A stretch of 64,000 bases of DNA from assembly GCF_006345805.1 (NCBI RefSeq), contig NC_043009.1, positions 56,296,001 through 56,360,000 of the forward strand, given 5' to 3'. Numbering within the stretch: position 1 is the stretch's first letter; every line of letters starts with the position of its first letter. The translations under genes were made by a program, and so were the position numbers. This document shows positions 1 to 64,000 of this stretch, in pieces. This DNA comes from Octopus sinensis (taxonomy: Eukaryota). The notes beneath the pieces were generated by a model. It was not told where the DNA came from, made no database searches, and saw nothing but the letters and a program-made list of their open reading frames with translations.

Positions 1-289
1 TATGTATTTATGCGTGTATATCTACATGTGTCAATCTTTGTTTTTGTGTTTTTCCTCCACCACTGCTTGCAATCACTGTTGCTTTGTTAACATCCCCGTA
101 ACCTAGTGGTTTGGCAAAAGAGCCCAATAGGATAAGTACTGGGGATCAATTACTTCAGCTAAACCCATCAAGGTGGTGCCCCAGCATGGCCACAGTGATT
201 GAAACAAGTAAAAGATAAACAGATTAATTGTTTATACATTTATAATTTGGCAATTTTGTAAAACAGGTTTTGTTTTGTCTCATTTAAAG

Positions 290-454
290 GCCATTTAATT
301 CTTTGAAATTGAAAGGTCAGTTTAGCTTTATGGAAGCCCATTCTTGGGGGAGTTCTTGCCTACCAGAATTTCCTGAAAAGCCTCCAATGGAAGAGACTGC
401 TGTTCACTATTTCATCTCTGCTTTTCAACAAACAATGCTGGAATGTTCTTACAG
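290..454 (+). CDS. BBS7: BBS7 exon: [54 protein letters not shown]
   Basis: Acceptor tttaaag|g at 289/290; donor ag|gtcaga at 454/455; phase 2 to phase 2. Confidence 0.88.
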
Positions 455-2259
455 GTCAGAACAATTGATATATTTATTTGCATTATTAAGATTATTTTTC
501 AACTAAATTTTTGTTTTTCAGAAAAATAAGGTTAATCCATAAGGTTCAGCCATGATTCAGTGTGCCATGAAAAGAATTTGAGTTTTACCATTTTGATATC
601 CAACGACTGTACTCAGAGACTGCAATGCATCCCGTTACTTGTATGCTTCGAGAGAATCAGCTCAGTCTGTTTCATCATGTTGCTTGGTTTTCTTAGATCA
701 CGCTTACTGTGTTCTCTTCCTTGAGGATGTCACTCAGGTGATGGTTTGTGTTAGTTGACCTCATGCCACATGGTCGTGGTGGTTGAGGAAGTGTAAAGAT
801 GGAGTCTGACTGCAACACTGCTCAGAGGGTTGCCTGGGACAACCCAAGCAAATACTAACTAGTGGTAAATGCAGTGACGTGCTGAAACAGTGCCTACCCC
901 TGTACCTGATCTGACATTTTGGTATATCAGATTGAGTAAGCAACATTTTGAACCGTGAAGAATTTGTACTGGATTTTTGTAGAGTTATAGCCCCAGGATG
1001 CATACTGACTTCCACAACTGAAATGTAAACACCAAATTGGGAAAATGAATCACTAAATAGAAAATTTAAATTACCAAATTAACTAACAATGAAAAGTATG
1101 TATTCATTTATTTATTTATTTGTTTATTTATTCATTGCAGTAAAGGAGAAATATTATTTCGTTCTGAAAATATCTCAACTATTTCTATCTTGAAAGATTT
1201 CATTACAACAGAAGCAACTAAAAAGAAAATTCATCTCACCATTACATGTGGTAAGTTTGTATGATTGTTTTTTTGTTTTACATTTTTTCCATAGTGGCAT
1301 AGGTTAGATGAATACATCAAGACATTATTTTGTCATTAGATGAATATATCAAGACATTATTTTGTAACCATATGCCCCATCTGTTGTTAACTCTTGCCTG
1401 TTTTTAAAGAAAGGTAGTTTACTTTCCAGTTACCTTCAAAACTTCAGAGTTTGTAGACAACTTTGTTGGCAGAGAAATGCCAATAGGCATAGGAGTTGCT
1501 GTGTGGTAAGTAGCTTGCTTACCAACTACATGGTTCCGGGTTCAGTCCCACTGCATGGCACCTTGGGCAAGTGTCTTCTACTATAGCCTCGGGCCGACCA
1601 AAGCCTTGTGAGTGGATTTGGTAGATGGAAACTGAAAGAAGCCCGTTGTATATATGTGTATATATATATATGTGTATGTATGTGTGTTTGTGTATGTTTG
1701 TGTGTCTGTGTTTGTCCCCCCAACATCGCTTGACAACCAATGCTGGTGTGTTTACGCCCCCGTAACTTAGCAGTTCAGCAAAACAGACCGATAGAATAAG
1801 TACTAGGCTTACAAAATATAAGTCCTGGGGTCAACTAACGGCGGTGCTCCAGCATGGCCACAGTCAAATGATTGAAACAAGTAAAAGAGTAAAAGAGATG
1901 TTACTGTCCATAGTTCAGTGATTTTTTTTTAAATGCAAAACACAGAAGATAAGCATTTATGCAGTTACACACACACTGCTTCAACAAACTCCATCTGAGC
2001 CATACAAGCATGGAAAATCATCAGCAGCATCATCATCGTTTCAACATCCACTTTTCTGTATTTGCATGCATTGGAAAGAATTTGTCGAGGCACACTTTCT
2101 GTGGCTGGAAGTCCTTCCTGTCACCAACCCTTACCTGTTTCCAAGTAAGGTAATATTTCCTCATGCCTAGACAATGTTTTTCATGGAAGATTGGAGACAA
2201 AGGACACCATTTGTATGACAGTGATGCTCGTTTTCAATTGTCACGTGATATCAAGATAA

Positions 2260-2296
<37 letters not shown>

Positions 2297-4501
2297 GGCT
2301 TCTTTCATTTTTCATTTACCAAATTCACTTACAAGGCTTTGTTTGGCCTGGAGCTACAGTAGAAGGTACTTGCACAAGGAGCCACACAGTGAGACTGAAC
2401 TCAAGACCATGTTATTTGGAAGCAAATTTCCAAACAACACAGCTATGCTGTTGAGCCAATGCTACTGATGATGATGATCAAAACGGTGGTGGTGTAGGCA
2501 GTGGCGGTAGTGGTAGTGATGACAATGACAATTAAAGCTAATTTAGTGGAGCAATTTTTATTATTTGCTTAACAATTTGGTTCATTTATATTTTGTTAAT
2601 TGAATATCTGAATTACAAGTAACAGTTGAAAAGTTGAGATAAAATCAGCAGACATGATAATGTACAAATTGATCAAGTACAGTATACATATTTCATGAAA
2701 AATTCTCTTTCAGATGTTGATAATAACTTAGTACCTTACGTACTGAATATCATGCACCCAAAAATGGAAGAGCAATTGAGATTAGCCAGAAATGTAAAGA
2801 TATTGGAAGCCTTAGAGGTAAACAAATTATATTTTAATAACAATGGTTTCAAATTTTGGCACAAGGCCAGCAATTTTACATCAGTGGGTAAGTTATTACA
2901 TCAACCCCAGTGCTCAACTGGTACTTATTTTATCAACCCTGAAAGGATGAAAGGCAAAGTTGATATTGGCAGAATTTGAACTCAGAACATAAAGGCAGAC
3001 AAAATGTCACTAAGTATTTGTCAACTTTGATATTCATCCTTCCAGAGGTCAGTAAATAAAGTACCAATCTAAGACAGTGAATTGTTGGAGTGGTAAAATG
3101 GTTAGAGTTTCAAAAGGATACCTTGTGATATTTGTTTCATCTCTTTGTGTTCTGAGTTCAAATTCCACCATAGCCAACATTGGTGTTAGACTTAATTTTT
3201 AATTTTGTTATGTTTAACACCACCACATGGTCCTTGGGTGCCTTGGCAGAGTTTTTTTTGTTGCCAGCATTCAGGCCATTTCTCTGTTTTAGGGATACCT
3301 TTTCCACCTTTCTTCTCCTTCCTATCAGTTTCGTATGCTCGTTACAAAAAAGGTCACGTGTACTAACCCAGCAACAAAAGCAAAAATACAAATAATCATG
3401 TTTATCTGCAGAATAATGTAGAATGATTAGAATAGAATCTAATGTATTAATAATGTGTTTGTATTTGGTTTACAAGATTCTTGATATGAACTCATGTGTT
3501 GAAACAAATCTTGTTGCATCTTGGGAGGGTCTTTATGCCAATAATATAAAACACATGCACTGGTTTAATATCACTCTTTATTGTTAGTCAGTTGGTTAAA
3601 TATCTAAGTAACTAACTAAATGATCAATCAGCATCATCACCATCGTTAAATCTCCACTTTTCCATATTTGTATGGGTCAAATGGAAATCATTGAGGTAGA
3701 TTTTCTATGGCTGAATATTTATACTGTTTCCATTAACTTCAACAGTATAAATATTTATTCTTTCATTTGCAATATAAACATTTCCTTCCTCCGGGCGAAT
3801 CGGCAGTAGTCTAGTGGAGTGAGTCAATCCTGACCATACAAGCATAGCGGGGAAGCACCACGAGGTAGCAGCTTGAGAGAGCTGCTGGAGACACGTCTGT
3901 ATCATTCAGCTGCTAACGTCAAAAGAGAGAGATAAAGGAGAACTTTGCTGCTGCTAGTTTTCTGCACATGTACAAGAGGGAAGTTCCGGCAGGCCTTCCA
4001 GAAGATTCCAACCCTGTCATGCATGCTGGAGATTTCCAAGATGGCGTCACTACAATCCCTTCCAACCCTCTCTTATTTCCAAGCATCATAATATTTTCAA
4101 ATGGCCAGGCATGTTTTTCATGGAAGACTGGAAGCAATTGACATCCTTTGTTTGACCCAGATGCTTATTTACAACCATGATGTCAAGACAAGGGCACACA
4201 TACACACATTGGGCAGTAATAAGTGACTGAGACCTTTGGCAATATACTGCTTGAGAAGACCAGTCAAGCCAAGTGAGAGCATAGTCGTGCCCAATGCCAG
4301 TGTTTCATAACTGACACCCATGGCGGTAGCACATAAAAAGTATCTGCTACACTCTTGGAGTGGTTAGCATTAAGAAGGGCATCCAGCTATAAAACCCATG
4401 CCAGATTAGATTGGAACTTGGTGCAGCTCCCCAGCTTACTATTTTTCAGTCAAACCATCCAACCCATGCCAGCATGGAAAACGGGTATTAAATGATGAAT
4501 A

Positions 4502-4547
<46 letters not shown>

Positions 4548-6237
4548 TAGGCTTCTTTCAGTTTCTGTCTACCAAATCTATTTGCTGGAATTTGGAGTGC
4601 CCAGGGCTGTAGTTGAAGACACTTGCCTAAGATGCCATGCAGTGAGACTGAACCTCAGATTACATTGTTGGGAAGCAAGCTTCTTAACCATAGCACCACA
4701 CTTGCACCTATACTGCTTCCTTTATATAGCAGTGACTGTGTTGTTGAAAGAGTCTAGAGTGACATGTCTCCATTGCAGAATGTAGTGTGCTGGGAATTCA
4801 CAGTAAAATGTATTTTCAGGCCTATACAACCAGGAAAAGCAAATCTCCTAATGATTTGATAAATGTCTTTCTTTTTTTTCTACTTTCTTTTTCTTACCAG
4901 GAATTACAAGTACATGAAAAAGATCTCAGTTTCCTATCAGAAGAATATCAAAAGATTCTAGAACATGCAGAGAGTATCAGAAATGAGTTTTCCCAAAGTT
5001 CATTCCACTTAGAAAGACTTCATAATATCCTTTTTCTTAGCAACCATCTTATTGATTTCTTTTATTGGTGGTGGTGGTGGCTGGGGGGCAATTGTATCAA
5101 ATTATCTCTCCCTCTCTTTCACAACCACCACTATTGTTATTGCTGTCATCAGAACTGAAGTTGACTAAATCACTAGAAAGATGAATTCCCAATCAAGATT
5201 TGATGGTTTGTATTCAATAATAGTCAATGTACTATGTCCATGGTCAACATACATAGCTTTAAATTCTCAACCAGGATCTATTTAACCCCCAGGGGTCCAT
5301 GAAAGGAAAATAGTAAATTAGGGATCTACAGTAATATTTTAAGGGTCCATGAAAATATGTTACTTTGGATATATTTATTGCCAGAAACATCTAGGCTTCT
5401 TTCTCTAACATTTTACACTGTTCAACCTACACAAGTTAACCCTTTAGCACTTAGCTATCATCATCATCGTTTAATGTCTGTTTTCCATGCTAGCATGGAT
5501 TGGATGGTTCGACCGGGGTCTGGGAAGCCAGGAGGCTGCAGCAGGCTCCAGTTTGATCTGGCAGTGTTTCTACAGCTGGATGCCCTTCCTAATGCCAACC
5601 ACTTTATGAGTGTAGTGGGTGCTTTTTACATGCCACCGGCACAGGGGCCAGAGGAGGTTGGCAATCCAGTCGAAATATTCTACCCGTTTTATGTTCAAAC
5701 CAGCCAGATCAGGCCTCTTACAAGTAACCTACAATGTCAATCTAAAAATAAACAATCACATTATATTCATCTTGAAACTACAGGACATGATCAATTTAAA
5801 ACAATGTGAATAAAGAAGCATTGCATTTGGCAGAGAAATCTTAATGCTAAAGGGTTAATGTATAAAAAACAAAATAGGAATTTTGAAAGAAGTATCTGTA
5901 AAATTAGTCTTTAACTACAAGTGAGAATAGGGACCTACCAGAATAAAATAAGTAATCAAAGGGGTTCATGGGAATTAGGTGATGCTGCAAAATAGATTCT
6001 TTGCATCATAAAGACCACACACACAAAACTCATCAATTTAATCATTTTTAATATGTATGTATTTATATTATTGAATTCCTTAACTCTTTCTCACATGTTA
6101 TTACAGATTTATTTATTGACAGCAACAGATTTAAAGGACATGATGTCAAAAACAAATTACCTATTCTTAAAGACATTCTTATAAACTATGACCTGTGCAA
6201 ACTGGTTAGGTTTTTTGATACTGCCACTGAGTCATGA
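290..6237 (+). CDS. BBS7: Bardet-Biedl syndrome 7 protein (BBSome subunit), 3' part; exons 290-454, 1141-1250, 2714-2817, 4901-5024, 6095-6237; gene begins upstream of the window
   Basis: Spliced frame is continuous across five exons. It matches the BBS7 C-terminus as recalled (GQFSF.E.HSW..CLPE.PEKPP; [11 protein letters not shown]....EATK.KI; HPK.E.QL.LA; ELQ.HE; HLERL..ITDLFID..FKG..VK.K.P.L..IL..YD). Confidence 0.93.
520..900 (+). mobile_element. Heavily decayed RTE-type LINE 3' fragment in a BBS7 intron
   Basis: Degenerate traces of HVA and GRPHATW-like C-terminal RTE motifs; many stops. Confidence 0.3.
1141..1250 (+). CDS. BBS7: BBS7 exon: (S)[36 protein letters not shown]
   Basis: Acceptor ttgcag|t; donor g|gtaagt; frame joins both neighbours. 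Confidence 0.93.
1490..1897 (+). mobile_element. tRNA-derived SINE, family A (CORE-like ccttgggcaagtgtctt domain, internal TA/TG microsatellite, tail ending gtaaaagagtaaaagag)
   Basis: Same modules recur at about 30-215, 17260-17560(-), 19864-20030, 35990-36500 and 60145-60512(-). Degenerate B-box ggttcagtcc. Confidence 0.8.
2027..2450 (-). mobile_element. Family A SINE head with RTE-LINE-type tail
   Basis: Head modules at 2290-2450 and (cat)n tail at 2027-2040, as in the copies at 16221-16550 and 20050-20460. Confidence 0.65.
2714..2817 (+). CDS. BBS7: BBS7 exon: (D)[34 protein letters not shown]
   Basis: Acceptor ctttcag|at; donor gag|gtaaac. Confidence 0.92.
4901..5024 (+). CDS. BBS7: BBS7 exon: [41 protein letters not shown]
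   Basis: Long polypyrimidine tract then ccag|gaa; ends at non-canonical donor a|ATATCCTTT (U12 type). Confidence 0.92.
5025..6094 (+). other. BBS7: U12-type (minor spliceosome) AT-AC intron, last intron of BBS7
   Basis: 5' splice site ATATCCTTT at 5025-5033; branch point TTCCTTAAC at 6076-6084; 3' end CAC at 6092-6094, 10 nt after the branch motif. Splicing gives in-frame [15 protein letters not shown], which aligns with BBS7. Confidence 0.9.
5440..5854. mobile_element. piggyBac-like MITE (TTAA|CCCTTTAG...CTAAAGGG|TTAA) with a nested LINE-tail insertion at about 5459-5665
   Basis: TIR CCCTTTAG(c), TTAA on both sides; second copy at 14261-14463 shares internal sequence. Confidence 0.75.
6095..6237 (+). 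CDS. BBS7: BBS7 terminal coding exon: (N)[46 protein letters not shown]
   Basis: Follows the AC acceptor; TGA stop at 6235-6237; matches the BBS7 C-terminus. Not in the ORF track because it is short. Confidence 0.9.
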
Positions 6238-6443
6238 AAAGCCAACAAAAAATTGTTCTATCAAATATATTTGAAATGTTATCTTGGTATAAGATTTTAC
6301 TGTAAATTAGAATATAAAAATAATATTATTAAATGAAAGTTACACAATGATTTTGTTATGTTGTGTTTATGTCTCCAATAATGTTCACAGTTCCAACCAG
6401 CTTTTAACTTATTACTTATATATATATGTATAGTTATACATGT

Positions 6444-6540
6444 ATCATCATCATCATTTAGCGTCCGCTTTCCATGCTAGCATGGGTTGGATGGTTCAAC
6501 TGGGGTCTGGGAAGCCAGAAGGCTGCACCAGGCCCCTTAT
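6444..6540 (-). mobile_element. Short 5'-truncated copy of the RTE LINE 3' end
   Basis: Nearly identical to the tail at 6563-6670; separated from it by (TA)n. Confidence 0.8.
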
Positions 6541-6562
6541 CTGTATATATATATATATATAT

Positions 6563-9500
6563 ATCATCATCATCATCATCATCATCGTTTAGCGTCCGTT
6601 TTCCATGCTAGCATGGGTTGGACGGTTCTACTGGGGTCTGTGAAGCCAGAAGGCTTCATCAGGCCCAGTCAAATCTGGCAGTGTTTCTACGGCTGGATGC
6701 CCTTCCTAACGCCAACCACTCCGTGAGTGTAGTGGGTGCTTTTTACGTGCCACCCGCACTGGTGCCAGACAGAGCTGGCAAACGGCCACGAACGGATGGT
6801 GCTTTTTATGTGCCACCGGCACGAGGGCCAGGCGAGGCTGGCAACGGACACGAAACGGGGCGGTGCTGGCAACGGTCGCGAAACGGAAAGTTCTCTTACA
6901 TGCCACCGGCACTGGTAACACATCTGCAATTTCCATTGATCGATTTCCATTGATCGATTTCGATTCTGATCGTCACTTGCCTCAACGGGTCTTCACAAGC
7001 AGAGTTTTGACATGCCACCGGCACTGGTAGCACATCCGCAATTTCCATTGATCGATTTCGATTCTGATCCTCACTTGCCTCATCACGTCTTCACAAGTAG
7101 AGTTTTGTGTCCCAAGAAGGGAAGGTATGCATACGTAGGCTGGCTCCATCCCATGTAGAAGGCCACGGGTTATGGACTCACTTGTCCTGCCAGGTCTTCT
7201 CGCGCACAGCACACTTCCAGAGGTCTCGGCCTCTAGTCATTTCCTCAGTGAGACCTAAAGTTCGAAGGTCGTGCTTCACCACCTCGTCCCAGGTTTTCCT
7301 GGGTCTGCCTCTTCCACAGGTTCCCTCAACCGCTAGGGTGTGGCACTTTTTCACACAACTATCTTCATCCATTCTCGCCACATGACCATACCAGCGCAAA
7401 CGTCTCTCTTGCACACCACAACTGATGCTTCTTAGGTCCAGCTTTTCTCTCAAGGTACTTACACTCTGCCGAGTGTGAGTACCGGCATTACACATCCATC
7501 GGAGCATACTGGCTTCATTTCTAGCGAGCTTACGCATATCCTCAGCAGTCACGGCCCATGTTTCACTGCCATGTAGCATGGCTGTTCGTACACACGCATC
7601 ATACAGTCTGCCTTTCACTCTGTGCGAGAGGCCTTTTGTCACCAGCAGAGGTAAGAGCTCTCTGAACTTTGCCCAAGCTATTCTTACTCTAGCAGTTACA
7701 CTTTCAGCACACCCGCCCCCGCTGCTGACTTGGTCACCTAGGTAACGGAAACTATCAACTATTTCTAGTTTTTCTCCCTGGAAAGTGACGGAAGTTGGTC
7801 TCAGAGCATTTTCAGTGTTTATTGTTCCTGAGCATCTGCCACATACAAAAACCATCTTCCTAGTTAGCCTTCCTTTGACATTGCTGCATCTCTTATGTGT
7901 CCATAGCTTACACTTGGTGCATCTTATAGAGTTTCTACCTACACCTTTTCTACAGATCGAGCAGGGCCATCTACCTGAAGGTGTTTGTGATTTGTCTACC
8001 TTCCTACTGATTACGACTTTGGTTTTAGCTAGATTGACTCTGAGGCCCTTCGATTCTAATCCTTGTTTCCACACCTGAAACTTCTCCTCCAGTTCTGATA
8101 GCGACTCAGCAATTAGAGCAAGGTCATCAGCATAGAGGAGCTCCCAAGGGCATCCTGTCTTGAATTCCTCCGTTATTGCCTGGAGGACTATGATAAATAG
8201 GAGGGGGCTGAGTACTGAGCCTTGGTGGACTCCTACCTCTACCCGGAATTCTTCACTGTACACATTTCCAACCCTCACCCTACTAGCGGCGTCCCTGTAC
8301 ATGGCCCGCACAGCTCTCACTAACCATTCATCTATCCCTAGTTTCCTCATTGCCCACCAGATAAGGGATCGGGGGACCCTGTCGAAGGCTTTCTCCATGT
8401 CAACAAAAGCCAGGTACAGGGGCTTATCTTTGGCTAGGTATTTCTCCTGCAGCTGCCTTACCAGGAATATAGCATCAGTAGTACTTTTCCCTGGCACAAA
8501 CCCAAACTGCATCTCATCTAAACTAACTCTCTCTCTAATTAGTTGGGCTATGACCCTCTCCGTAACCTTCATCACCTGGTCCAACAGCTTGATACCTCTG
8601 TAGTTATTTGTATCTAGGGCATCACCTTTACCTTTGTAGCAGTTGACTATTATACTGCTACACCAGTCATTGGGTATGACCCCTTTGTGTATCACCTGAT
8701 TAACTATACGGGTGACTAGGCTATAGCCGACACTACCAGACATTTTGAGCATCTCTGCAGTGATTCCTGATGGGCCTGGGGCTTTCCCTGTCTTCATGCT
8801 TCTAATTGCCTTAGCTACCACGGAACTATCAACTCGGATAGCTGGTCCCTCTGTTGGGTCAACATTCGGCAGACTCTCTTTATCCCATTCATTTTCTTCA
8901 TTCAGCAACCTATCATAGTGGCATCTCCAAACCTCTCTCTTTGCATCCTCATTTAGCGCAAGTGAACCATCTTCCATGCGAACACACTTCTCTCCTACCA
9001 CATCACGATTCTCTCTCACACACTGTCTTGCAACACGAAACACCTCCAGTCTTTGGTCCTCACGGCGCAGAACATTGGCAAATTTTTTCTTATCTGCTTC
9101 CCCTCTGGCTAAATAAACCTGTCTCCTAGCTTCTCTTTTGGCAGTCTGATACAATCCCCTGCTACCCCCATTTTTCCAGACCTTCCAAGCCTGTCTCTTT
9201 TCTCTAATAGCCCTGTCTACAATATTGTTCCACCACCACGTTATTCTAGGTCGAGAGGGGACTTTGCACCAGCCACAGATCTGGTCAGTGGCTCTCAGCA
9301 GGTTGTCCCTTAGAAACGTCCAGCTGTCTTCTACCCCCTGTGATGCTCTATCCCCTTCTACTTCGTCAGAGGCTTCAAGTAATATGTCCCTAAATCTCTG
9401 TCCATTTGCAGGATCTTTAAGCTTCCAGATCCTTCTTCTCCATATTTGTCGTCTTCTGGTTGTCCTCCTAGTCCTGATCCTAAAGTCACTAACTACCAGT

Positions 9501-9930
9501 CTATGTTGTGGGGTACATTCTTCACCTGGGAAGGTTTTGGCATTTATAAGCAGCCATCTCTCCCTTTGCCTTGTAAGGATGTAGTCAATTTGGCTGGTAT
9601 GTTGGCCCGATTGGTAAGTGACTAGGTGGCTGGTAGGTTTCCTGAAGTTAGTGTTGCAAATCATAAGATTATTTGCATCGCAGAACTCCAGCAGCCTGGT
9701 TCCCTCCTCGTTGCGGGAGCCATAGCCATAGCCTCCATGTACGCCATGGAAGCCCCCAGCATGTCGTCCAACGTGACCATTGAAGTCACCAGCCACAAAG
9801 ATAAGGTCTCTGTCGTTCGTCAACGAGGTAGTCTGCAGTAGAGTGTCATAGAATCTGTCTTTCTGTCCATCGGGTAGCCCCGATTGAGGAGCATAGGCTG
9901 ATATAATGGTTGCTAAACTATGATGAAGCA

Positions 9931-9935
<5 letters not shown>
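6563..9935 (-). mobile_element. RTE-clade non-LTR retrotransposon, 5'-truncated within the APE endonuclease; 3'UTR 6563-7177 ends in (GAT)n
   Basis: ORF 7178-9931 has partial EN (AYAPQ, GDFNGHVG, SQIDY), RT (KAPGPSG, YRGIKLL, QFGF, KAFD, GVHQGSVLSP, YADD), YLG, and C-terminal RRLRWYGHV / GRGRPRKTW motifs. Confidence 0.95.
7178..9931 (-). CDS. LINE ORF (partial endonuclease + reverse transcriptase + inserted PHD finger), 917 codons with no stop; starts at TTG because of 5' truncation
   Basis: ORF track; motifs as above; C4HC3 finger at 7832-7963. Confidence 0.9.
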
Positions 9936-9959
<24 letters not shown>

Positions 9960-9965
<6 letters not shown>

Positions 9966-10720
9966 TTATTTAAATGAAGATAAGTTTGATTTGATTCACT
10001 TTCGGAAAGAGGAAAGTCTGAAATTACCATATGCTCTTCCCTCAGGTGACTCCCTAATGTCATTCAACAATACTAGAGATCTTGGAGTGATTGTTAAAAA
10101 CAATCTAAGCTGGAATTTCCACGTAAACAGCAAGGTTGACTTGGCCTGCAAGATGTGCTCCTGAATTTTGAGAACTTTCTAGTCTAGAGATGCCTACACC
10201 ATCATCCTTTTCTACTCTACTTTTGCCCGACCCCACCCTGAGTACTGTTGCCCACTGTGGTCCCCTCATATGAAACAACTCATTATGACAGTAGAAGCAC
10301 TCCAGAGGTTCATAACAAGAAAGATAGATGGCATGAGAGGTATTGATTATTGAGTTGACTAAAAAACCTCAATCTCTACTCTCTCCAACAACGCCGGGAT
10401 TGCTACATCATTTTGTTATGTGGAAAATATTCCATCAATATTGCACAAATGATGTTGGCATCAATTTTAAAATCCATCCAAGACTTGGCCACGTGCTGTC
10501 TGCTCAATACCAAAATTTGATCTCAGTACACATAGCAACATTACATCACAATTCCTTTACCTCAACTGGTACAGCTCTCTTTAATACCATACCAAAATAT
10601 ATCAAAACAGAAATGGATCCCATAAAATTCAAATGTTCACTGGACAAATTTCTTCAAAAAATCCCAGACCAACCTCCTACTTGGTTGCTTGGTATTGGAC
10701 AAATGTGTCTGGTGATTGCA
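9960..10720 (+). mobile_element. Decayed CR1/L2-type LINE 3' portion
   Basis: Frame-shifted remnants DLGVIV..NLSWNFHV, RPH.EYCCPLWSPH, LQR..TRKI, LNLYSLQQRR, DKFLQKIPDQP. Confidence 0.75.
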
Positions 10721-10949
10721 GGATATAATTCTTTTATTGTTCTGTTTGATCAATTCAAATCGTTTAGATGCATCATGAAACATTTTTATGCTACTCAGAC
10801 TGATTTAGGCAATAACTTTCCCAAAATGACAATGAGACACAAAGATATACATGCTAACACTCACACAAACACACACGTACACAACAGGCTTTCCTCAGTT
10901 TCCATCTGCCAAAATCCAGTTGCAAGGCTTTTGTCAGCCCAGGGTTATA

Positions 10950-11177
10950 TATTTCTTTATTGCCCACAAAGGGCTAAACATAGAGGGGACAAACAAGGAC
11001 AGACAAAGGGATTAAGTCGATTAGATCGACCCCAGTGTGAAACTGGTACTTTATTTATCGACCCCGAAAGGATGAAAGGCAAAGTCGACCTTGGCGGAAT
11101 TTGAACTCAGAACGTAACGACAAACAAAATACCACTAAGCATTTCGCCCGGCGCCCTAACGTGTCTACCAGCTCGCT
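10950..11177 (-). mobile_element. tRNA-derived SINE, family B (central gtcgactttgcctttcatcctttcggggtcgat domain), nested in a family A SINE
   Basis: B-box-like gagttcaaattcc; target-site duplication (gc)ccagggttata at 10937-10949 and 11178-11190. Confidence 0.8.
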
Positions 11178-11648
11178 GCCCAGGGTTATAGTAGAAGATA
11201 CTTGCTCAAGGCACTATGCAGTGAGACTGAACCTGATATCATGTATGTGGTTGGGAAGCAAACTTAGCTACATAGCCATGTGGAACATAAACACAAAAGT
11301 TTTATATGCAAAATATGATAGCTTAATTTTATTTCATATACAGTGCAAATTTTATTGCCTTTTATCTTTCAACAAAATATTTTTTATTCAAAGCATTTTA
11401 AATAATCAATTCAGTCGCTATTTTATGCTTACTCCCCCAAAATAAGTTAAAATAAGTTTTATATTGAAAAACTTGATAATTTATCCAAAGTCAAAAGTTA
11501 TATTTTTATTAACAAACTTCATCAATGTATTGACAAAATGAAACATTTTTTTGTTTTTTTTTCCCAAGAAACTGCTGCATATTAATAAACCAGCATTAGA
11601 TGTTGAATACCAAGAAAGCAACAATTTCCCTATAATTAAATAAATTAA

Positions 11649-12587
11649 TTAGCTTTTCTTCTGTTTTTGTTTACGTTGGTCTGACATTTCTGTCAACCTC
11701 TTATCTAACTTACTTTGAAGACGAGCACTTTTAACTGCATTTGGTAATTTGCTAGGAACACCACTTCCGCTATATATGACACCATCACGAGAGATTATTT
11801 TACGAGCTTGAGCTTTTATCTCAGCTCCACAACCGTGAATTTCTGGCATGCTGTGAGATATACAATAATGAAGCCTGCAAAATTCACAGTGTATACGCAG
11901 TACATGGGTCTTTTCTTTACATTTAGGGAAACTGCATTTATTATTTACTTCCATAGCTGCTGATATTAAAGCATCAAAGTCATCTGGATCGACACTGTTT
12001 AGAGCCTTTGTCATCTTATCAGATTTGGCTTTGACTTTGGGCATTTGTGTTGGTTTAGAAGTCTTAGTGTTAGGTTTTTTACTCTTGGAACAATGAAGGA
12101 TATGCAAGTCATAATTGCTTTTTAAAATTTGCCGTGAACAGTAAGAACATGTTTCAGTGTCCTCTGCAGGTTTATCAAAATCAAAAACCGGCACTGATTT
12201 ATTTTGTTTCTTTACTTTCTTTGTTTTTTTATTCTGTTTTTCTTTCATAAGTAGTGATTCATCCAACAACTCACTTGAATCAATAGATATTGCTTGGTTT
12301 GTTGTTGAATCAATAGACATTGCCTGGTTTGTTGTTGAATCAATAGACATTGCCTGGTTTGTTGTTGTATTATCATCACAGTTAGAGGAAGAAACAGTAG
12401 ACATTCCTGTACAGCTGTCTACAAGTTCGTTATCTATAGGTTCATTATCAACCAAGTCTTTGGAAGAATCATTTTCAAGTGTATCACTATGGCTAATTAC
12501 TTGCTCATTATTTGATTTTTTAACAACTATTTGTCTGTCCTTGCCTTCTCCTTCACTGATATGTATCAAACCCAATTTGTTGGCTAT
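11649..12587 (-). CDS. IGHMBP2: IGHMBP2 exon 16 (R3H C-half, low-complexity linker, C2HC finger, AN1 finger, basic tail)
   Basis: ttcag|ata acceptor; ORF track 11649-12575; AN1 CSFPKC...[20 protein letters not shown]. Confidence 0.93.
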   Translation of the reverse strand: MANKLGLIHISEGEGKDRQIVVKKSNNEQVISHSDTLENDSSKDLVDNEPIDNELVDSCTGMSTVSSSNCDDNTTTNQAMSIDSTTNQAMSIDSTTNQAISIDSSELLDESLLMKEKQNKKTKKVKKQNKSVPVFDFDKPAEDTETCSYCSRQILKSNYDLHILHCSKSKKPNTKTSKPTQMPKVKAKSDKMTKALNSVDPDDFDALISAAMEVNNKCSFPKCKEKTHVLRIHCEFCRLHYCISHSMPEIHGCGAEIKAQARKIISRDGVIYSGSGVPSKLPNAVKSARLQSKLDKRLTEMSDQRKQKQKKS

Positions 12588-15500
12588 CTGAAAAAAATAA
12601 CAACAAAAAGAATTTAATTTTAGAATAAGCTTATATATATATAATTATTCTAAAAATAAATTTATTTTGATAAATCTAATATAGATAATATTCTTGCATT
12701 TTGGTAATATTAGTTTCACAGTTTCTTTTACAGATTTTATACTTTAAAAAAGTATAAAATGAGCGTTGGTTTGTCATCAAATTCACAAATGAACTGTATT
12801 GATTCCTATGTTATAGATTCATAACAAGATTGATTCAATGAAATACAAAAATAGTGTTTCAAATAACAAAAATGACACTACTAAAATGCAATATGTTTTA
12901 ACACAAACTGTTTTTCAAAAACATCAATAAAAAAAAAAACAAGAAAAACTTGAAATATTTTTCCTTACTTCATGCACCAGCATTCTTTCAAAAGAATTCA
13001 GTGTAGATGGGAAAATTTTCACAGTTTCCTCAGAGTTTTTTGAGAAATCTGTGAGAGTTTTATGCAGTTCATTATGTCGTTTCGCATCCTTGTCGGCTTT
13101 AGACATTTTGCTGAAATAATAAAAAGTAAGAACTGTAATCCAAACTAATGAGCAGATGAACCACAATCCTCACAGACAAGGAACAAAGACACAAACTCTC
13201 CTGGGTCACTAACAGCAAAGGAATCAGTGGAGTGGACATGAGATGTTTTGGTACAGCTATGTTGACACCACCTATCTGACGTCACTGATTCAATGTTGAC
13301 TTATTTGATACCAAGCATTTTAATGTTTCTCTTGTTCTCCCCACCTCTGTCTATGTGTAAGCATATTTCTGATTTTGTGTATGAGGAGAGGGAAAGTTTG
13401 TATTTCAATTGAATTCAATTAATAAATTGCATCCTCTCTCTTTATCTATATGTGTATACATACATTAATAATAACAGGGTAGGAAAAAATTTAGAAATTT
13501 TTACTACCAGTGGCCTAGCGTGTAGAAAAATTAGTCAATATACTATATATTATTCATATAAATACAGTGTATATTTAAACACATAAGAGGTATCCATCAT
13601 AGGATACCTATTTCTTTACTACCCACAAGGGGCTACACACAGAGGGGACAAACAAGGACAGACAAACGGATTAAGTCGATTATATTGACCCCAGTGTGTA
13701 ACTGGTACTTATTTAATCGACCCCGAAAGGATGAAAGGTAAAGTTGAACTCAGAACGTAGCGGCAGACGAAATACCACTAAGCATTTTGCCCGGTGTGCA
13801 AACGTTTCTGCCAGCTCGCTGCCTTCAAAGGATACCTGGCACACTACTGTATTTATATATGTATACATACAGATAGATAAAGAGATGTGTATATGTATAT
13901 GTCTGTGCATGTGTGTATGAGTTTGCCTCCAGTACCAAAAAGGAGCTTGACATGTCTTATTATGCACAGTGAATCACCAGAAGTCTGTCTCTTGTCATCT
14001 CCTCTGTGAGGCCCAAAGTTTGAAGGTCTTTTCTCACCACTTCGTCTCCTGGGTCTACCCTTTCCATATGTTTCTTCCACAATTAGAAATAAGCACTTCC
14101 TATTATTATTATCCAATTAATTAATCAAGTGTTTGATTAATCATTTTGCCAAGCAGTCAGTTAGCTAACTTTTGTGACTTGCACCTTTGTCAATGACATA
14201 CTTTCTCTACTCTAGGTCTGCTTCAAGTTTGTCTAACCCTATTTCAGATGTATTGTTTAACCCTTTAGTGTTTAAATCGGCCATATCCGGCCTGTTTTAT
14301 GTTCAAACTGATCATATTCGGCCTGTCACGCCTTACATACGATGCCATACTAAAAATAAGCAAGCACACCATTGAAATCTCAAAGCAATAAGATAATGAA
14401 TAATCCAAAACAATGTGAACAAATAAGCATAACAGTCAACAGAATAATCTGAACACTAAAGGGTTTAAAATTATAAACTTACTTCAAACACACAATATTT
14501 AATTATTTAAAATATGGAAGTGATTATGATTTTTATATTTGAAGAAAAGGGGAAATGAAGGATTAGACTAATGTTTTTTGTTTTCAAACCAAAATCTGAG
14601 ACAAACTACAGTCAAGTTTATAATAAAAAAAAAAAAAAACATGGGTCACTCCAAAATATAGAATTACAAGAAAATTTCACAGAAGTTTAAAATATATACA
14701 ATACTTTTGTTTTTCATCACATGGTTTGGGTTTTTTTCTGTTAGCATTTTTACCAATTTCAATGCCATTCATCATTTCCAATTTTCTTAAGGATGACCGG
14801 TCTACAATATCATCTGTTTAAAACAAAATTTTAAAAATTACAGTTCATATTAATTAAAAATTAGTTTAAGAGAGAAAAGAAAAAGAACCTAGAAAGATGC
14901 TTAAGATAGTTAATTGTTGATATTTTAATGAGTAATTTTAGACATTAAAATATAAACTAAAGAATTGAGTAACTAATAATTTCAACTTAGGATTCTTTAG
15001 ACTACATACAATAAATAATGAAAATAAAATTTTCTTTCGTAATTATGGAACTAATTATTAAACAATGTTCAATGATGACAATGCGTACAGTACATTTATT
15101 TGTTATTCTACTCACAAGAGAAGATCACTAATCACTATTCTTATTATTATCACCATTTTTTAACATCCACCTCCCATGCATAGATTAGACAGTTTGACAG
15201 GATCCAACATTCAAAGACTGAATAACACTCCAATATCTGTTCTAGTATTGTTTCTACAGCTGGATGCTCTTTCTAAAGCCAACCACTTTACAGAATGTAC
15301 TGAATACTTTTTTGTGTCACTAGCACTAGTGAAGTTGTCATGCAGCTTACAAGCCAAAGATCTCTTTTGATTGAAGAGAGGGAGGCAGCTTCGTGCTTGG
15401 AAATGAGAACTTCAATTATGAATGAAGGGGCCACAACAAAACAGGTTTCTTGTTGTTGAGGAGCTACATGTCTGCTCACATTTTGGAATAATCAGAGCGG

Positions 15501-18476
15501 AACATATTTGAAGGTGCATATTTTCAATTCATTTTAAAATAACACATTTTTCAATTTCTGTTTTTATTTGTGTTTTATTGATTTCAAAGCCTTGCCAAAG
15601 CAGTTACAATGTCTATGAATAATAAATAGTTGCCATATAAGATACTGTTTGATGTTCACACCATGTATCATTCTGCTTGACACCACATTTCATGTGCAAA
15701 GGTTTAGAATATGTTGGTCATATTAACTTAGATAATGTCAATACATAAATTCTAAGTCATCATGTTTGATTTGGCTAGGATTGTTATGACTGGTCACTCT
15801 TCCTATCGTAAAACCACAGACAGATTAAACAAGAGTATCTATGATAACAACAGAACTAGACAGATGTCTTACTAAATTAAAAATCCATTCTGGTTTACAT
15901 AGCTAGTATTTCATAGATGGCTATCATTGTTTGAAAAAGGACCAACCATTGGTAAGAAAAACATGTATAATATGAATGGATATTTAAGAAATGAAAAAAA
16001 AAATGAAAATAATAATACATTAGTAGTGATGACTGTATGGGAAGAAGTAGTGAGGTTCAGTTTGATAAAATAATCTTATACTTTAGAAGTGGGATGATGA
16101 AGGACTAAAATGAATGGGGGAAATATTCTATGTGGTTATTAAGGCACCATCAACATGTCCTAAGCTAATAAACATGTAGATATAACTAATATGGAACATA
16201 TAACCTTAGATATGTAGGCATAGGCATGGCTGTGTGGTGAAGAGGTACACTTCCTAACCATGTGATTTCAGGTTCAGTCCAACTGAGTATCCCTGGTGTG
16301 TGTGTGTGTGTGAGAGAGAGAGAGTTTATGTCTCCTAGTCATGACACCACATGATAATTGTAAACAAGCATTACTGTTACACAAGTGGTGTTGTTCATTT
16401 CTAGTCTTCTGTGAAAATATGTCCAGCCAAGGGGAAATATTACCTCGCTTGGAAATAAGGACAGATGGCTGTAGAAAATCTACCTCAACAAATTCTGTCT
16501 AATCTATGCAAGCATGAGAAAGTAAACACTGATGAGCAATGATAATGTCATTATTTGCATGAATACAAACCATTTAAATACTGATTAGCTGAATAAACAA
16601 ATCCTTTATCGAAGAAATGATCCATTAACGAAGAGAGAAATTTGTCGTGTCTCATAGTTTCACTATCACAAACAACAGTTAAGTGACGGCGGGCTCTTGT
16701 TACAGCTACATTTATACGTCTGCTTTCCGATAGAAAACCAACATCTCCTAGAAAATAAAAATGGAAAACATTTTTATGAATATATTTAAATTCTTACATA
16801 ATCATACAAATATGGTATATGCAACTGAAGCACTATTAAAATAACAATCTAATGAATCATACATAACATATATACACAATTAATAGGTCAATTACCACAG
16901 TATTTATTATGGATGTGCTATATTAAAAACACAAATATCATCAGATGGGAAATCATCTCAGCAGTGGTCAGCAAGAATGCAAGATGCATTTCGGTCTTTC
17001 CAAAGGACCAAGTGACCACTAGAAACATCAGAGAATGTTTTATTCATAGTTGAATACATTAAATATGAGAAAGTCTAAGAATGTGGACTGACTACAAGTA
17101 TGTATCATTGAAAAGATCCAAAAAAGATATACTGACTCTGATATTCTCACTGACCACTGCTGAGATGTCTCCTGATATTTATTGTTTTCAACACAGCATG
17201 ACTATAAGAGATGTTATCTCAGGATAAATACTGCAGTCACTGGCCTACCAACAGTGTATCTTTTACTTGTTTCAGTTTATTAGACTGTGGCCATGCTGGG
17301 GCACCACCTTGAAAATTTTTAGTTGAATCGACCCAACACATTTTTTGTAATGCCTGGTATGTATTCTAACAGTCCCTTTTGCCAAACCACTAAGTTACAG
17401 GGGTGTAAACACACCAGCACCAGTTGTCAAGTGGTAGTGGGGAACAAACACATGCACACACACATATACAACAGGCTTCTTTCAGTTCCATCTACAAAAC
17501 CCACTTGCATGGTAGTAGAAGACACTTGTCCAAGGAGTCAAACAGCGGGACTGACACCGGAAGTATTATACATTAAGTATGATACACAGATATACATTTT
17601 ATACACTTCTAAAATTATTGCAAATAATTATTAAAATCATAAGGTTTTCAAAATAGATACCAGATGTTTTTGAGATAATAATTCATAAATTTATATTTAT
17701 TACTGTATGTTTTATTTTGCTTTTAGAAGAAGGTGAAAGGGAATTTGAAAAGTTTGCTCACCTTTTTCATTTGACCTCACCAAGGAAATAACAACAGCTT
17801 CTTTCTCTCGGCCTTGGAAACCATCAACTGACTTTATTTCCAATTTTGGATAATCTGAACTCAATTTCAGTCGCAGTAATTCAACCTACAAAATATATAT
17901 ATATTTAGCTTAAGAACTGCACTCCATGTGGACTTTGAAGCTAGCTCCTGTGAAGGGCTAATTGGGCCTGCAGCCCAAAACTAAAGGGAGCAATAATAAT
18001 AATAAAGCATTTATTGGTACCCTACTAATATGGTATTACTTTAAATTCAGTTTAAATGAAAAACTTTTAAGTTCATGAATTTTTGGAGTTCTTTTAAAAT
18101 TTGAATTTTCAACTGTTAGAATATAATAAATCCTCATCTAGATCTGATCCCAATGCTGGATAGATTTTTCAATCATGGGACCATTCTGATTCCAAAATGG
18201 TATAATATGTCTATGAAGAGCAAATGTAGACTGAGATACAGGGGTCTCAGATGGACAAAGAGAATTTTGCATTTATTATTAGAGAGTATATTATATGTAT
18301 GCATATGTTTAAGGTGGAAATTGTTCATTATATTGTAATAACTTTGGAACAGTACTTTTTTTAATAATGATAACCAGCTGATAACATTAAACACCAGTTA
18401 TAATGATATTCTGCACAGTGATAACTAATAGCTTACACTGTTTGTGTGTGTGTATGTATATATGTGTGTGTGTGTG

Positions 18477-18515
<39 letters not shown>

Positions 18516-21500
18516 GTTATGGTGTCAATAAGACCCAAAGGTGTCAAGTAATGCTGAGTAAGTGCTATGGACAGACTATAGTTAAGCTCCAGGTTCGGTG
18601 ATTACACGAATGAGGAGTCTAACGTAGGTCATATATCAGCATGTGTATATATCAAAAAATTTTCAGAATGGAATAAAAATCCAAGGCTGTGGAAGATTTT
18701 AGAACATTTATAAATAGATCTTGCAGCTTTTCGAGGATACTTTTATATATCCCTTCATCGGAGAAGGTGTGAGAAAATGGTTAAGCAATAGATATGAAAT
18801 AGAGAGTGAAGTGGAGGAATGAAAATAGACGTGAGATATGCAGAGATATTGCATCTGTAGATCCATTATTTAGGCAGAATGGTATACATATAAGATTCCG
18901 CCTAAATAATGAATCTACTGATGCAATATCCCTGCATATCTCATGTCTATTTTCATTCCTCCACTTCACTCTCTATTTCATATCTATTGCTTAACCATTT
19001 TCTCACACCGTCTCCAATGAAGGGATGTATAAAATATCCCGGAAACAGCTGTAAGACCTTCTATTTATAAATGTTCTAAAATCTTTCACAGCTTTGGATT
19101 TTTATCTCATTCTGAAAATTTATATATATATATATACATACACATACATACACACACACAGTTGAAATATATCTTGCAAATATAATAACAAGAACAACAA
19201 TAATTACAAAATAAGCACAAGTTCAAAAATAAGGGGAAAAGTGTTGAATAGAATTGCCCTTACACTTTACTGATACTTTATTTTACTGACTCCAGAAGGA
19301 CACAAAACAAAGTTGATTTGGCAGGAACTGAACTCAGAACATAAAGAACCATTGCTACAAACCATAAAACATTTTGTTCCTGCTTTAACAATTCTGCAAA
19401 TCCATGACCTTTTTGAGGTATGTAATAACAGCAAAAAATGCAAAAAGAAATAAAAATATAAAAACATGTACATCTTAAGACAAATGTAGGATTCTAAGTA
19501 ATACCTGGAGGTTGTATGGTGCAATAACTGCAATTTCTTCAACTGAAAGACCACTAGATATAAGCTTCCTTACATGGTAATTAACAATTTCAGCCTCCCC
19601 TGTAGATGGAAAAAAAATTTTAAATACAGCATCATTCAAAATGAATGGTACAAAAATAAACATACATGTAACTGATGTAAGGAATATATTGCAAAGTGTA
19701 CAATTCATTTTGAATTAATTACTTTGTATAGTAAGAATACAAATATAATCTTTCAAGAATCACAAAGAACAGTGGTTCTCAACCATTTTTTGCCTATGGA
19801 CCCCTTTGATTCCTATTTAATTTGGATGGACCCTCAAGGCCATTTGATGTTTAAAAATTCCTTAGGAGTGGCTTTGTGGTAAGTAGTTTGCTTATCAACC
19901 ATATGGTTCCGGGTTCAGTTCCACTGCGTGGCACATTGGGCAAGTGTCTTCTACTATAGCTTCGGACCGACCAAAGCCTTGTGAGTGGATTTGGTAGACA
20001 GAAACTGAAAGAAGCCCGTCGTATATATGTATTACATCATTAGATACGTAGGCATAAACATGGCTGTGTAGTGTAGGGATTCACTTCCCAACTATATGGT
20101 TTCAGGTTCAGTTCCTCTCAGAGGTACCAACTGTTTTCTACAACAGTGCTGTGCAGGCCAAAGCCTTATAAGTGGATTTGGAAGATGGAAACTGAAACAA
20201 GCCTATTGTGAGTGTGTTTGATCATGTCTCTTTGTCTCAACATCACATGATAGTTGTAAACAAGCATCAGCAGCATGTAAGTGGTATCCTTTATTTCCAG
20301 TCTTCCATGAAAACATGTCCAACCATGGGGAAACATTAGCTTGCTTGGAAACAGGTGAGTGTAAGTGACAGGAAGGGCATCCGCCTGTAGAAAATCTGTT
20401 CCAACAAATTCTGTCAGACCCATGTCAGCATGGAAAAGGTGTTGAAATGATGATGATGATGGTGGTAGTGGTGGTGGTGGTGGTAACATTGCAGACAACT
20501 TGCTAGAATCTAATTACTTCCTTACATCAAATTATAACAAATTAAAGAAAAAGAAAAGAAAAGAAAAATTATGCAAACCTTCATTGCCCTTTGATATTTC
20601 TTCTGGAACTTCCAGTTCGGGCAGATTACAACCAGCAGTGTCAATCAATATTAGTGGTTCTGTGGTAAGTTCATTTTCTTCTATTCTTTCCAGATCCCTA
20701 AGAAAATTTATGAAAATGTTTTAACCCTTTTCTTACCATGTATAATAATTAATATAATATACAGTAACATCATTGAAACCATAAAAGCATTTTAAAAAGA
20801 AATTCAAATTTCATTAATATACTAACAGTGGTTCTTACTAAAATAAATGTTACTAGATATCTATAATAAGAACAGATATTCTTCAAACAATATCATAAAT
20901 CCTTACTTTAGAAGATGATTTTTAACAGAAGAATCTGCAATGAGTTCATTGTCATACAGCTGTTTTGATGACCATTCCATAATATGCTGATGCATTCGGT
21001 ACTGAGTGGCTAGCATTTTCTTCACTTGATTTCCATATTCCTTCAAGACTCTTTCCATCAGTGTTATCTCTAAACCTGCACTAGCTGCCCTTCAAATACA
21101 GAATAGAAAACAATTAGAAACAAAGAACCAAATACCAAATTGAAGCTTAATGAAGTGAAATTGCCCTAGCATGTAATCTCATACAACTTTAGTGCTAGGG
21201 ACATCTACTAAATTTTTGTATAAGAAATGACAATTTCTCAAGCTGGATTGCCATACTCTAAAAACACTTGATTCATTGTCCCTCAGACTCTCTGTATCCT
21301 CAAGGAATCTCTGTTTGTGAGAATGCATCAATACAAATTGCTGATTCCTACATACAGTATTTAGATATATAAATGAAACATAATGAAAAGCTGCCCTTTC
21401 AAAACACAATTCTCCATATCCATTCTATTAATACACCAACATCACACGAAATTATTTCTGCCTTAGTTGCTGAGCTCACATTCTGTAACTCTCAGAAGAG

Positions 21501-24500
21501 GTTAAGTCAAAGTGTGACCTTCTGTTCTAGACATGCATTCAGTTCTGCCCTTTGACCCCAGCAAACCAGAAGTTTCTCCCTCAGTAGATTTGAAACCCAG
21601 CAGTGTTCATGCGTTCCCATATTTATAATTATTATTCCAAGCCAGATTGTAAGGGCAGTGACACAATTTTCACAAATTTATATAACATCAACGTCACTGT
21701 CATCATTATATCTGCTTTTCTATGCTGGCATGGGTTGAAAAGGTTGCCACAGTTCAAGTCTGTTCTTATGCAATGTTACTACCCAACTAGAGAAGATGGG
21801 AGTTGTGCCTCACTCTCATGTTCCATTGTAGGCATCTTTCTACAACTGGATGTCCTTCTAATTGCCAATCACTTTACAGAGTGTACTGGGTGCACTTTAT
21901 CATACCACCAGCACTAGAGAGGTACTCATGTTCTTAACAAGACTAGAGCCCACTCTATTCAATGTTGTCTGTGACTATTCAAAGCAAATTTGACTGAGAG
22001 GAGGAATATGAATATAATGGTCAAGACATCCCTATTTCCATCACCACCATCTTACAGAAAAAAATTAAAATGTAAAATGTGAAAATACATACTCCTTTGA
22101 TATAATAGTTGGTGGAAGCTGGCAGTGATCTCCAGCCAAAACACATTTAGGAGCTCGAGGAATTGGTATCCAACAGGCAGCTTCAGTTGCCTAAAAACAT
22201 AGAAAAAATATTTTTATAAAATTTTAAGATTTGAATTAAATTAAAATATCAAAAGGATTTTAACAAATCCTTATAATATTGATTCTTAGACATAAAACAA
22301 CAAAGAACTTTTTCTTCTTTTTCTTTAACTTTCAGTCAGGAAGGAAAGCATTGCTCATGACCTGCTACAGGGCCTCCAAGACTGGTGGAAGAGAAGGACA
22401 AAGAGATATCCTCAAACCAGTAACCAGGCCTGAATTCTTGCAACAGAGTGGCCTTCACTAAAGACACCAAAGGTGCCAGGTAGTGGTGTTAAACTGGGCA
22501 ACAGATAGGCTATGGTGTGATTTGAATTCAGAATGCAAAGTGCTGGAACAGATATCACAAAGCATCTGGTCTGATACCTTCACTAGTCTGCGAATCCACA
22601 ACCTGAAAGGATAAAAGATGAAGTAGACCTCAATAGAATTTGAACTCAGCACTAGATACAGTCGAAAGCTTTGCTGATGTCAAGAGTAACAACAACACTT
22701 TCATCCAAGTTTGCAAAGTGTGAGGAATCTACTGAAGCATAGAAAATGAAGGTAGACTTTCTTAAATCAAATCCTTCTAAGAAGAAAAAGAGATTCTGAG
22801 TGACAAAAGAAATAATTGTTTATGACTGCCTTCATTATCTATAATATGTTACAAGCAGAAGGACCAGGTTTCACTTGGGTTATAAACTCATAGCCTTAGC
22901 ACAGTACCCTTTGCTTGTCGTGTAAGATTAGTGTATTTCTCAGAAAGTAATACTTACTTTTAACACTCAATGGTTTTACACTTCTGTACATTACATGCAC
23001 ATATTATTCATATAAGTGCTTCTTCATATACTCTGTTTCCTGTCTTGCCATGTTTATCACTGAGAATGTCAACTCTGGAACATCCAACATACAGCTGACC
23101 ATGTGAGAAACATGGTTGAAGGAGGTTAAGTTGAAACCTCAAGTCAGAATAACAAGCATAAATACTATAATGTTTCTATAGCAACTTATTGCCTCTACAA
23201 TAATACAGCTCCTCTATAACAATATTAATCTTCTTCAACAACATAATGCCTCTTTAACATGGTACTTCTACAACATAGTTCCTCAACAACACAGTTCCTC
23301 CACAACAATGCAGAGTCTCCGCAACAATAGTCATACAGTTGGCACAAAGTGAAAAATTGGGGAGAAATTTGATTAAATCAAATCCATTATTTACCAGGTT
23401 CTGATTCATTGACCTCAGAATGATGACAGAGAATGCTGACCAAAAAAGGATTCAAGCTCCAACTTAATCCCTTGATGCCGGTATTACCCAAAGCATGTGA
23501 GACACTGCTCCAGTTTTTTTTTATCTAATAAGGCCACACAAACACACAAGTGCCAATGAGCTCGCTTCTATTTATATTCACCGTTACAATAACATAGCAT
23601 CGTACATTTACGTCTACCGGTTTATGAAAACGGACTATGTGAAGCTATTTGTCATAATATGATATGCATGAGTTATTCTGCTCAAGTTAAAAAAATAACT
23701 TGATTGTGGTACAACTCAAAACACAGTATTATGCATGTAAAGTATCCGCATGGTCTACTGCTAGTCTCATGACTTGAACGTAACCTAAAATAGCTAAGAT
23801 AATGCACAGGAGGGCGAGCGCGCGCACCTCAAGAGATAAAGTACATGATAGCAAATGTAAACATACGTCAGCCGCTAAAAAGTCTGTGATAGATGTAGGG
23901 CAGCTCTACATCGTATATTTACGTTAACCACGGGTAGGCAAGCAAAACTGTGATCGCATATTTGCGTCAACCATTGTCAAGGGGTTAAGGAAATGAAGTG
24001 AAATGAAATAACAAAGCATTTTGTCAGCTTCTCTCTCTCTCTCTCTCAGGTCAATTATTCACCACCCTAAGAGGGGCATCAGGCCATAGAAAATCTGCCT
24101 CAACAAATTCTGTCTGACCATATAAACATGGAAAAGTGCACATTGAATGATAATGATGATGATGGCTATGTGATTGAGTTTTGGGTTCAATCTCACTGCA
24201 CAACACATTAGTAAGTTTTTTCTACTATAACCCTGAGCTGACTAAACCTTGTGAATGAATTTGGAAGACAGAAACTGAAAGAAACCCATTGTATAATAAT
24301 ACATACGTGTCTGTGCATGATTGCATGTGTGTTTTATATTTGCATCAGCACTTTTCAGAAAATCATGCAGGCATGTGGTATAAGAGATCTCATACTTGAA
24401 AATCAGATAAGGTTAGTGACAGGAAAGGGCATCTGGCTGTAAAATAATGCCTCACAAATATATTCACCTAACCCATGCCAGCATGGTAAAATGGACATAA

Positions 24501-27500
24501 AGCACGTGAATGAATAATTAAATATGTTGCACAATAAACATAGCATCCTATTTGAATATCTAGATTGTATATCCAAACTATAAATGATGGATACTTTAAA
24601 AAAAAAGATGACAATATGAAACATTGTTTAATAATTAATAAAGAGTATTACCTGTGAACATTCATCAATGACAACCATGTCAAAATAATTATATTTCAAT
24701 TCTTTAAGAGATCCATCATCAGATGCACTTGTTAAGGTGGAGAGGATAATGTCAGCACGCTTTAGGATTTCAGTGCTACTCTGTAATGTTCTTTGACGAA
24801 GTTCTTTTCGCAACACCTTTATCTCTTCTCTATATTTATATTTTTCACCATTTTTATTTGATTTCAACAATTGACTCTAAAAAAAAAAAGATGTATTTGA
24901 CTATATATCATTGTTATTTTTGCATGTCTTTATTTTATCTTTTATTTAACAGTGAGACTACAAAATTGACAAAAAGCCATATCTTTTGTCATTCGTCTTA
25001 ACGTACAAGCTCTAACATTATAACATTTTTCTTATATTTGCTGCTACACTGTCAATAACCAAGATGTTTATTGTTATTCATTTAAAATCAAACCAATTGA
25101 ATAATGATGACGATGATGAAAATATAATATTCATCATCATTGTTAAAGCATGGAATCTGTGTTGTTAAGGTTAGACAGTCTCTTAAAAGACTAACTATAG
25201 TTATACTAACTAATGTTATAAGAAAAAACCTTTAGTAAGCACAATCAGTGAAGGCGTATAGCTCAGTGGTTAGAGCATCGAGCTTACAATCGCGAGGTTG
25301 TAAGTTCGAATCCTGGACCGGGCTGCGTGTTGTGTTCTTGAGCAAGACACTTTATGACATATTGCTCCAGTTCACTCAGCTGTAAAAATGAGTTGCAACG
25401 TCACTGGTGCCAAGCTGTATTGGCCTTTGCCTTTCCTTTGTATAACACTGGTGGCATGGAGTGGGGAGACCGGTATGCATGGGCGACTGCTGGTCTTCCA
25501 TAAACAACCTTGCCCAGACTTGTGCCTGGGAGAGTAACTTCCTTGGTGCAATCCCATGGTCAGTCATGACCGAGGGGGGTCTCAGCAAGCACAATCTGAA
25601 ATAAGCTATAGTTGCAGAGGAAACATGAAAATGTATAACATCACATATATTTGTATGCATGTATGTATGTAGGTAGGTGGATAGGTGAGTGGGTATTTTT
25701 CAGGTAGATAGACACACGGTTAGTAATAGATATACAGATGAATCCGCAACCTGTCTAGTAAACTTACATAAGCTTTATCCAAATCCTTCTTGACATCCAT
25801 GATTAGCTTTCCACCATCACTCGATGAAAGAATTGCATCTAAACAATATTTTTGTAGATGCGGCAATTGACGAGCTGGATGACCAATACGAAGAATATTC
25901 TGTTTCAGCTGGGCTAATCTGTCCACAAGATTATCCACAGCAATATTTGATGGTGCACACACAAGAACCTAGAAAAAAAAAAGTATGGATGCAGACATCA
26001 CTGTGTGATTATGAAGTTAGTTTTTTCTTTCTTTTTTTATTGCCCAGAAGGGGCTAAACATAAAGGGGACAAACAAGGACAGACAAAGGGATCAAGTCGA
26101 TTACATCGACCCCAGCACGTATCTGGTACTTAATTTATCGACCCCGAAAGGATGAAAGGCAAGGTCGACCTTGGCAGAATTTGAACTCAGAACGTAGAGA
26201 CAGACGAAATACCAATAAGCATTTCGCCCAGCATGCTAACATTTCTGCCAGATCACCGCCTTATATTATGAAGTTAGCTTTGCAATCATGTGATCGCAGG
26301 TTCAATCCTAGACTGTGGCATCTTGAGTAACTGTCTTCTAGTGTAACATCAGGTTGACCAATATCTTGTGAATAGAATTTAGTAGATGGAAAGTGCAAGG
26401 AAACCTTTTGCATGCGCGTGTGTGTGTGTGAGGGGTGCATTTATGTATATATGTATGTATGTGTGTTTGTTTGCATTTGCACCCTATGGAAGTTGGGAGC
26501 CGTGGGAAATGTTGTCACGTATGACAACACAGTCTGTCCCTTCACATCTTCATAAAACCAAATGACTGAATTATGTGATGAAGAAAAGACATTAGCACAA
26601 AAACTGCTATTTGAATCATTTCAGCAAGCAGAAAGAGATAACTCCTGACATGCTTCAGTTTCTTTCCTAGCTGCATAATCAGCAAGATGTTGCAGATGAC
26701 CCACCTGTCCATCTCATGCAAGTACGAAAGAACAATGATGATGAGCATTTCCAGTTAGGTTTTTTTTTTAATACTAACTTAGACAGTGACTGAATAATTT
26801 ACATCAGCAAGTCTTATATAACTCTTCTTGGCTTTCATTGATTTGAAGAAAGCATTTGACAGGACACCATATTCAGTAATTTGGTGAGTTTTGAGGAAAT
26901 TAGGTACAGACAAATGGCTTGTGCAGGTGGTTCAAGCTCTGTACAAGGGTTCAGTAAGTAAAGTGATGAATTCAGAGTGAAGATAGGAAAGCATTAAGGT
27001 TCAGTCTTTACATCTCTTCTGTTCGTCATTGAAAAGCCATCATTGAATAGTTTAAGATTAGCTGTCCATGAGATCTCCTATATGCTGATAATCTATTTCT
27101 TATAGCTAAATTCATAGGAGAATTAGAGAAGAAATTCCAGGCTTGGAAGCTAAACCTGGAACTGAGAGGCCTTAAGGCAAGCCTGACAAATAGGAAGGTT
27201 TTAATAAGTAGGAAAGAAGACGGGACTCTAGCACCCTCAGGGAAATGGCCTTGGTATGTAGAAAAGGGGTAGGTATAAATTCCATATGCTGTACTCAATG
27301 TAAACTAAGGACACACGAGATATAATGGAATCACTGGGAGACAATCCAAGACTGTAAGCTTCATATACAATAGATGCACTGAGATAAAATAATATAAATT
27401 TGTCCTATTTGACTGACTTGGGACTAACTGGGATTATAGTAGAGACACTTGCCCAAAGTGGAACTTAACCGAAAAGCATATAGTTGGAAAGCAAACTTCT

Positions 27501-30500
27501 TAACCACACTACCATGCCTGTACCTGTTTCAGGTTGATAAAATAAATACCAGTCATATAATGAATTAGTTCAACAAAACATGCTACTTTCCAATAAATAG
27601 TAATTCTCAGTTTTATGAATGCAAAGTTTTTTTTTTATAATGGGAAGTATATACCTTTTGTTTCTGCTTGACAGCTTGCAACAAAATCTCAATAACTGTG
27701 GTAGTTTTTCCTGTACCAGGTGGGCCATGAATTATAGCAATATTCTTTTGATTTATTGCAAATTTCACAGCTTCTCTCTGAGATTCATCAAGATTTGTAT
27801 TGTAAAATGTAAAATCTAAAATAGAAAAAGAAACATGCTTATAAAAGAAATTTGTTAATCCATTGTGAGACATGGGAGGTTTCAGGACCATTTTTTTCTG
27901 CCTCCCAAAATTTATAGGCATATAATGAATATAATCAAAAATCATATGGTCAAGAAACCATGCAAAGAGCACTCTGTATGCTCTGTAAAATGATTGGCAT
28001 TAGGAAGGGCATCCAGCTGCACAAACCATTCCAAAACACACAATGGAGCCTTGTGTGGCCTCCAGCCTTATCAGCTCCTGTCAAACCATCCAACCCAACC
28101 CAGCATGGTAAACAGATGATAAATAATGAAGAGGAAGATAATGTCAGTCTTCCATCCTCTAACAAGTTGAACAGTTTGACAGGGTCCAACAAGCCAAAGG
28201 ACTATGTTGTGCTCCAGTGTCTGCTTTAGCATAGTTTCTACAGCTGGATATCTTTCTTGAAGTCAGAATGCTCTTCCTAATGTCAAGTTATCCGGGTAAA
28301 AAAAAAAAACTGTAAATATATTTATAGGATAGATATGTATACATATTTATCTTTGAAAATGATGCAGTTTGGATCTGTACCAAGATATGGTCATATTTTT
28401 AGAGAGAAAACTGCAAAGGATAGATATGTATACATATTTATCTTTGAAAATGGTGCAGTTTGGATCTGTACCAAGATATGGTCATATTTTTAGAGAGAAA
28501 ACTGCAAGAGAATTTCTTAACTAAGAACAAACCAATCTACTTTGCATTCACCAATCTGAAAGCTCAACCTTGAAAGAATGGTTTAGAGTTTGAAGGCCTA
28601 AAAGCCACCATAGTAAAAACCAAGGATCTCACTGCTAACAGAACACTAAGGTGGCTCTGGCTATTAGAGAGGAGGAAAGAACTATGATGCTATATATTCA
28701 CACTCTCTAAAGCATATTTGTGAATTCAAAGGGTTGTAACATACAAGACAATTGCAACCTACCATGACATTTTTCTGAAGAAATGAATTTATGATTAAAT
28801 AAAATATCCAATAAATCGCTGGCTCTTCCATTTCCTGCTTTATGTAATCCACTTACAGCACTGAAAAAAATTTTAATTGAATTAATTTGATTGAAAATAT
28901 TCATTGACAAGAAAATTCTTTATAAAAGATTTTAAATATCTACTGATAACATTAATATAATATGATTTTAATAACTATGCCTGACCATACAGCAATATAA
29001 TTCTGCATACAAAATAGTGAAGAAACAATATGGAAACCCATTGTATGGATGTTTGTGTGCATGTATGCAGTGTGTGATTGTACATGGCCTAGTGGTTAAT
29101 GTCTAGGGCTCACAAATATAAGGTTGTAGGTTCAGGTTCTGAACCAGGTAGTACATTGTATCATTGGGAAAGGCACATCATTTCCTGTTATTTTAATCTA
29201 CTCAGTTAAAAATGCGTATCAGCCTAGTACTGGCGCAGGAATGGCTGTGTGGTTAAGAAACTTGCTTCTGAAGCATGCAGTTTCAGGTTCAGTCACACTG
29301 TAGCACCTTGAGCAAGTGTTCCACAATAGCCTTGTGTTGATCAAAGCCTCGTGAATGCATCTGATAAGCAAAAACTGAAAGAAGCTCATTACCCTTCACT
29401 TGTATGTGTGCACAAGTCTGTGCATTGTTTACATTTGCGCTTGTCCAAAATTTTTGACTTACAAACAGTAAAATTGTTGCCGTTTCTCCTATCAATGTAC
29501 CATCTGTTGACATTGCACTTTGGAAAATGCATAAAGTAAGAGGTCCTTTACTTGAAAAGTGGGTAAAACTTATTAACAGGAAGAGCATTCAGTAGTAAAA
29601 TATTACCTCATTATATGAGTGAATATATGAATATGTATGTGTGTATGCATGTATTTGAAACCATACATAGATTTTAAGAAAATTGGTTTTTGCTCAACAA
29701 TTGTAAAAGTCAAATAAACTATGAAATTCAAACTATTCAACTCTTTAATTATTCTTTTATCATAGCAACATAATTACATACTAATTAAAAGTTAATTTTC
29801 ATTAAATAAAACACTAAATTAGGGAAGTTAATAGAAATTTAAAAATGGAATATGAATTTACCTTTTTAATCTCTTATAAGTCACATCGTTGGCAATTTTG
29901 AGAAGTTTGTAATGAGCATCAGAAGACATGGTCTCTATGTCCTTATATTCATCAAATGCTATTGAAATACTGTTAGAAGTGGTCTTGGAAACAATACCAA
30001 CTGCAATATTCTCAGACTCTGCAGCATTTTTCTGATTTAAACTGAGCTGAACAATGTCACCTATAAAATATAAAATGAATTCAATTATCTATTAACAGTT
30101 GGGACTGAAATCAATAATTCTATGTGTATCATGAGACATTATGGGAAACCTTTCAAGACATGAGCATAGCACTAGAAGGTGATAGTCAAATTTTTAAAAA
30201 AACATAATATTGCATTATGTAAATTAAATTTTAACTGAAAAAAATATTTCTGTATAATTTATTGATACTTTAATGAAAGACAAGGAAGGCTGGAAACAAA
30301 TGATATCACATGCCTAACAGTGACAATTACAACTGTTATATATCAAGACAAGAACACACACACCTCTACATATATGGTGTAAGTGTGGTTGTGTTGCATC
30401 CCATCTACATGGTTTTGAGTTCTGCCCATTGCGTAGCACTTGGGACAAGTGTCTTCTACTACTGCCCAGGGTCATAAAATCTGAGTGATCCAGTGTGATA

Positions 30501-33500
30501 AGGCTGGACCTTTGAATTACAGACACAGTATATCCAATGGGCCTCTATACAATTTATGTCTATCAAAATTCTCTTCTAAGGCTCGAGTCTATTCAGGTCT
30601 ATGGTGAAAACACTTACCCAAGATATCACAGAGTGGAATTGACCTTGGGACTTCAAAGTTGCAAAGGGAATTCTTAATTACTTAGCTGTGTTTACATCTA
30701 GAGGAGCAAGGTATCAACCTTTAAAAGCTTTTCAGGACTAGGGACATCATTGTTTAACATCCAATTCCATGCTTGCATGAGTCAGGAGGAATTTGTTGAA
30801 AAAGATTTTTTATGGCTGGACACCTTTCCTATTTCCTCACCTATTTCCAAGCAAGGTAATATTTTACCATGGAAGACAGGAAATGAAGCAACATTGCTTG
30901 CATGATGGTGATGCTCATTTGCAACCATCACGTGCTGTCAAGTCAAGGATACACACAAACACACACAAAAACATATATATACATATATGACAAGCTTCTT
31001 TCAGTTTCAATTTATCAAATTTGGTCAACCCAGTGCTATAATAGAAGGCACTTAGCCAAGATGCTGTACAGTAGAACTGAATCCAAGACTACATGGTTGG
31101 GAAGCAAGGGTTCCCAACCATGTGGTCTTCATTATATTTCATAATAAAACAAAAAATACATATAAAAATACAATATTAATGTACATTGTGTAATTTTCAA
31201 AATGTAAAATATTACCTGGTGTAAATGAATGAGATGGTAGTTCTTTCTTCATCCATGGTTCAAGTTTAACAATCATACGACCATAAAAACCAGACGCCTG
31301 GCTAGCAAGGTGCAGCTTTAGAAGGCAGACTCCTTTCTTTTCTAATTGTTTTGGAGGAAGTTTCTCATAAAAATAGCTGGAAAACCATTTAAGAAACAGA
31401 TTAAAATTCAATGCCTAACCTAATTTAAAAATGAAAAAAATAGCCTTTTCTGATAATTTCAAGAAATGAAAAATAAATTCTTAAAACTAATTACCATTCT
31501 TTGCATATTTTTAACATTTTATATTTTACTTGTTTCACTGCATTCAAGGGTTTAGTCAATCAAATCAACCCCTTATTTTTTAAAGTCTGGTACTTACTCT
31601 ATCAATCTCTTTTGTCAAACCACTACGTTGTGGAGATATAAACAAACCAACACTGGCTATCAAGCAATGGCAGTTGGGACACAAACACACACACGTGTGT
31701 GATGAGCTTCCACACAGTTTCTGTCTGCCAGATTAATGTACAAAGCTATAGTAAAAGGCATGCAGTGGAACTGAACCTGCAACCACATTGTTGCAAAGTG
31801 AACTTTGTAACCATAATGTGATGCCTGCACCTGCATCATTCATATTATTTAAAGTAATATGAAATAATATAACATTGGGTGATGTTCTTGCTTAGTAACT
31901 GACTTGATCTGAGATTGTGTTGAAGCTGGAACGATTATATCTTGAAAGATTCAAATCTTCATCGTTTAAAATACATTTTCCATGTTGGCAGGAGTTGAAC
32001 AGTTTGACAGCAAATGGCATGACCAGGGGTCACACCAGATTCCATTGTCTGTTTTATCTTGGTTTCTACAGTTGGATGTCCTTCCTAATGCCAACCACTT
32101 TACAGAGTGTAATGGGTACTTTTTACAGGGCACCATCACCAGTGCTTTATTACATGGAAAACACCAATGCTTTTTACATGGCAAACCAATGTATCTTCAT
32201 GATCATAAACATCATCATCATCATTTTAGTGTCTGCTTTTCCATGCTTGCATGAATTAAATGAAATTTGTTGAGGTAGATTTTCTATAGCTAGAAACCTT
32301 TCATGTTGCCAAGTAACTAATATTTCCCCTTAGATCAGACATGTTATCAAGGAAAACAGGAAACAAATGACACACTACTAGTAAGACAGTAATAATCACA
32401 ACTATATGATGTCAAACAAGGTGACAAACAAAGCTACACACAAATACATATGATGGGCTTCTTTCAGTTTCCGTCAACCAAATCCTCTCACAAGGCTATG
32501 GTCGGAGCAGAGCTTAAAGTAGAAGACACTTGTCCAAGATGCCATGCAGTGGGACCCAAAACTATATGACTGGAAAGTGAACTTCTTAATTACCATTATA
32601 TTTATATTTTGTCTTATTTCTTAAGAGGATCTCTCCATACTAGAAAATACCAAAATGCTTTGTTGTACATCATCAAAATAACACACACACACAAATTTCA
32701 CTGCATCTGTTAATTCCACTGAAATACATTGAAACTGTGTCAGTTATTATGTCATAAATCTACAAAATATTTTGACAGTTGATCAGTAATAGCAAGAATT
32801 AAAACAAAAGTGAATGTCACAGCATGTGTTTGTTTTAAATAGCTATCATGGATTTTACATGATGTAACTAACTGGCACTACAAAAAAAAAGTCAAACTTT
32901 AATAATCTCAACAATGTTTCAGAATAGAAAATGAGATTTGTGCATAGCAAAAAAAAACCTATATACTGAACCAGAAAGAATGTGGTTGGGAAGCAAATTC
33001 TTAACCACACAGCCATGCCTGCACACACACCCACAATTTTGTGGGTGTTTACCAGGTCAGTTGCCAGACGTCAGAGCTTCAATGTATCTATGCCCTGGGA
33101 AGCAAGGCGTTCAGGGTATAGTAGATGCCTGATGGAGGGTATTCGCTTGGTTGCATGTCTCTGAACAGTTTCCAGGAGGTCAATGACCTGAGCAAGATAG
33201 GGGTAGCAGACTTGTGATGCAAATTCTAAGTGTAGCCACACCATAGCCATATACAGCCTTAAATAGATAGCTGGAGAGCGGCTGACAAAGGGCTTGATAT
33301 GTGTTGAGAAGGAATCTTTAGGGGTTTGGATAATTCACTTCTGGAAACATGGGTGTTTCATTCATCATCCTTAAACAACCCTTATTTAGAAACCTTTGGA
33401 GTGGGTTGGGCTGCTCAACCTGAAGAAAATTCTAATTGAGCCCTTGCAAGGTCATATGCTGTTCATCTTGATATGAGATCACCATGTTGTGCCTGGTGTA

Positions 33501-33592
33501 CCCTTATCAGATGAGTAGCCATGATGAGTATGCTGGGCTTCATACATTTGTATTCCAGTGTCACTTTGAAGGCATGCACCGCTTTCTCACTC

Positions 33593-33633
<41 letters not shown>

Positions 33634-33708
33634 CCTATTTTCTTGTATTTCTGCATTCCGCTCTTCTTCAAGAAGTGCTAAAGTTTTTGAGACAAATTCC
33701 TCAACCAT
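11649..33708 (-). CDS. IGHMBP2: DNA-binding protein SMUBP-2 / IGHMBP2, UPF1-like SF1 helicase with R3H and AN1 zinc finger; 16 coding exons, 3105 nt, 1034 aa
   Basis: All exons have GT-AG boundaries with compatible phases. Motifs: [77 protein letters not shown]3H ([31 protein letters not shown]), AN1 finger. Confidence 0.96.
12275..12367. repeat. 30-bp coding tandem repeat x3 ([10 protein letters not shown]) in IGHMBP2 last exon
   Basis: ttgaatcaatagacattgcctggtttgttg repeated three times, near-perfect. Confidence 0.9.
12969..13110 (-). CDS. IGHMBP2: IGHMBP2 exon 15 (R3H N-half): [47 protein letters not shown]
   Basis: ttcag|c acceptor; gaa|gtaagg donor. Confidence 0.9.
13606..13830 (-). 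mobile_element. Family B SINE
   Basis: Same head, central domain and tail as 10950-11177 and 26021-26264. Confidence 0.8.
14261..14463. mobile_element. piggyBac-like MITE, same family as 5440-5854
   Basis: ttaa|ccctttagtg ... cactaaaggg|tt(t)aa; internal similarity. Confidence 0.75.
14705..14813 (-). CDS. IGHMBP2: IGHMBP2 exon 14 (linker): (D)[35 protein letters not shown]
   Basis: acag|at acceptor; aa|gtattg donor. It supplies exactly the phase 1 to phase 2 bridge needed and continues YL.DDIV as in orthologues. Confidence 0.8.
16221..16550 (+). mobile_element. Family A SINE with RTE-type tail (degenerate)
   Basis: ggcatggctgtgtggt head, (tg)n(ag)n, gaaaatctacctcaacaaattctgtctaatctatgcaagcatg tail. 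Confidence 0.65.
16571..16747 (-). CDS. IGHMBP2: IGHMBP2 exon 13: (G)[30 protein letters not shown]...YSANQYLN
   Basis: ctag|ga acceptor; g|gtttgt donor; helicase motif VI. Confidence 0.95.
16915..17200. mobile_element. Old foldback/MITE with about 55-bp imperfect terminal inverted repeats
   Basis: catctcagcagtggtcag (about 16957-16970) vs ctgaccactgctgagatg (17150-17167), plus outer degenerate pairing. Confidence 0.6.
17762..17885 (-). CDS. IGHMBP2: IGHMBP2 exon 12: [41 protein letters not shown]
   Basis: gtag|gtt acceptor; g|gtgagc donor. Confidence 0.95.
18658..19120. mobile_element. 463-bp palindromic (foldback) element, about 223-bp arms and 14-nt loop, in TA-rich context; each arm has a minimal hammerhead-like motif (probably Penelope-like-element derived)
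   Basis: aattttcagaatg... at 18658 pairs with ...cattctgaaaatt at 19120; loop at 18881-18894; the ORF track shows mirror ORFs on both strands. Confidence 0.85.
19505..19599 (-). CDS. IGHMBP2: IGHMBP2 exon 11: (G)[31 protein letters not shown]
   Basis: tacag|gg acceptor; cag|gtatta donor. Confidence 0.94.
19770..19850. mobile_element. Fragment of a hAT-like MITE (cagtggttctcaacc end)
   Basis: CAGTGGTTCTCAACC terminus typical of hAT/Charlie-type TIRs; related degenerate piece at about 5260-5990. Confidence 0.45.
20050..20460 (+). mobile_element. Full-length family A SINE with RTE-LINE 3' tail ending in (GAT)n
   Basis: Head, CORE-like region and tail ggaagggcatcc...gtagaaaa...cccatgtcagcatggaaaa...tgatgatgatg matching LINE end 43490-43631. 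Confidence 0.8.
20579..20697 (-). CDS. IGHMBP2: IGHMBP2 exon 10: [39 protein letters not shown]
   Basis: ttag|g acceptor; g|gtttgc donor. Confidence 0.93.
20907..21089 (-). CDS. IGHMBP2: IGHMBP2 exon 9: [14 protein letters not shown]...[13 protein letters not shown]...VKNHLL
   Basis: gaag|g acceptor; aa|gtaagg donor. Confidence 0.94.
22093..22190 (-). CDS. IGHMBP2: IGHMBP2 exon 8: [32 protein letters not shown]
   Basis: ttag|gca acceptor; ga|gtatgt donor. Confidence 0.94.
23468..23984. mobile_element. 517-bp non-autonomous piggyBac-like element
   Basis: TTAA|tcccttga ... tcaagggg|TTAA; interior much richer in CpG than the flanks. Confidence 0.7.
24652..24876 (-). CDS. IGHMBP2: IGHMBP2 exon 7: SQLLKSNK...[10 protein letters not shown] (Walker B)
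   Basis: ttag|agt acceptor; cag|gtaata donor. Confidence 0.94.
25247..25586 (+). mobile_element. Well-preserved tRNA-derived SINE (family C) with 10-bp TSD
   Basis: A-box tagctcagtgg, B-box gttcgaatcc, CORE-like cttgagcaagacac; TSD aagcacaatc at 25237-25246 and 25587-25596. Confidence 0.85.
25768..25968 (-). CDS. IGHMBP2: IGHMBP2 exon 6: [18 protein letters not shown]...DLDKAY
   Basis: ctag|gtt acceptor; tat|gtaagt donor. Confidence 0.95.
26021..26264 (-). mobile_element. Family B SINE with 13-bp TSD
   Basis: TSD attatgaagttag at 26008-26020 and 26265-26277; A-rich tail. Confidence 0.88.
26770..27330 (+). mobile_element. Older decayed relative of the RTE LINE (RT region)
   Basis: [36 protein letters not shown]...[15 protein letters not shown] remnants. 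Confidence 0.7.
27655..27815 (-). CDS. IGHMBP2: IGHMBP2 exon 5 (Walker A: [15 protein letters not shown])
   Basis: ttag|at acceptor; aag|gtatat donor. Confidence 0.95.
28326..28507. repeat. 91-bp tandem duplication (2 copies, 1 mismatch)
   Basis: aggatagatatg...gaaaactgcaa at 28326 and again at 28417. Confidence 0.9.
28763..28860 (-). CDS. IGHMBP2: IGHMBP2 exon 4: [32 protein letters not shown]
   Basis: ttcag|t acceptor; g|gtaggt donor; phases fit. Confidence 0.85.
29862..30060 (-). CDS. IGHMBP2: IGHMBP2 exon 3: (G)DIVQLSLNQ...[16 protein letters not shown]
   Basis: tag|gt acceptor; ag|gtaaat donor; ANDVTY motif. Confidence 0.92.
31216..31376 (-). CDS. IGHMBP2: IGHMBP2 exon 2: [53 protein letters not shown]
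   Basis: ccag|c acceptor; g|gtaat donor. Confidence 0.92.
33635..33708 (-). CDS. IGHMBP2: IGHMBP2 coding exon 1: [24 protein letters not shown]
   Basis: ATG at 33708; donor ag|gtattt followed by (att)n; resembles the IGHMBP2 N-terminus (ESFVTKQLDLLELERDAE). Confidence 0.88.
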
Positions 33709-34239
33709 TTTGTAAAAATTTTATATACAATAGGATATGTTATGTTCTCTTTCTCTCTTTCTTTTTATGGCTGAAAAACAATGAGTAATATTAGTTAATG
33801 AGGTTGTTCTAAGGAAATTTGTAAAAGTATAAAAACAAAATCACTTTAACAGGCCCACCACCACCACCATACAATGGAGTGGATTATTTGCAAAGGTAGT
33901 GGAGACTTGCGAAAAATTCTATTATGGAAATAGATGGATGATTTAAGTTCCCTTCACAATCTGAAAAGTAGATTGTTGGAGAAAAGACCCTGAAACATTT
34001 GTTTGGATATTTGGTATCGTATGTACCACTACAAAACTGAACTTAGACACATGGAACCTGGAGAAAACAGAAGTGTTGAAATTCTCCGTCGATTTCCAGT
34101 AAAGTGGTTCTTGTGGATGAATTGTCCATTTAAGACTGAAAGATACCTGATTTAAGAAAATAATGTTTGTAAATCATATTTTGTTTGCAGGAAGGAACAA
34201 ATCGGGTTAATTTCACCGAAGTTTAAAGTGTTACAAAAG

Positions 34240-34420
34240 ATTTCATTTTTAAATTAGGTTAATCATTGAATTTTAATCTGTTTCTTAAATGGTTTTCCAA
34301 CTGTTTTTATGAGAAACTTCCTCCAAAACAATTAGAAAAGAAAGGAGTCTGCCTTCTAAAGCTGCACCTTGCTAGCCAGGCATCTGGTTTTTATGGTCGT
34401 ATGATTGTTACACTTGAACC
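34240..34420 (+). pseudogene. Inverted DNA-level duplicate of IGHMBP2 intron-1 3' end plus most of exon 2 (source 31257-31437); acceptor AG mutated to AA
   Basis: ORF 34266-34505 repeats [48 protein letters not shown] from ORF 31139-31411; about 6 differences in about 180 bp; intronic sequence is included. Confidence 0.92.
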
Positions 34421-36019
34421 CTTAATTACAGACGTGGAGTATTGGTATTTCTCTCTACAAATTTTAAAGACAACTCAAAACACTGACGACAGAAGATCAA
34501 ATTAATTCCTATATTAATTCTTACAAGTGTGGAGAAAAATATTTAAGCTTATTCATAATTGTACTTTGTTGTGTCTGGGGAGAGTCATCATCCAAAAACG
34601 AAATATCTCTGTACTTGTTTTGTTTGTATTCTTAAAACCGGAACGGAATTGCAAAAATAAACGGTGAATGTAAACGAATTTGTTCCTCACGTATAGATCT
34701 TTTGAAATATAGAGTGGGCAAAACAAAAGTCATGAAATATAAAAAAGTGGTTGGTGCAACAGCTGAAATCACCAGATTATGCCCACAGATCGCAGACCGA
34801 ACACAGAGTTCTAAACACTGGTTATATATCATGATCAATGGACCATACCGAACAAATACAAATTTCTGGCTAATTCTCAATAAAACATTAGAAAAAATTT
34901 GAATTCATATGACTGGACAATATTTGCTTCAACTTTGTTAAATTAAATTAGTTCCTGTGTTTTCATTTCTACGTTTCATAACATTTCTGAGAAGTTAGGG
35001 TAAAGATGTTTAATAGTTAAAACTTAAGGGGAAGATGTTATAACGACTGTTCTAGTGGCAAAGGGAGTTAAAGTGATCCAGGAAGAGTATAATACAATGT
35101 AGTAGTATTTATATTATGGTTTTATTAAGTTAAAATACGAACCATACGGACACCTGAATTACAAAACACCCAAACACTTTCCAAGGTACCAGTTTCTGCG
35201 CCACACACGGATTGCGCAATGTTTCGCATAATTACGTCCCTTGTATTATTTCAATAAATAAAATAACCTACCTATATTTCTTTCGATTTTTCACAAGTCG
35301 ATCTCCCCAAATTTAACAATGTCTTTTGAGTTTGACTTTTTTAAACTTCACACCAGACATAAAATATCCTCAATTGTTATTTTTTTCTGCAAACGTTTAA
35401 AACTTAAAACGCGTACGTGTGGCTGTGTAAGTTGTGCTAGCTTTATACATGAAAGAGAAATTGTGTATGGCTAGAGGCATCTTGATGAGACCAAACTACG
35501 CGATTATATGGGCATGGAATAGATATTTAAGCTATTTTGTATTTTTTTTTTAGTGTTATAATCATTTATTCATTGAAGTTGTCTAATACAGTGGATCATA
35601 TGTCTGTAAGCAATGACCTCTTGTACAAAACAGTAGGGGCCACATAGAAACAACATGCTAGACTCACTATTTGCAGCTAATAAATCCTTATTTTACATAC
35701 GTTACCTTTAATGTTAAGTAAAGTGGGTTTATTACTGCTGTATATTTTCTCAACATAAAACAGCACACCTTAGAATTTTTGGTGACATTCAGTAGTAGCA
35801 CGTGTAATGTAAATAATACTTTATGAGACAACGAGGAAGCTTGTGATTATTAATTCAACTAACTTAATTGTTGTTTAATCGGATGAGGGTTGCCTGGTCT
35901 AGTATTTTGGGTGTTGCAATTGTAGGTTCGATTCCTAGACTGGGCAGTGCGTTGTATTTTTGAGCAACGCACTCCGTCGCTTCGACATCTGACTGCGTGG
36001 CACTTTCGGCAAGTGTCTT

Positions 36020-36219
36020 GGATCTATTCCATCTCAATCACAGATTTTAAAACTTTTTTTTTTACTAAACAGCTTGAAACTTCGAATACTGGTAGAATTT
36101 CTCATGTAGAACATGGTTTACTCTGAACGTTTTAGACAAAATTACACTATTCGAAGTTTCAAACTGTTTAGTTAAAAAAAGTTAATTATAAAAATCTGTG
36201 ATTGAGATGGAATAGATCC
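36020..36219. mobile_element. 200-bp MITE with about 70-bp TIRs and 8-bp TSD, inserted in a family A SINE
   Basis: AGTGTCTT|ggatctattccatctcaatcacagatttt ... aaaatctgtgattgagatggaatagatcc|AGTGTCTT. Confidence 0.9.
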
Positions 36220-39200
36220 AGTGTCTTCTGCTATAGTCTCGGGCCAACCAAAGCCTTGAGTAGATTTGGTAGACAGAAACTGAAAGAAGCCCGTTGTGTG
36301 TGTTATATGTTTGTCCCTCCATCATCACTTGACAACTGATGTTAGTGTCTTTACATCCCCGTAACTTAGTGGTTCAGCAACAGAGACCAATAGGATAAGT
36401 ACTAGGCTTACAAAGAATAAGTCCTGGGGTCAATTTGTTTGACTAAAGGCGGTGCTCCAGCATGGCCAGTCAAATGACTGAAACAAATAAAAGAATATCA
36501 GTTTCTATGAGAAAAGAACAATGTTCATCCTCAAGCCTGCTCTTATTCAAAGGAGTTCCAACCATGGCTATTCCATACTTGTCATGCTCTACTCCCCTAA
36601 ATACTCATGTAAATTCCTCCTTTGCCTCAAAACAGAACAGATGATCGCAGTTAAAACTCTTTTGATTGTACGTTTTTTTTTTTTCAATCTGGCTGATCCA
36701 CGTTTAAATGTATACTCCTTTATGTTACTTTTTGTATATTTTCATGAAGTGGGGAGTGGAGAAGAAACTGAACTGAAAGGTGGTGAGCTGGTAGACAAGA
36801 CATATTTTGTATATGACTAGACCTGTACTGCACTGAGCAAAATGCTTAACAGCATTTCATCTGACTTTACTTTCTGAGTTCAAATTCTGCCTGGGTTGAC
36901 TTTGCCTTTCATCCTTTTGGAGTCAATAAAATAAGTACCTGTTGAACACTGCAGTTGATGTAATTGACTCATCCCATCACATGAAATTGTTGGTCTTGTA
37001 CCAAAATTTGAAACCAATATATTTTCTTTTGCAGCACTTAAATCTATAGTAATTAGTTCCAAAAGCTATACACATCACTGATGGATGCAAAAACACTCCA
37101 AAGAACCTTGATATGTTTCTCACCTCCAAATCCAATATCTATTAAAACTATCACCATCTGTCATGTCATCCAACAACACTATTTTATTTCTACTCACCAC
37201 ACTTTTGCCCCCAGATCTTCTGCCACTTCAAATCAGCTGACTAGTTGGAATTCTGGCAGTTCTATGCTAACCTGGCATGCATGTGCTTCACTCAATTCAT
37301 CAGAAACAGTTATGCAAATGACTATCATGCTCCTTGGAATATGCTGTAGCATTCAATTCAGTTACTGCTTTATATTTGCATGTAGGTTTTGTAGTCTTGT
37401 CACAATATCTTGGAATCATAAATAGCAATACTCATATATGGTACCACCATAAAGATGAACTGATAAACTCACCTTTTAACAGATACCCCACTTTGACCAA
37501 CATTGCTTTTCCTTGGTATAACATATCTATCTGAAGCAATACATTTGGCAAGTTTCTTCACATCTGACACAAGCAAGAGTCATAACTCCAAATATCCTGG
37601 TTTTAGTAGTTCACTTAAAGGAAATCCTTATAACCTGGGGGTATGTAGTGGAATCACCCATCTGTATATGCTGGATAGCTTTTGCCCACACTATAAACTT
37701 ACACGGCTGTGTGGAACAAAGTTTGCCTACGAGCATATGACCACAAGTACACCTGACTCCTTTGCCAAAAGAACCTCTACCAATTTTGAAGTGTCCTCCT
37801 TCATTCCACTTCCCAACCTTAATGGCTCATTAAATATTTTCACATTTGCTGCCCATGTTAGAGCCAAATTCACATTCAGAGTAAAACTTCTCTAAAACAA
37901 TTCCTCTCCACTATGTATACAGATAATGCACACAACAGTACCAGTGGTTGTTTCAACCCCTCCCATTACTTTCAAACAATGTGCCAGCAAATAAGCCCCC
38001 AACTACATTAAGCTTTTCGATTCTTTATATAAAAGGACAACCCCACTGTCAGCCTATTGCTTTCATTCTGAACACCTCAAGGATGATAGAAACACTTAAC
38101 AAAAACAGCAACCATAACTGCTAACACCTTGAATCTTCTCATTTATGATAACTAGTATGGCTTCTGTAAAGTTAGAGCAACTAAAGATCTGCTCTTCTAT
38201 ATCACTCACCACTAGGTATTTACTATTCAGAAATTTAGTGAAAATGTTATTGCACTAGATACCAATAAAGCATCTGTATTTAATTTAATTTAATTTATGC
38301 AATCATACCTTCATTTCAGATGTTCATTGTGGAATTTCTTTCAGGATTCCATGGTGCTGAGAAACAATTTGCTTTTAATGATTAAAAATTAGTAATTTTA
38401 AGTAATAAATTTTGTTTCGCCATTACCTGACAACATGAAATACTTATATATCTTCAAAGACAAAGTTTTAATGATGATTTATCCCATGGGTAGTGTTCCC
38501 CTCCAATCTATGTACTTATGAGTGCATACATTTTCCAATTAGGTAAGAAACTAACAGAATTTCAAATACAATAAATGTGCACCCTTAATTGTACATTTGT
38601 TCTTGTTACTTTTTAATGTCTTCCTTTAAGCACTAGCCTTTTATCTAAGAATCATAGACTAAATATCAATTTAACACAGTAACACGAGCATGATCAATAG
38701 ATCTCTCAGTCTATTCTCAAAAGGCCAAGTCAGAAAAAAAAAGAAAATAATTCATTCTCTCCAGCTGGACATCATTTATTGTGATGATAAACCCTGCACA
38801 AATTTTCTATTGGCTTGCACTAATTTTCAGACCAATGCATCTTGAAACATTCAGGATTCCATACAGTATAATCTTGAGATCATCCTCCAAGGAGAAACTA
38901 GTGCATCACCAGGTGGTAGATATGATATTCACCTCAAAGACCAATATATAAATAAATGTAAAGTACTTTACAGAAATGAGACAAGTGCAGGGGTAACTCA
39001 GGTTTTATGCAGTAGTTGTAGTTCTATGCGGACCATTGTAGCTTATGAATGTGACTGGGGAGAGGGGAATTGAGTTATCAATCACTCGAGTTTCCAACCA
39101 TGTATCTTAATCCAATATCAGACCTAACTTTTGCCACAAATTAAGATATGACAATAATTGCAGTTGTTCTTAGGACACCAAAACATACTTCAAACATTTG

Positions 39201-39804
39201 CTTCAAATAGATGCAAGCTCTTTTTATTTCATATATTGTTCAATCCAAGGATGAGAGGCAATGCTCAAGACCTTTGTAGACTCCCAGTTAGGTATTCTAT
39301 TTGGAATCCTGCAAGTTGATAGCTATAAGAAAACATGGGACAAGAGATTGCTGCAAAGCTACAGATCTATGGAAGATGAATTGAGTAAAGTCAGATATTG
39401 TAGGAATGAAGGACAGTTAGCTGCAAGAAGAGGCGGTATGTGATGAAAAGAAACCATTATTGTAGGTGTAGCAGACAGAGAAACATAGCATATTTATATG
39501 CCATTTTTAGCATGTTTGTGAGTGCATCTTTGTCAATCAACCTGTACAAAATGCAAGTTCATCCTACATTTGAATATATGCTAGAATTTGTACCAAAAGC
39601 AGAATGACTTTTTACAATAGCACCACTCCACAAATTGTAGGGAGGTGCTACTGTCAACATATACCTAATGCAAGCATTCCAAGAGCAAAGTTGTAGGTTT
39701 TACCAATAATCTTGTGCAAATATTTCAATATTTTATTTTCATTTCTATGTTTAAAAGACTAATATTTTTGTAGATTACAGATACAACTGTTTGTAAAATT
39801 CCAA

Positions 39805-42800
39805 ACAGGGGCATCAAGCTGTTGGATCAGGTAATGAAGGTTACGGAGAGGGTTATAGCCCAGTTAATTAGAGAGAGAGTTAGCTTAGATGATATGCAGT
39901 TTGGGTTCGTGCCAGGGAAAAGTACTACTGATGCTATATTCCTGGTAAGACAGCTGCAGGAGAAATACCTAGCCAAAGGTAAGCCCTTGTACCTGGCTTT
40001 TGTTGACTTAGAGAAAGCCTTTGACAGGGTCCCCCGATCTCTTATCTGGTGGTCAATGAGGAAACTAGGGATAGATGAATGGTTAGTGAGAGCTGTGCAA
40101 GCCATGTACAGAGACGCAGCTAGTAAGGTGAGGTTTGGCAACGAGTACAGTGAAGAATTCCGGGTAGAGGTTGGGGTCCACCAAGGTTCAGTCCTCAGCC
40201 CCCTCCTATTTATCATAGTCCTCCAGGCAATAACGGAAGAATTTAAGACAGGATGCCCCTGGGAGCTCCTATATGCTGATGACCTGACCTTGCTCTAATT
40301 GCTGAGTCACTATCAGAACTGGAGGAGAAGTTTCAGGTGTGGAAACAAGGATTAGAATCGAAGGGCCTTAGAATCAACCTAGCCAAAACCAAAGTCCTAA
40401 TAAGTAGGAAGGTGGACCAATCACAAACGACTTCAGGTAGATGGCCCTGCTCGATCTGTAAAAAAGGTGTAGGTAGAAACTCTATAAGGTGCACCAAGTG
40501 TAAGCTATGGACACATAAGAGGTGCAGCAATGTCAAAGGAAGGCTAACTAAGAAAATAGTTTTTGTCTGTGGCAGATGCTCAAGAGAAATAAACACTGGA
40601 AATGTGCAGAAACCAACTTCTACCACGTTCCAGGGAGACAAACTAGAAGTAGTTGATAGCTTCCGCTACCTAGGAGACCAAGTCAGTAGCGGGGGTGGGT
40701 GTGCTGAAAGTGTAACTGCTAGAGTAAGAATAGCCTGGGCAAAGTTCAGAGAGCTCTTACCCCTGCTGGTGACAAAAGGCCTCTCGCTAAGAGTAAAAGG
40801 CAGACTATATGATGCGTGTGTACGTACAGCCTGCTACATGGTAGTGAAACATGGGCCGTGACAGCTGAGGATATGCGTAAGCTTGCAAGAAATGAAGCCA
40901 GTATGCTCCGATGGATGTGTATCATCAGTCATTCAATAATCGTCAGAGTGTAAGTACTTTGAGAGAAAAGTTGAACCTAAGAAGTGTCAGTTGTGGTGTG
41001 CAAGAGAGACGGCTGCGCTGGTATGGTCATGTGACGAGAATGGCTGAAGATAGTTGTGTGCAAAAGTGCTACACCCACTAGCAGTTGAGGGAAACTGTGG
41101 AAGAGGTAGACCCAGGAAAACCTGGGACGAGGTGGTGAAGCACGACCTTCGAACTTTAGGTCTCACCAAGGAAATGACTGAAGACCGAGTCCTATGGAAG
41201 TGTGCTGTGCATGAGAGGACCCGGCAGGACTAGTCAGGCCATATCCCGTGGCCCCTACCTGGGACGTAGTCGATCCACCTGTGCATACCTTCCTTCTTGT
41301 GACACTTGTGAAGACCTGCTGAGGCAAGTGAAAATCAAATCAAAATAGATGAACATCAATGGAATTTGTATCTTTGTGGTACCAGTGCCTGTGGCACACA
41401 AGAAAACCATCCGAACGTGGCCGTAGCCAGTACCGCATCGACTCGCCTCCGTGCTGTGGGAACCATCCGAAGACCCGGCAAGACTAGTCAGGTCATAACC
41501 CGTGGGCCCTACCTGGGACGTAGTCAGTCCACCTGTACATACCTTCCTTCTTGCGACACTTGTGAAGACCTGTTGAGGCAAGTGAAAATCAAAACAAATC
41601 AAAATAGATGAACATCAATGGAATTTGTATCTTTGTGGTACCAGTGCCGGTGGCACACAAGAATCCATCCGAACGTGGCCGTAGTCAGTATCGCTTGTGG
41701 TACCAGTGCCGGTGGCACACAAGAATCCATCCAAACGTGGACGTAGTCTGTACCGCATCACTGGCCATCGTGCTGTGGGCACATAAAAACACCATCCGGT
41801 CGTGGCCGTTCGCCAGCCTCATCTAGCACCTGTGTCGGTGGCACATAAAAAGTAGTCAGTACCGCTTGTGGTACCAGTGACGGTGGCACACAAGAATCCA
41901 TCCGAACATGGCCGTAGTCAGTACCGCATCACTGGCCATCGTGCTGTGGGCACATAACAAACACCATCCGGTCGTGGCCGTTCGCCAGCCTCATCTAGCA
42001 CCTGTGTCGGTGGCACATAAAAACACCATCCGAAGACCCGGCAAGACTAGTCAGGCCATAAACCATGGCCCCTACCTGGGACGTAGTCAGTCCACCTGTG
42101 CATACCTTCCTCCTTGTGATACTTGTGAAGGCCTGTTGAGGCAAGTGAAAATCAAAATCAAAATCAAATCAAAACAAATCAAAATAGATGAACATCAATG
42201 GAATTTGTATCTTGCGGTACCAGTGCCGGTGGCACACAAGAGAAAACCATCCGAAAGTGGCCGTAGCCAGTACCGCATCGACTGGCCTCCGTGCTGTGGG
42301 CACATGACAAACACCATCCGATCGTGGCCGTTCGCCAGCCTCATCTAGCACCTGTGTCGGTGGCACATAAAAACACCATCCGAAGACCCGGCAAGACTAG
42401 TCAGGCCATAACCCATGGCCCCTACCTGGGACGTAGTCAGTCCACCTGTGCATACCTTCCTTCTTGTGACACTTGTGAAGACCTGTTGAGGCAAGTGAAA
42501 ATCAAAATAAATCAAAATAGATGAACATCAATGGAATCTGTATCTTTGTGGTACCAGTGCCGGTGGCACACAAGAGAACCATCCGAACGTGGCCGTAGCC
42601 AGTTCCGCATCGACCGGCCTCCGTGCTGTGGGCACGTAACAAACACCATCCGATCATGGCCGTTCGCCAGCCTCATCTGGCACCTGTGTCGGTGGCACAT
42701 AAAAACACCTTCCGAAGACCCGGCAAGACTAGTCAGTCCACCTGTGCATACCTTCCTTCTTGTGACACTTGTGAAGACCGGTTGAGGCAAGTGAAAATCA

Positions 42801-43631
42801 AAAAATCAAATCAAATCAAATCAAAATAGACAAAATAGATGAACATCAATGGAATTTGTATCTTGTGGTACCAGTGCCTGTGGCACACAAGAAATCCATC
42901 AGTGCTGTAGTCAGTGCGATGGGCACATGACAAACACCATCCGATCGTGGCCGTTCGCCAGCCTCATCTAGCACCTGTGTCGGTGGCACATAAAAACACC
43001 ATCCGAAGACCCGGCAAGACTAGTCAGGCCATAACCCATGGCCCCTACCTGGGACGTAGTCAGTCCACCTGTGCATACCTTCCTTCTTGTGACACTTGTG
43101 AAGACCTGTTGAGGCAAGTGAAAATCAAAACAAATCAAAATAGATGAACATCAATGGAATTTGTATCTTTGTGGTACCAGTGCCGGTGGCACGTGGAACA
43201 CAAGAAAACCATCCGAACGTGGCCGTAGCCAGTACCGCATCGACTGGCCTCCGTGCTGTGGGCACGTAACAAGCACCATCCGATCGTGGCCGTTTGCCAG
43301 CCTCATCTGGCACCTGTGTCGTGGCACATAAAAACACCATCCGAGCGTGGCCGTCTGCCAGCCTCGTCTGGCACCTGTGTCGGTGGCACATAAAAAAACC
43401 ATCCGAGCGTGGCCGTTTGCCAGCCTCGTCTGGCACCTGTGTCGGTGGCACATAAAATCACCCACTACACTCTCGGAGTGGTTGGCGTTAGGAAGGGCAT
43501 CCAGCTGTAGAAACACTGCCAGATCTGACTGGACTGGTGCAGCTTTCGGGCTCCCCAGACCCCAGTTGAACCGTCCAACCCATGCTAGCATGGAAAGCGG
43601 ACGTTAAATGATGATGATGATGATGATGATT
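39805..43631 (+). mobile_element. Second copy of the RTE LINE: 5'-truncated at the RT start, frameshifted, with 3'UTR amplified to about 2.4 kb; (GAT)n tail
   Basis: Near-identical peptide to 7178-9931. A 5-bp duplication (gacct) right after YADD gives a stop at 40296-40298; 1-bp deletion near 40835; ORF-end TAG at 41231-41233; tail at 43460-43631. Confidence 0.95.
41219..43460 (+). repeat. Complex higher-order tandem repeat in LINE 3'UTR (six units starting at 41219, 41473, 42036, 42386, 42718, 43009)
   Basis: acccggca(a/g)gactagtcag recurs six times; sub-repeats gtgccggtggcaca and ccatccga.cgtggccgt within the units. Confidence 0.9.
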
Positions 43632-45379
43632 ACTCATATATGATATGATGTATAAGGATTTCTTTCATTGGCACAAAATTGAACCAACCCCAATATATGC
43701 ATACTTACTTTGGAATGATAAACACAAAACATTAAGTATAATGCTGTACGGTTTCCTTGTTCCACCTCTTTCAAGTAAATACTGCGAAAATCCATATGTA
43801 ATATCCTACTATACGTGCAAAGCATCTCCATTTTGGAGCATAGATTGTTTTAATAACCTTATAACAAAAACACACAACTGCTACAATAATCTATTAGTCT
43901 TTACTATTTCATTTTATATAAAATGTAGATCTATAATGATAATCTACATAACACTTTATTACATCATTATTTTGTTTTAATAAATATGGATAGGAAAAAC
44001 TTGTAGCCTTTACTATGCACTTGCCTAATTTTAATCTTCACTCAGGTTTTTAAAAAAAGTGCATATTAACATGAAGTTCTACGATACATTCTTACTTGTA
44101 TAGAACTACATGATCTCTAACATTGGTTAGGAGAAAAGGCAGTGTTTATGACCCTTTGCGGAGCCTGACATTGGAGGTATAAAGAGGAGTAGATATTCTC
44201 AAACTTGAGTGTTTACAATGAGCAAAATAGTGTATGAAGGGAAAGAACTTTGATCAGTTTACAAGAAGTTCTAGATTCCGTCCAACCATCCCATTTTTAA
44301 AAATATGATCAAAATCTTTATTTAGTAAATATAAACTACTGGCTTGTAAAATTTGATAGGACTTTTGCATCTCATTTATGATAAGGAATTCTGTAATATG
44401 TGGCCTTACTGGTTCAACATACCAGGAGAAAAAAAAAAGCATGGCTCAAAAAATTCTTGATTAACATTCTCCACACCTAATTTAACTAGCAATCTAGTGT
44501 TAGCTTTCTTAAATGGGATTTCAATGATGTAGCTGGATTGGAGAATTTCCCTAATCTATTAAAAGGAATGATGCAATTTCCAGAAAAGTTATTTTTCTTT
44601 AAAGAACGGAAGATAATTAATGACGAAAATAGCAGAGCTGTATTGCCCTGAGTTACATGGAAACTAATATACTAAAAAAAAAAAAAATGGAGAGGAAAAG
44701 TTATTTATGAGAGACAACTCCAAAATTTTACGATTAATTCATTATTGTCTGTAATCAAATTGTTTTACAACTTTTCATAGAATTAAAGCATTTTAAATTT
44801 AATTTCTGAACGGTTGCGGCTGATTGTCAAAATAGGTCTCCGATTTTCGATACTGAACAATTCTACAAAAGGTCGCTTTTTTTTTTTCTCTTTTATTCCT
44901 TAAACCATCCAAACAATTTTGTGCGTGGAAATCTGAGACTGTTGGTTTGGAAGACCGAAAACTCTTAGAAATTTTCTGAAAGGTGTATCGTCGAGAACGC
45001 TTTCGTTGTGCTTAATTAAAAATTATAATTACAATTGGTTGATTCAAAAATACCCTCACCTCAGCAGTTGGGACATTTCATTGACAATATAGGAGTAAAA
45101 AGAAAGTTGACTCGCTGCTGGATTCAAACTCCGATAACTGACAGTGTTGACAGGTGAGATATTGAATCATATTAAATACGCCAAGGCACAGACATTAATA
45201 TGGAAGTCTTGTTTGAGAGAGCCTGAAAAGGTGACTGCTGGGTTTACCCACAGTGGTTTTTAAAAAATGTAGAAGATAATTCATTTTAGTAGCATACTAT
45301 TCTGTTAGCAAATATTTTTTTTCTTATACACACACATACAGCCTCGCTTGTTTGGGGGGTTAATTTAAATTACTTTTTT

Positions 45380-45870
45380 TGTGTGTTTATATCCCCAAAA
45401 TGGTCCACGGGCTGCATCAAACAACTAAATGTGTTTATGGGAAGAAAAATATTTTAAAATATCAATACACGAGTGATAAAGAAACGAGGAAGGTGATCGT
45501 GCGTTGTGCTAGAAATAACAGCCAAATCTCCCTTAAATCACTTTTTCCTCCGAAAATATTTGCAATTTTTTTTTGACCAAAACGGCTTCTCCCACGGTTT
45601 TTAAACGCATAGTGCCGAATAAATTGTCCAAAATTGGTCCGGGATGGGGGGTGAAAGATTTCCAAAAAATATTTTTTTCATATAAAGATGCCTCTCATCA
45701 TTTCGAAGACAACGAGAAAAAATAACTGGAAAATTCCCCGTCAAAACGGAGAAATTCCAACTTATGTGGGCGTCTTAATGCGAAACTCCATGCCTCGGCC
45801 AGCTTTTTAAAAAGGAAACTTATGAATTTCGTTCTAAAAATATTTCCCGGTTATTTGGCTCTGAGCGACA
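45380..45870. mobile_element. CpG-rich interspersed repeat, probably a non-autonomous DNA element; related piece at about 58880-59200
   Basis: Shared aacggct(t/c)ctccca(c/t)(g/a)gtttttaa ... ccaaaa(t)tggtccgg motif in both places. Confidence 0.4.
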
Positions 45871-46739
45871 TCAAAATTTTAAAGAAAGACTACAAAAATG
45901 TCTTTGCTTACGAAACTTTTCGCTATCAATGATTCCTCCCAAGAAATGCTATCCCAAAATAAAAACGAAACAATTTTACTAAGCTCTGAAACGCCGCTGG
46001 CCATGTCATTTAGTGACCATTGTGAAAACAATAATCTCGAGGGCTCTAGTCGCCGAAAAAAACTCATTCATTTACTTCATAGACACGCCTCCATAAACAG
46101 GTTCCAAAGATTCGTGTAACAGAACATTCTCCAGAAAGTGAATGAACTGTTCTAGCTTATTTTGTGAAATTTTGTTGTGTTTAGGGAGGGTCATTAGGCA
46201 CAAATAGAAAAACGAAGTAAACCCTAGAATGACTTTCCAAAGAAAATCACGAAAACCATACCTATAGCTTTACGGACAACCTCAAGACCTGAAAATCTGA
46301 ATTTTAATAAACATTATATAAAACAATGTTACCTTTTTATGCATTTAATAACATTACTTTGAAATGGTGATTAGCATTTCTTTTTCCTATATATATATAA
46401 ATAAATGTTTGTCAAATTTTATTAAAAGAATCCTTGCTTTGCGGGGACCCTAGCACCACTCTGTTTCTTTATTAGCCACGAGGGCGCAACATAGAGGGGG
46501 ACAAACAAGGACAGACACAACACCACAGTGTGGACAATACTCATGACAAGGTAAACAAACGGAAAAAAAAAATATCAAATACCTTTTTACCAAAAAACAA
46601 GCGTTTTCAGTGCTAAACATATAAAATAAAAAGTGGAGTGTGGTGTTTGTTTTTGGGTTGTTTTTTTTACTAAATATTACTCATAAATAGTATACAGCTA
46701 CCATTCATATTTAAATTAAAGCAATTCTAATTCATTACA

Positions 46740-47435
46740 ATTTGTTAGGGGTGATATTTAGCTCACCAGTAAATGGAACGCTCCAAAATACCGGATATAA
46801 TTTGATATTTGAAAAGCCAAGTATTTTCCTAATTGCGAAACGATTCTTTCATTCGGTAAAAAGGTGTTCTTTATTTAATATTCTCGTCATTCGTAGAATT
46901 TCTTATTCCAGCCAGTCTTAGTGTTGAGGGAGAAAAAAACCAACAGAATAACATCCCAGTCAATATAAATGGTTTCATATCCTCATAATTTTTGCTGTGT
47001 TACTGTAAAAAAATTACTGACCTTAACTTACGAAATTACTTGTTAAAATAATTTGTCTTTAAATGAAAAAACATTTAAAATATTTTCTCTCTTCTTCGAC
47101 ATTTTTCTTTGGTTTAAGTATATATACTATTGTGCAGCCGAATATTCGTAATCGTATTGTCTTAAAACTTGCTTTTTAATACATTTATAGCCATTAAATA
47201 TGAAAATATATTATTTTTTAAATAATAAATAAGTCTGCTTAATCAAAGTCTTTCCGTTTTGTTTTTGATTCAGTACGATATTTCGGCTAAGAAAAAGTGC
47301 GTGAAACCGAATCCCACTGAAAAGAAGCGCTTGGCTTCGGTCTTTGAAACTTCCGTTGTGCAAAAAAAATAAAAACATCTGTAAAGGTACGGCGGCTACT
47401 CTGCAGTTGTTTACGTCCAAACTACACGGCCAACT
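46740..47435. promoter_or_regulatory. Probable DRAP1 promoter / 5'UTR region
   Basis: Local CpG enrichment against a CpG-poor background directly upstream of the ATG; no individual motif asserted. Confidence 0.45.
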
Positions 47436-48140
47436 ATGCCCAATAAAAAAAAGAAATACAATGCCAGATTTCCGCCGGCAAGAATTAAAAAGATAATGCA
47501 AACTGATGAAGATGTAGGCAAGGTTGCTGCTGCCGTACCTGTTATCATATCCCGAGCTTTAGAACTCTTCATTGAATCGCTCATTTTAAAAGCTAGTGAA
47601 ACTACCCAAGCACGACATGCGAAAACCTTGACAACGGCACATATTAAGCAAACTATTGAATCGGAAAAGAAGTTTGATTTCCTTCGTGATTTGGTTGTCA
47701 ATATCACTGATCACCAGACGGAAGAAGAAATAGAAAGCAACGCTAATTTGGCAGAAACCGGGAAAAAATGTGGAAAGATCACCGCAAATCGTGGACCTCG
47801 GAAGAGGAAAGATTCCCTTACATGTGCCGAACTTCTTCGGACGAAAGAAAGAACGATATCAAATGATGTTCCGGAAGATGATAATGACGAAACAGATGAA
47901 GCAGACAGCGATGATACGGATCAAACTGAAGAGATAAGTAACGCTAGTAAATGTCGGATCATTCCTCCTTCTATTGCAGATGAGACCCCACCTGTGCCCC
48001 AAACTAGCAGTAATGGGTTTCCCCAGGTGAGTTCTTTACCACGAGCTCCTGTTTTATTTCCTCCAACTTCTATTCCCAGAGTATTTACACCTGTACATTT
48101 GAAAGGACAGCAACAAGAAGATGATGATTACGATACTTGA
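47436..48140 (+). CDS. DRAP1: Dr1-associated corepressor (NC2 alpha), histone-fold protein, 234 aa, single coding exon
   Basis: [44 protein letters not shown]...[18 protein letters not shown] is the DRAP1 signature; acidic and Pro-rich tail ending EDDDYD. Confidence 0.96.
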
Positions 48141-49859
48141 GCCTAAATGACAATCTGAAAACTTTCTTAGATATTCATCTCCAGTCATTTATCACTGTTA
48201 CTGTTTGTATACAAATATCGATCTCGGTTAGTGATTGGACAAGCTAAATTATCATCGCATTTTATGCTCTTTTAGAGTGAACACTCATCTATTTTTCATC
48301 AGTTTCTTGGGGTTTTTGTTTTTTTCGTTTTTGTGAGTAAAATTAACTTGAGTACTGTTTGAAAACTTTGTGAAGTTTGAATCCTTTAATCAGCTCACAC
48401 TGTACACAGCACAAACGGTTCTCACTGAGTTCAGAAAAGCATTTGCAATTGTGTTCTTGTAAAATATCTGGTATCATTTAAGAATATTATATATCCTGGA
48501 ACTGGATATATTTATTATATTTAGGGGGAAAAAATATAGACTCCAATACTTTCGTTCACCACACATTTAAGATCTCCATTTCTTACCATTATAGTATTTA
48601 TATTGAGAAATTCTAAGCAAATACATAAGACATAACATTTAATTGTGTTCTTTGAATTTTTTTTAAGAAATTCTTTCATATTAAGGTGTAGCGCGTCTGT
48701 GAAATGTGGTGCATGAAGTTGCGCATGTTTCTATTTTGATTGCGTGATGTAAAGAATTCTACCTGTATGGAACTTATTCAAAATTAGGTAACTTGAAGAG
48801 CTTTTTTTCTTTTTTTTTTTTTTTTTTTTTTTCATGCGTTTCATATGTAGAGGTGCTCACGAATTTCACTCACATTTCACATCTGATCATCTTAAATTGA
48901 AATTATTTGGAAGTCTAAGAACCTTAAATCAATTTTTTTTTTTTCATATTTTCTACAATATGTATATATGATGTTGATTCACCTAAATCCATTTTTGCAT
49001 AAACATCTCAAAATAAAGCCTATATATTCTCTTAACCTCTTTTGCCATAACTCAAACATACTGGTACACGGTGATTAAATTGTTTTGTCATTTTAAGTCA
49101 ACGGAAACACATGTATCTGTCAGGATAAGCCAGTAACTCTCCATTCTTAAAGCCTTTCTTTCCCTTCTCAAATCTCTTGTATCTATACTTTGACAGCTTA
49201 TCTATATGATGAAAAACGAGTTTACTTCTAATTTTTTAAACCCCCCCCCTCTCCACTTCATAAGTTTCAAGTTTATCTTTGTAAATTTATGAGACAAAAA
49301 AAAAATCAAATTTTCAAGAGCAGAAATTCAGATAAATTCTTTTTAGGTTTACTTAGATAGGATATTGAAAAATCAACTTTTTCTAGAAGTTTAGCAAAAA
49401 AAAAAACCTTTATTCAATGGTATCAATGTAGCAAAAAGGTTGATGGGGGAGGAATATACCAAACTCCTTATATCACACATTTTCAGCTGATAAGCAAAAC
49501 CAGTAAATGCCACCTTTCTCAGTGCATTATTTCCGCACATTAGAAAGGTGTCGGATCTAAAGTTCTTCCAATATTTATGACTTTTCTTGAAAATAGTCGG
49601 TTGCCTTTAACTTGCTAATTGATTTCGATTTGCACTGGCCTTGTTTTGAGGTTTACTGTTTAGCTAGTTTGTGTCACCTCTTAATGTATAAACAGCTGCT
49701 TGGTGATTAACAGAATTACAAGAAATTGGGTCCTTTTTTCTTAAGTTACCTGTTATTAATTTTAGATGTAGATCAAATCTTCTGCCTGTGGATCATTGTA
49801 AGCAAAATAAACACTTAGAATCTAGCTTCTTAAGGTTGCAATATATAAATTTGATTTTC

Positions 49860-50440
49860 ATTTACATACATCAAGAGTAGGATCTTTAAGGAGTGTTGCT
49901 ACCAAATGATGTTACCTTCGTTGAAGTGTTATCTCAACATAATCTTCAAAGGTAATCAGAAATTCTATCACCAAAAGAACTAATTTCATCCAAGAATGAA
50001 ATTAATCTTCTTGACTGCACTTATAGTGTGTTTATTAAATTTCAAGTCAATAACTATACTGAGTTCCTTCTTTGTCTCAGCAGCTTTTGAAACTTGATCC
50101 TTTGTCTCATTTGAATATCTGATTGTGGCTGAGTTTAAATAATGAAGCACTTTTCTCTAACATTCAACAGTAATTGCTACCAAATTAAATTGTTTAGACT
50201 GTTTAACTCTCCTTGCAAAACATTGTCATCCATATCTCTGTATTATTCAAAAAAAAAGCTTGCACATTCTTTATCAAGATGAAAGATGCCAACCTGAACA
50301 AGTATCTTCAAAAAAGAAAGGCAGTTTTATTATTTACCAGGGAATCTACTACTTCATAAGCTCATCAGTACAATCAAAGTAGTTGAAATTTGATCCAAAT
50401 TGAAACTTTCATTGCTTCATATCTGAATTTGCATTAAATA
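49860..50440 (-). mobile_element. Heavily decayed CR1/L2-type LINE fragment
   Basis: Remnants resembling D...LQ.ELN.L...W, ELSIVIDLKFNKH..SAVKKINFILG, and IIW..L.KD. Confidence 0.5.
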
Positions 50441-50486
50441 TATTAAGATCTGTATAGAAACTCTGGGTTTTGCTTTGAAGTGATTA

Positions 50487-51047
50487 TTAGGTACAGTTGA
50501 GATGGTCTGGCATACACAGTTAAGTACAGTTGGGACGGTCTGGCATACACAGTTAAGTACAGTTGGGACGGTCTGACATACGCAGTTAGGTGCAATTGGG
50601 ACGGTCTGACGTACGTAGTTAGGTACAGTTGGGACGGTCTGACGTATGCAGCTAGGTACTGTTGGGACGGACTGATGTACGCAGTTAGGTACAGTTGGGA
50701 CAGTCTGATGTATGCAGTTAGGTACAGTTGGGACAGTCTCATGTATGCAGTTAGGTACAGTTGGGACAGTCTCATGTATGCAGTTAGGTACGGTTGGGAC
50801 AGTCTGATGTATGCAGTTAGGTACAGTTGGGACGGTCTGATTTATGCAGTTAGGTACAGTTGAGACGGTCTGATGTACGCAGCTAGGTACAGTTGGGACG
50901 GTCTGATATACGCAGTTAGGTCCAGTTGGGACGGTCTGACATACGCAGTTAGGTCCAGTTGGGACGGTATGACATATGCAGCTAGGTACAGTTGGGACGG
51001 TCTGACATACGCAGTTAGGTCCAGTTGGGACGGTCTGACGTACAGTT
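50487..51047. repeat. 33-bp minisatellite, about 17 copies (cagttgggacggtctgacgtacgcagttaggta)
   Basis: Period 33 read directly; 11-aa periodic ORFs in several frames. Confidence 0.95.
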
Positions 51048-52529
51048 GTTTGTGCATTTGAAGTAATCCAACACAATAGCTCTTGATCTTATCTTAGTTT
51101 GGTACATTGCTTTGATTATATTAAATGTAATTGATATTGGGTACAAGCTGTATCCTATTTAGTGTCCATGCAATCAAAAATTGTTTTGCAAGTGTTCAAG
51201 AATTAGATGAATAGATGGTGTTGGTTTGTGATTAAAATGTCCTTGCCGGCTAAGGTTTGACAAATATGTCAAGGCATTAAACAAATGAAACATAACTACA
51301 GTAAAAGGTATGTTATATATCCTACTTAACAGAATTTGTTGTAGGGATCAAGATAGAAAAATTGTTTGACTCCTCATGAGAATTCATCTGCTTGCTCAGT
51401 GGTTTATAGCAATAGCAGAAAGTTTATTAGGAATTAGTTTTTGAATTCTAGAAGAAATTTAGGGGCTTTATTTTCTGTTTATTCTAAGCTTACTCTATAT
51501 ATTGAAACAGAATGTTTCTATATATTTTTGGTTACAATTTTAGCAGAGATGTTTCAAAATTCTTTTATCCGAAGATTTTTTTATGCTAACATTCTTTTTA
51601 TGTTCTGTAAAAATTAAATGTTAGTGTTGGAATTTTGGGGCCTTGTTCTTCAACAAAATATAAGAAATTTGTTCTGGAGCATTGCTCCCAGACACTTCGT
51701 TAAAAAAGATAAACATGAAATCATGGATTTTTATACTTTTTTTTTGTAATCTTTTTCCTTTTGAGTTTAAAACACTTTATATAAAAAGAGAAATGTCTTC
51801 CTCTAATTTTCTGGTTTTGATGTGATTTTCCTGAAAATGTTGACAATCTTTGTAAATGTTAAAAATGATTGAAATATTTTATTTCATGCTGTAAATATTC
51901 AATTTGAGCAGAGTTTTTTTTTTTTTTAATATTGAAATAACATTCAATAAACTATATTTCCAGATCTTTTTATTTAGGTGTCTATATATAATGCTAATTT
52001 TCTCTCAAGGTACCAAAAAAATACTTCATTTATTTAGAATGAACCAATGATTCAAGAATTTTGTATGTTGCTTGGCACCTTGACCAAATGTCTTATCTTC
52101 TATAATAACACTGAGCTAACCAGTCTTGTGAGTTGATTTGGTAGATGGAAACTGAATATGTGTGTGCATGTACAAGATGGTGTTGAAAAGTTCCTGGCTT
52201 TGGGTTGAAAGAAAATACAGGAGAATCAGTTAATATTTTATTCAACATATTTCCCTCTCAAATTCACGCACTTATTGCAGTGGTCCTTCAGTTTTTGTAA
52301 CCCCTGTAAAAGAACTTGAAAGGTTTGGCCTCCATCCAGGCCTTTTGCAATACTGTTAAAGCCAGGAATTTTTTGGTACCAACTCACATGTGATAATTGT
52401 AAAGTGTTATTTGCTTCCTGTCTTCCATAAAAAACATGTCCAGCTAAGGTAAAATATTACTTGGAAAACAGATAAGGGTGATGACAGGAAGGAGATCCAG
52501 CTGTTGAAAATCTGACTTAGAAAAGTGGG

Positions 52530-54480
52530 CATTAAAATCAATGATATTTTTATCTCTATCTAGGTTGTCCTGCAGGATGCCCCAAGACAGTTTCCACAAG
52601 TTTTCCCCATTCATCTCTATCTTCCATATTGGTCCTCAGCTCCTGTACCCCTTCCATACCAGTATCCTCCAACAAGTTGTTGATATAGGTCATCTTCCTC
52701 TCCTGGTTCTTCCTTCTATTGGTTGCCAGAGCACGAGCTTGCTAGCAATTTCATTGGTGTGTCTGATGCAGTGTCCAGCTAGCCTTGTCCTATGCTGTAT
52801 CTTTGATGTTACTTTTGGTAGTCCCTGGTATAAGTCAGCATTTGTTGTATGGTTCTTCAAGGAGACACTGAATTCCATTCTAAGCATCCTCGTATAACAA
52901 CCATCCAACTGCTTCTTCAATGCTTTAGTAAGCATCCATGTTTCAGCCCCGTATAGAAGAACAGACTCCTCTGTTGCCAGAAACAACCTCACTTTCACTT
53001 TCCTTGCTAACTTTGAGCTCCATACCTTTCTTAATTTATGGTATGTGCTCCAGGTAAGAGCTTTCCTTGCTACGATGTCTTTTTCAGTACTTTCTGTCCA
53101 CACAAATTTTCAGCTACCTTGAGCAACATACCGTCTCTCACTTTCACTGACACAAGCATTTCATGGTTGAAACTTGCTGCTCTGTTTTCTTTGCATTACA
53201 GTACAATCCTACCTTCCCCTATTCCTGCTCTAATCTGCTCAGCACCTGTGCCTGATCTGTCCTCTTTGTTAGTAATGCCAGGTCATCAGCATAGTCTAGG
53301 TCAGTTACTATTACTACTTTTCCCATGCAGTTTGAATCTCAGTTCTTCCTTGCCCTCATACATTCTATGCATTACTTAGTCCAGAATGATGAAGAGATAA
53401 GGTACTTGTGTGTCACCTTGTAATACTCCGGCTTTAACTTCAAAGTATTGTCTCTCTGTCAGGAGTGATCACTTTTGCTCTGGTGTTCTCATACAGCTTA
53501 CTTATTGCTCTCAGAATTCTTGGTGGAATATCATATGCTTTAAGTATCTTCATCATTCCTCTATGTACTGAATCAAAAGCCTTTTTAGGTCTACATAGAT
53601 AATGATAGCCTTCCTGTTATAGCTCTTAACTCCCTGTATCAGTCTTCTAAGTACGATAGTGTGAGGTGTTGTTGATTGTCCTGATCTGAATCCATTTTGA
53701 TTTGGCCGCAATTGTTTGTCTATCTTACGCTGTATTCGGTTAAGTATCATCTTGTTGACGATTTTTGCAACAATGGATGACAGACTGATCCCTTTGTAAT
53801 TCCCAGTATAACTTAGGTCTCAAGTTTTGGGCATTGGTAGCAAGTCTATCTCAGACTATTGTTCTGGCTTCACCTTGTCATTTTGTAGTTTGTTTGCAAA
53901 TTCAAGGATGATGTCATCTAAATCACATATTTTTAGCATTTCTGGTGGGATGTTGTCAGGACCAGTTTGTTTTCCTTCTTTCAGGTTACTTGAAGCTCTT
54001 TCTATTTCTTGTTTTGTGAAGCCTTCATCCTCAATTTGCAAACTGTCAAGTATCTTTGTTAATTCTTCATTTCCTGTTTCACTGTCAACTTCTAGATCCT
54101 TCCCAAATAAGTTGTAGAAATGAGTGTACCACTTATTGATTCTCTCATCCTTTGATTTCCCTTTGCAACCAGTGATGAAGTTAATCAGCCTCCAGCTTAC
54201 CCTTTGCATCTGCATTTTCAGCCTGGATCCTTTCATCCAGTTCCTCTTCTTGAATCTCTTGGTACACCTGTTTTAGACCCTCTTTCTTTCTTTGTAAAGT
54301 TTTTAGCATAGTTGTTGAATGCCTCTTGTACTTCACTGCATGCTTTTTCTACCCTAGTATCATCGGCCTACTTTCTCAGTTTCATCCTCTTCTTTATTGG
54401 TATCAGTTTTGCTGCCACTTCTTCATTTGATTGCACAAATTTACTATATTCCTCTGTGACAGTATCCCTGATATTTTTAA
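52530..54480 (-). mobile_element. Decayed RTE-X-like LINE (RT and C-terminal region)
   Basis: GKQTGPDNIPPEMLK, LRPNQNGFR, VTDLDYADDLAL, ESVLLYGAETW.LTKAL.K.LDGCYTRMLR, RLAGHCIRH...SKLVLWQP..G...RGR; multiple frameshifts. Confidence 0.85.
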
Positions 54481-54654
54481 TATAAACGAATGGTTGCCAT
54501 TGTTTTAACATCCACTTTTCCATGCTCCATTGGGTCTGAAAGTTTATTCAGTCAGATTTTCTGCAGCTGCATCCCATTCCTGTTGCCAAACTTTACCTTT
54601 TTCCAAGCAAGGTAATATTTCCCCATGGCCAGACATTTTTCTTTTCTTTCGCAT

Positions 54655-56217
54655 AATTATTTCAGATTTTGACACAAGGCCAACAATTTTTAAGGATGGG
54701 GCCAAATCAATTATATTGACCCCCAAAACTTAACTGGTACTATACTTTATCAATCATAAAAGGTGAAAGTTGACCTTGATTAGAATTGAGCTCAGCATGT
54801 AAAGAGTCATAATTATTGCTAAGCATTTTATCTGACACAAACGTTTCTACTGACTCACCACCTTAGAATGGTTTTAAATTTTGGAATAACACCAGCAATG
54901 TTAGAGATAGTTGGTAAGTTGATTACATTGATCTCCTATTGTACCAACCTTGCAGAGATGAAAGACAAAGTTGACCTCAATGGGACTTGAGCTCAGCAGA
55001 TAAAGAGCCAGAAGAAATGAATCTAAGTATTTTGTCCAATATATTAACAATTCTGCCTGCTCATGATAATGCTTTGAAATTTTTGCACAAGGCCAACAAT
55101 TTCAGGAGAAGAGGTAAGTTGATTACGTTAACCTCCCCAGTGTTCAACTGGTACTTAAAACAACCCCAGAAGGACAAAAGGTATAGTGACTTCTGCAGAA
55201 TTTGAACTCAGAATATAAAGGTAGGCAAAATGCCCAGTAGCATTTTGCCTGGTGTGCTAATGATTCTGCCAGCTTGCTGCCTTAATAATAATAATAATGG
55301 TTTCAAATTTCAGCACAAGGCCAGCAGTTTGAGGGGAGGAGGTAAGTTGGTTACATTAGCCCTAGTGTTCGATTGGAACTTGTTTTATCAACATTTTATC
55401 TGGCATGAGGATTTTGCCAGCCCACTGCCTTTATTATTATTATGATAATGATTTCAAATTTTGCCACAAGACCAGCAATTTTGGGGGACAGGATAAGTTG
55501 ATTACATCAACCCTCCATGTTTTATTGGTACTTATTTTCTTGACCCAAAAAGGGGATGAAAGACAAAGTCAACCTTAGCAGAATTTGAACTCAGAATGTA
55601 AAGACAGATGAATTGTTGCAAAATGTTCCACCAGTGTGCTAACGATTCTTTCAGTTTACTGCTTTTATAATTATACTAATTCTTTCTACTATAGGCACAA
55701 GGCCTATAGTTGGTGGGAGGGGGATTGTCAATTACATCGATCCCCAGTACACAAGTGGTACTTATGTTACCAACCCCAAAAGGATGAAAAGTAGTCTACC
55801 TTAGCAGTGTGTGAACTCAGAACGTAACATCAGGTGAAATACCTATTTCTTTATTACCCACAAGGGGCTAAACACAGAGAGGATAGACAAATGGATTAAG
55901 TGCGTAACTGGTACTTATTTAATCGACCTCGAAAGGATGAAAGGCAAAGTCGACCTCGGTGGAATTTGAACTCACAATGTAACAGCAGACGAAATACCTA
56001 TTTCTTTACTACCCACAAGGGGCTAAACATAGAGGGGACAAACGGATTAAGTTGATCACATCGACCCCAGTGCATCACTGGTACTTAATTTATCGACCCC
56101 GAAAGGATGAAAGGTAAAGTCGACCTCGGCGGAATTTGAACTCAGAACGCAGCGGCGGACAAAATACCACAAAGCATTTCGCCTGGGGTGCTAACGTTTG
56201 TGCCAGCTCACCGCCTT
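54655..56217 (-). mobile_element. Train of about 8 head-to-tail family B SINEs
   Basis: Repeated ggcacaaggcc...gtcgacc...gaatttgaactcagaa...gccagct modules separated by (aat)n; the last three are joined at GAAATACCTATTTC. Confidence 0.8.
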
Positions 56218-57829
56218 AATTACAATAATAATAATACATTTAGCATTGTTTTATTTTACAGTTTCTTCCTCTTGATTATAGTGCTAAGTTTTCAGAATGA
56301 CTTTGTGGTTTAACACTATTTGAATTTGGGACATGTTTTCTTTCAGTCTGTTTTTTTTCTCCAGATTGACTTGGTTCAAATAATAGTATTGAAATTCTGA
56401 AATGCCAATCTTTTCACAAATTCAGAATGTCAGTAGCTGAAAACCTGTTTCTGTATCAGAAAACAAAACAAAACAATGGGGTGTGGTAACAGTCTGCCTT
56501 GTCCACCAGCCCAAGGCTATAGTAGAAGACACTCCAAGTGTCACACAGTGGTACTGAACCTGGAACTATGTGGTTGATAAGCAAACTTCTTACCACACAG
56601 CTACCTCTACAATATACATATGTATAGGATTATGTTGTCTTATGTGTCCTCTAATCTAAGATGATAGTGTCTAATCTGAAAATAATTCAACTGCTATTTC
56701 TAGCAGGTCAAGTGACCACATAGAGGCCTATATAAACTTGGTTGTTATTGATTTTAGTCCTAATTGAACATACCTATGATGAAAGTCTTTCTAATTGTGA
56801 TCATCTCCATCATCGTTTTATAAATCAGAAACTATATCCTTCACTTAAGATAGCAGAGGTTGATTTAAGAGAGATTTGGCTGCTATTTTCAGCATGTTGT
56901 GTGACTATATAGAAGCTCCTCTGTTGAGCGTCGAGACATACACTTGAGGGAAAATATTATTATGCAGCAATGCAACAGACAGACCAGAGGATACTCTCAT
57001 ATAACTGAATACAATTCACTCCCCCTCTCCCTCTCTCTCTCTCTCAGTCATTTTCTAGCTCTTCCCTTCAGTATGGCAGGTATAGGTATGTGTTACTTCT
57101 GTTTCATATTGACTAGACCCCCAACATTGCTCATTACTCCTATCCCTGTCTCTAACTCTGACACTCTCCTCTCTCGCTCTTATCGACTTACCCAAACACC
57201 TACTCTTCCCAATCCTTTGTCTATATTCTCTCTTGTACTCATCTTTTTTAACAAGCTCGTTGCCTAATTGTGACACCACTGCCTGTTCTGATACTGTTTT
57301 TCTATACATCGTTGACAGGGAGATGAGTCACTGCTATCTCTAGTGGTCGAATGTCCATCATTGACAAGACCAAAGAAGGTCAAAATCATGTGATCTGGTG
57401 GTCCTGACACTAGGGATGACAGATTTATCTCCCTGCTGGAAATATAAACAATAGTGCTTTTTGCACACTAAAAGCCAATATATGAGTCTCTCTCATGGTA
57501 TCTACTGCAGTATAGTTTGTTCTAACAGAACATCATGTCAAGTGGGGATAAATATTACTCATACTTTGAGAGTATGCTCTGACATTCCCTCAAGGTATAA
57601 ATTGTCTTCCTTACAGCTACTCCCACCAATCCTTATATAATGTGGAGTAATCATGTATCTCTATAACACCTTACCTGTCCTTGTATTATAGTTTACACCT
57701 TCAACACTAGCATAAAACCACCTCCAACTCATGCCAGTGTGAAAGATGGCCATTAAATGATGTTGATTATATTTATATATAAGACAGCAAGCTAGCAGAA
57801 TCGTTAGTGTATACATACATATATATATA

Positions 57830-58610
57830 TATATGCCCAGGCCTATTCACCATTTTTTAGGAGTGGGTAGCCACAAGACACACACCAGGCATTCCATTCA
57901 TTTCCCAGCTCAAAGAGGCAAGCCCCATTCTATGCTCAGGTCAAAGCATAGAACGCAACGCCCAATATCAGCAGTGGGGTCAAACAGCATGTGCTGGTTT
58001 ACCTCCCCCCCTCCCCCCGCTGCATCATGCTGGTTCCATACCCCTTTGAGCAACATCGAATTCACTCATCCATCACAAATACTCCCCAAGCTTTCCGATC
58101 TTTTATAAACTCTCTTGCCTAACTTGTCCCACTCTCTTTTGTATGTCAGTGTTGGTAACATAGTCTTCCCATTCAATGTTCAAGATAGACTGGAGTTTCT
58201 TTTGATGGAATTGCTCAAGTTTTTTCATGTTATGGCAGTACAGAGTCCATGTCTCACACCCATACAGCAAGGTAGACACAACAATGGCATTGTACACCAT
58301 CATTTTGGTTTGCATGGAAAGACTACTGCACTCAAAGACTCAACTAGAGAGCTTCCTAAAGGTTAAGTGTGCTGCCTGGATCCTCTTTTCTACCCAATTT
58401 CTTTTCACTTTACCGTGCTGCCAGGCATAGAAATCAAGTACCAGTTTTAATCTATCAAGACTCCACTCTCAGCCTCACACCAGCACCATATAAGTAAAGG
58501 AAATACTGTATGCAAATGACAACACTGCCTCTGCTCACTTACCTGAGGCTCTACAGCTATCAACAATTTCTGCATGGCATATTCCCAGTTTGGCCAAACA
58601 TTTAACAAAG
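57830..58610 (-). mobile_element. Decayed RTE/BovB-like LINE with 5' inversion (58443-58610 on +, 57830-58441 on -)
   Basis: The + piece reads FNLSRL...ILYAND...FGQTFNKDKTKIIVQPPPG. The - piece reads Y.....RIQAA...TKMMVYNAIVVSTLLYGCETWTLY. Confidence 0.7.
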
Positions 58611-60144
58611 ACAAAACTAAAATCATTGTACAACCACCACCTGGATGTGATAGGAAAATATTAGATTTATAAGCCCTAAAATTCACTAAATAATTGCCCA
58701 CGGACATACGGTGTAGTGGTTAGGAGCGCAGGAATAATAATAATAATAATTATTATTAGGAATGAGAACCCAGGTTCAAAATTTCCCCAAAACACTTGAT
58801 GAATGCTGGACAGTATATCAGTTGAAACATTGCGTCAACAACAAACAATGATGTACATAATTCCTCATCTTTCAAATATAGAACGGCTCCTCCCATAGTT
58901 TTTAATTGCAAAAAATTGGCCAAAATCGGTCCGGAGTGGGTATAGGAGGAGAGTTTAAAAAAATGAAATGTGGTCTTCTTGATCCGAAACTACTCTCCTC
59001 ACCCACTGGAAAAAATTTGCCCCCCAAATTTCTTTATAATCGGAATCTATGCCATTTCAAAGATATTTATATAAAATTTCATCAAAAGATATCTATTTTC
59101 CTGAAAGTTATGAGGGAAAATATTGGATTGTGTGAATTTTCTGAAAGTCTCTCCCCACCTCTGGTTCATTTGCACAAATTTTTTGTTTTCAGATATAGGA
59201 TGAAAAATAAACAATGAAAAGTAAAGAATATAATTTTATTTAAGAGATACAGGTACAAAATAATACATCTTTGAAGCAGAATATGTTTGATCTTTATTAA
59301 ACCACTTAAAAAAGTTAAGAACAAAGTTGTTTAAACACTTTATACAGTATGAAAAATTAACCAGTTTCAATAAAAGAAAATACGCTTCTGCGGCTCCGTG
59401 GTCTACAGAAGCTTTTTCTCCACAAACTTTTGTGTGCATGTTATTGGTAAATACTTTGGTTCTGCTGTGGTAAACCTGTTTTTGTACAGGCAGGATTTTA
59501 GTCTTTAAAAGTATAGTTGGATGTGGAGATGTGGAAAAAGAAGCATCCAGAATGCCTTGAGTATATGAGGCTAAGGCAAAAGGGATACTTTGGAAGAGCA
59601 AATCAGTATAACCATATCTTAATTATATTGATTTAGGGATGCAAGATTAATTTTGGAGTAACCAGAAATCATGTTGGATTTTTTAAAAAACATGGAATTT
59701 CTGAATTATTAAAAGGTTCAGAATTAGTCTTTTGAATATTTTAGAGACTGTATGGAAAGAATTGTTCAGTTTGCATGATGTTGGTCCAGTATCATTCAGC
59801 TTGGTGGTGTTTTATCCAATTTCAAAAGTCTCATGATTTGGCAGGATTGTCCCTGGAGATAGTTTTACAAGAACGTATCATCATCATCTTGTTGAGCTTG
59901 CTTGGATATTTTAAACCCACACACACCATCCATCCCAGTCCTGCATTAGTTGAGGGAGGTCTTCAGGGAGGCATCTAGTGCCTCTCGTGAGTTGATCTAC
60001 ATATGTTGTGTTCAACAAGAACATATAAATGATGGAAATAATAGCTAAGACTTTGTTTGGAACACAGAAAAGTTTGTTTTATTCTCTCAAAAATATCATT
60101 ATAACTAAGTTTTTAACTTTAGTTGATGTTGTATCAAGGTATTC

Positions 60145-60512
60145 TTTTATTCATTTGCTTGTTTCAGTCATTTCACTGTGGCCATGCTGCAGCACCAACA
60201 AATTGACCCCAGGACTTAATCTTTGTAAGCCTAGTACTTATTCTATCAGTCTCTTGTGCGAAATCGCTAAGTTATGGAGATGTAAACACATCAACATCGG
60301 TTGTCAAGTGATGGTGGGAGGACAAATACATGCATATATATATATATATATATATACGATGGGCTTCTTTCAGTTTCCATCAACCAATTCCACTCACAAG
60401 GCTTTGGTCAGCCCGAGGCTATAGAAGAAGATACTTGCCCAAGGTGCCATGCAGTGGGACCGAACCCAGAATCATGTGGTTGATAAAAAAACTTCTTACC
60501 ACACAGCCAGTC
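60145..60512 (-). mobile_element. Family A SINE, full length
   Basis: Reverse complement of the 1490-1897 type. Confidence 0.8.
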
Positions 60513-61091
60513 CTGTTTGTATAGTGGAAATAGTGCTTGTTAATCATGTTAATAATCACATATAAACAAAACATTGAAAATGAGCAACTATCAACAAATA
60601 GCTATGTCAGGCAGAGAACAAGCTGTAAATCCAGGACTTACTAATTTTACGCCTCCATGCATTGCCTTGGGTGATAAACTTAATCTGTTGTTTGCATTGA
60701 GCCCCAAAATAATGGCCTTACCCACAAGTTAACCCTTTTGCAATGATATTTCTACTGAAATACACTACCTTTGTTTCAAATGATTTTGTAAAGAATGAAT
60801 TATTTAGTAATATAACTTTGTCATAATTAATTGTTGTTTATGACAAATTGAAATGAAATTTTGATACTTGATTTTTTAATTTCAGATCATTTTAAACCTG
60901 AAAGTTTTTATCATAGAAACAGAGACAGCTTTTAGCAGGTTGGTAAAGGCTGTCTCTGTTATTAAAACCACCAATGTCAATAATACAAACACTAATCTCT
61001 TTCAAATCCAAAATTTTATTAAATACAAGACCCACAGCCTTATACTGAAAAAAATAATAATAATCCAAAATAGAAAAACAAAATGCCATAC

Positions 61092-61372
61092 CTTTTCAGA
61101 TTATCATTCCAAAATTAACATTCCTTCTTTGGTCAATTACCTTTAAAAATACCAAAAAAAGAAATAATACAATTGTGTGCTTATGTTATGGCAAAGATAT
61201 TCCCTAAGAGGACTACATCCTTCACATTTACCTGTTTCAGTATCTTCTCAGTAAAAGACCATATATTCTTAAAAAACTTTGGTTCTAATCTTCAAAATAC
61301 CAAATTTTTGGCTCTTTGCATGATTGATTCTTGACATTTCCCCCAGAAACTGCTTTGATCTTGATCCAAATC
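61092..61372 (-). CDS. Candidate 3' coding exons of an unidentified gene: 61301-61372 (DLDQDQSSFWGKCQESIMQRAKNL) and 61092-61140 (VIDQRRNVNFGMII*)
   Basis: Both segments have AG/GT boundaries; the first is exactly 24 codons, phase 0-0. No homology recognised. Confidence 0.3.
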
Positions 61373-61671
61373 CTATAAGCAATAGTTGTAACAAAAAAGT
61401 AAATCAATTATTGTATGGAGTGCATTAGCAATAAATACTGATTTCAAATTTTGGCACAAGGCCAGCAATTTGAGGGAAGGAGATAAGTCAATTACATCAA
61501 CCACAGTTCAAATGGTACTTATTTTATTGATCCCAAAAGAGTGAAAAGTAAAGTTGACCTTAGCACATAAAATCAGGAAAAATGCCACTAAGCATTTTGT
61601 CTGGCATGCTAACAATTCTTTTCTGCTCTAGGCACAAGGCCCGCAATTTTGGGGGAGGGGGCCAGTCGATA

Positions 61672-61913
61672 AGAAGCTGGCAGAAATGTTAGCATGCCAG
61701 GCGAAATGCTTAGCGGTATTTCATCTGCCGCTACGTTCTGAGTTCAAAGTCAGCCGAAGTTGACTTTGCCTTTCATCCTTTTGGGGTCGATTAGATAAGT
61801 ACCAGTTATGCACTGGGGTCAATATAATCGATTTAATCCATTTGTCTGTCCTTGTTTGTTTGTCCTTGGTTGTCCCCTCTGTGTGTAGCCCCTTGTGGGC
61901 AGTAAAGACATAA
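61672..61913 (+). mobile_element. Family B SINE inserted antiparallel into another family B copy (61620-61670 and 61914-62020)
   Basis: Complete head, central domain and tail on +; the split host copy is on -. Confidence 0.75.
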
Positions 61914-62397
61914 GATTGACTCCAGTACACAACTGGTAATTAATTTATCGACCCCGAAAGGATGAAAGGCAAAGTCGACCTCGGTGGAATTTGAACTCAG
62001 AACGTAACGGCAGACGAAAAACATAAAAAAATTCAGGGTTAGCTTAAGCTTCAAAAATTAAATTAAAACCTTTAATATTTACACTGAATCAGAATATCAA
62101 TCTGCAACATCATCATCTGCATCATCATTATCACTAAACGATTTTTCTTCCATGCTTCTATGGGTCAGATGGAAAATGTTAAGGCAGATTTTCTATAGCT
62201 GGATGCCCTTCCTGTCACCAACTCTCATTTGTTTCCAGTAAGATATTTCCTCATGAACAGACATGTTTTTCTTGGAAGACGGGAAATGAACAACACCACT
62301 TGTATGAAGGTTATGTTCATTAACAACTATGTCAAGACAGGAGTACTCACATATGCACACACGCATAAACACATGCACACACATATATACCTGTATA

Positions 62398-62428
<31 letters not shown>

Positions 62429-62431
62429 ATA

Positions 62432-63721
62432 CAGGGTGCGGTGAATAAATTGTCATCTAAATGATACAGAAATGAAAATAACACTGACATCTCATTTTAA
62501 CATATGTTACCAAAATTACATAAAAATATCTTGAAATACTAAAGAGTAAATTTATTCAATAAAATCACCATTGACTTTCAGCCATGGCCTCCAGATGACT
62601 TCAGAATCTCCTGCAGCTCTTTGCCTTGTTTAAGTTGGTGAATGCTGCCAATAATCCTTGCCTTCAGTTCATATTTAGTGTTACAAGGAATTTTTCTGGT
62701 CTCTTGTTCAGCTGCACTCCACACATAATAATTAAGGGGGTTGCAGTCTGGTGAGTTAGGTGACCATATGTTAGGGGTGATGTGGTTGCAGAAATTGTCT
62801 GACAACTATGACTAGGTTCCCCTGCTTGTGTGGCATGGTGCAGAGTCCTATTGCCAAACATAGGGTCTTCTAGTAGCCACCCTCTTGACCCAGGGCAGCA
62901 CTACCTCCTCCAGGCACTTGATGTAGGCCTCCATGTTGAGTCTGAGGCTATGTGGGAAGATGAATGGAGGCATAATGTTGCCAACATTAGTGATCACTCC
63001 AATTAAACACCATGATGTTGACTAGCTGTTTGATTTTTATCACTCTCAGTACATGTTTTGGGGATACAGCAAGCCAATAGTTGTTCTGTATGTTCACCAT
63101 CTGATCCTGGCAGAATGTTTTTTCATCTGAGAAAAACCAAAGCACGTTTGGTTGGAGGGGATGCTTGAGTTTGTTCAAAAGCTTTAAAGTGTGGTCTTTC
63201 CTCTTGTCCTTAATGGCTTGGGATAAAAATTGGTCCTTTCTCATCTTGTATGAGGAATACCAAATGTCTTCATGCACTACTTGTCTAATAAGAAACTCAG
63301 GCACTCCCATGACCCTGGTGATGGATCTGATTGACTTGGATGGATTGTTGTCAATCATAGCCTGGATCTCACCAACAAATTCAGGATTTCTTTTCTTATC
63401 AGAATGAGTTTTTCCAGCTGCTGTACCTTTGTAATCACCATTAGACTCATCCAACTCTTTCTGAATCCTCTGTACTGTCCAAAGAATGACACTCAAACAC
63501 TCTGAAATGTCCATAGTGGAGCTTCCGGTGCAAATGCCAAGCATTACAACATGTCGTTTCTAAATTTCTGGCAGAGTGAATTGTGTCATGGTGCTGTTTT
63601 TCTCACAGACAGTGCCCATCTGACCCTACTATACTGTGTAGTCAACAAAATCAAAAACAAACAATGCACATGCACGAAATTGAAAAATATGAAATGGCAA
63701 CAATTTACAGATTGCACCCTG
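62432..63721 (-). mobile_element. Tc1/mariner DD37D (maT/Bmmar1-type) DNA transposon, 1290 bp, full length but inactivated
   Basis: TA|CAGGGTGC...taaattgt TIRs at both ends with TA TSD. Transposase has FFSDEK and Q*DSAPCH, with 37 residues to SPDCNPL(N)Y; it has a frameshift and three in-frame TAG stops. Confidence 0.9.
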
Positions 63722-63725
63722 TATG

Positions 63726-63762
<37 letters not shown>

Positions 63763-64000
63763 TAGGAGGTGCTGAAATGTGCCTGGTTTTAAGGGCATCA
63801 CAAAAGACTTGGTTGGAGGCTCAATCTTCTGAGTTCTTTTACAGAGCTTAGAAAAACCAAAGGACCACTGCAATAAGTGTGTGAACCTGAGAAGGGAATA
63901 TGGTGAATAAAATCATAATTAACTGATCTTCCTGTATTTTCTTTTACCTAAGCTTTTTTACTCAAGTCTCACATACTGAGACACACACACACTACAGGCT

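Follow-up and report, generated by a model that had tools for sequence, protein, structure and literature searches.

Coding exons of BBS7 in the window

The window, a stretch of 64,000 nucleotides of the Octopus sinensis genome, begins in the middle of BBS7 and contains the last five coding exons of this gene, all on the plus strand. Using tblastn with BBS7 homologues, the first three of these exons were placed at 290..454 (preceded by AG at 288-289 and followed by the donor AG|GTCAGA at 455), at 1141..1250 with GT-AG flanks, and at 2714..2817 with the donor GAG|GTAAAC. Translation of the first of them, which ends in LECSY-S, is an exact match to O. sinensis and Octopus vulgaris proteins. The penultimate coding exon (4901..5024) follows an acceptor AG at 4899-4900 and encodes ELQVHEKDL...SFHLERLH and the first base of an asparagine codon, and the last coding exon (6095..6237) begins with AT and ends with FFDTATES and a TGA stop codon at 6235-6237. 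The first three BBS7 introns in the window have the usual GT-AG termini, while those of the last one are AT-AC.

When position 5024 is joined to position 6095, the open frame continues to this TGA. The joined 88 amino acids align without gaps with residues 631-715 of bovine BBS7 (PDB 6vbu chain 7; E = 2.9e-21) and match the Pfam family BBS7_hp (PF23349; E = 1.7e-27). The C-terminal BBS7 hairpin domain is present, and the sequence stays collinear with its BBS7 orthologues up to their C-terminal end. The spliced product of the five exons amounts to the last 214 residues of BBS7; full-length orthologues with this exact segment have four Pfam domains (beta-propeller, GAE, platform and hairpin).

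Splice signals of the last intron

No GT donor was found at or near the homology end of exon 4901-5024, the closest GT dinucleotides being at 4998, which is 26 nt before the exon ends, at 4974 and, within the intron, at 5068. Directly at the exon end set by homology lies ATATCCTTT (5025..5033), a U12-type 5' splice site that agrees with the U12 consensus at nine of nine positions and fits the [A/G]TATCCTTT pattern. U12-type 5' splice sites pair first with U11 and afterwards with U6atac. The U12 branch-point sequence TTCCTTAAC (6076..6084) also scores nine of nine against its consensus and ends 10 nt before the 3' end of the intron, with only these 10 nt (TCTTTCTCAC) between branch site and exon. 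Candidate branch adenosines at 6082 and 6083 are 12 and 11 nt from the 3' end at 6094. The intron defined in this way (5025..6094, plus strand) is 1070 nt long and in phase 1; it starts with AT at 5025-5026 and ends in ...CTCAC, with AC at 6093-6094 as the only acceptor that retains the conserved V/M-I-T-D residues. A first-pass annotation of the window had proposed a minor-spliceosome AT-AC intron as the last intron of BBS7, with an exon end at 5024 lacking a usable GT donor, an intron start at ATATCCTTT, a branch motif and AC acceptor, and an exact joined frame from 5024 to 6095. All of these coordinates were recovered, and the class assignment is borne out by the full agreement of both motifs, their spacing, the phase and conservation in octopods.

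The dinucleotide AT is repeated at both ends of the intron, and a junction 5026|6097 therefore gives the same mRNA as 5024|6095, so that an aligner may output either pair. The equivalent 5026|6097-type junction was seen for Octopus bimaculoides.

Short motifs of this kind also occur elsewhere. The window contains three copies of ATATCCTT (3.7 expected) and two of TCCTTAAC (2.3 expected). Since each 8-mer alone occurs at chance rate, the signal lies in the placement of both motifs exactly at boundaries fixed by protein homology; a rough estimate puts the joint chance of both placements at about 5e-9 (3e-5 x 2e-4). The other two ATATCCTT copies were rejected, as the copy at 12096 (minus strand) is inside a zf-AN1 coding ORF and the copy at 56834 (plus strand) has no TCCTTAAC partner on its own strand.

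Two other ways of removing an intron with this 5' end were considered. The U12-type 5' site could be paired mainly with the AG at 6105..6106 (plus strand), which is 12 nt inside the last exon and in frame with phase-1 donors; the resulting AT-AG combination would read ...RLH-N-LFID..., four residues shorter. U12 introns accept several 3' terminal dinucleotides, which is in keeping with such a pairing. However, U12 splicing prefers a window of roughly 10-15 nt between branch point and 3' site, and the distal AG, at 22-24 nt from the branch adenosines, is beyond it while the AC is at 11-12 nt. The pairing would also remove the conserved V/M-I-T-D residues and is not found in any deposited model examined, making it a highly improbable main product. 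Excision of the AT-AC intron by the major, U2-dependent spliceosome would have a precedent in the rare U2-type AT-AC introns. In these introns the 5' site is U2-like, with AT preceding an AAGT-like sequence, and a polypyrimidine tract is present, whereas the 5' and branch sites found here are perfect U12 consensus sequences at U12 spacing, and we regard major-spliceosome excision as extremely improbable.

The junction in deposited gene models

The 214-residue spliced product is contained without any mismatch in two O. sinensis proteins (XP_029644246.1 and XP_029644247.1) and in O. vulgaris CAI9732052.1. The 5024|6095 junction is exact in these three models and in O. bimaculoides XP_014782164.1. 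The AT-AC junction of BBS7 is thus already public in reference annotations. The first-pass annotation had expected automated models to have a wrong BBS7 C-terminus. This expectation fails for the RefSeq models of O. sinensis and O. bimaculoides and for CAI9732052.1, but it holds for O. vulgaris CAI9732051.1 and for both models of Acanthosepion pharaonis.

CAI9732051.1 has a structure (...EHAE-NLFIDS) in which a weak in-exon GT at 4974..4975 (AGA|GTATCA, plus strand), its deduced donor, is joined to the exon following the alternative acceptor AG at 6106, with a loss of 21 amino acids. This deposited, in-frame model raises the question whether the main splice could be U2-type, from GT 4974 to AG 6105-6106, with the AT-AC motifs being incidental. 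The AG is indeed preceded by a moderately pyrimidine-rich run and has a usable branch A 22-23 nt away. Such a splice would nevertheless remove ITD/LERL positions that hardly vary in the BBS7 hairpin, and its donor has no G at either -1 or +5, in contrast to the remaining donors of the gene. The GT at 4974 is kept in O. bimaculoides but is missing in Argonauta (GAGGATATC there), where the U12 signals are retained, and the AT-AC junction is used in RefSeq models of two species and in the second O. vulgaris model. Taken together, these observations make a main splice from GT 4974 very unlikely. The O. vulgaris annotation combined Iso-Seq and RNA-seq data fed through PASA with ab initio predictors restricted to GT-AG introns (PMC10700109). 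An artefactual CAI9732051.1 would follow from the use of such predictors; alternatively, it could be a genuine minor isoform.

Both A. pharaonis models stop at ...RLYDIL. This matches the translation expected from read-through of G|ATATCCTT, pointing to failure to remove the intron in these models. In a scan of 297 retrieved proteins, the D/N/G-I-L read-through signature at the junction was found only in these two. Logan contigs of 2.5 kb from a cuttlefish relative encode a full-length 715-residue BBS7 with a spliced ...RLYG-IITDLY junction; contigs of this length with the complete protein must be cDNA. Among short transcript-derived proteins, a search with the junction-spanning 88-residue peptide gave two JGI matches only, both unrelated and from organisms other than octopus. 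For annotation, these comparisons indicate which octopus BBS7 models are correct and flag three deposited cephalopod models as wrong at the AT-AC intron.

Conservation in octopods

The orthologous AT-AC intron of O. bimaculoides (locus L001, 18627-19533) has identical signals, ATATCCTTTT and TTCCTTAACTCTTTCTCAC|. A SINE-like interspersed repeat at 5457..5663 (plus strand) of the window intron has no counterpart in it. In Argonauta the intron is 682 nt long and annotated with AT-AT termini, and ATATCCTT and ATTCCTTAAC are kept as islands in a sequence that otherwise has no detectable similarity. Across the window, O. bimaculoides and Argonauta, ATATCCTT is invariant at the 5' site and ATTCCTTAAC is invariant within the branch site, while its flanks diverge. 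The remaining resolved BBS7 introns of O. bimaculoides and Argonauta are all GT-AG, and in nine BBS7 loci no other exon end is followed by a splice site of the form [AG]TATCC[TC]T. Where this pattern occurs within BBS7 exons, it is part of the coding sequence (ENILIQ in O. bimaculoides, VLRILE in Aedes and DILVGR in Nematostella), and these occurrences were dismissed as splice sites.

The same intron position in other animals

An intron at the same position and in the same phase was found in Nerophis, Ascaphus and Owenia, where it is U2-type (G|GTGAGT...CAG), and in the starfish Acanthaster, where it is also U2-type (G|GTAAGC...ACAG). About 30 metagenome contigs, annelid-like and others, have a U2-type intron at this position. 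The intron is missing at this position in Nematostella, Aedes and Dinothrombium. Ten contigs with a zero-length intron (L011, L013, L014, L016-L021 and L039) are possibly metatranscriptome cDNA and were excluded from the count of losses. The labelled mollusc loci behind this comparison are all from cephalopods. Three contigs with U2-type introns (L010, L012 and L022) were considered as Mytilus-like, an assignment we dropped since their 68-74% similarity applies equally to Mytilus, Lineus and Owenia.

Four contigs (L064-L067) have a U12-type intron of the GT-AG subtype at this position. Their exons are closest to the protein of the scleractinian Desmophyllum, with 61-89% identity over aligned stretches and the weakest value for the shortest stretch; as the contigs carry no taxon label, they are assigned to corals by similarity only. 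The intron starts with G|GTATCCTTT in all four. In L064, L065 and L067, TTCTTAAC or CCCTTAAC is followed by 10 nt and then AG, and in L066 TCCCTAAC is followed by 18 nt and then AG. The following intron in each of these contigs has an ordinary GTGAG or GTGCG donor.

The intron is ancient, judging from the occupation of the same position and phase in annelids, starfish, vertebrates and stony corals. The first-pass annotation had raised the question whether it is an ancestral U12 intron or has switched class, and had suggested a comparison of the position across lineages. Annelids and vertebrates turned out to be U2-type at this position, and the comparison leans strongly towards U12 ancestry. 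The presence of U12-type introns in both cephalopods (AT-AC) and scleractinian-like corals (GT-AG) makes it most likely that the ancestral intron was U12-type, retained in these two groups and converted or lost elsewhere. We infer this direction of class change from the signals, their conservation and their taxonomic distribution. Conversion to U2-type would then have occurred in vertebrates, echinoderms and annelids, and loss in Nematostella, the mosquito Aedes and the mite Dinothrombium.

In the opposite history the ancestral intron was U2-type, and U12-type signals arose later, once in cephalopods and separately in corals. U2-type introns do prevail among the lineages sampled (vertebrates, a starfish, annelids and several further invertebrates), and simple counting of state changes over so sparse a sample could favor this history. 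However, both high-information motifs would then have had to arise twice at one intron. A change from GTGAGT to ATATCC alone would alter five of six positions, a branch site would also have to be created at a fixed distance, and conversion is taken to go from minor to major introns (PMC10639083). We therefore find a U2-type ancestor very unlikely. Overall, the signals and comparisons described above make it highly probable that 5025-6094 is a U12-dependent AT-AC intron, the last coding intron of BBS7, and that it is ancient and ancestrally U12-type.

Possible splicing mechanism and its consequences

Removal of this intron by the minor spliceosome, and the individual steps given here, are proposed on the basis of what is known about U12 introns. 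The U11/U12 di-snRNP would bind cooperatively, with U11 on ATATCCTTT (5025-5033) and U12 on TTCCTTAAC (6076-6084), and the U12 pairing would bulge A6082 or A6083. U4atac/U6atac.U5 would join next, with U6atac taking over the 5' site from U11. Distance from the branch point would determine the 3' site, selecting the AC at 6093-6094, 11-12 nt downstream, and making a polypyrimidine tract unnecessary. Splicing of 5024 to 6095 would build the asparagine codon A|AT and lead into the conserved C-terminal hairpin of BBS7.

An Rfam scan of the 64-kb window found no minor-spliceosome snRNA gene and no match at all. The minor spliceosome of octopus is taken from the literature, where minor introns have been catalogued for O. 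sinensis and molluscs have comparatively many of them (PMC10639083). As the first-pass annotation had suggested, it is reasonable to infer that production of BBS7 in octopus depends on the minor spliceosome.

One further possibility is that the U12 intron acts as a regulatory bottleneck in cephalopods, with BBS7 and BBSome output tuned by minor-spliceosome activity and inefficient splicing giving rise to the GT 4974/AG 6106 isoform represented by CAI9732051.1. We consider such regulation doubtful. If it did operate, BBS7 would connect the minor spliceosome with cilia in a lineage-specific way, and vertebrates would have lost this connection via intron conversion.

Comparison with known minor introns

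In our literature search, we found no paper linking BBS7 to U12-type or minor introns or to the minor spliceosome, and no paper joining minor introns with cephalopods. In its structure the octopus intron does not differ from known U12-type AT-AC introns. It shares with them the ATATCCTTT and TTCCTTAAC consensus sequences, a branch A 11-12 nt from the intron end, a phase other than 0, the lack of a separate polypyrimidine tract and the status of a single U12 intron among the U2 introns of its gene; the copy in the window differs in bearing a lineage-specific SINE-like insertion. It is a further example of a textbook U12-type intron and leaves the understanding of U12 splicing unchanged.

Among the entries listed in the MIDB minor-intron tables, TMEM107 and IFT80 are present and human and mouse BBS7 are missing (PMC6717393). 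Octopus BBS7 appears similar to the vertebrate cilia genes with minor introns in this database (TMEM107, IFT80, TMEM231, TCTN3 and RABL2) in being ciliary and in probably requiring removal of one U12 intron for a full-length product, and the 5' and branch motifs in the entries listed for these genes resemble those of octopus BBS7. In contrast, the corresponding BBS7 intron of the sampled vertebrates (fish and frog) is U2-type GT-AG, suggesting that only in cephalopods and corals does BBS7 depend on the minor spliceosome. Which cilia genes have this dependence may thus vary by lineage, and BBS7 appears to be one of them in octopus.

Conversion of U12 to U2 introns and switching between AT-AC and GT-AG subtypes were reportedly described by Burge et al. 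in 1998. The BBS7 position resembles documented cases of both processes (Larue and Roy 2023, PMC10639083) in that a single position occurs in U12 AT-AC, U12 GT-AG, U2 and deleted states. It differs from them in being a single-gene case with a direction that is deduced rather than observed. Even so, it offers a clean single-gene example of one ancient intron position whose state, from U12 AT-AC and U12 GT-AG to U2 and deleted, varies by lineage.

The last intron of BBS7

The window begins within the BBS7 gene, and tblastn with full-length homologs taken from a representative-protein search placed five exons on the forward strand (290-454, 1141-1250, 2714-2817, 4901-5024 and 6095-6237). Upstream, the other three introns are ordinary GT-AG ones, with donors AG/GTCAGA, G/GTAAGT and GAG/GTAAAC (slashes mark splice boundaries). 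The penultimate exon (4901-5024, +), with AG at 4899-4900 just before it, encodes 41 residues plus one base (A). No GT donor is found at its end, in agreement with the first-pass annotation; the nearest GT dinucleotides are at 4998 and 4974 in the exon and at 5068 in the intron. Directly at the exon end, at 5025 (+), a 5' splice site begins ATATCCTTT, and a branch site TTCCTTAAC at 6076-6084 (+) is followed by TCTTTCTCAC, ending at 6094. The last exon (6095-6237, +) reads AT GTT ATT ACA GAT and continues up to FFDTATES and a TGA stop at 6235-6237. Reading and translating 4700-6500 thus reproduced every element described in that annotation. The 88 residues joined across 5024/6095 align without gaps to bovine BBS7 631-715, the C-terminus (BBSome structure 6vbu chain 7, E = 2.9e-21), and match Pfam BBS7_hp (PF23349, E = 1.7e-27).

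On all sequence criteria, 5025-6094 is predicted to be a U12-type (minor-spliceosome) intron of the AT-AC subtype, and the earlier proposal to this effect is borne out by the 5' site, branch site, spacing and AC end. The 5' site agrees with ATATCCTTT and the branch site with TTCCTTAAC at nine of nine positions each, candidate branch adenosines lie 11-12 nt from the intron 3' end, the terminus is AC and the phase is 1. There is neither room nor need for a polypyrimidine tract. Across the whole window ATATCCTT occurs in 3 copies against 3.7 expected and TCCTTAAC in 2 against 2.3, so these motifs by themselves are not enriched. Their weight lies in exact placement at two boundaries set independently by protein homology, for which a rough estimate of the joint chance is ~5e-9. 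The other BBS7 introns resolved in Octopus bimaculoides and Argonauta are all GT-AG, and no second U12-like 5' site follows any exon end in nine BBS7 loci. A ATATCCTT match at 12096 (-) lies inside a zf-AN1 coding ORF and was rejected as a splice site. No snRNA genes were found in the window.

The dinucleotide AT is duplicated at 5024/5025 and 6094/6095 (CATA/AT/ATCC and CAC/AT/GTT). Because of this repeat, 5024/6095 (AT-AC) and 5026/6097 (AT-AT) give the same mRNA, and junction-counting pipelines may report either.

The proposed splicing steps follow what is established about U12 introns. The U11/U12 di-snRNP would bind the 5' site and branch site jointly, U11 would then be displaced by U6atac, and the preferred branch-point distance would set the 3' site at the AC at 6093-6094. 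An AG 12 nt beyond this AC, ~23 nt from the branch point, would be too distant. The conserved C-terminal hairpin of BBS7 therefore most likely needs the minor spliceosome. Minor introns have been documented in O. sinensis, and molluscs are relatively rich in them (pan-eukaryotic survey, PMC10639083).

Conservation among cephalopods

The orthologous intron of O. bimaculoides (18627-19533 of its BBS7 locus, 907 nt) has identical motifs. In Argonauta hians, ATATCCTT and ATTCCTTAAC are invariant islands in a 682-nt intron that otherwise shows no similarity to the octopus intron detectable by blastn. Such conservation of the motifs supports their probable function.

The Argonauta intron (17756-18437 of its locus) retains ATATCCTTGT and TTCCTTAAC. 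At the annotated junction (protein RLH-S-VITD) it ends CCACTGTAT/GT, giving AT-AT termini; the annotated 3' end is 8 nt past the branch motif, with no in-frame AC or AG within range. As annotated, AT-AT would be a non-canonical U12 terminus.

About ten copies of a SINE-like interspersed repeat (starting CATCATCATCATCGTTTAATGTC...CCATGCTAGCATGG) are scattered over the window, one of them within the U12 intron at 5457-5663 and further ones near 4321-4498, 6447-6844, 15238-15312, 27959-28132, 32062-32257 and 43417-43618. The intronic copy leaves the splice signals undisturbed. It is missing in the O. bimaculoides orthologous intron, so the insertion postdates the split of those species.

Deposited gene models

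The expectation that automated models have a wrong BBS7 C-terminus does not hold for RefSeq, where 5024/6095 is present, and does hold for three other deposited models, which are wrong exactly here. All 214 residues encoded by the five exons occur unchanged within O. sinensis XP_029644246.1 and XP_029644247.1 and within O. vulgaris CAI9732052.1, so the junction has already been annotated publicly, and the window comes from O. vulgaris or O. sinensis. This 214-residue product shares 97% identity with O. bimaculoides XP_014782164.1. O. vulgaris CAI9732051.1 (EHAE-NLFIDS) uses the GT at 4974 and the AG at 6105-6106, staying in frame and losing 21 residues. This GT has a poor U2 donor context (AGA/GTATCA) and is not kept in Argonauta, which has GAGGATATC there instead. 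CAI9732053.1 goes wrong separately, at the preceding intron, by reading through its donor (ALEVNKLYF). O. vulgaris genes were annotated from ab initio predictors limited to GT-AG introns together with PASA-assembled Iso-Seq and RNA-seq reads (PMC10700109), a mix compatible with one transcript-like AT-AC model beside one GT-AG model.

The two Acanthosepion pharaonis models both terminate in RLYDIL, as would result from translating G/ATATCCTT as coding sequence. A 715-aa BBS7 on 2.5-kb Logan contigs is nearly identical to this protein but spliced RLYG-IITDLY. These contigs must be cDNA and show a decapodiform splicing out the homologous intron; by the same evidence, that intron would start with A, not G.

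The same intron position across animals

We compared the site that lies, in the same phase, one base into the codon after RLY or RLH. U2-type (major-spliceosome) introns occupy it in the pipefish Nerophis (G/GTGAGT...TGCAG), the frog Ascaphus (G/GTGAGG...TGCAG), the annelid Owenia (G/GTGAGT...TTCAG) and the starfish Acanthaster (G/GTAAGC...AACAG). Among the BBS7 loci of labeled species, the intron is missing in Nematostella, Aedes albopictus and the mite Dinothrombium. Scanning metagenome contigs with a last-exon alignment gave 58 eukaryotic loci, of which ~30, annelid-like and other, have U2-type GT-AG introns here.

Four contigs are closest to a protein of the scleractinian Desmophyllum pertusum (61-89% identity over aligned stretches), a taxon assigned by similarity alone. 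Their introns (L064 401-864, L065 748-1207, L066 1401-1696 and L067 333-1275) all start G/GTATCCTTT, and the next intron has an ordinary GTGAG or GTGCG donor in all four. L064, L065 and L067 have TTCTTAAC or CCCTTAAC, then exactly 10 nt, then AG; L066 has TCCCTAAC, then 18 nt, then AG. Two further contigs covering only the 3' part (L062 and L063) likewise have TTCTTAAC, 10 nt and AG. At the orthologous position, the coral-like contigs carry the GT-AG subtype of U12 intron.

The accepted direction of conversion is from minor to major (PMC10639083). Together with the presence of U12 introns at this site in both cephalopods and a cnidarian lineage, this points to an ancestral U12 intron older than the cnidarian-bilaterian split, judging from unlabeled coral-like contigs and cephalopods. 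Between ancestral U12 and class switch, the question raised at first pass, comparison with annelid, vertebrate and other loci favors the former. The subtype would have switched between AT-AC and GT-AG in the cnidarian or cephalopod lineage, conversion to U2 would have occurred at least twice (annelids and deuterostomes), and the intron would have been deleted in Nematostella, mosquito and mite.

Neighboring features

Directly downstream of BBS7, a 917-aa ORF at 7178-9931 (-) with endonuclease, reverse-transcriptase (RT) and PHD matches represents a LINE-type retrotransposon, which accounts for the higher G+C of 6-10 kb. More RT and PHD fragments lie at 39822-40861 (+), and RT-like matches at 33029-33295 (-) and 10201-10350 (+). 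BBS7 matches at the latter two places are spurious and come from the RT part of P0007, a 708-aa vertebrate-like BBS7 model from the representative set in which an RT-like N-terminus of ~170 residues replaces the beta-propeller start. P0007 is a chimeric gene model in a public collection.

An ORF with a zf-AN1 domain at 11649-12575 (-) is probably the 3' exon of a SMUBP-2/IGHMBP2-like helicase. BBS7 has such a helicase as its tail-to-tail neighbor in O. bimaculoides and Argonauta, so synteny would be conserved. A 234-aa ORF from ATG at 47436-48140 (+) contains the histone-fold domain CBFD_NFYB_HMF (E = 2.8e-18) and is possibly an NC2/POLE3/CHRAC-like gene with a single exon. In Owenia fusiformis, the BBS7 exon segment EINDASIPYTLQLIHPKLEYQL is partially repeated six times in tandem (94568-95273 of its locus), immediately upstream of the real exon at 95336-95440; the gene as annotated is 96 kb long and has GPCR and EGF/DSL genes nested within it on the other strand.

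Relation to known minor introns

The finding is real, its core interpretation is right, and the intron belongs to a well-known class. RefSeq already has the junction annotated correctly, and large surveys have very probably catalogued the intron, while our literature search found no paper on BBS7 in a minor-intron context. What is gained is that three deposited cephalopod models are flagged as wrong at this intron, that one ancient intron would be U12 AT-AC, U12 GT-AG, U2 or absent by lineage, and that the reliance of BBS7 on minor splicing, predicted from signals, would be lineage-specific. In the accessible portion of the tables of human and mouse minor introns in MIDB (PMC6717393 supplements), neither BBS7 nor any other BBS gene appears, though TMEM107 and IFT80 are listed. 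Human and mouse U12 introns in MIDB have similar 12-mers, for example CAGATATCCTTT with TAATCCTTAATA.

What the first reader, a model, noticed from the sequence alone, without database searches (positions are those of the whole stretch)
31257..34420. Inverted copy of IGHMBP2 exon 2 and its acceptor placed upstream of the ATG exon: a possible built-in antisense switch
Seen: 34240-34420(+) is the reverse-orientation duplicate of 31257-31437 (about 60 nt of intron plus about 120 nt of exon 2, about 97% identical, AG changed to AA). The two copies bracket the start-codon exon (33635-33708). Inference: if the pre-mRNA starts upstream of 34420 (candidate UTR exon with a donor at 35272), it can fold into an about 180-bp duplex. 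That duplex would mask the exon 2 splice acceptor, loop out the ATG exon (favouring skipping or back-splicing) and offer an ADAR substrate over coding sequence, which matters because coleoids recode mRNA extensively. Alternatively, divergent (+) transcription would give a trans-acting antisense RNA. It could also be a neutral repair scar.
Basis: partly seen in the sequence, partly recalled or inferred. Interest (0 to 1): 0.7.

Follow-up and report, generated by a model that had tools for sequence, protein, structure and literature searches.

The report
Inverted exon-2 copy upstream of octopus IGHMBP2
A 180-base piece of the octopus IGHMBP2 helicase gene (end of an intron plus start of an exon) was copied backwards into the gene's own promoter-proximal region in the ancestor of Octopus sinensis and O. 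vulgaris; it is real and could form double-stranded RNA, but it has drifted like junk DNA, so it looks like a DNA-repair scar rather than a built-in switch.

Summary
Window 31257-31436 and 34241-34420 are a 180-nt inverted repeat with 6 substitutions and no indels. The window is Octopus sinensis (100% identical to GCA_006345805.1), and the gene is the IGHMBP2/SMUBP-2 orthologue on the minus strand. The copy sits at the same place in an independent O. vulgaris assembly. O. bimaculoides has an empty site there: 20 unrelated nt, with 1-2 nt of junction microhomology and no duplication of the target site, poly(A) or terminal repeats. So it is a real, lineage-specific templated inverted insertion and not an assembly error. 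The copy shows no constraint. It differs at 5 of 180 sites between the two species, against a local non-coding mean of 3.7. The source arm has 0 differences. The AG-to-AA acceptor change is in O. sinensis only. A single-copy block that has kept its CpGs (34.4-36.0 kb), a conserved TATA-like motif and conserved splice sites suggest, but do not prove, that transcription starts upstream of the copy. If so, the pre-mRNA could form a duplex of about -296 kcal/mol over the exon-2 acceptor. Best reading: a neutral repair or template-switch scar that may form dsRNA as a by-product. No transcript or editing data could be reached.

The parts
31257..31436 (-). Source arm: last 60 nt of intron 1 (31436-31377, including the acceptor AG at 31378-31377) plus the first 120 nt of coding exon 2 (31376-31257; codons Ser25 to Pro65).
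   Evidence: Identical in O. sinensis and O. vulgaris (0/180).
34241..34420 (+). Inverted copy. Its plus strand reads as the sense sequence of exon 2, so a minus-strand (gene-direction) transcript through it carries exon-2 antisense. 177-180 nt are newly inserted. GG (34419-34420) and A (34241) are also present at the empty site, so they count as junction microhomology.
   Evidence: Present in O. vulgaris (L001 9311-9490); absent in O. bimaculoides (L002 ~9458-9477 holds 20 unrelated nt).
33635..33770 (-). ATG exon. Start codon at 33708-33706, coding part 33708-33635, donor GT at 33634-33633. A conserved TTTTTCAG acceptor (AG 33772-33771) would make 33770 the first base if an upstream leader exon is spliced on (inferred).
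31216..31376 (-). Coding exon 2, 161 nt. The length is not a multiple of 3, so skipping it would shift the reading frame.
35272..35417 (-). Putative non-coding leader exon (inferred, not shown). Its end is the conserved AG|GTAGGT donor after 35272. Its start is guessed about 30 nt downstream of a conserved TATAAAG at 35447-35441.
   Evidence: Nearly invariant across O. sinensis, O. vulgaris and O. bimaculoides.
34400..36019 (.). Single-copy, CpG-undepleted block (observed/expected 0.5-1.15, against 0.1-0.25 on either side). It is the probable unmethylated promoter region of IGHMBP2. The copy lies at its gene-proximal edge.
11649..33708 (-). IGHMBP2/SMUBP-2 coding span (SF1 helicase AAA_11/AAA_12, R3H and zf-AN1 domains).

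Best explanation
This is a lineage-specific templated inverted insertion. In the common ancestor of O. sinensis and O. vulgaris, after the split from O. bimaculoides, a break or stalled fork about 0.5 kb upstream of the IGHMBP2 ATG exon was repaired by copying ~180 nt from a template 2.8 kb away on the opposite strand (the intron 1 / exon 2 boundary of the same gene). The new piece was joined with 1-2 nt of microhomology at each end and replaced about 20 nt of the original sequence. Since then the copy has decayed at the neutral rate. It probably lies inside the first (5'-UTR) intron. If so, any pre-mRNA molecules that still hold that intron when exon 2 is transcribed can form a long intramolecular dsRNA over the exon-2 acceptor. 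That would be an incidental by-product, not a selected regulatory device. Shown here: the repeat, its presence and absence across species, the junction anatomy, its neutral rate, and the pairing energy. Inferred: the repair mechanism, the position of the transcription start, and any RNA-level consequence.
For: Real and lineage-specific: present in O. sinensis (window = GCA_006345805.1) and at the collinear site in O. vulgaris. O. bimaculoides flanks align straight across an empty site holding 20 unrelated nt. Junctions: GG on one side and A on the other are shared with the empty site. There is no target-site duplication, poly(A) or terminal repeat, and no transposon sequence. History: two changes are shared by both copies (31415, 31374); 2 are private to the O. 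sinensis copy and 3 to the O. vulgaris copy. The copy keeps the ancestral C at 31266 (Thr62, as in O. bimaculoides and Argonauta), while the gene later changed to Lys. Neutrality: 5/180 differences between the two copies, against a local non-coding mean of 3.65 +/- 2.7 per 180 nt. Each copy has 4-6 derived changes, against ~4.7 expected for neutral drift since the O. bimaculoides split. No sign of homogenisation with the source. The acceptor AG-to-AA change is O. sinensis-only. Likely intronic position: CpG-undepleted single-copy block at 34.4-36.0 kb, conserved TATAAAG, conserved donor and acceptor. Pairing capacity: -296 kcal/mol against -49 +/- 6 for shuffled arms. 176/180 pairs are kept in the global fold of the 3.3-kb segment, worth -211 kcal/mol over a fold that excludes the helix. 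[quoted passage not shown]
Against: No transcript data could be reached, so the transcription start, and therefore whether the two arms are ever in one RNA, is inferred only. ADAR substrates tolerate mismatches, so neutral-rate sequence change does not exclude weak selection for 'some duplex'. Counts are small (5 substitutions). Without an outgroup closer than Argonauta, it cannot be shown whether the 20 nt at the O. bimaculoides site are ancestral. The local divergence ratio (2.0% against 5.2%) does not fit the published dates of 2.5 and 34 Mya (PMC10700109), so no absolute date is given.
Confidence: 0.75

Rival explanations
1. Selected cis-acting antisense element. The copy is kept because pairing with exon 2 in the pre-mRNA tunes ADAR editing, exon-2 or ATG-exon splicing, or circular RNA formation.
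For: The duplex would be very stable. The transcription start is probably upstream of the copy. A change shared by both species' copies puts an A.C mismatch opposite A31374 (Tyr26 codon, position 2). From general ADAR knowledge, that is a favoured editing context.
Against: The copy evolves at or above the neutral rate and is not homogenised with the source. The acceptor change is in one species only. The 1.5-kb leader intron holding the copy may be spliced out before exon 2, which lies 2.8 kb downstream, is made. Exon 2 is 161 nt, so masking its acceptor would mostly give frameshifted product. No editing or splicing data are available.
Confidence: 0.08
2. Assembly or sequencing artefact, such as a chimeric or fold-back long read.
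For: Short inverted duplicates near their source can arise from library chimeras.
Against: The same insertion lies at the same site in two independent assemblies of two species, with shared and private substitutions that fit a phylogeny.
Confidence: 0.01
3. Older element lost in O. bimaculoides. The copy predates the split, and O. bimaculoides deleted it, leaving 20 nt of filler.
For: The number of derived changes in the copy (4-6) is about what is expected for the whole time since the split. The O. bimaculoides site is a 20-nt replacement rather than a clean joint.
Against: It needs an extra, near-precise deletion. The copy shares T at 31427 with the O. sinensis / O. vulgaris source, against A in O. 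bimaculoides (weak evidence).
Confidence: 0.1
4. RNA-templated origin. A reverse-transcribed piece of unspliced IGHMBP2 pre-mRNA, rather than DNA, was captured at a promoter-proximal break.
For: The fragment comes from the same gene's transcribed region. Nascent RNA is physically close to its own promoter. Reverse-transcriptase-bearing retroelements lie nearby.
Against: The piece spans an unspliced intron-exon junction and has no poly(A) or target-site duplication. A DNA template 2.8 kb away is the simpler source. Sequence alone cannot tell the two apart.
Confidence: 0.12
5. Trans-acting antisense RNA from divergent plus-strand transcription.
For: None found.
Against: The plus strand of the copy encodes the sense peptide FYEKLPP...MIVTLEP. 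A plus-strand RNA would therefore be sense and could not pair with the mRNA. Divergent transcription from a promoter at ~35.4 kb would also run away from the copy.
Confidence: 0.01

Closest known systems
Templated (inverted) insertions at DNA breaks: microhomology-mediated template switching / MMBIR-type events (PMC11724301; PMC8421209)
   Same: The insert copies a nearby template in inverted orientation, with 1-2 nt of junction microhomology, no transposon hallmarks, and a small replacement at the target.
   Different: At 180 nt it is longer than the ~5-34 bp fold-back events described in yeast. This is a fixed germline event in a cephalopod, and the enzymes involved are unknown.
Intronic inverted repeats such as inverted Alu pairs, which form dsRNA in pre-mRNA and lead to A-to-I hyper-editing, exon skipping or exon circularisation (own knowledge of the mammalian literature)
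   Same: Two inverted arms probably lie within one transcription unit and flank an exon. The predicted duplex is long and near-perfect.
   Different: The arms come from the gene's own exon and acceptor, not from a transposon. One arm is coding sequence. Co-transcription has not been shown.
Editing-site complementary sequences (ECS) of ADAR targets, such as the intronic ECS of GRIA2 (own knowledge)
   Same: A non-coding segment complementary to a coding exon in cis.
   Different: A classical ECS is conserved and sits next to its exon. This one is young, evolves neutrally, lies 2.8 kb upstream across another exon, and no editing has been shown.
Hairpin-RNA / endo-siRNA loci and young miRNA genes born by inverted duplication of their target gene (Drosophila hpRNAs: PMC10292708, PMC10317233; the plant model is own knowledge)
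   Same: An inverted duplicate of part of a gene that can pair with the parent sequence.
   Different: Here there is a single inverted copy that pairs with the parent gene itself in cis, across a 2.8-kb loop holding an exon. It is not a self-contained hairpin locus. No small-RNA evidence is available.

Membership tests
IGHMBP2 / SMUBP-2 orthologue (host gene) | SF1 helicase core with the 1B domain, plus C-terminal R3H and zf-AN1 domains; orthology and synteny with other animals | tested here: met
   PF21138, PF13086, PF13087, PF01424 and PF01428 are on record. Best hits are named SMUBP-2 across molluscs and vertebrates. The histone-fold gene upstream and BBS7 downstream are conserved in the two Octopus loci where the fetched flank reaches them, and BBS7 also in Argonauta.
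Templated insertion by template switching or end joining | The inserted sequence is a copy of another genomic sequence, here nearby and inverted | tested here: met
   180 nt, 96.7% identical, template 2.8 kb away.
Templated insertion by template switching or end joining | Short (0-5 nt) microhomology at the junctions; no target-site duplication, poly(A) or terminal inverted repeats | tested here: met
   GG and A are shared with the O. bimaculoides empty site, and there are no transposon hallmarks. This assumes the O. bimaculoides flanks represent the ancestral site.
Templated insertion by template switching or end joining | Derived state: an empty site in relatives | tested here: met
   O. bimaculoides lacks it. 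No closer outgroup was available to polarise the 20-nt filler.
ADAR editing-site complementary sequence (ECS) | Base-pairs with the edited exon | tested here: met
   177/180 positions pair (including 3 G.U pairs), at -296 kcal/mol.
ADAR editing-site complementary sequence (ECS) | Lies in the same primary transcript as the exon | tested here: inconclusive
   Indirect support only: CpG block, TATA-like motif, conserved donor and acceptor. No transcripts were found.
ADAR editing-site complementary sequence (ECS) | Editing of the paired exon is observed and depends on the element | not testable with these tools
   No RNA reads are available. Literature and supplement searches found nothing for this gene.
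ADAR editing-site complementary sequence (ECS) | Evolutionary constraint on the complementary element | tested here: not met
   5/180 differences between species, against a neutral mean of 3.65.
Inverted-repeat-driven exon circularisation | Complementary sequences in both introns flanking the circularised exon | tested here: inconclusive
   The downstream arm covers the end of intron 1 and part of exon 2. The upstream arm is intronic only if the leader exon is real.
Inverted-repeat-driven exon circularisation | Back-splice junction reads | not testable with these tools
   No RNA data.
Natural antisense transcript from the plus strand | The transcript is complementary to the mRNA | tested here: not met
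   the plus strand of the copy is sense.
hpRNA / endo-siRNA locus | 21-23 nt small RNAs arising from both arms | not testable with these tools
   No small-RNA data.

The most novel reading that the evidence does not exclude
The copy is a newborn editing-complementary sequence, made by inverted duplication of the exon itself. In O. sinensis and O. vulgaris, but not in O. bimaculoides, it would give a measurable cluster of A-to-I editing over the first 120 nt of IGHMBP2 exon 2 (for example Tyr26 to Cys at the A.C mismatch at 31374). It might also cause exon-2 skipping or circularisation of the ATG exon. That would be a natural before-and-after experiment on how coleoid recoding sites arise.
Probability: 0.2. 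Interest if true: 0.6.

Novelty: new member of a known kind. Interest (0 to 1): 0.33.

Why it matters
On its own this is an ordinary kind of mutation: a small templated inverted insertion that has drifted neutrally. Its value is as a clean natural experiment. Two sister octopus species carry a near-perfect 180-bp complement to a coding exon and its splice acceptor, probably inside the same pre-mRNA, while a well-studied relative, O. bimaculoides, has the empty site. Coleoids edit mRNA on a massive scale, and how the necessary double-stranded structures arise is not well understood. Public RNA-seq and Iso-Seq from these species could show whether a brand-new long duplex is enough to create editing or splicing changes. 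The inverted pair could also promote inversion of the 2.8-kb segment carrying the start-codon exon of a gene whose human orthologue is known, from my own knowledge, to be mutated in SMARD1 and CMT2S. No such inversion is seen between the two species.

Tried and rejected
1. Transcript evidence for the 5' UTR: two searches with N-terminal fragments of 178 and 111 aa, meant to catch transcriptome-derived partial proteins, found no octopus entries. An exact look-up of the RefSeq protein found only the genome record. Gene ranges in the locus tool cover the CDS only, so they give no UTR information.
2. Editing data: no paper links this gene to octopus editing. The Cell 2017 recoding paper was not found under the PMC id I recalled from memory. 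The supplements of PMC8382921 that are held as text do not mention SMBP2 or IGHMBP2.
3. Deep conservation of the upstream region: Argonauta shows no nucleotide similarity upstream of the ATG, so it cannot polarise the empty site or test the leader exon.
4. Known RNA genes in the region: no tRNA. There is no credible Rfam family; the single hit, a miRNA-family match at 36051-36183, scores 29.5 bits against a threshold of 100 and is just a palindrome.
5. Transposon capture: the flanks are single-copy and collinear with O. bimaculoides, and no TE sequence adjoins the copy.
6. Gene conversion between the arms: rejected, because differences persist and accumulate independently in each species.
7. 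Absolute dating: not attempted, because local divergences (2.0% and 5.2%) do not scale with the published 2.5 and 34 Mya (PMC10700109).
Full report
**1. Observation**

The window holds an inverted repeat with arms at 31257-31436 and 34241-34420. It is 180 nt long, with 174/180 identical positions, no gaps and sharp edges. A window-wide BLAST finds only these two copies. The six differences (source/copy) are:
- 31415 G/A
- 31414 G/T
- 31377 G/A (splice acceptor AG becomes AA)
- 31374 A/G
- 31295 G/A
- 31266 A/C

Among the 13 inverted pairs of at least 80 nt within 10 kb in the window, this is the most similar (97%, against 70-88%). It is also the only one that involves an exon; the rest look like interspersed repeats.

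**2. Gene and species**

tblastn and protein searches identify a complete IGHMBP2/SMUBP-2 orthologue on the minus strand. The RefSeq O. sinensis protein XP_029644227.1 (P0122) maps exon by exon from 33708 to 11652.
- The ATG exon's coding part is 33708-33635.
- Coding exon 2 is 31376-31216 (161 nt).
- The source arm is therefore 60 nt of intron 1, including the acceptor, plus the first 120 nt of exon 2 (codons 25-65).

The window is 100% identical over 33.7 kb to O. sinensis GCA_006345805.1, chromosome CM016871.1. Window position w corresponds to 56,296,000 + w on that record.

**3. Presence and absence across species**

| Species | Locus | State at the site |
|---|---|---|
| O. sinensis | window / L004 | copy present |
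| O. vulgaris (GCA_951406725.2, independent assembly; about 96-97% identical in BLAST alignments, 2.0% substitutions in non-coding DNA) | L001 9311-9490 | copy present at the collinear position |
| O. bimaculoides (GCA_001194135.2) | L002 ~9458-9477 | flanks align straight across; 20 nt (AGTGTGCAGTCACCTGTCGT) in place of the 180 nt |

GG at one junction and A at the other are shared between the insert's ends and the empty site. There is no target-site duplication, poly(A), terminal repeat or adjoining transposon sequence. This rules out an assembly artefact and shows a lineage-specific insertion.

**4. History from polarised substitutions**

- The source arm is identical in O. sinensis and O. 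vulgaris (0/180).
- Two changes are shared by both copies (31415, 31374), so they predate the species split.
- Two changes are private to the O. sinensis copy (31414, and the acceptor change at 31377).
- Three changes are private to the O. vulgaris copy.
- At 31266 the copies keep C (Thr62), the state in O. bimaculoides and Argonauta. The gene changed to A (Lys62) after the duplication.
- The AG-to-AA "loss of acceptor" is therefore one private O. sinensis mutation. The O. vulgaris copy still has AG.

**5. Test for constraint**

Non-coding substitution divergence between O. sinensis and O. vulgaris across 31.7-38.9 kb is 2.0% (143/7113). Windows of 180 nt have 3.65 +/- 2.7 differences, and the copy has 5. 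Each copy carries 4-6 derived changes. About 4.7 would be expected if it had drifted neutrally for the whole time since the O. bimaculoides split, where local divergence is 5.2%. So the copy shows no slow-down and no homogenisation with its source. It probably arose early on the O. sinensis / O. vulgaris stem. Published dates are about 34 Mya and 2.5 Mya for the two splits (PMC10700109), but local divergences do not scale with them, so I give no absolute age.

**6. Is the copy transcribed with the gene?**

No direct evidence could be obtained. The indirect evidence favours a start upstream of the copy:
- A single-copy block at 34.4-36.0 kb has kept its CpGs (observed/expected 0.5-1.15, against 0.1-0.25 around it). 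This is typical of an unmethylated promoter.
- Inside that block, a TATAAAG (35447-35441) and, about 170 nt downstream, an AG|GTAGGT donor after 35272 are nearly invariant in three Octopus species.
- A TTTTTCAG acceptor (AG at 33772-33771) precedes the ATG exon and is also conserved.

I put the chance that the copy lies in a 1.5-kb leader intron at about 65-70%.

**7. What could follow at the RNA level (inference)**

- In a minus-strand transcript the two arms would pair at -296 kcal/mol, against -49 +/- 6 for shuffled arms. The pairing has 3 G.U pairs and 3 true mismatches, and the longest perfect run is 78 bp.
- In a global fold of the 3.3-kb segment, 176/180 pairs form in register. This is worth -211 kcal/mol over the best fold without the helix.
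- The helix would bury the exon-2 acceptor and 120 nt of coding sequence, and would loop out the ATG exon.
- The leader intron may be removed before exon 2, 2.8 kb further on, is transcribed.
- Exon 2 is 161 nt, so skipping it shifts the frame.
- One shared change puts an A.C mismatch opposite A31374 (Tyr26). This is a specific, testable editing prediction.

**8.

The plus strand of the copy reads as sense exon 2 and translates to FYEKLPP...MIVTLEP. Plus-strand transcription would therefore not give an antisense RNA.

**9. Verdict**

This is a real, fixed, lineage-specific templated inverted insertion. It is of the kind made by microhomology-mediated template switching or end joining (PMC11724301, PMC8421209), and it evolves neutrally. 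It can form dsRNA with its parent exon if the two are co-transcribed, but nothing indicates selection for that. It is a new member of a known kind. Interest is modest, mainly as a natural with/without comparison for dsRNA-dependent editing in octopuses.

Noticed in passing
window 39806-43633 (and ~7107-8601): A ~3.8-kb block is present in O. sinensis but absent at the collinear site in both O. vulgaris and O. bimaculoides. It carries reverse-transcriptase (RVT_1) and PHD-finger ORF fragments (39822-40861, plus strand) and arrays of a 62-nt tandem repeat (41633-41756, 43261-43462). About 1.5 kb of it (39805-41305) recurs at ~90% identity, inverted, at about 7.1-8.6 kb, which matches a GC-rich block there. 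It looks like a recent species-specific retroelement insertion between IGHMBP2 and its upstream neighbour.
   Followed up: partly
window 47436-48140 (+): An intronless 234-aa ORF with a histone-fold CBFD_NFYB_HMF domain (E 3e-18). By eye it looks like DRAP1/NC2-alpha. It is the conserved upstream neighbour of IGHMBP2 in O. vulgaris and O. bimaculoides too.
   Followed up: partly
window 33593-33630: A perfect (AAT)12.7 microsatellite starts 4 nt after the GT donor of the ATG exon.
   Followed up: no
window 18716-19059: A near-contiguous palindrome (171-nt arms, 88% complementary, 2-nt spacer) lies inside an IGHMBP2 intron. It looks like a MITE hairpin and would form intronic dsRNA much more readily than the long-range pair.
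   Followed up: no
window 36019-36220: A self-complementary ~200-nt palindrome (79%) lies at the distal edge of the CpG-rich block. It gives a weak, sub-threshold Rfam miRNA-family hit (29.5 bits against a threshold of 100). SINE-like repeats start at 36220.
   Followed up: partly
L001 ~9290-9310 (O. vulgaris), next to the junction at window 34421-34441: O. vulgaris has a private 16-nt deletion (AATACTCCACGTCTGT) starting 5 nt from the insertion junction.
   Followed up: no
window 35313-35360 (-): The putative leader contains a 15-codon upstream ORF (ATG at 35360). One-base length differences in an A-run in O. vulgaris and O. bimaculoides would shift its frame, so it is probably not conserved.
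   Followed up: no
proteins P0002, P0001, P0121/P0122: Annotation differences between species. The O. vulgaris model lacks 19 aa ([19 protein letters not shown]) that are encoded in the window at ~19600-19540. The O. bimaculoides model has a non-homologous hydrophobic stretch after the helicase core, probably retained intron sequence. O. sinensis isoforms X1 and X2 differ by 20 aa inside a [10 protein letters not shown] tandem repeat in the last exon. X1 has three accessions for one protein, which suggests alternative UTRs.
   Followed up: no
window 50417-51076 (-): A 219-aa ORF made of tandem QTVPTVPNC-like units. It is most likely a minisatellite rather than a gene.
   Followed up: no
window 34421-38900 compared with 31700-33634: Divergence between O. 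sinensis and O. vulgaris is half as high upstream of the copy (1.44%) as in intron 1 (3.0%). This fits a hypomethylated or constrained promoter region.
   Followed up: partly
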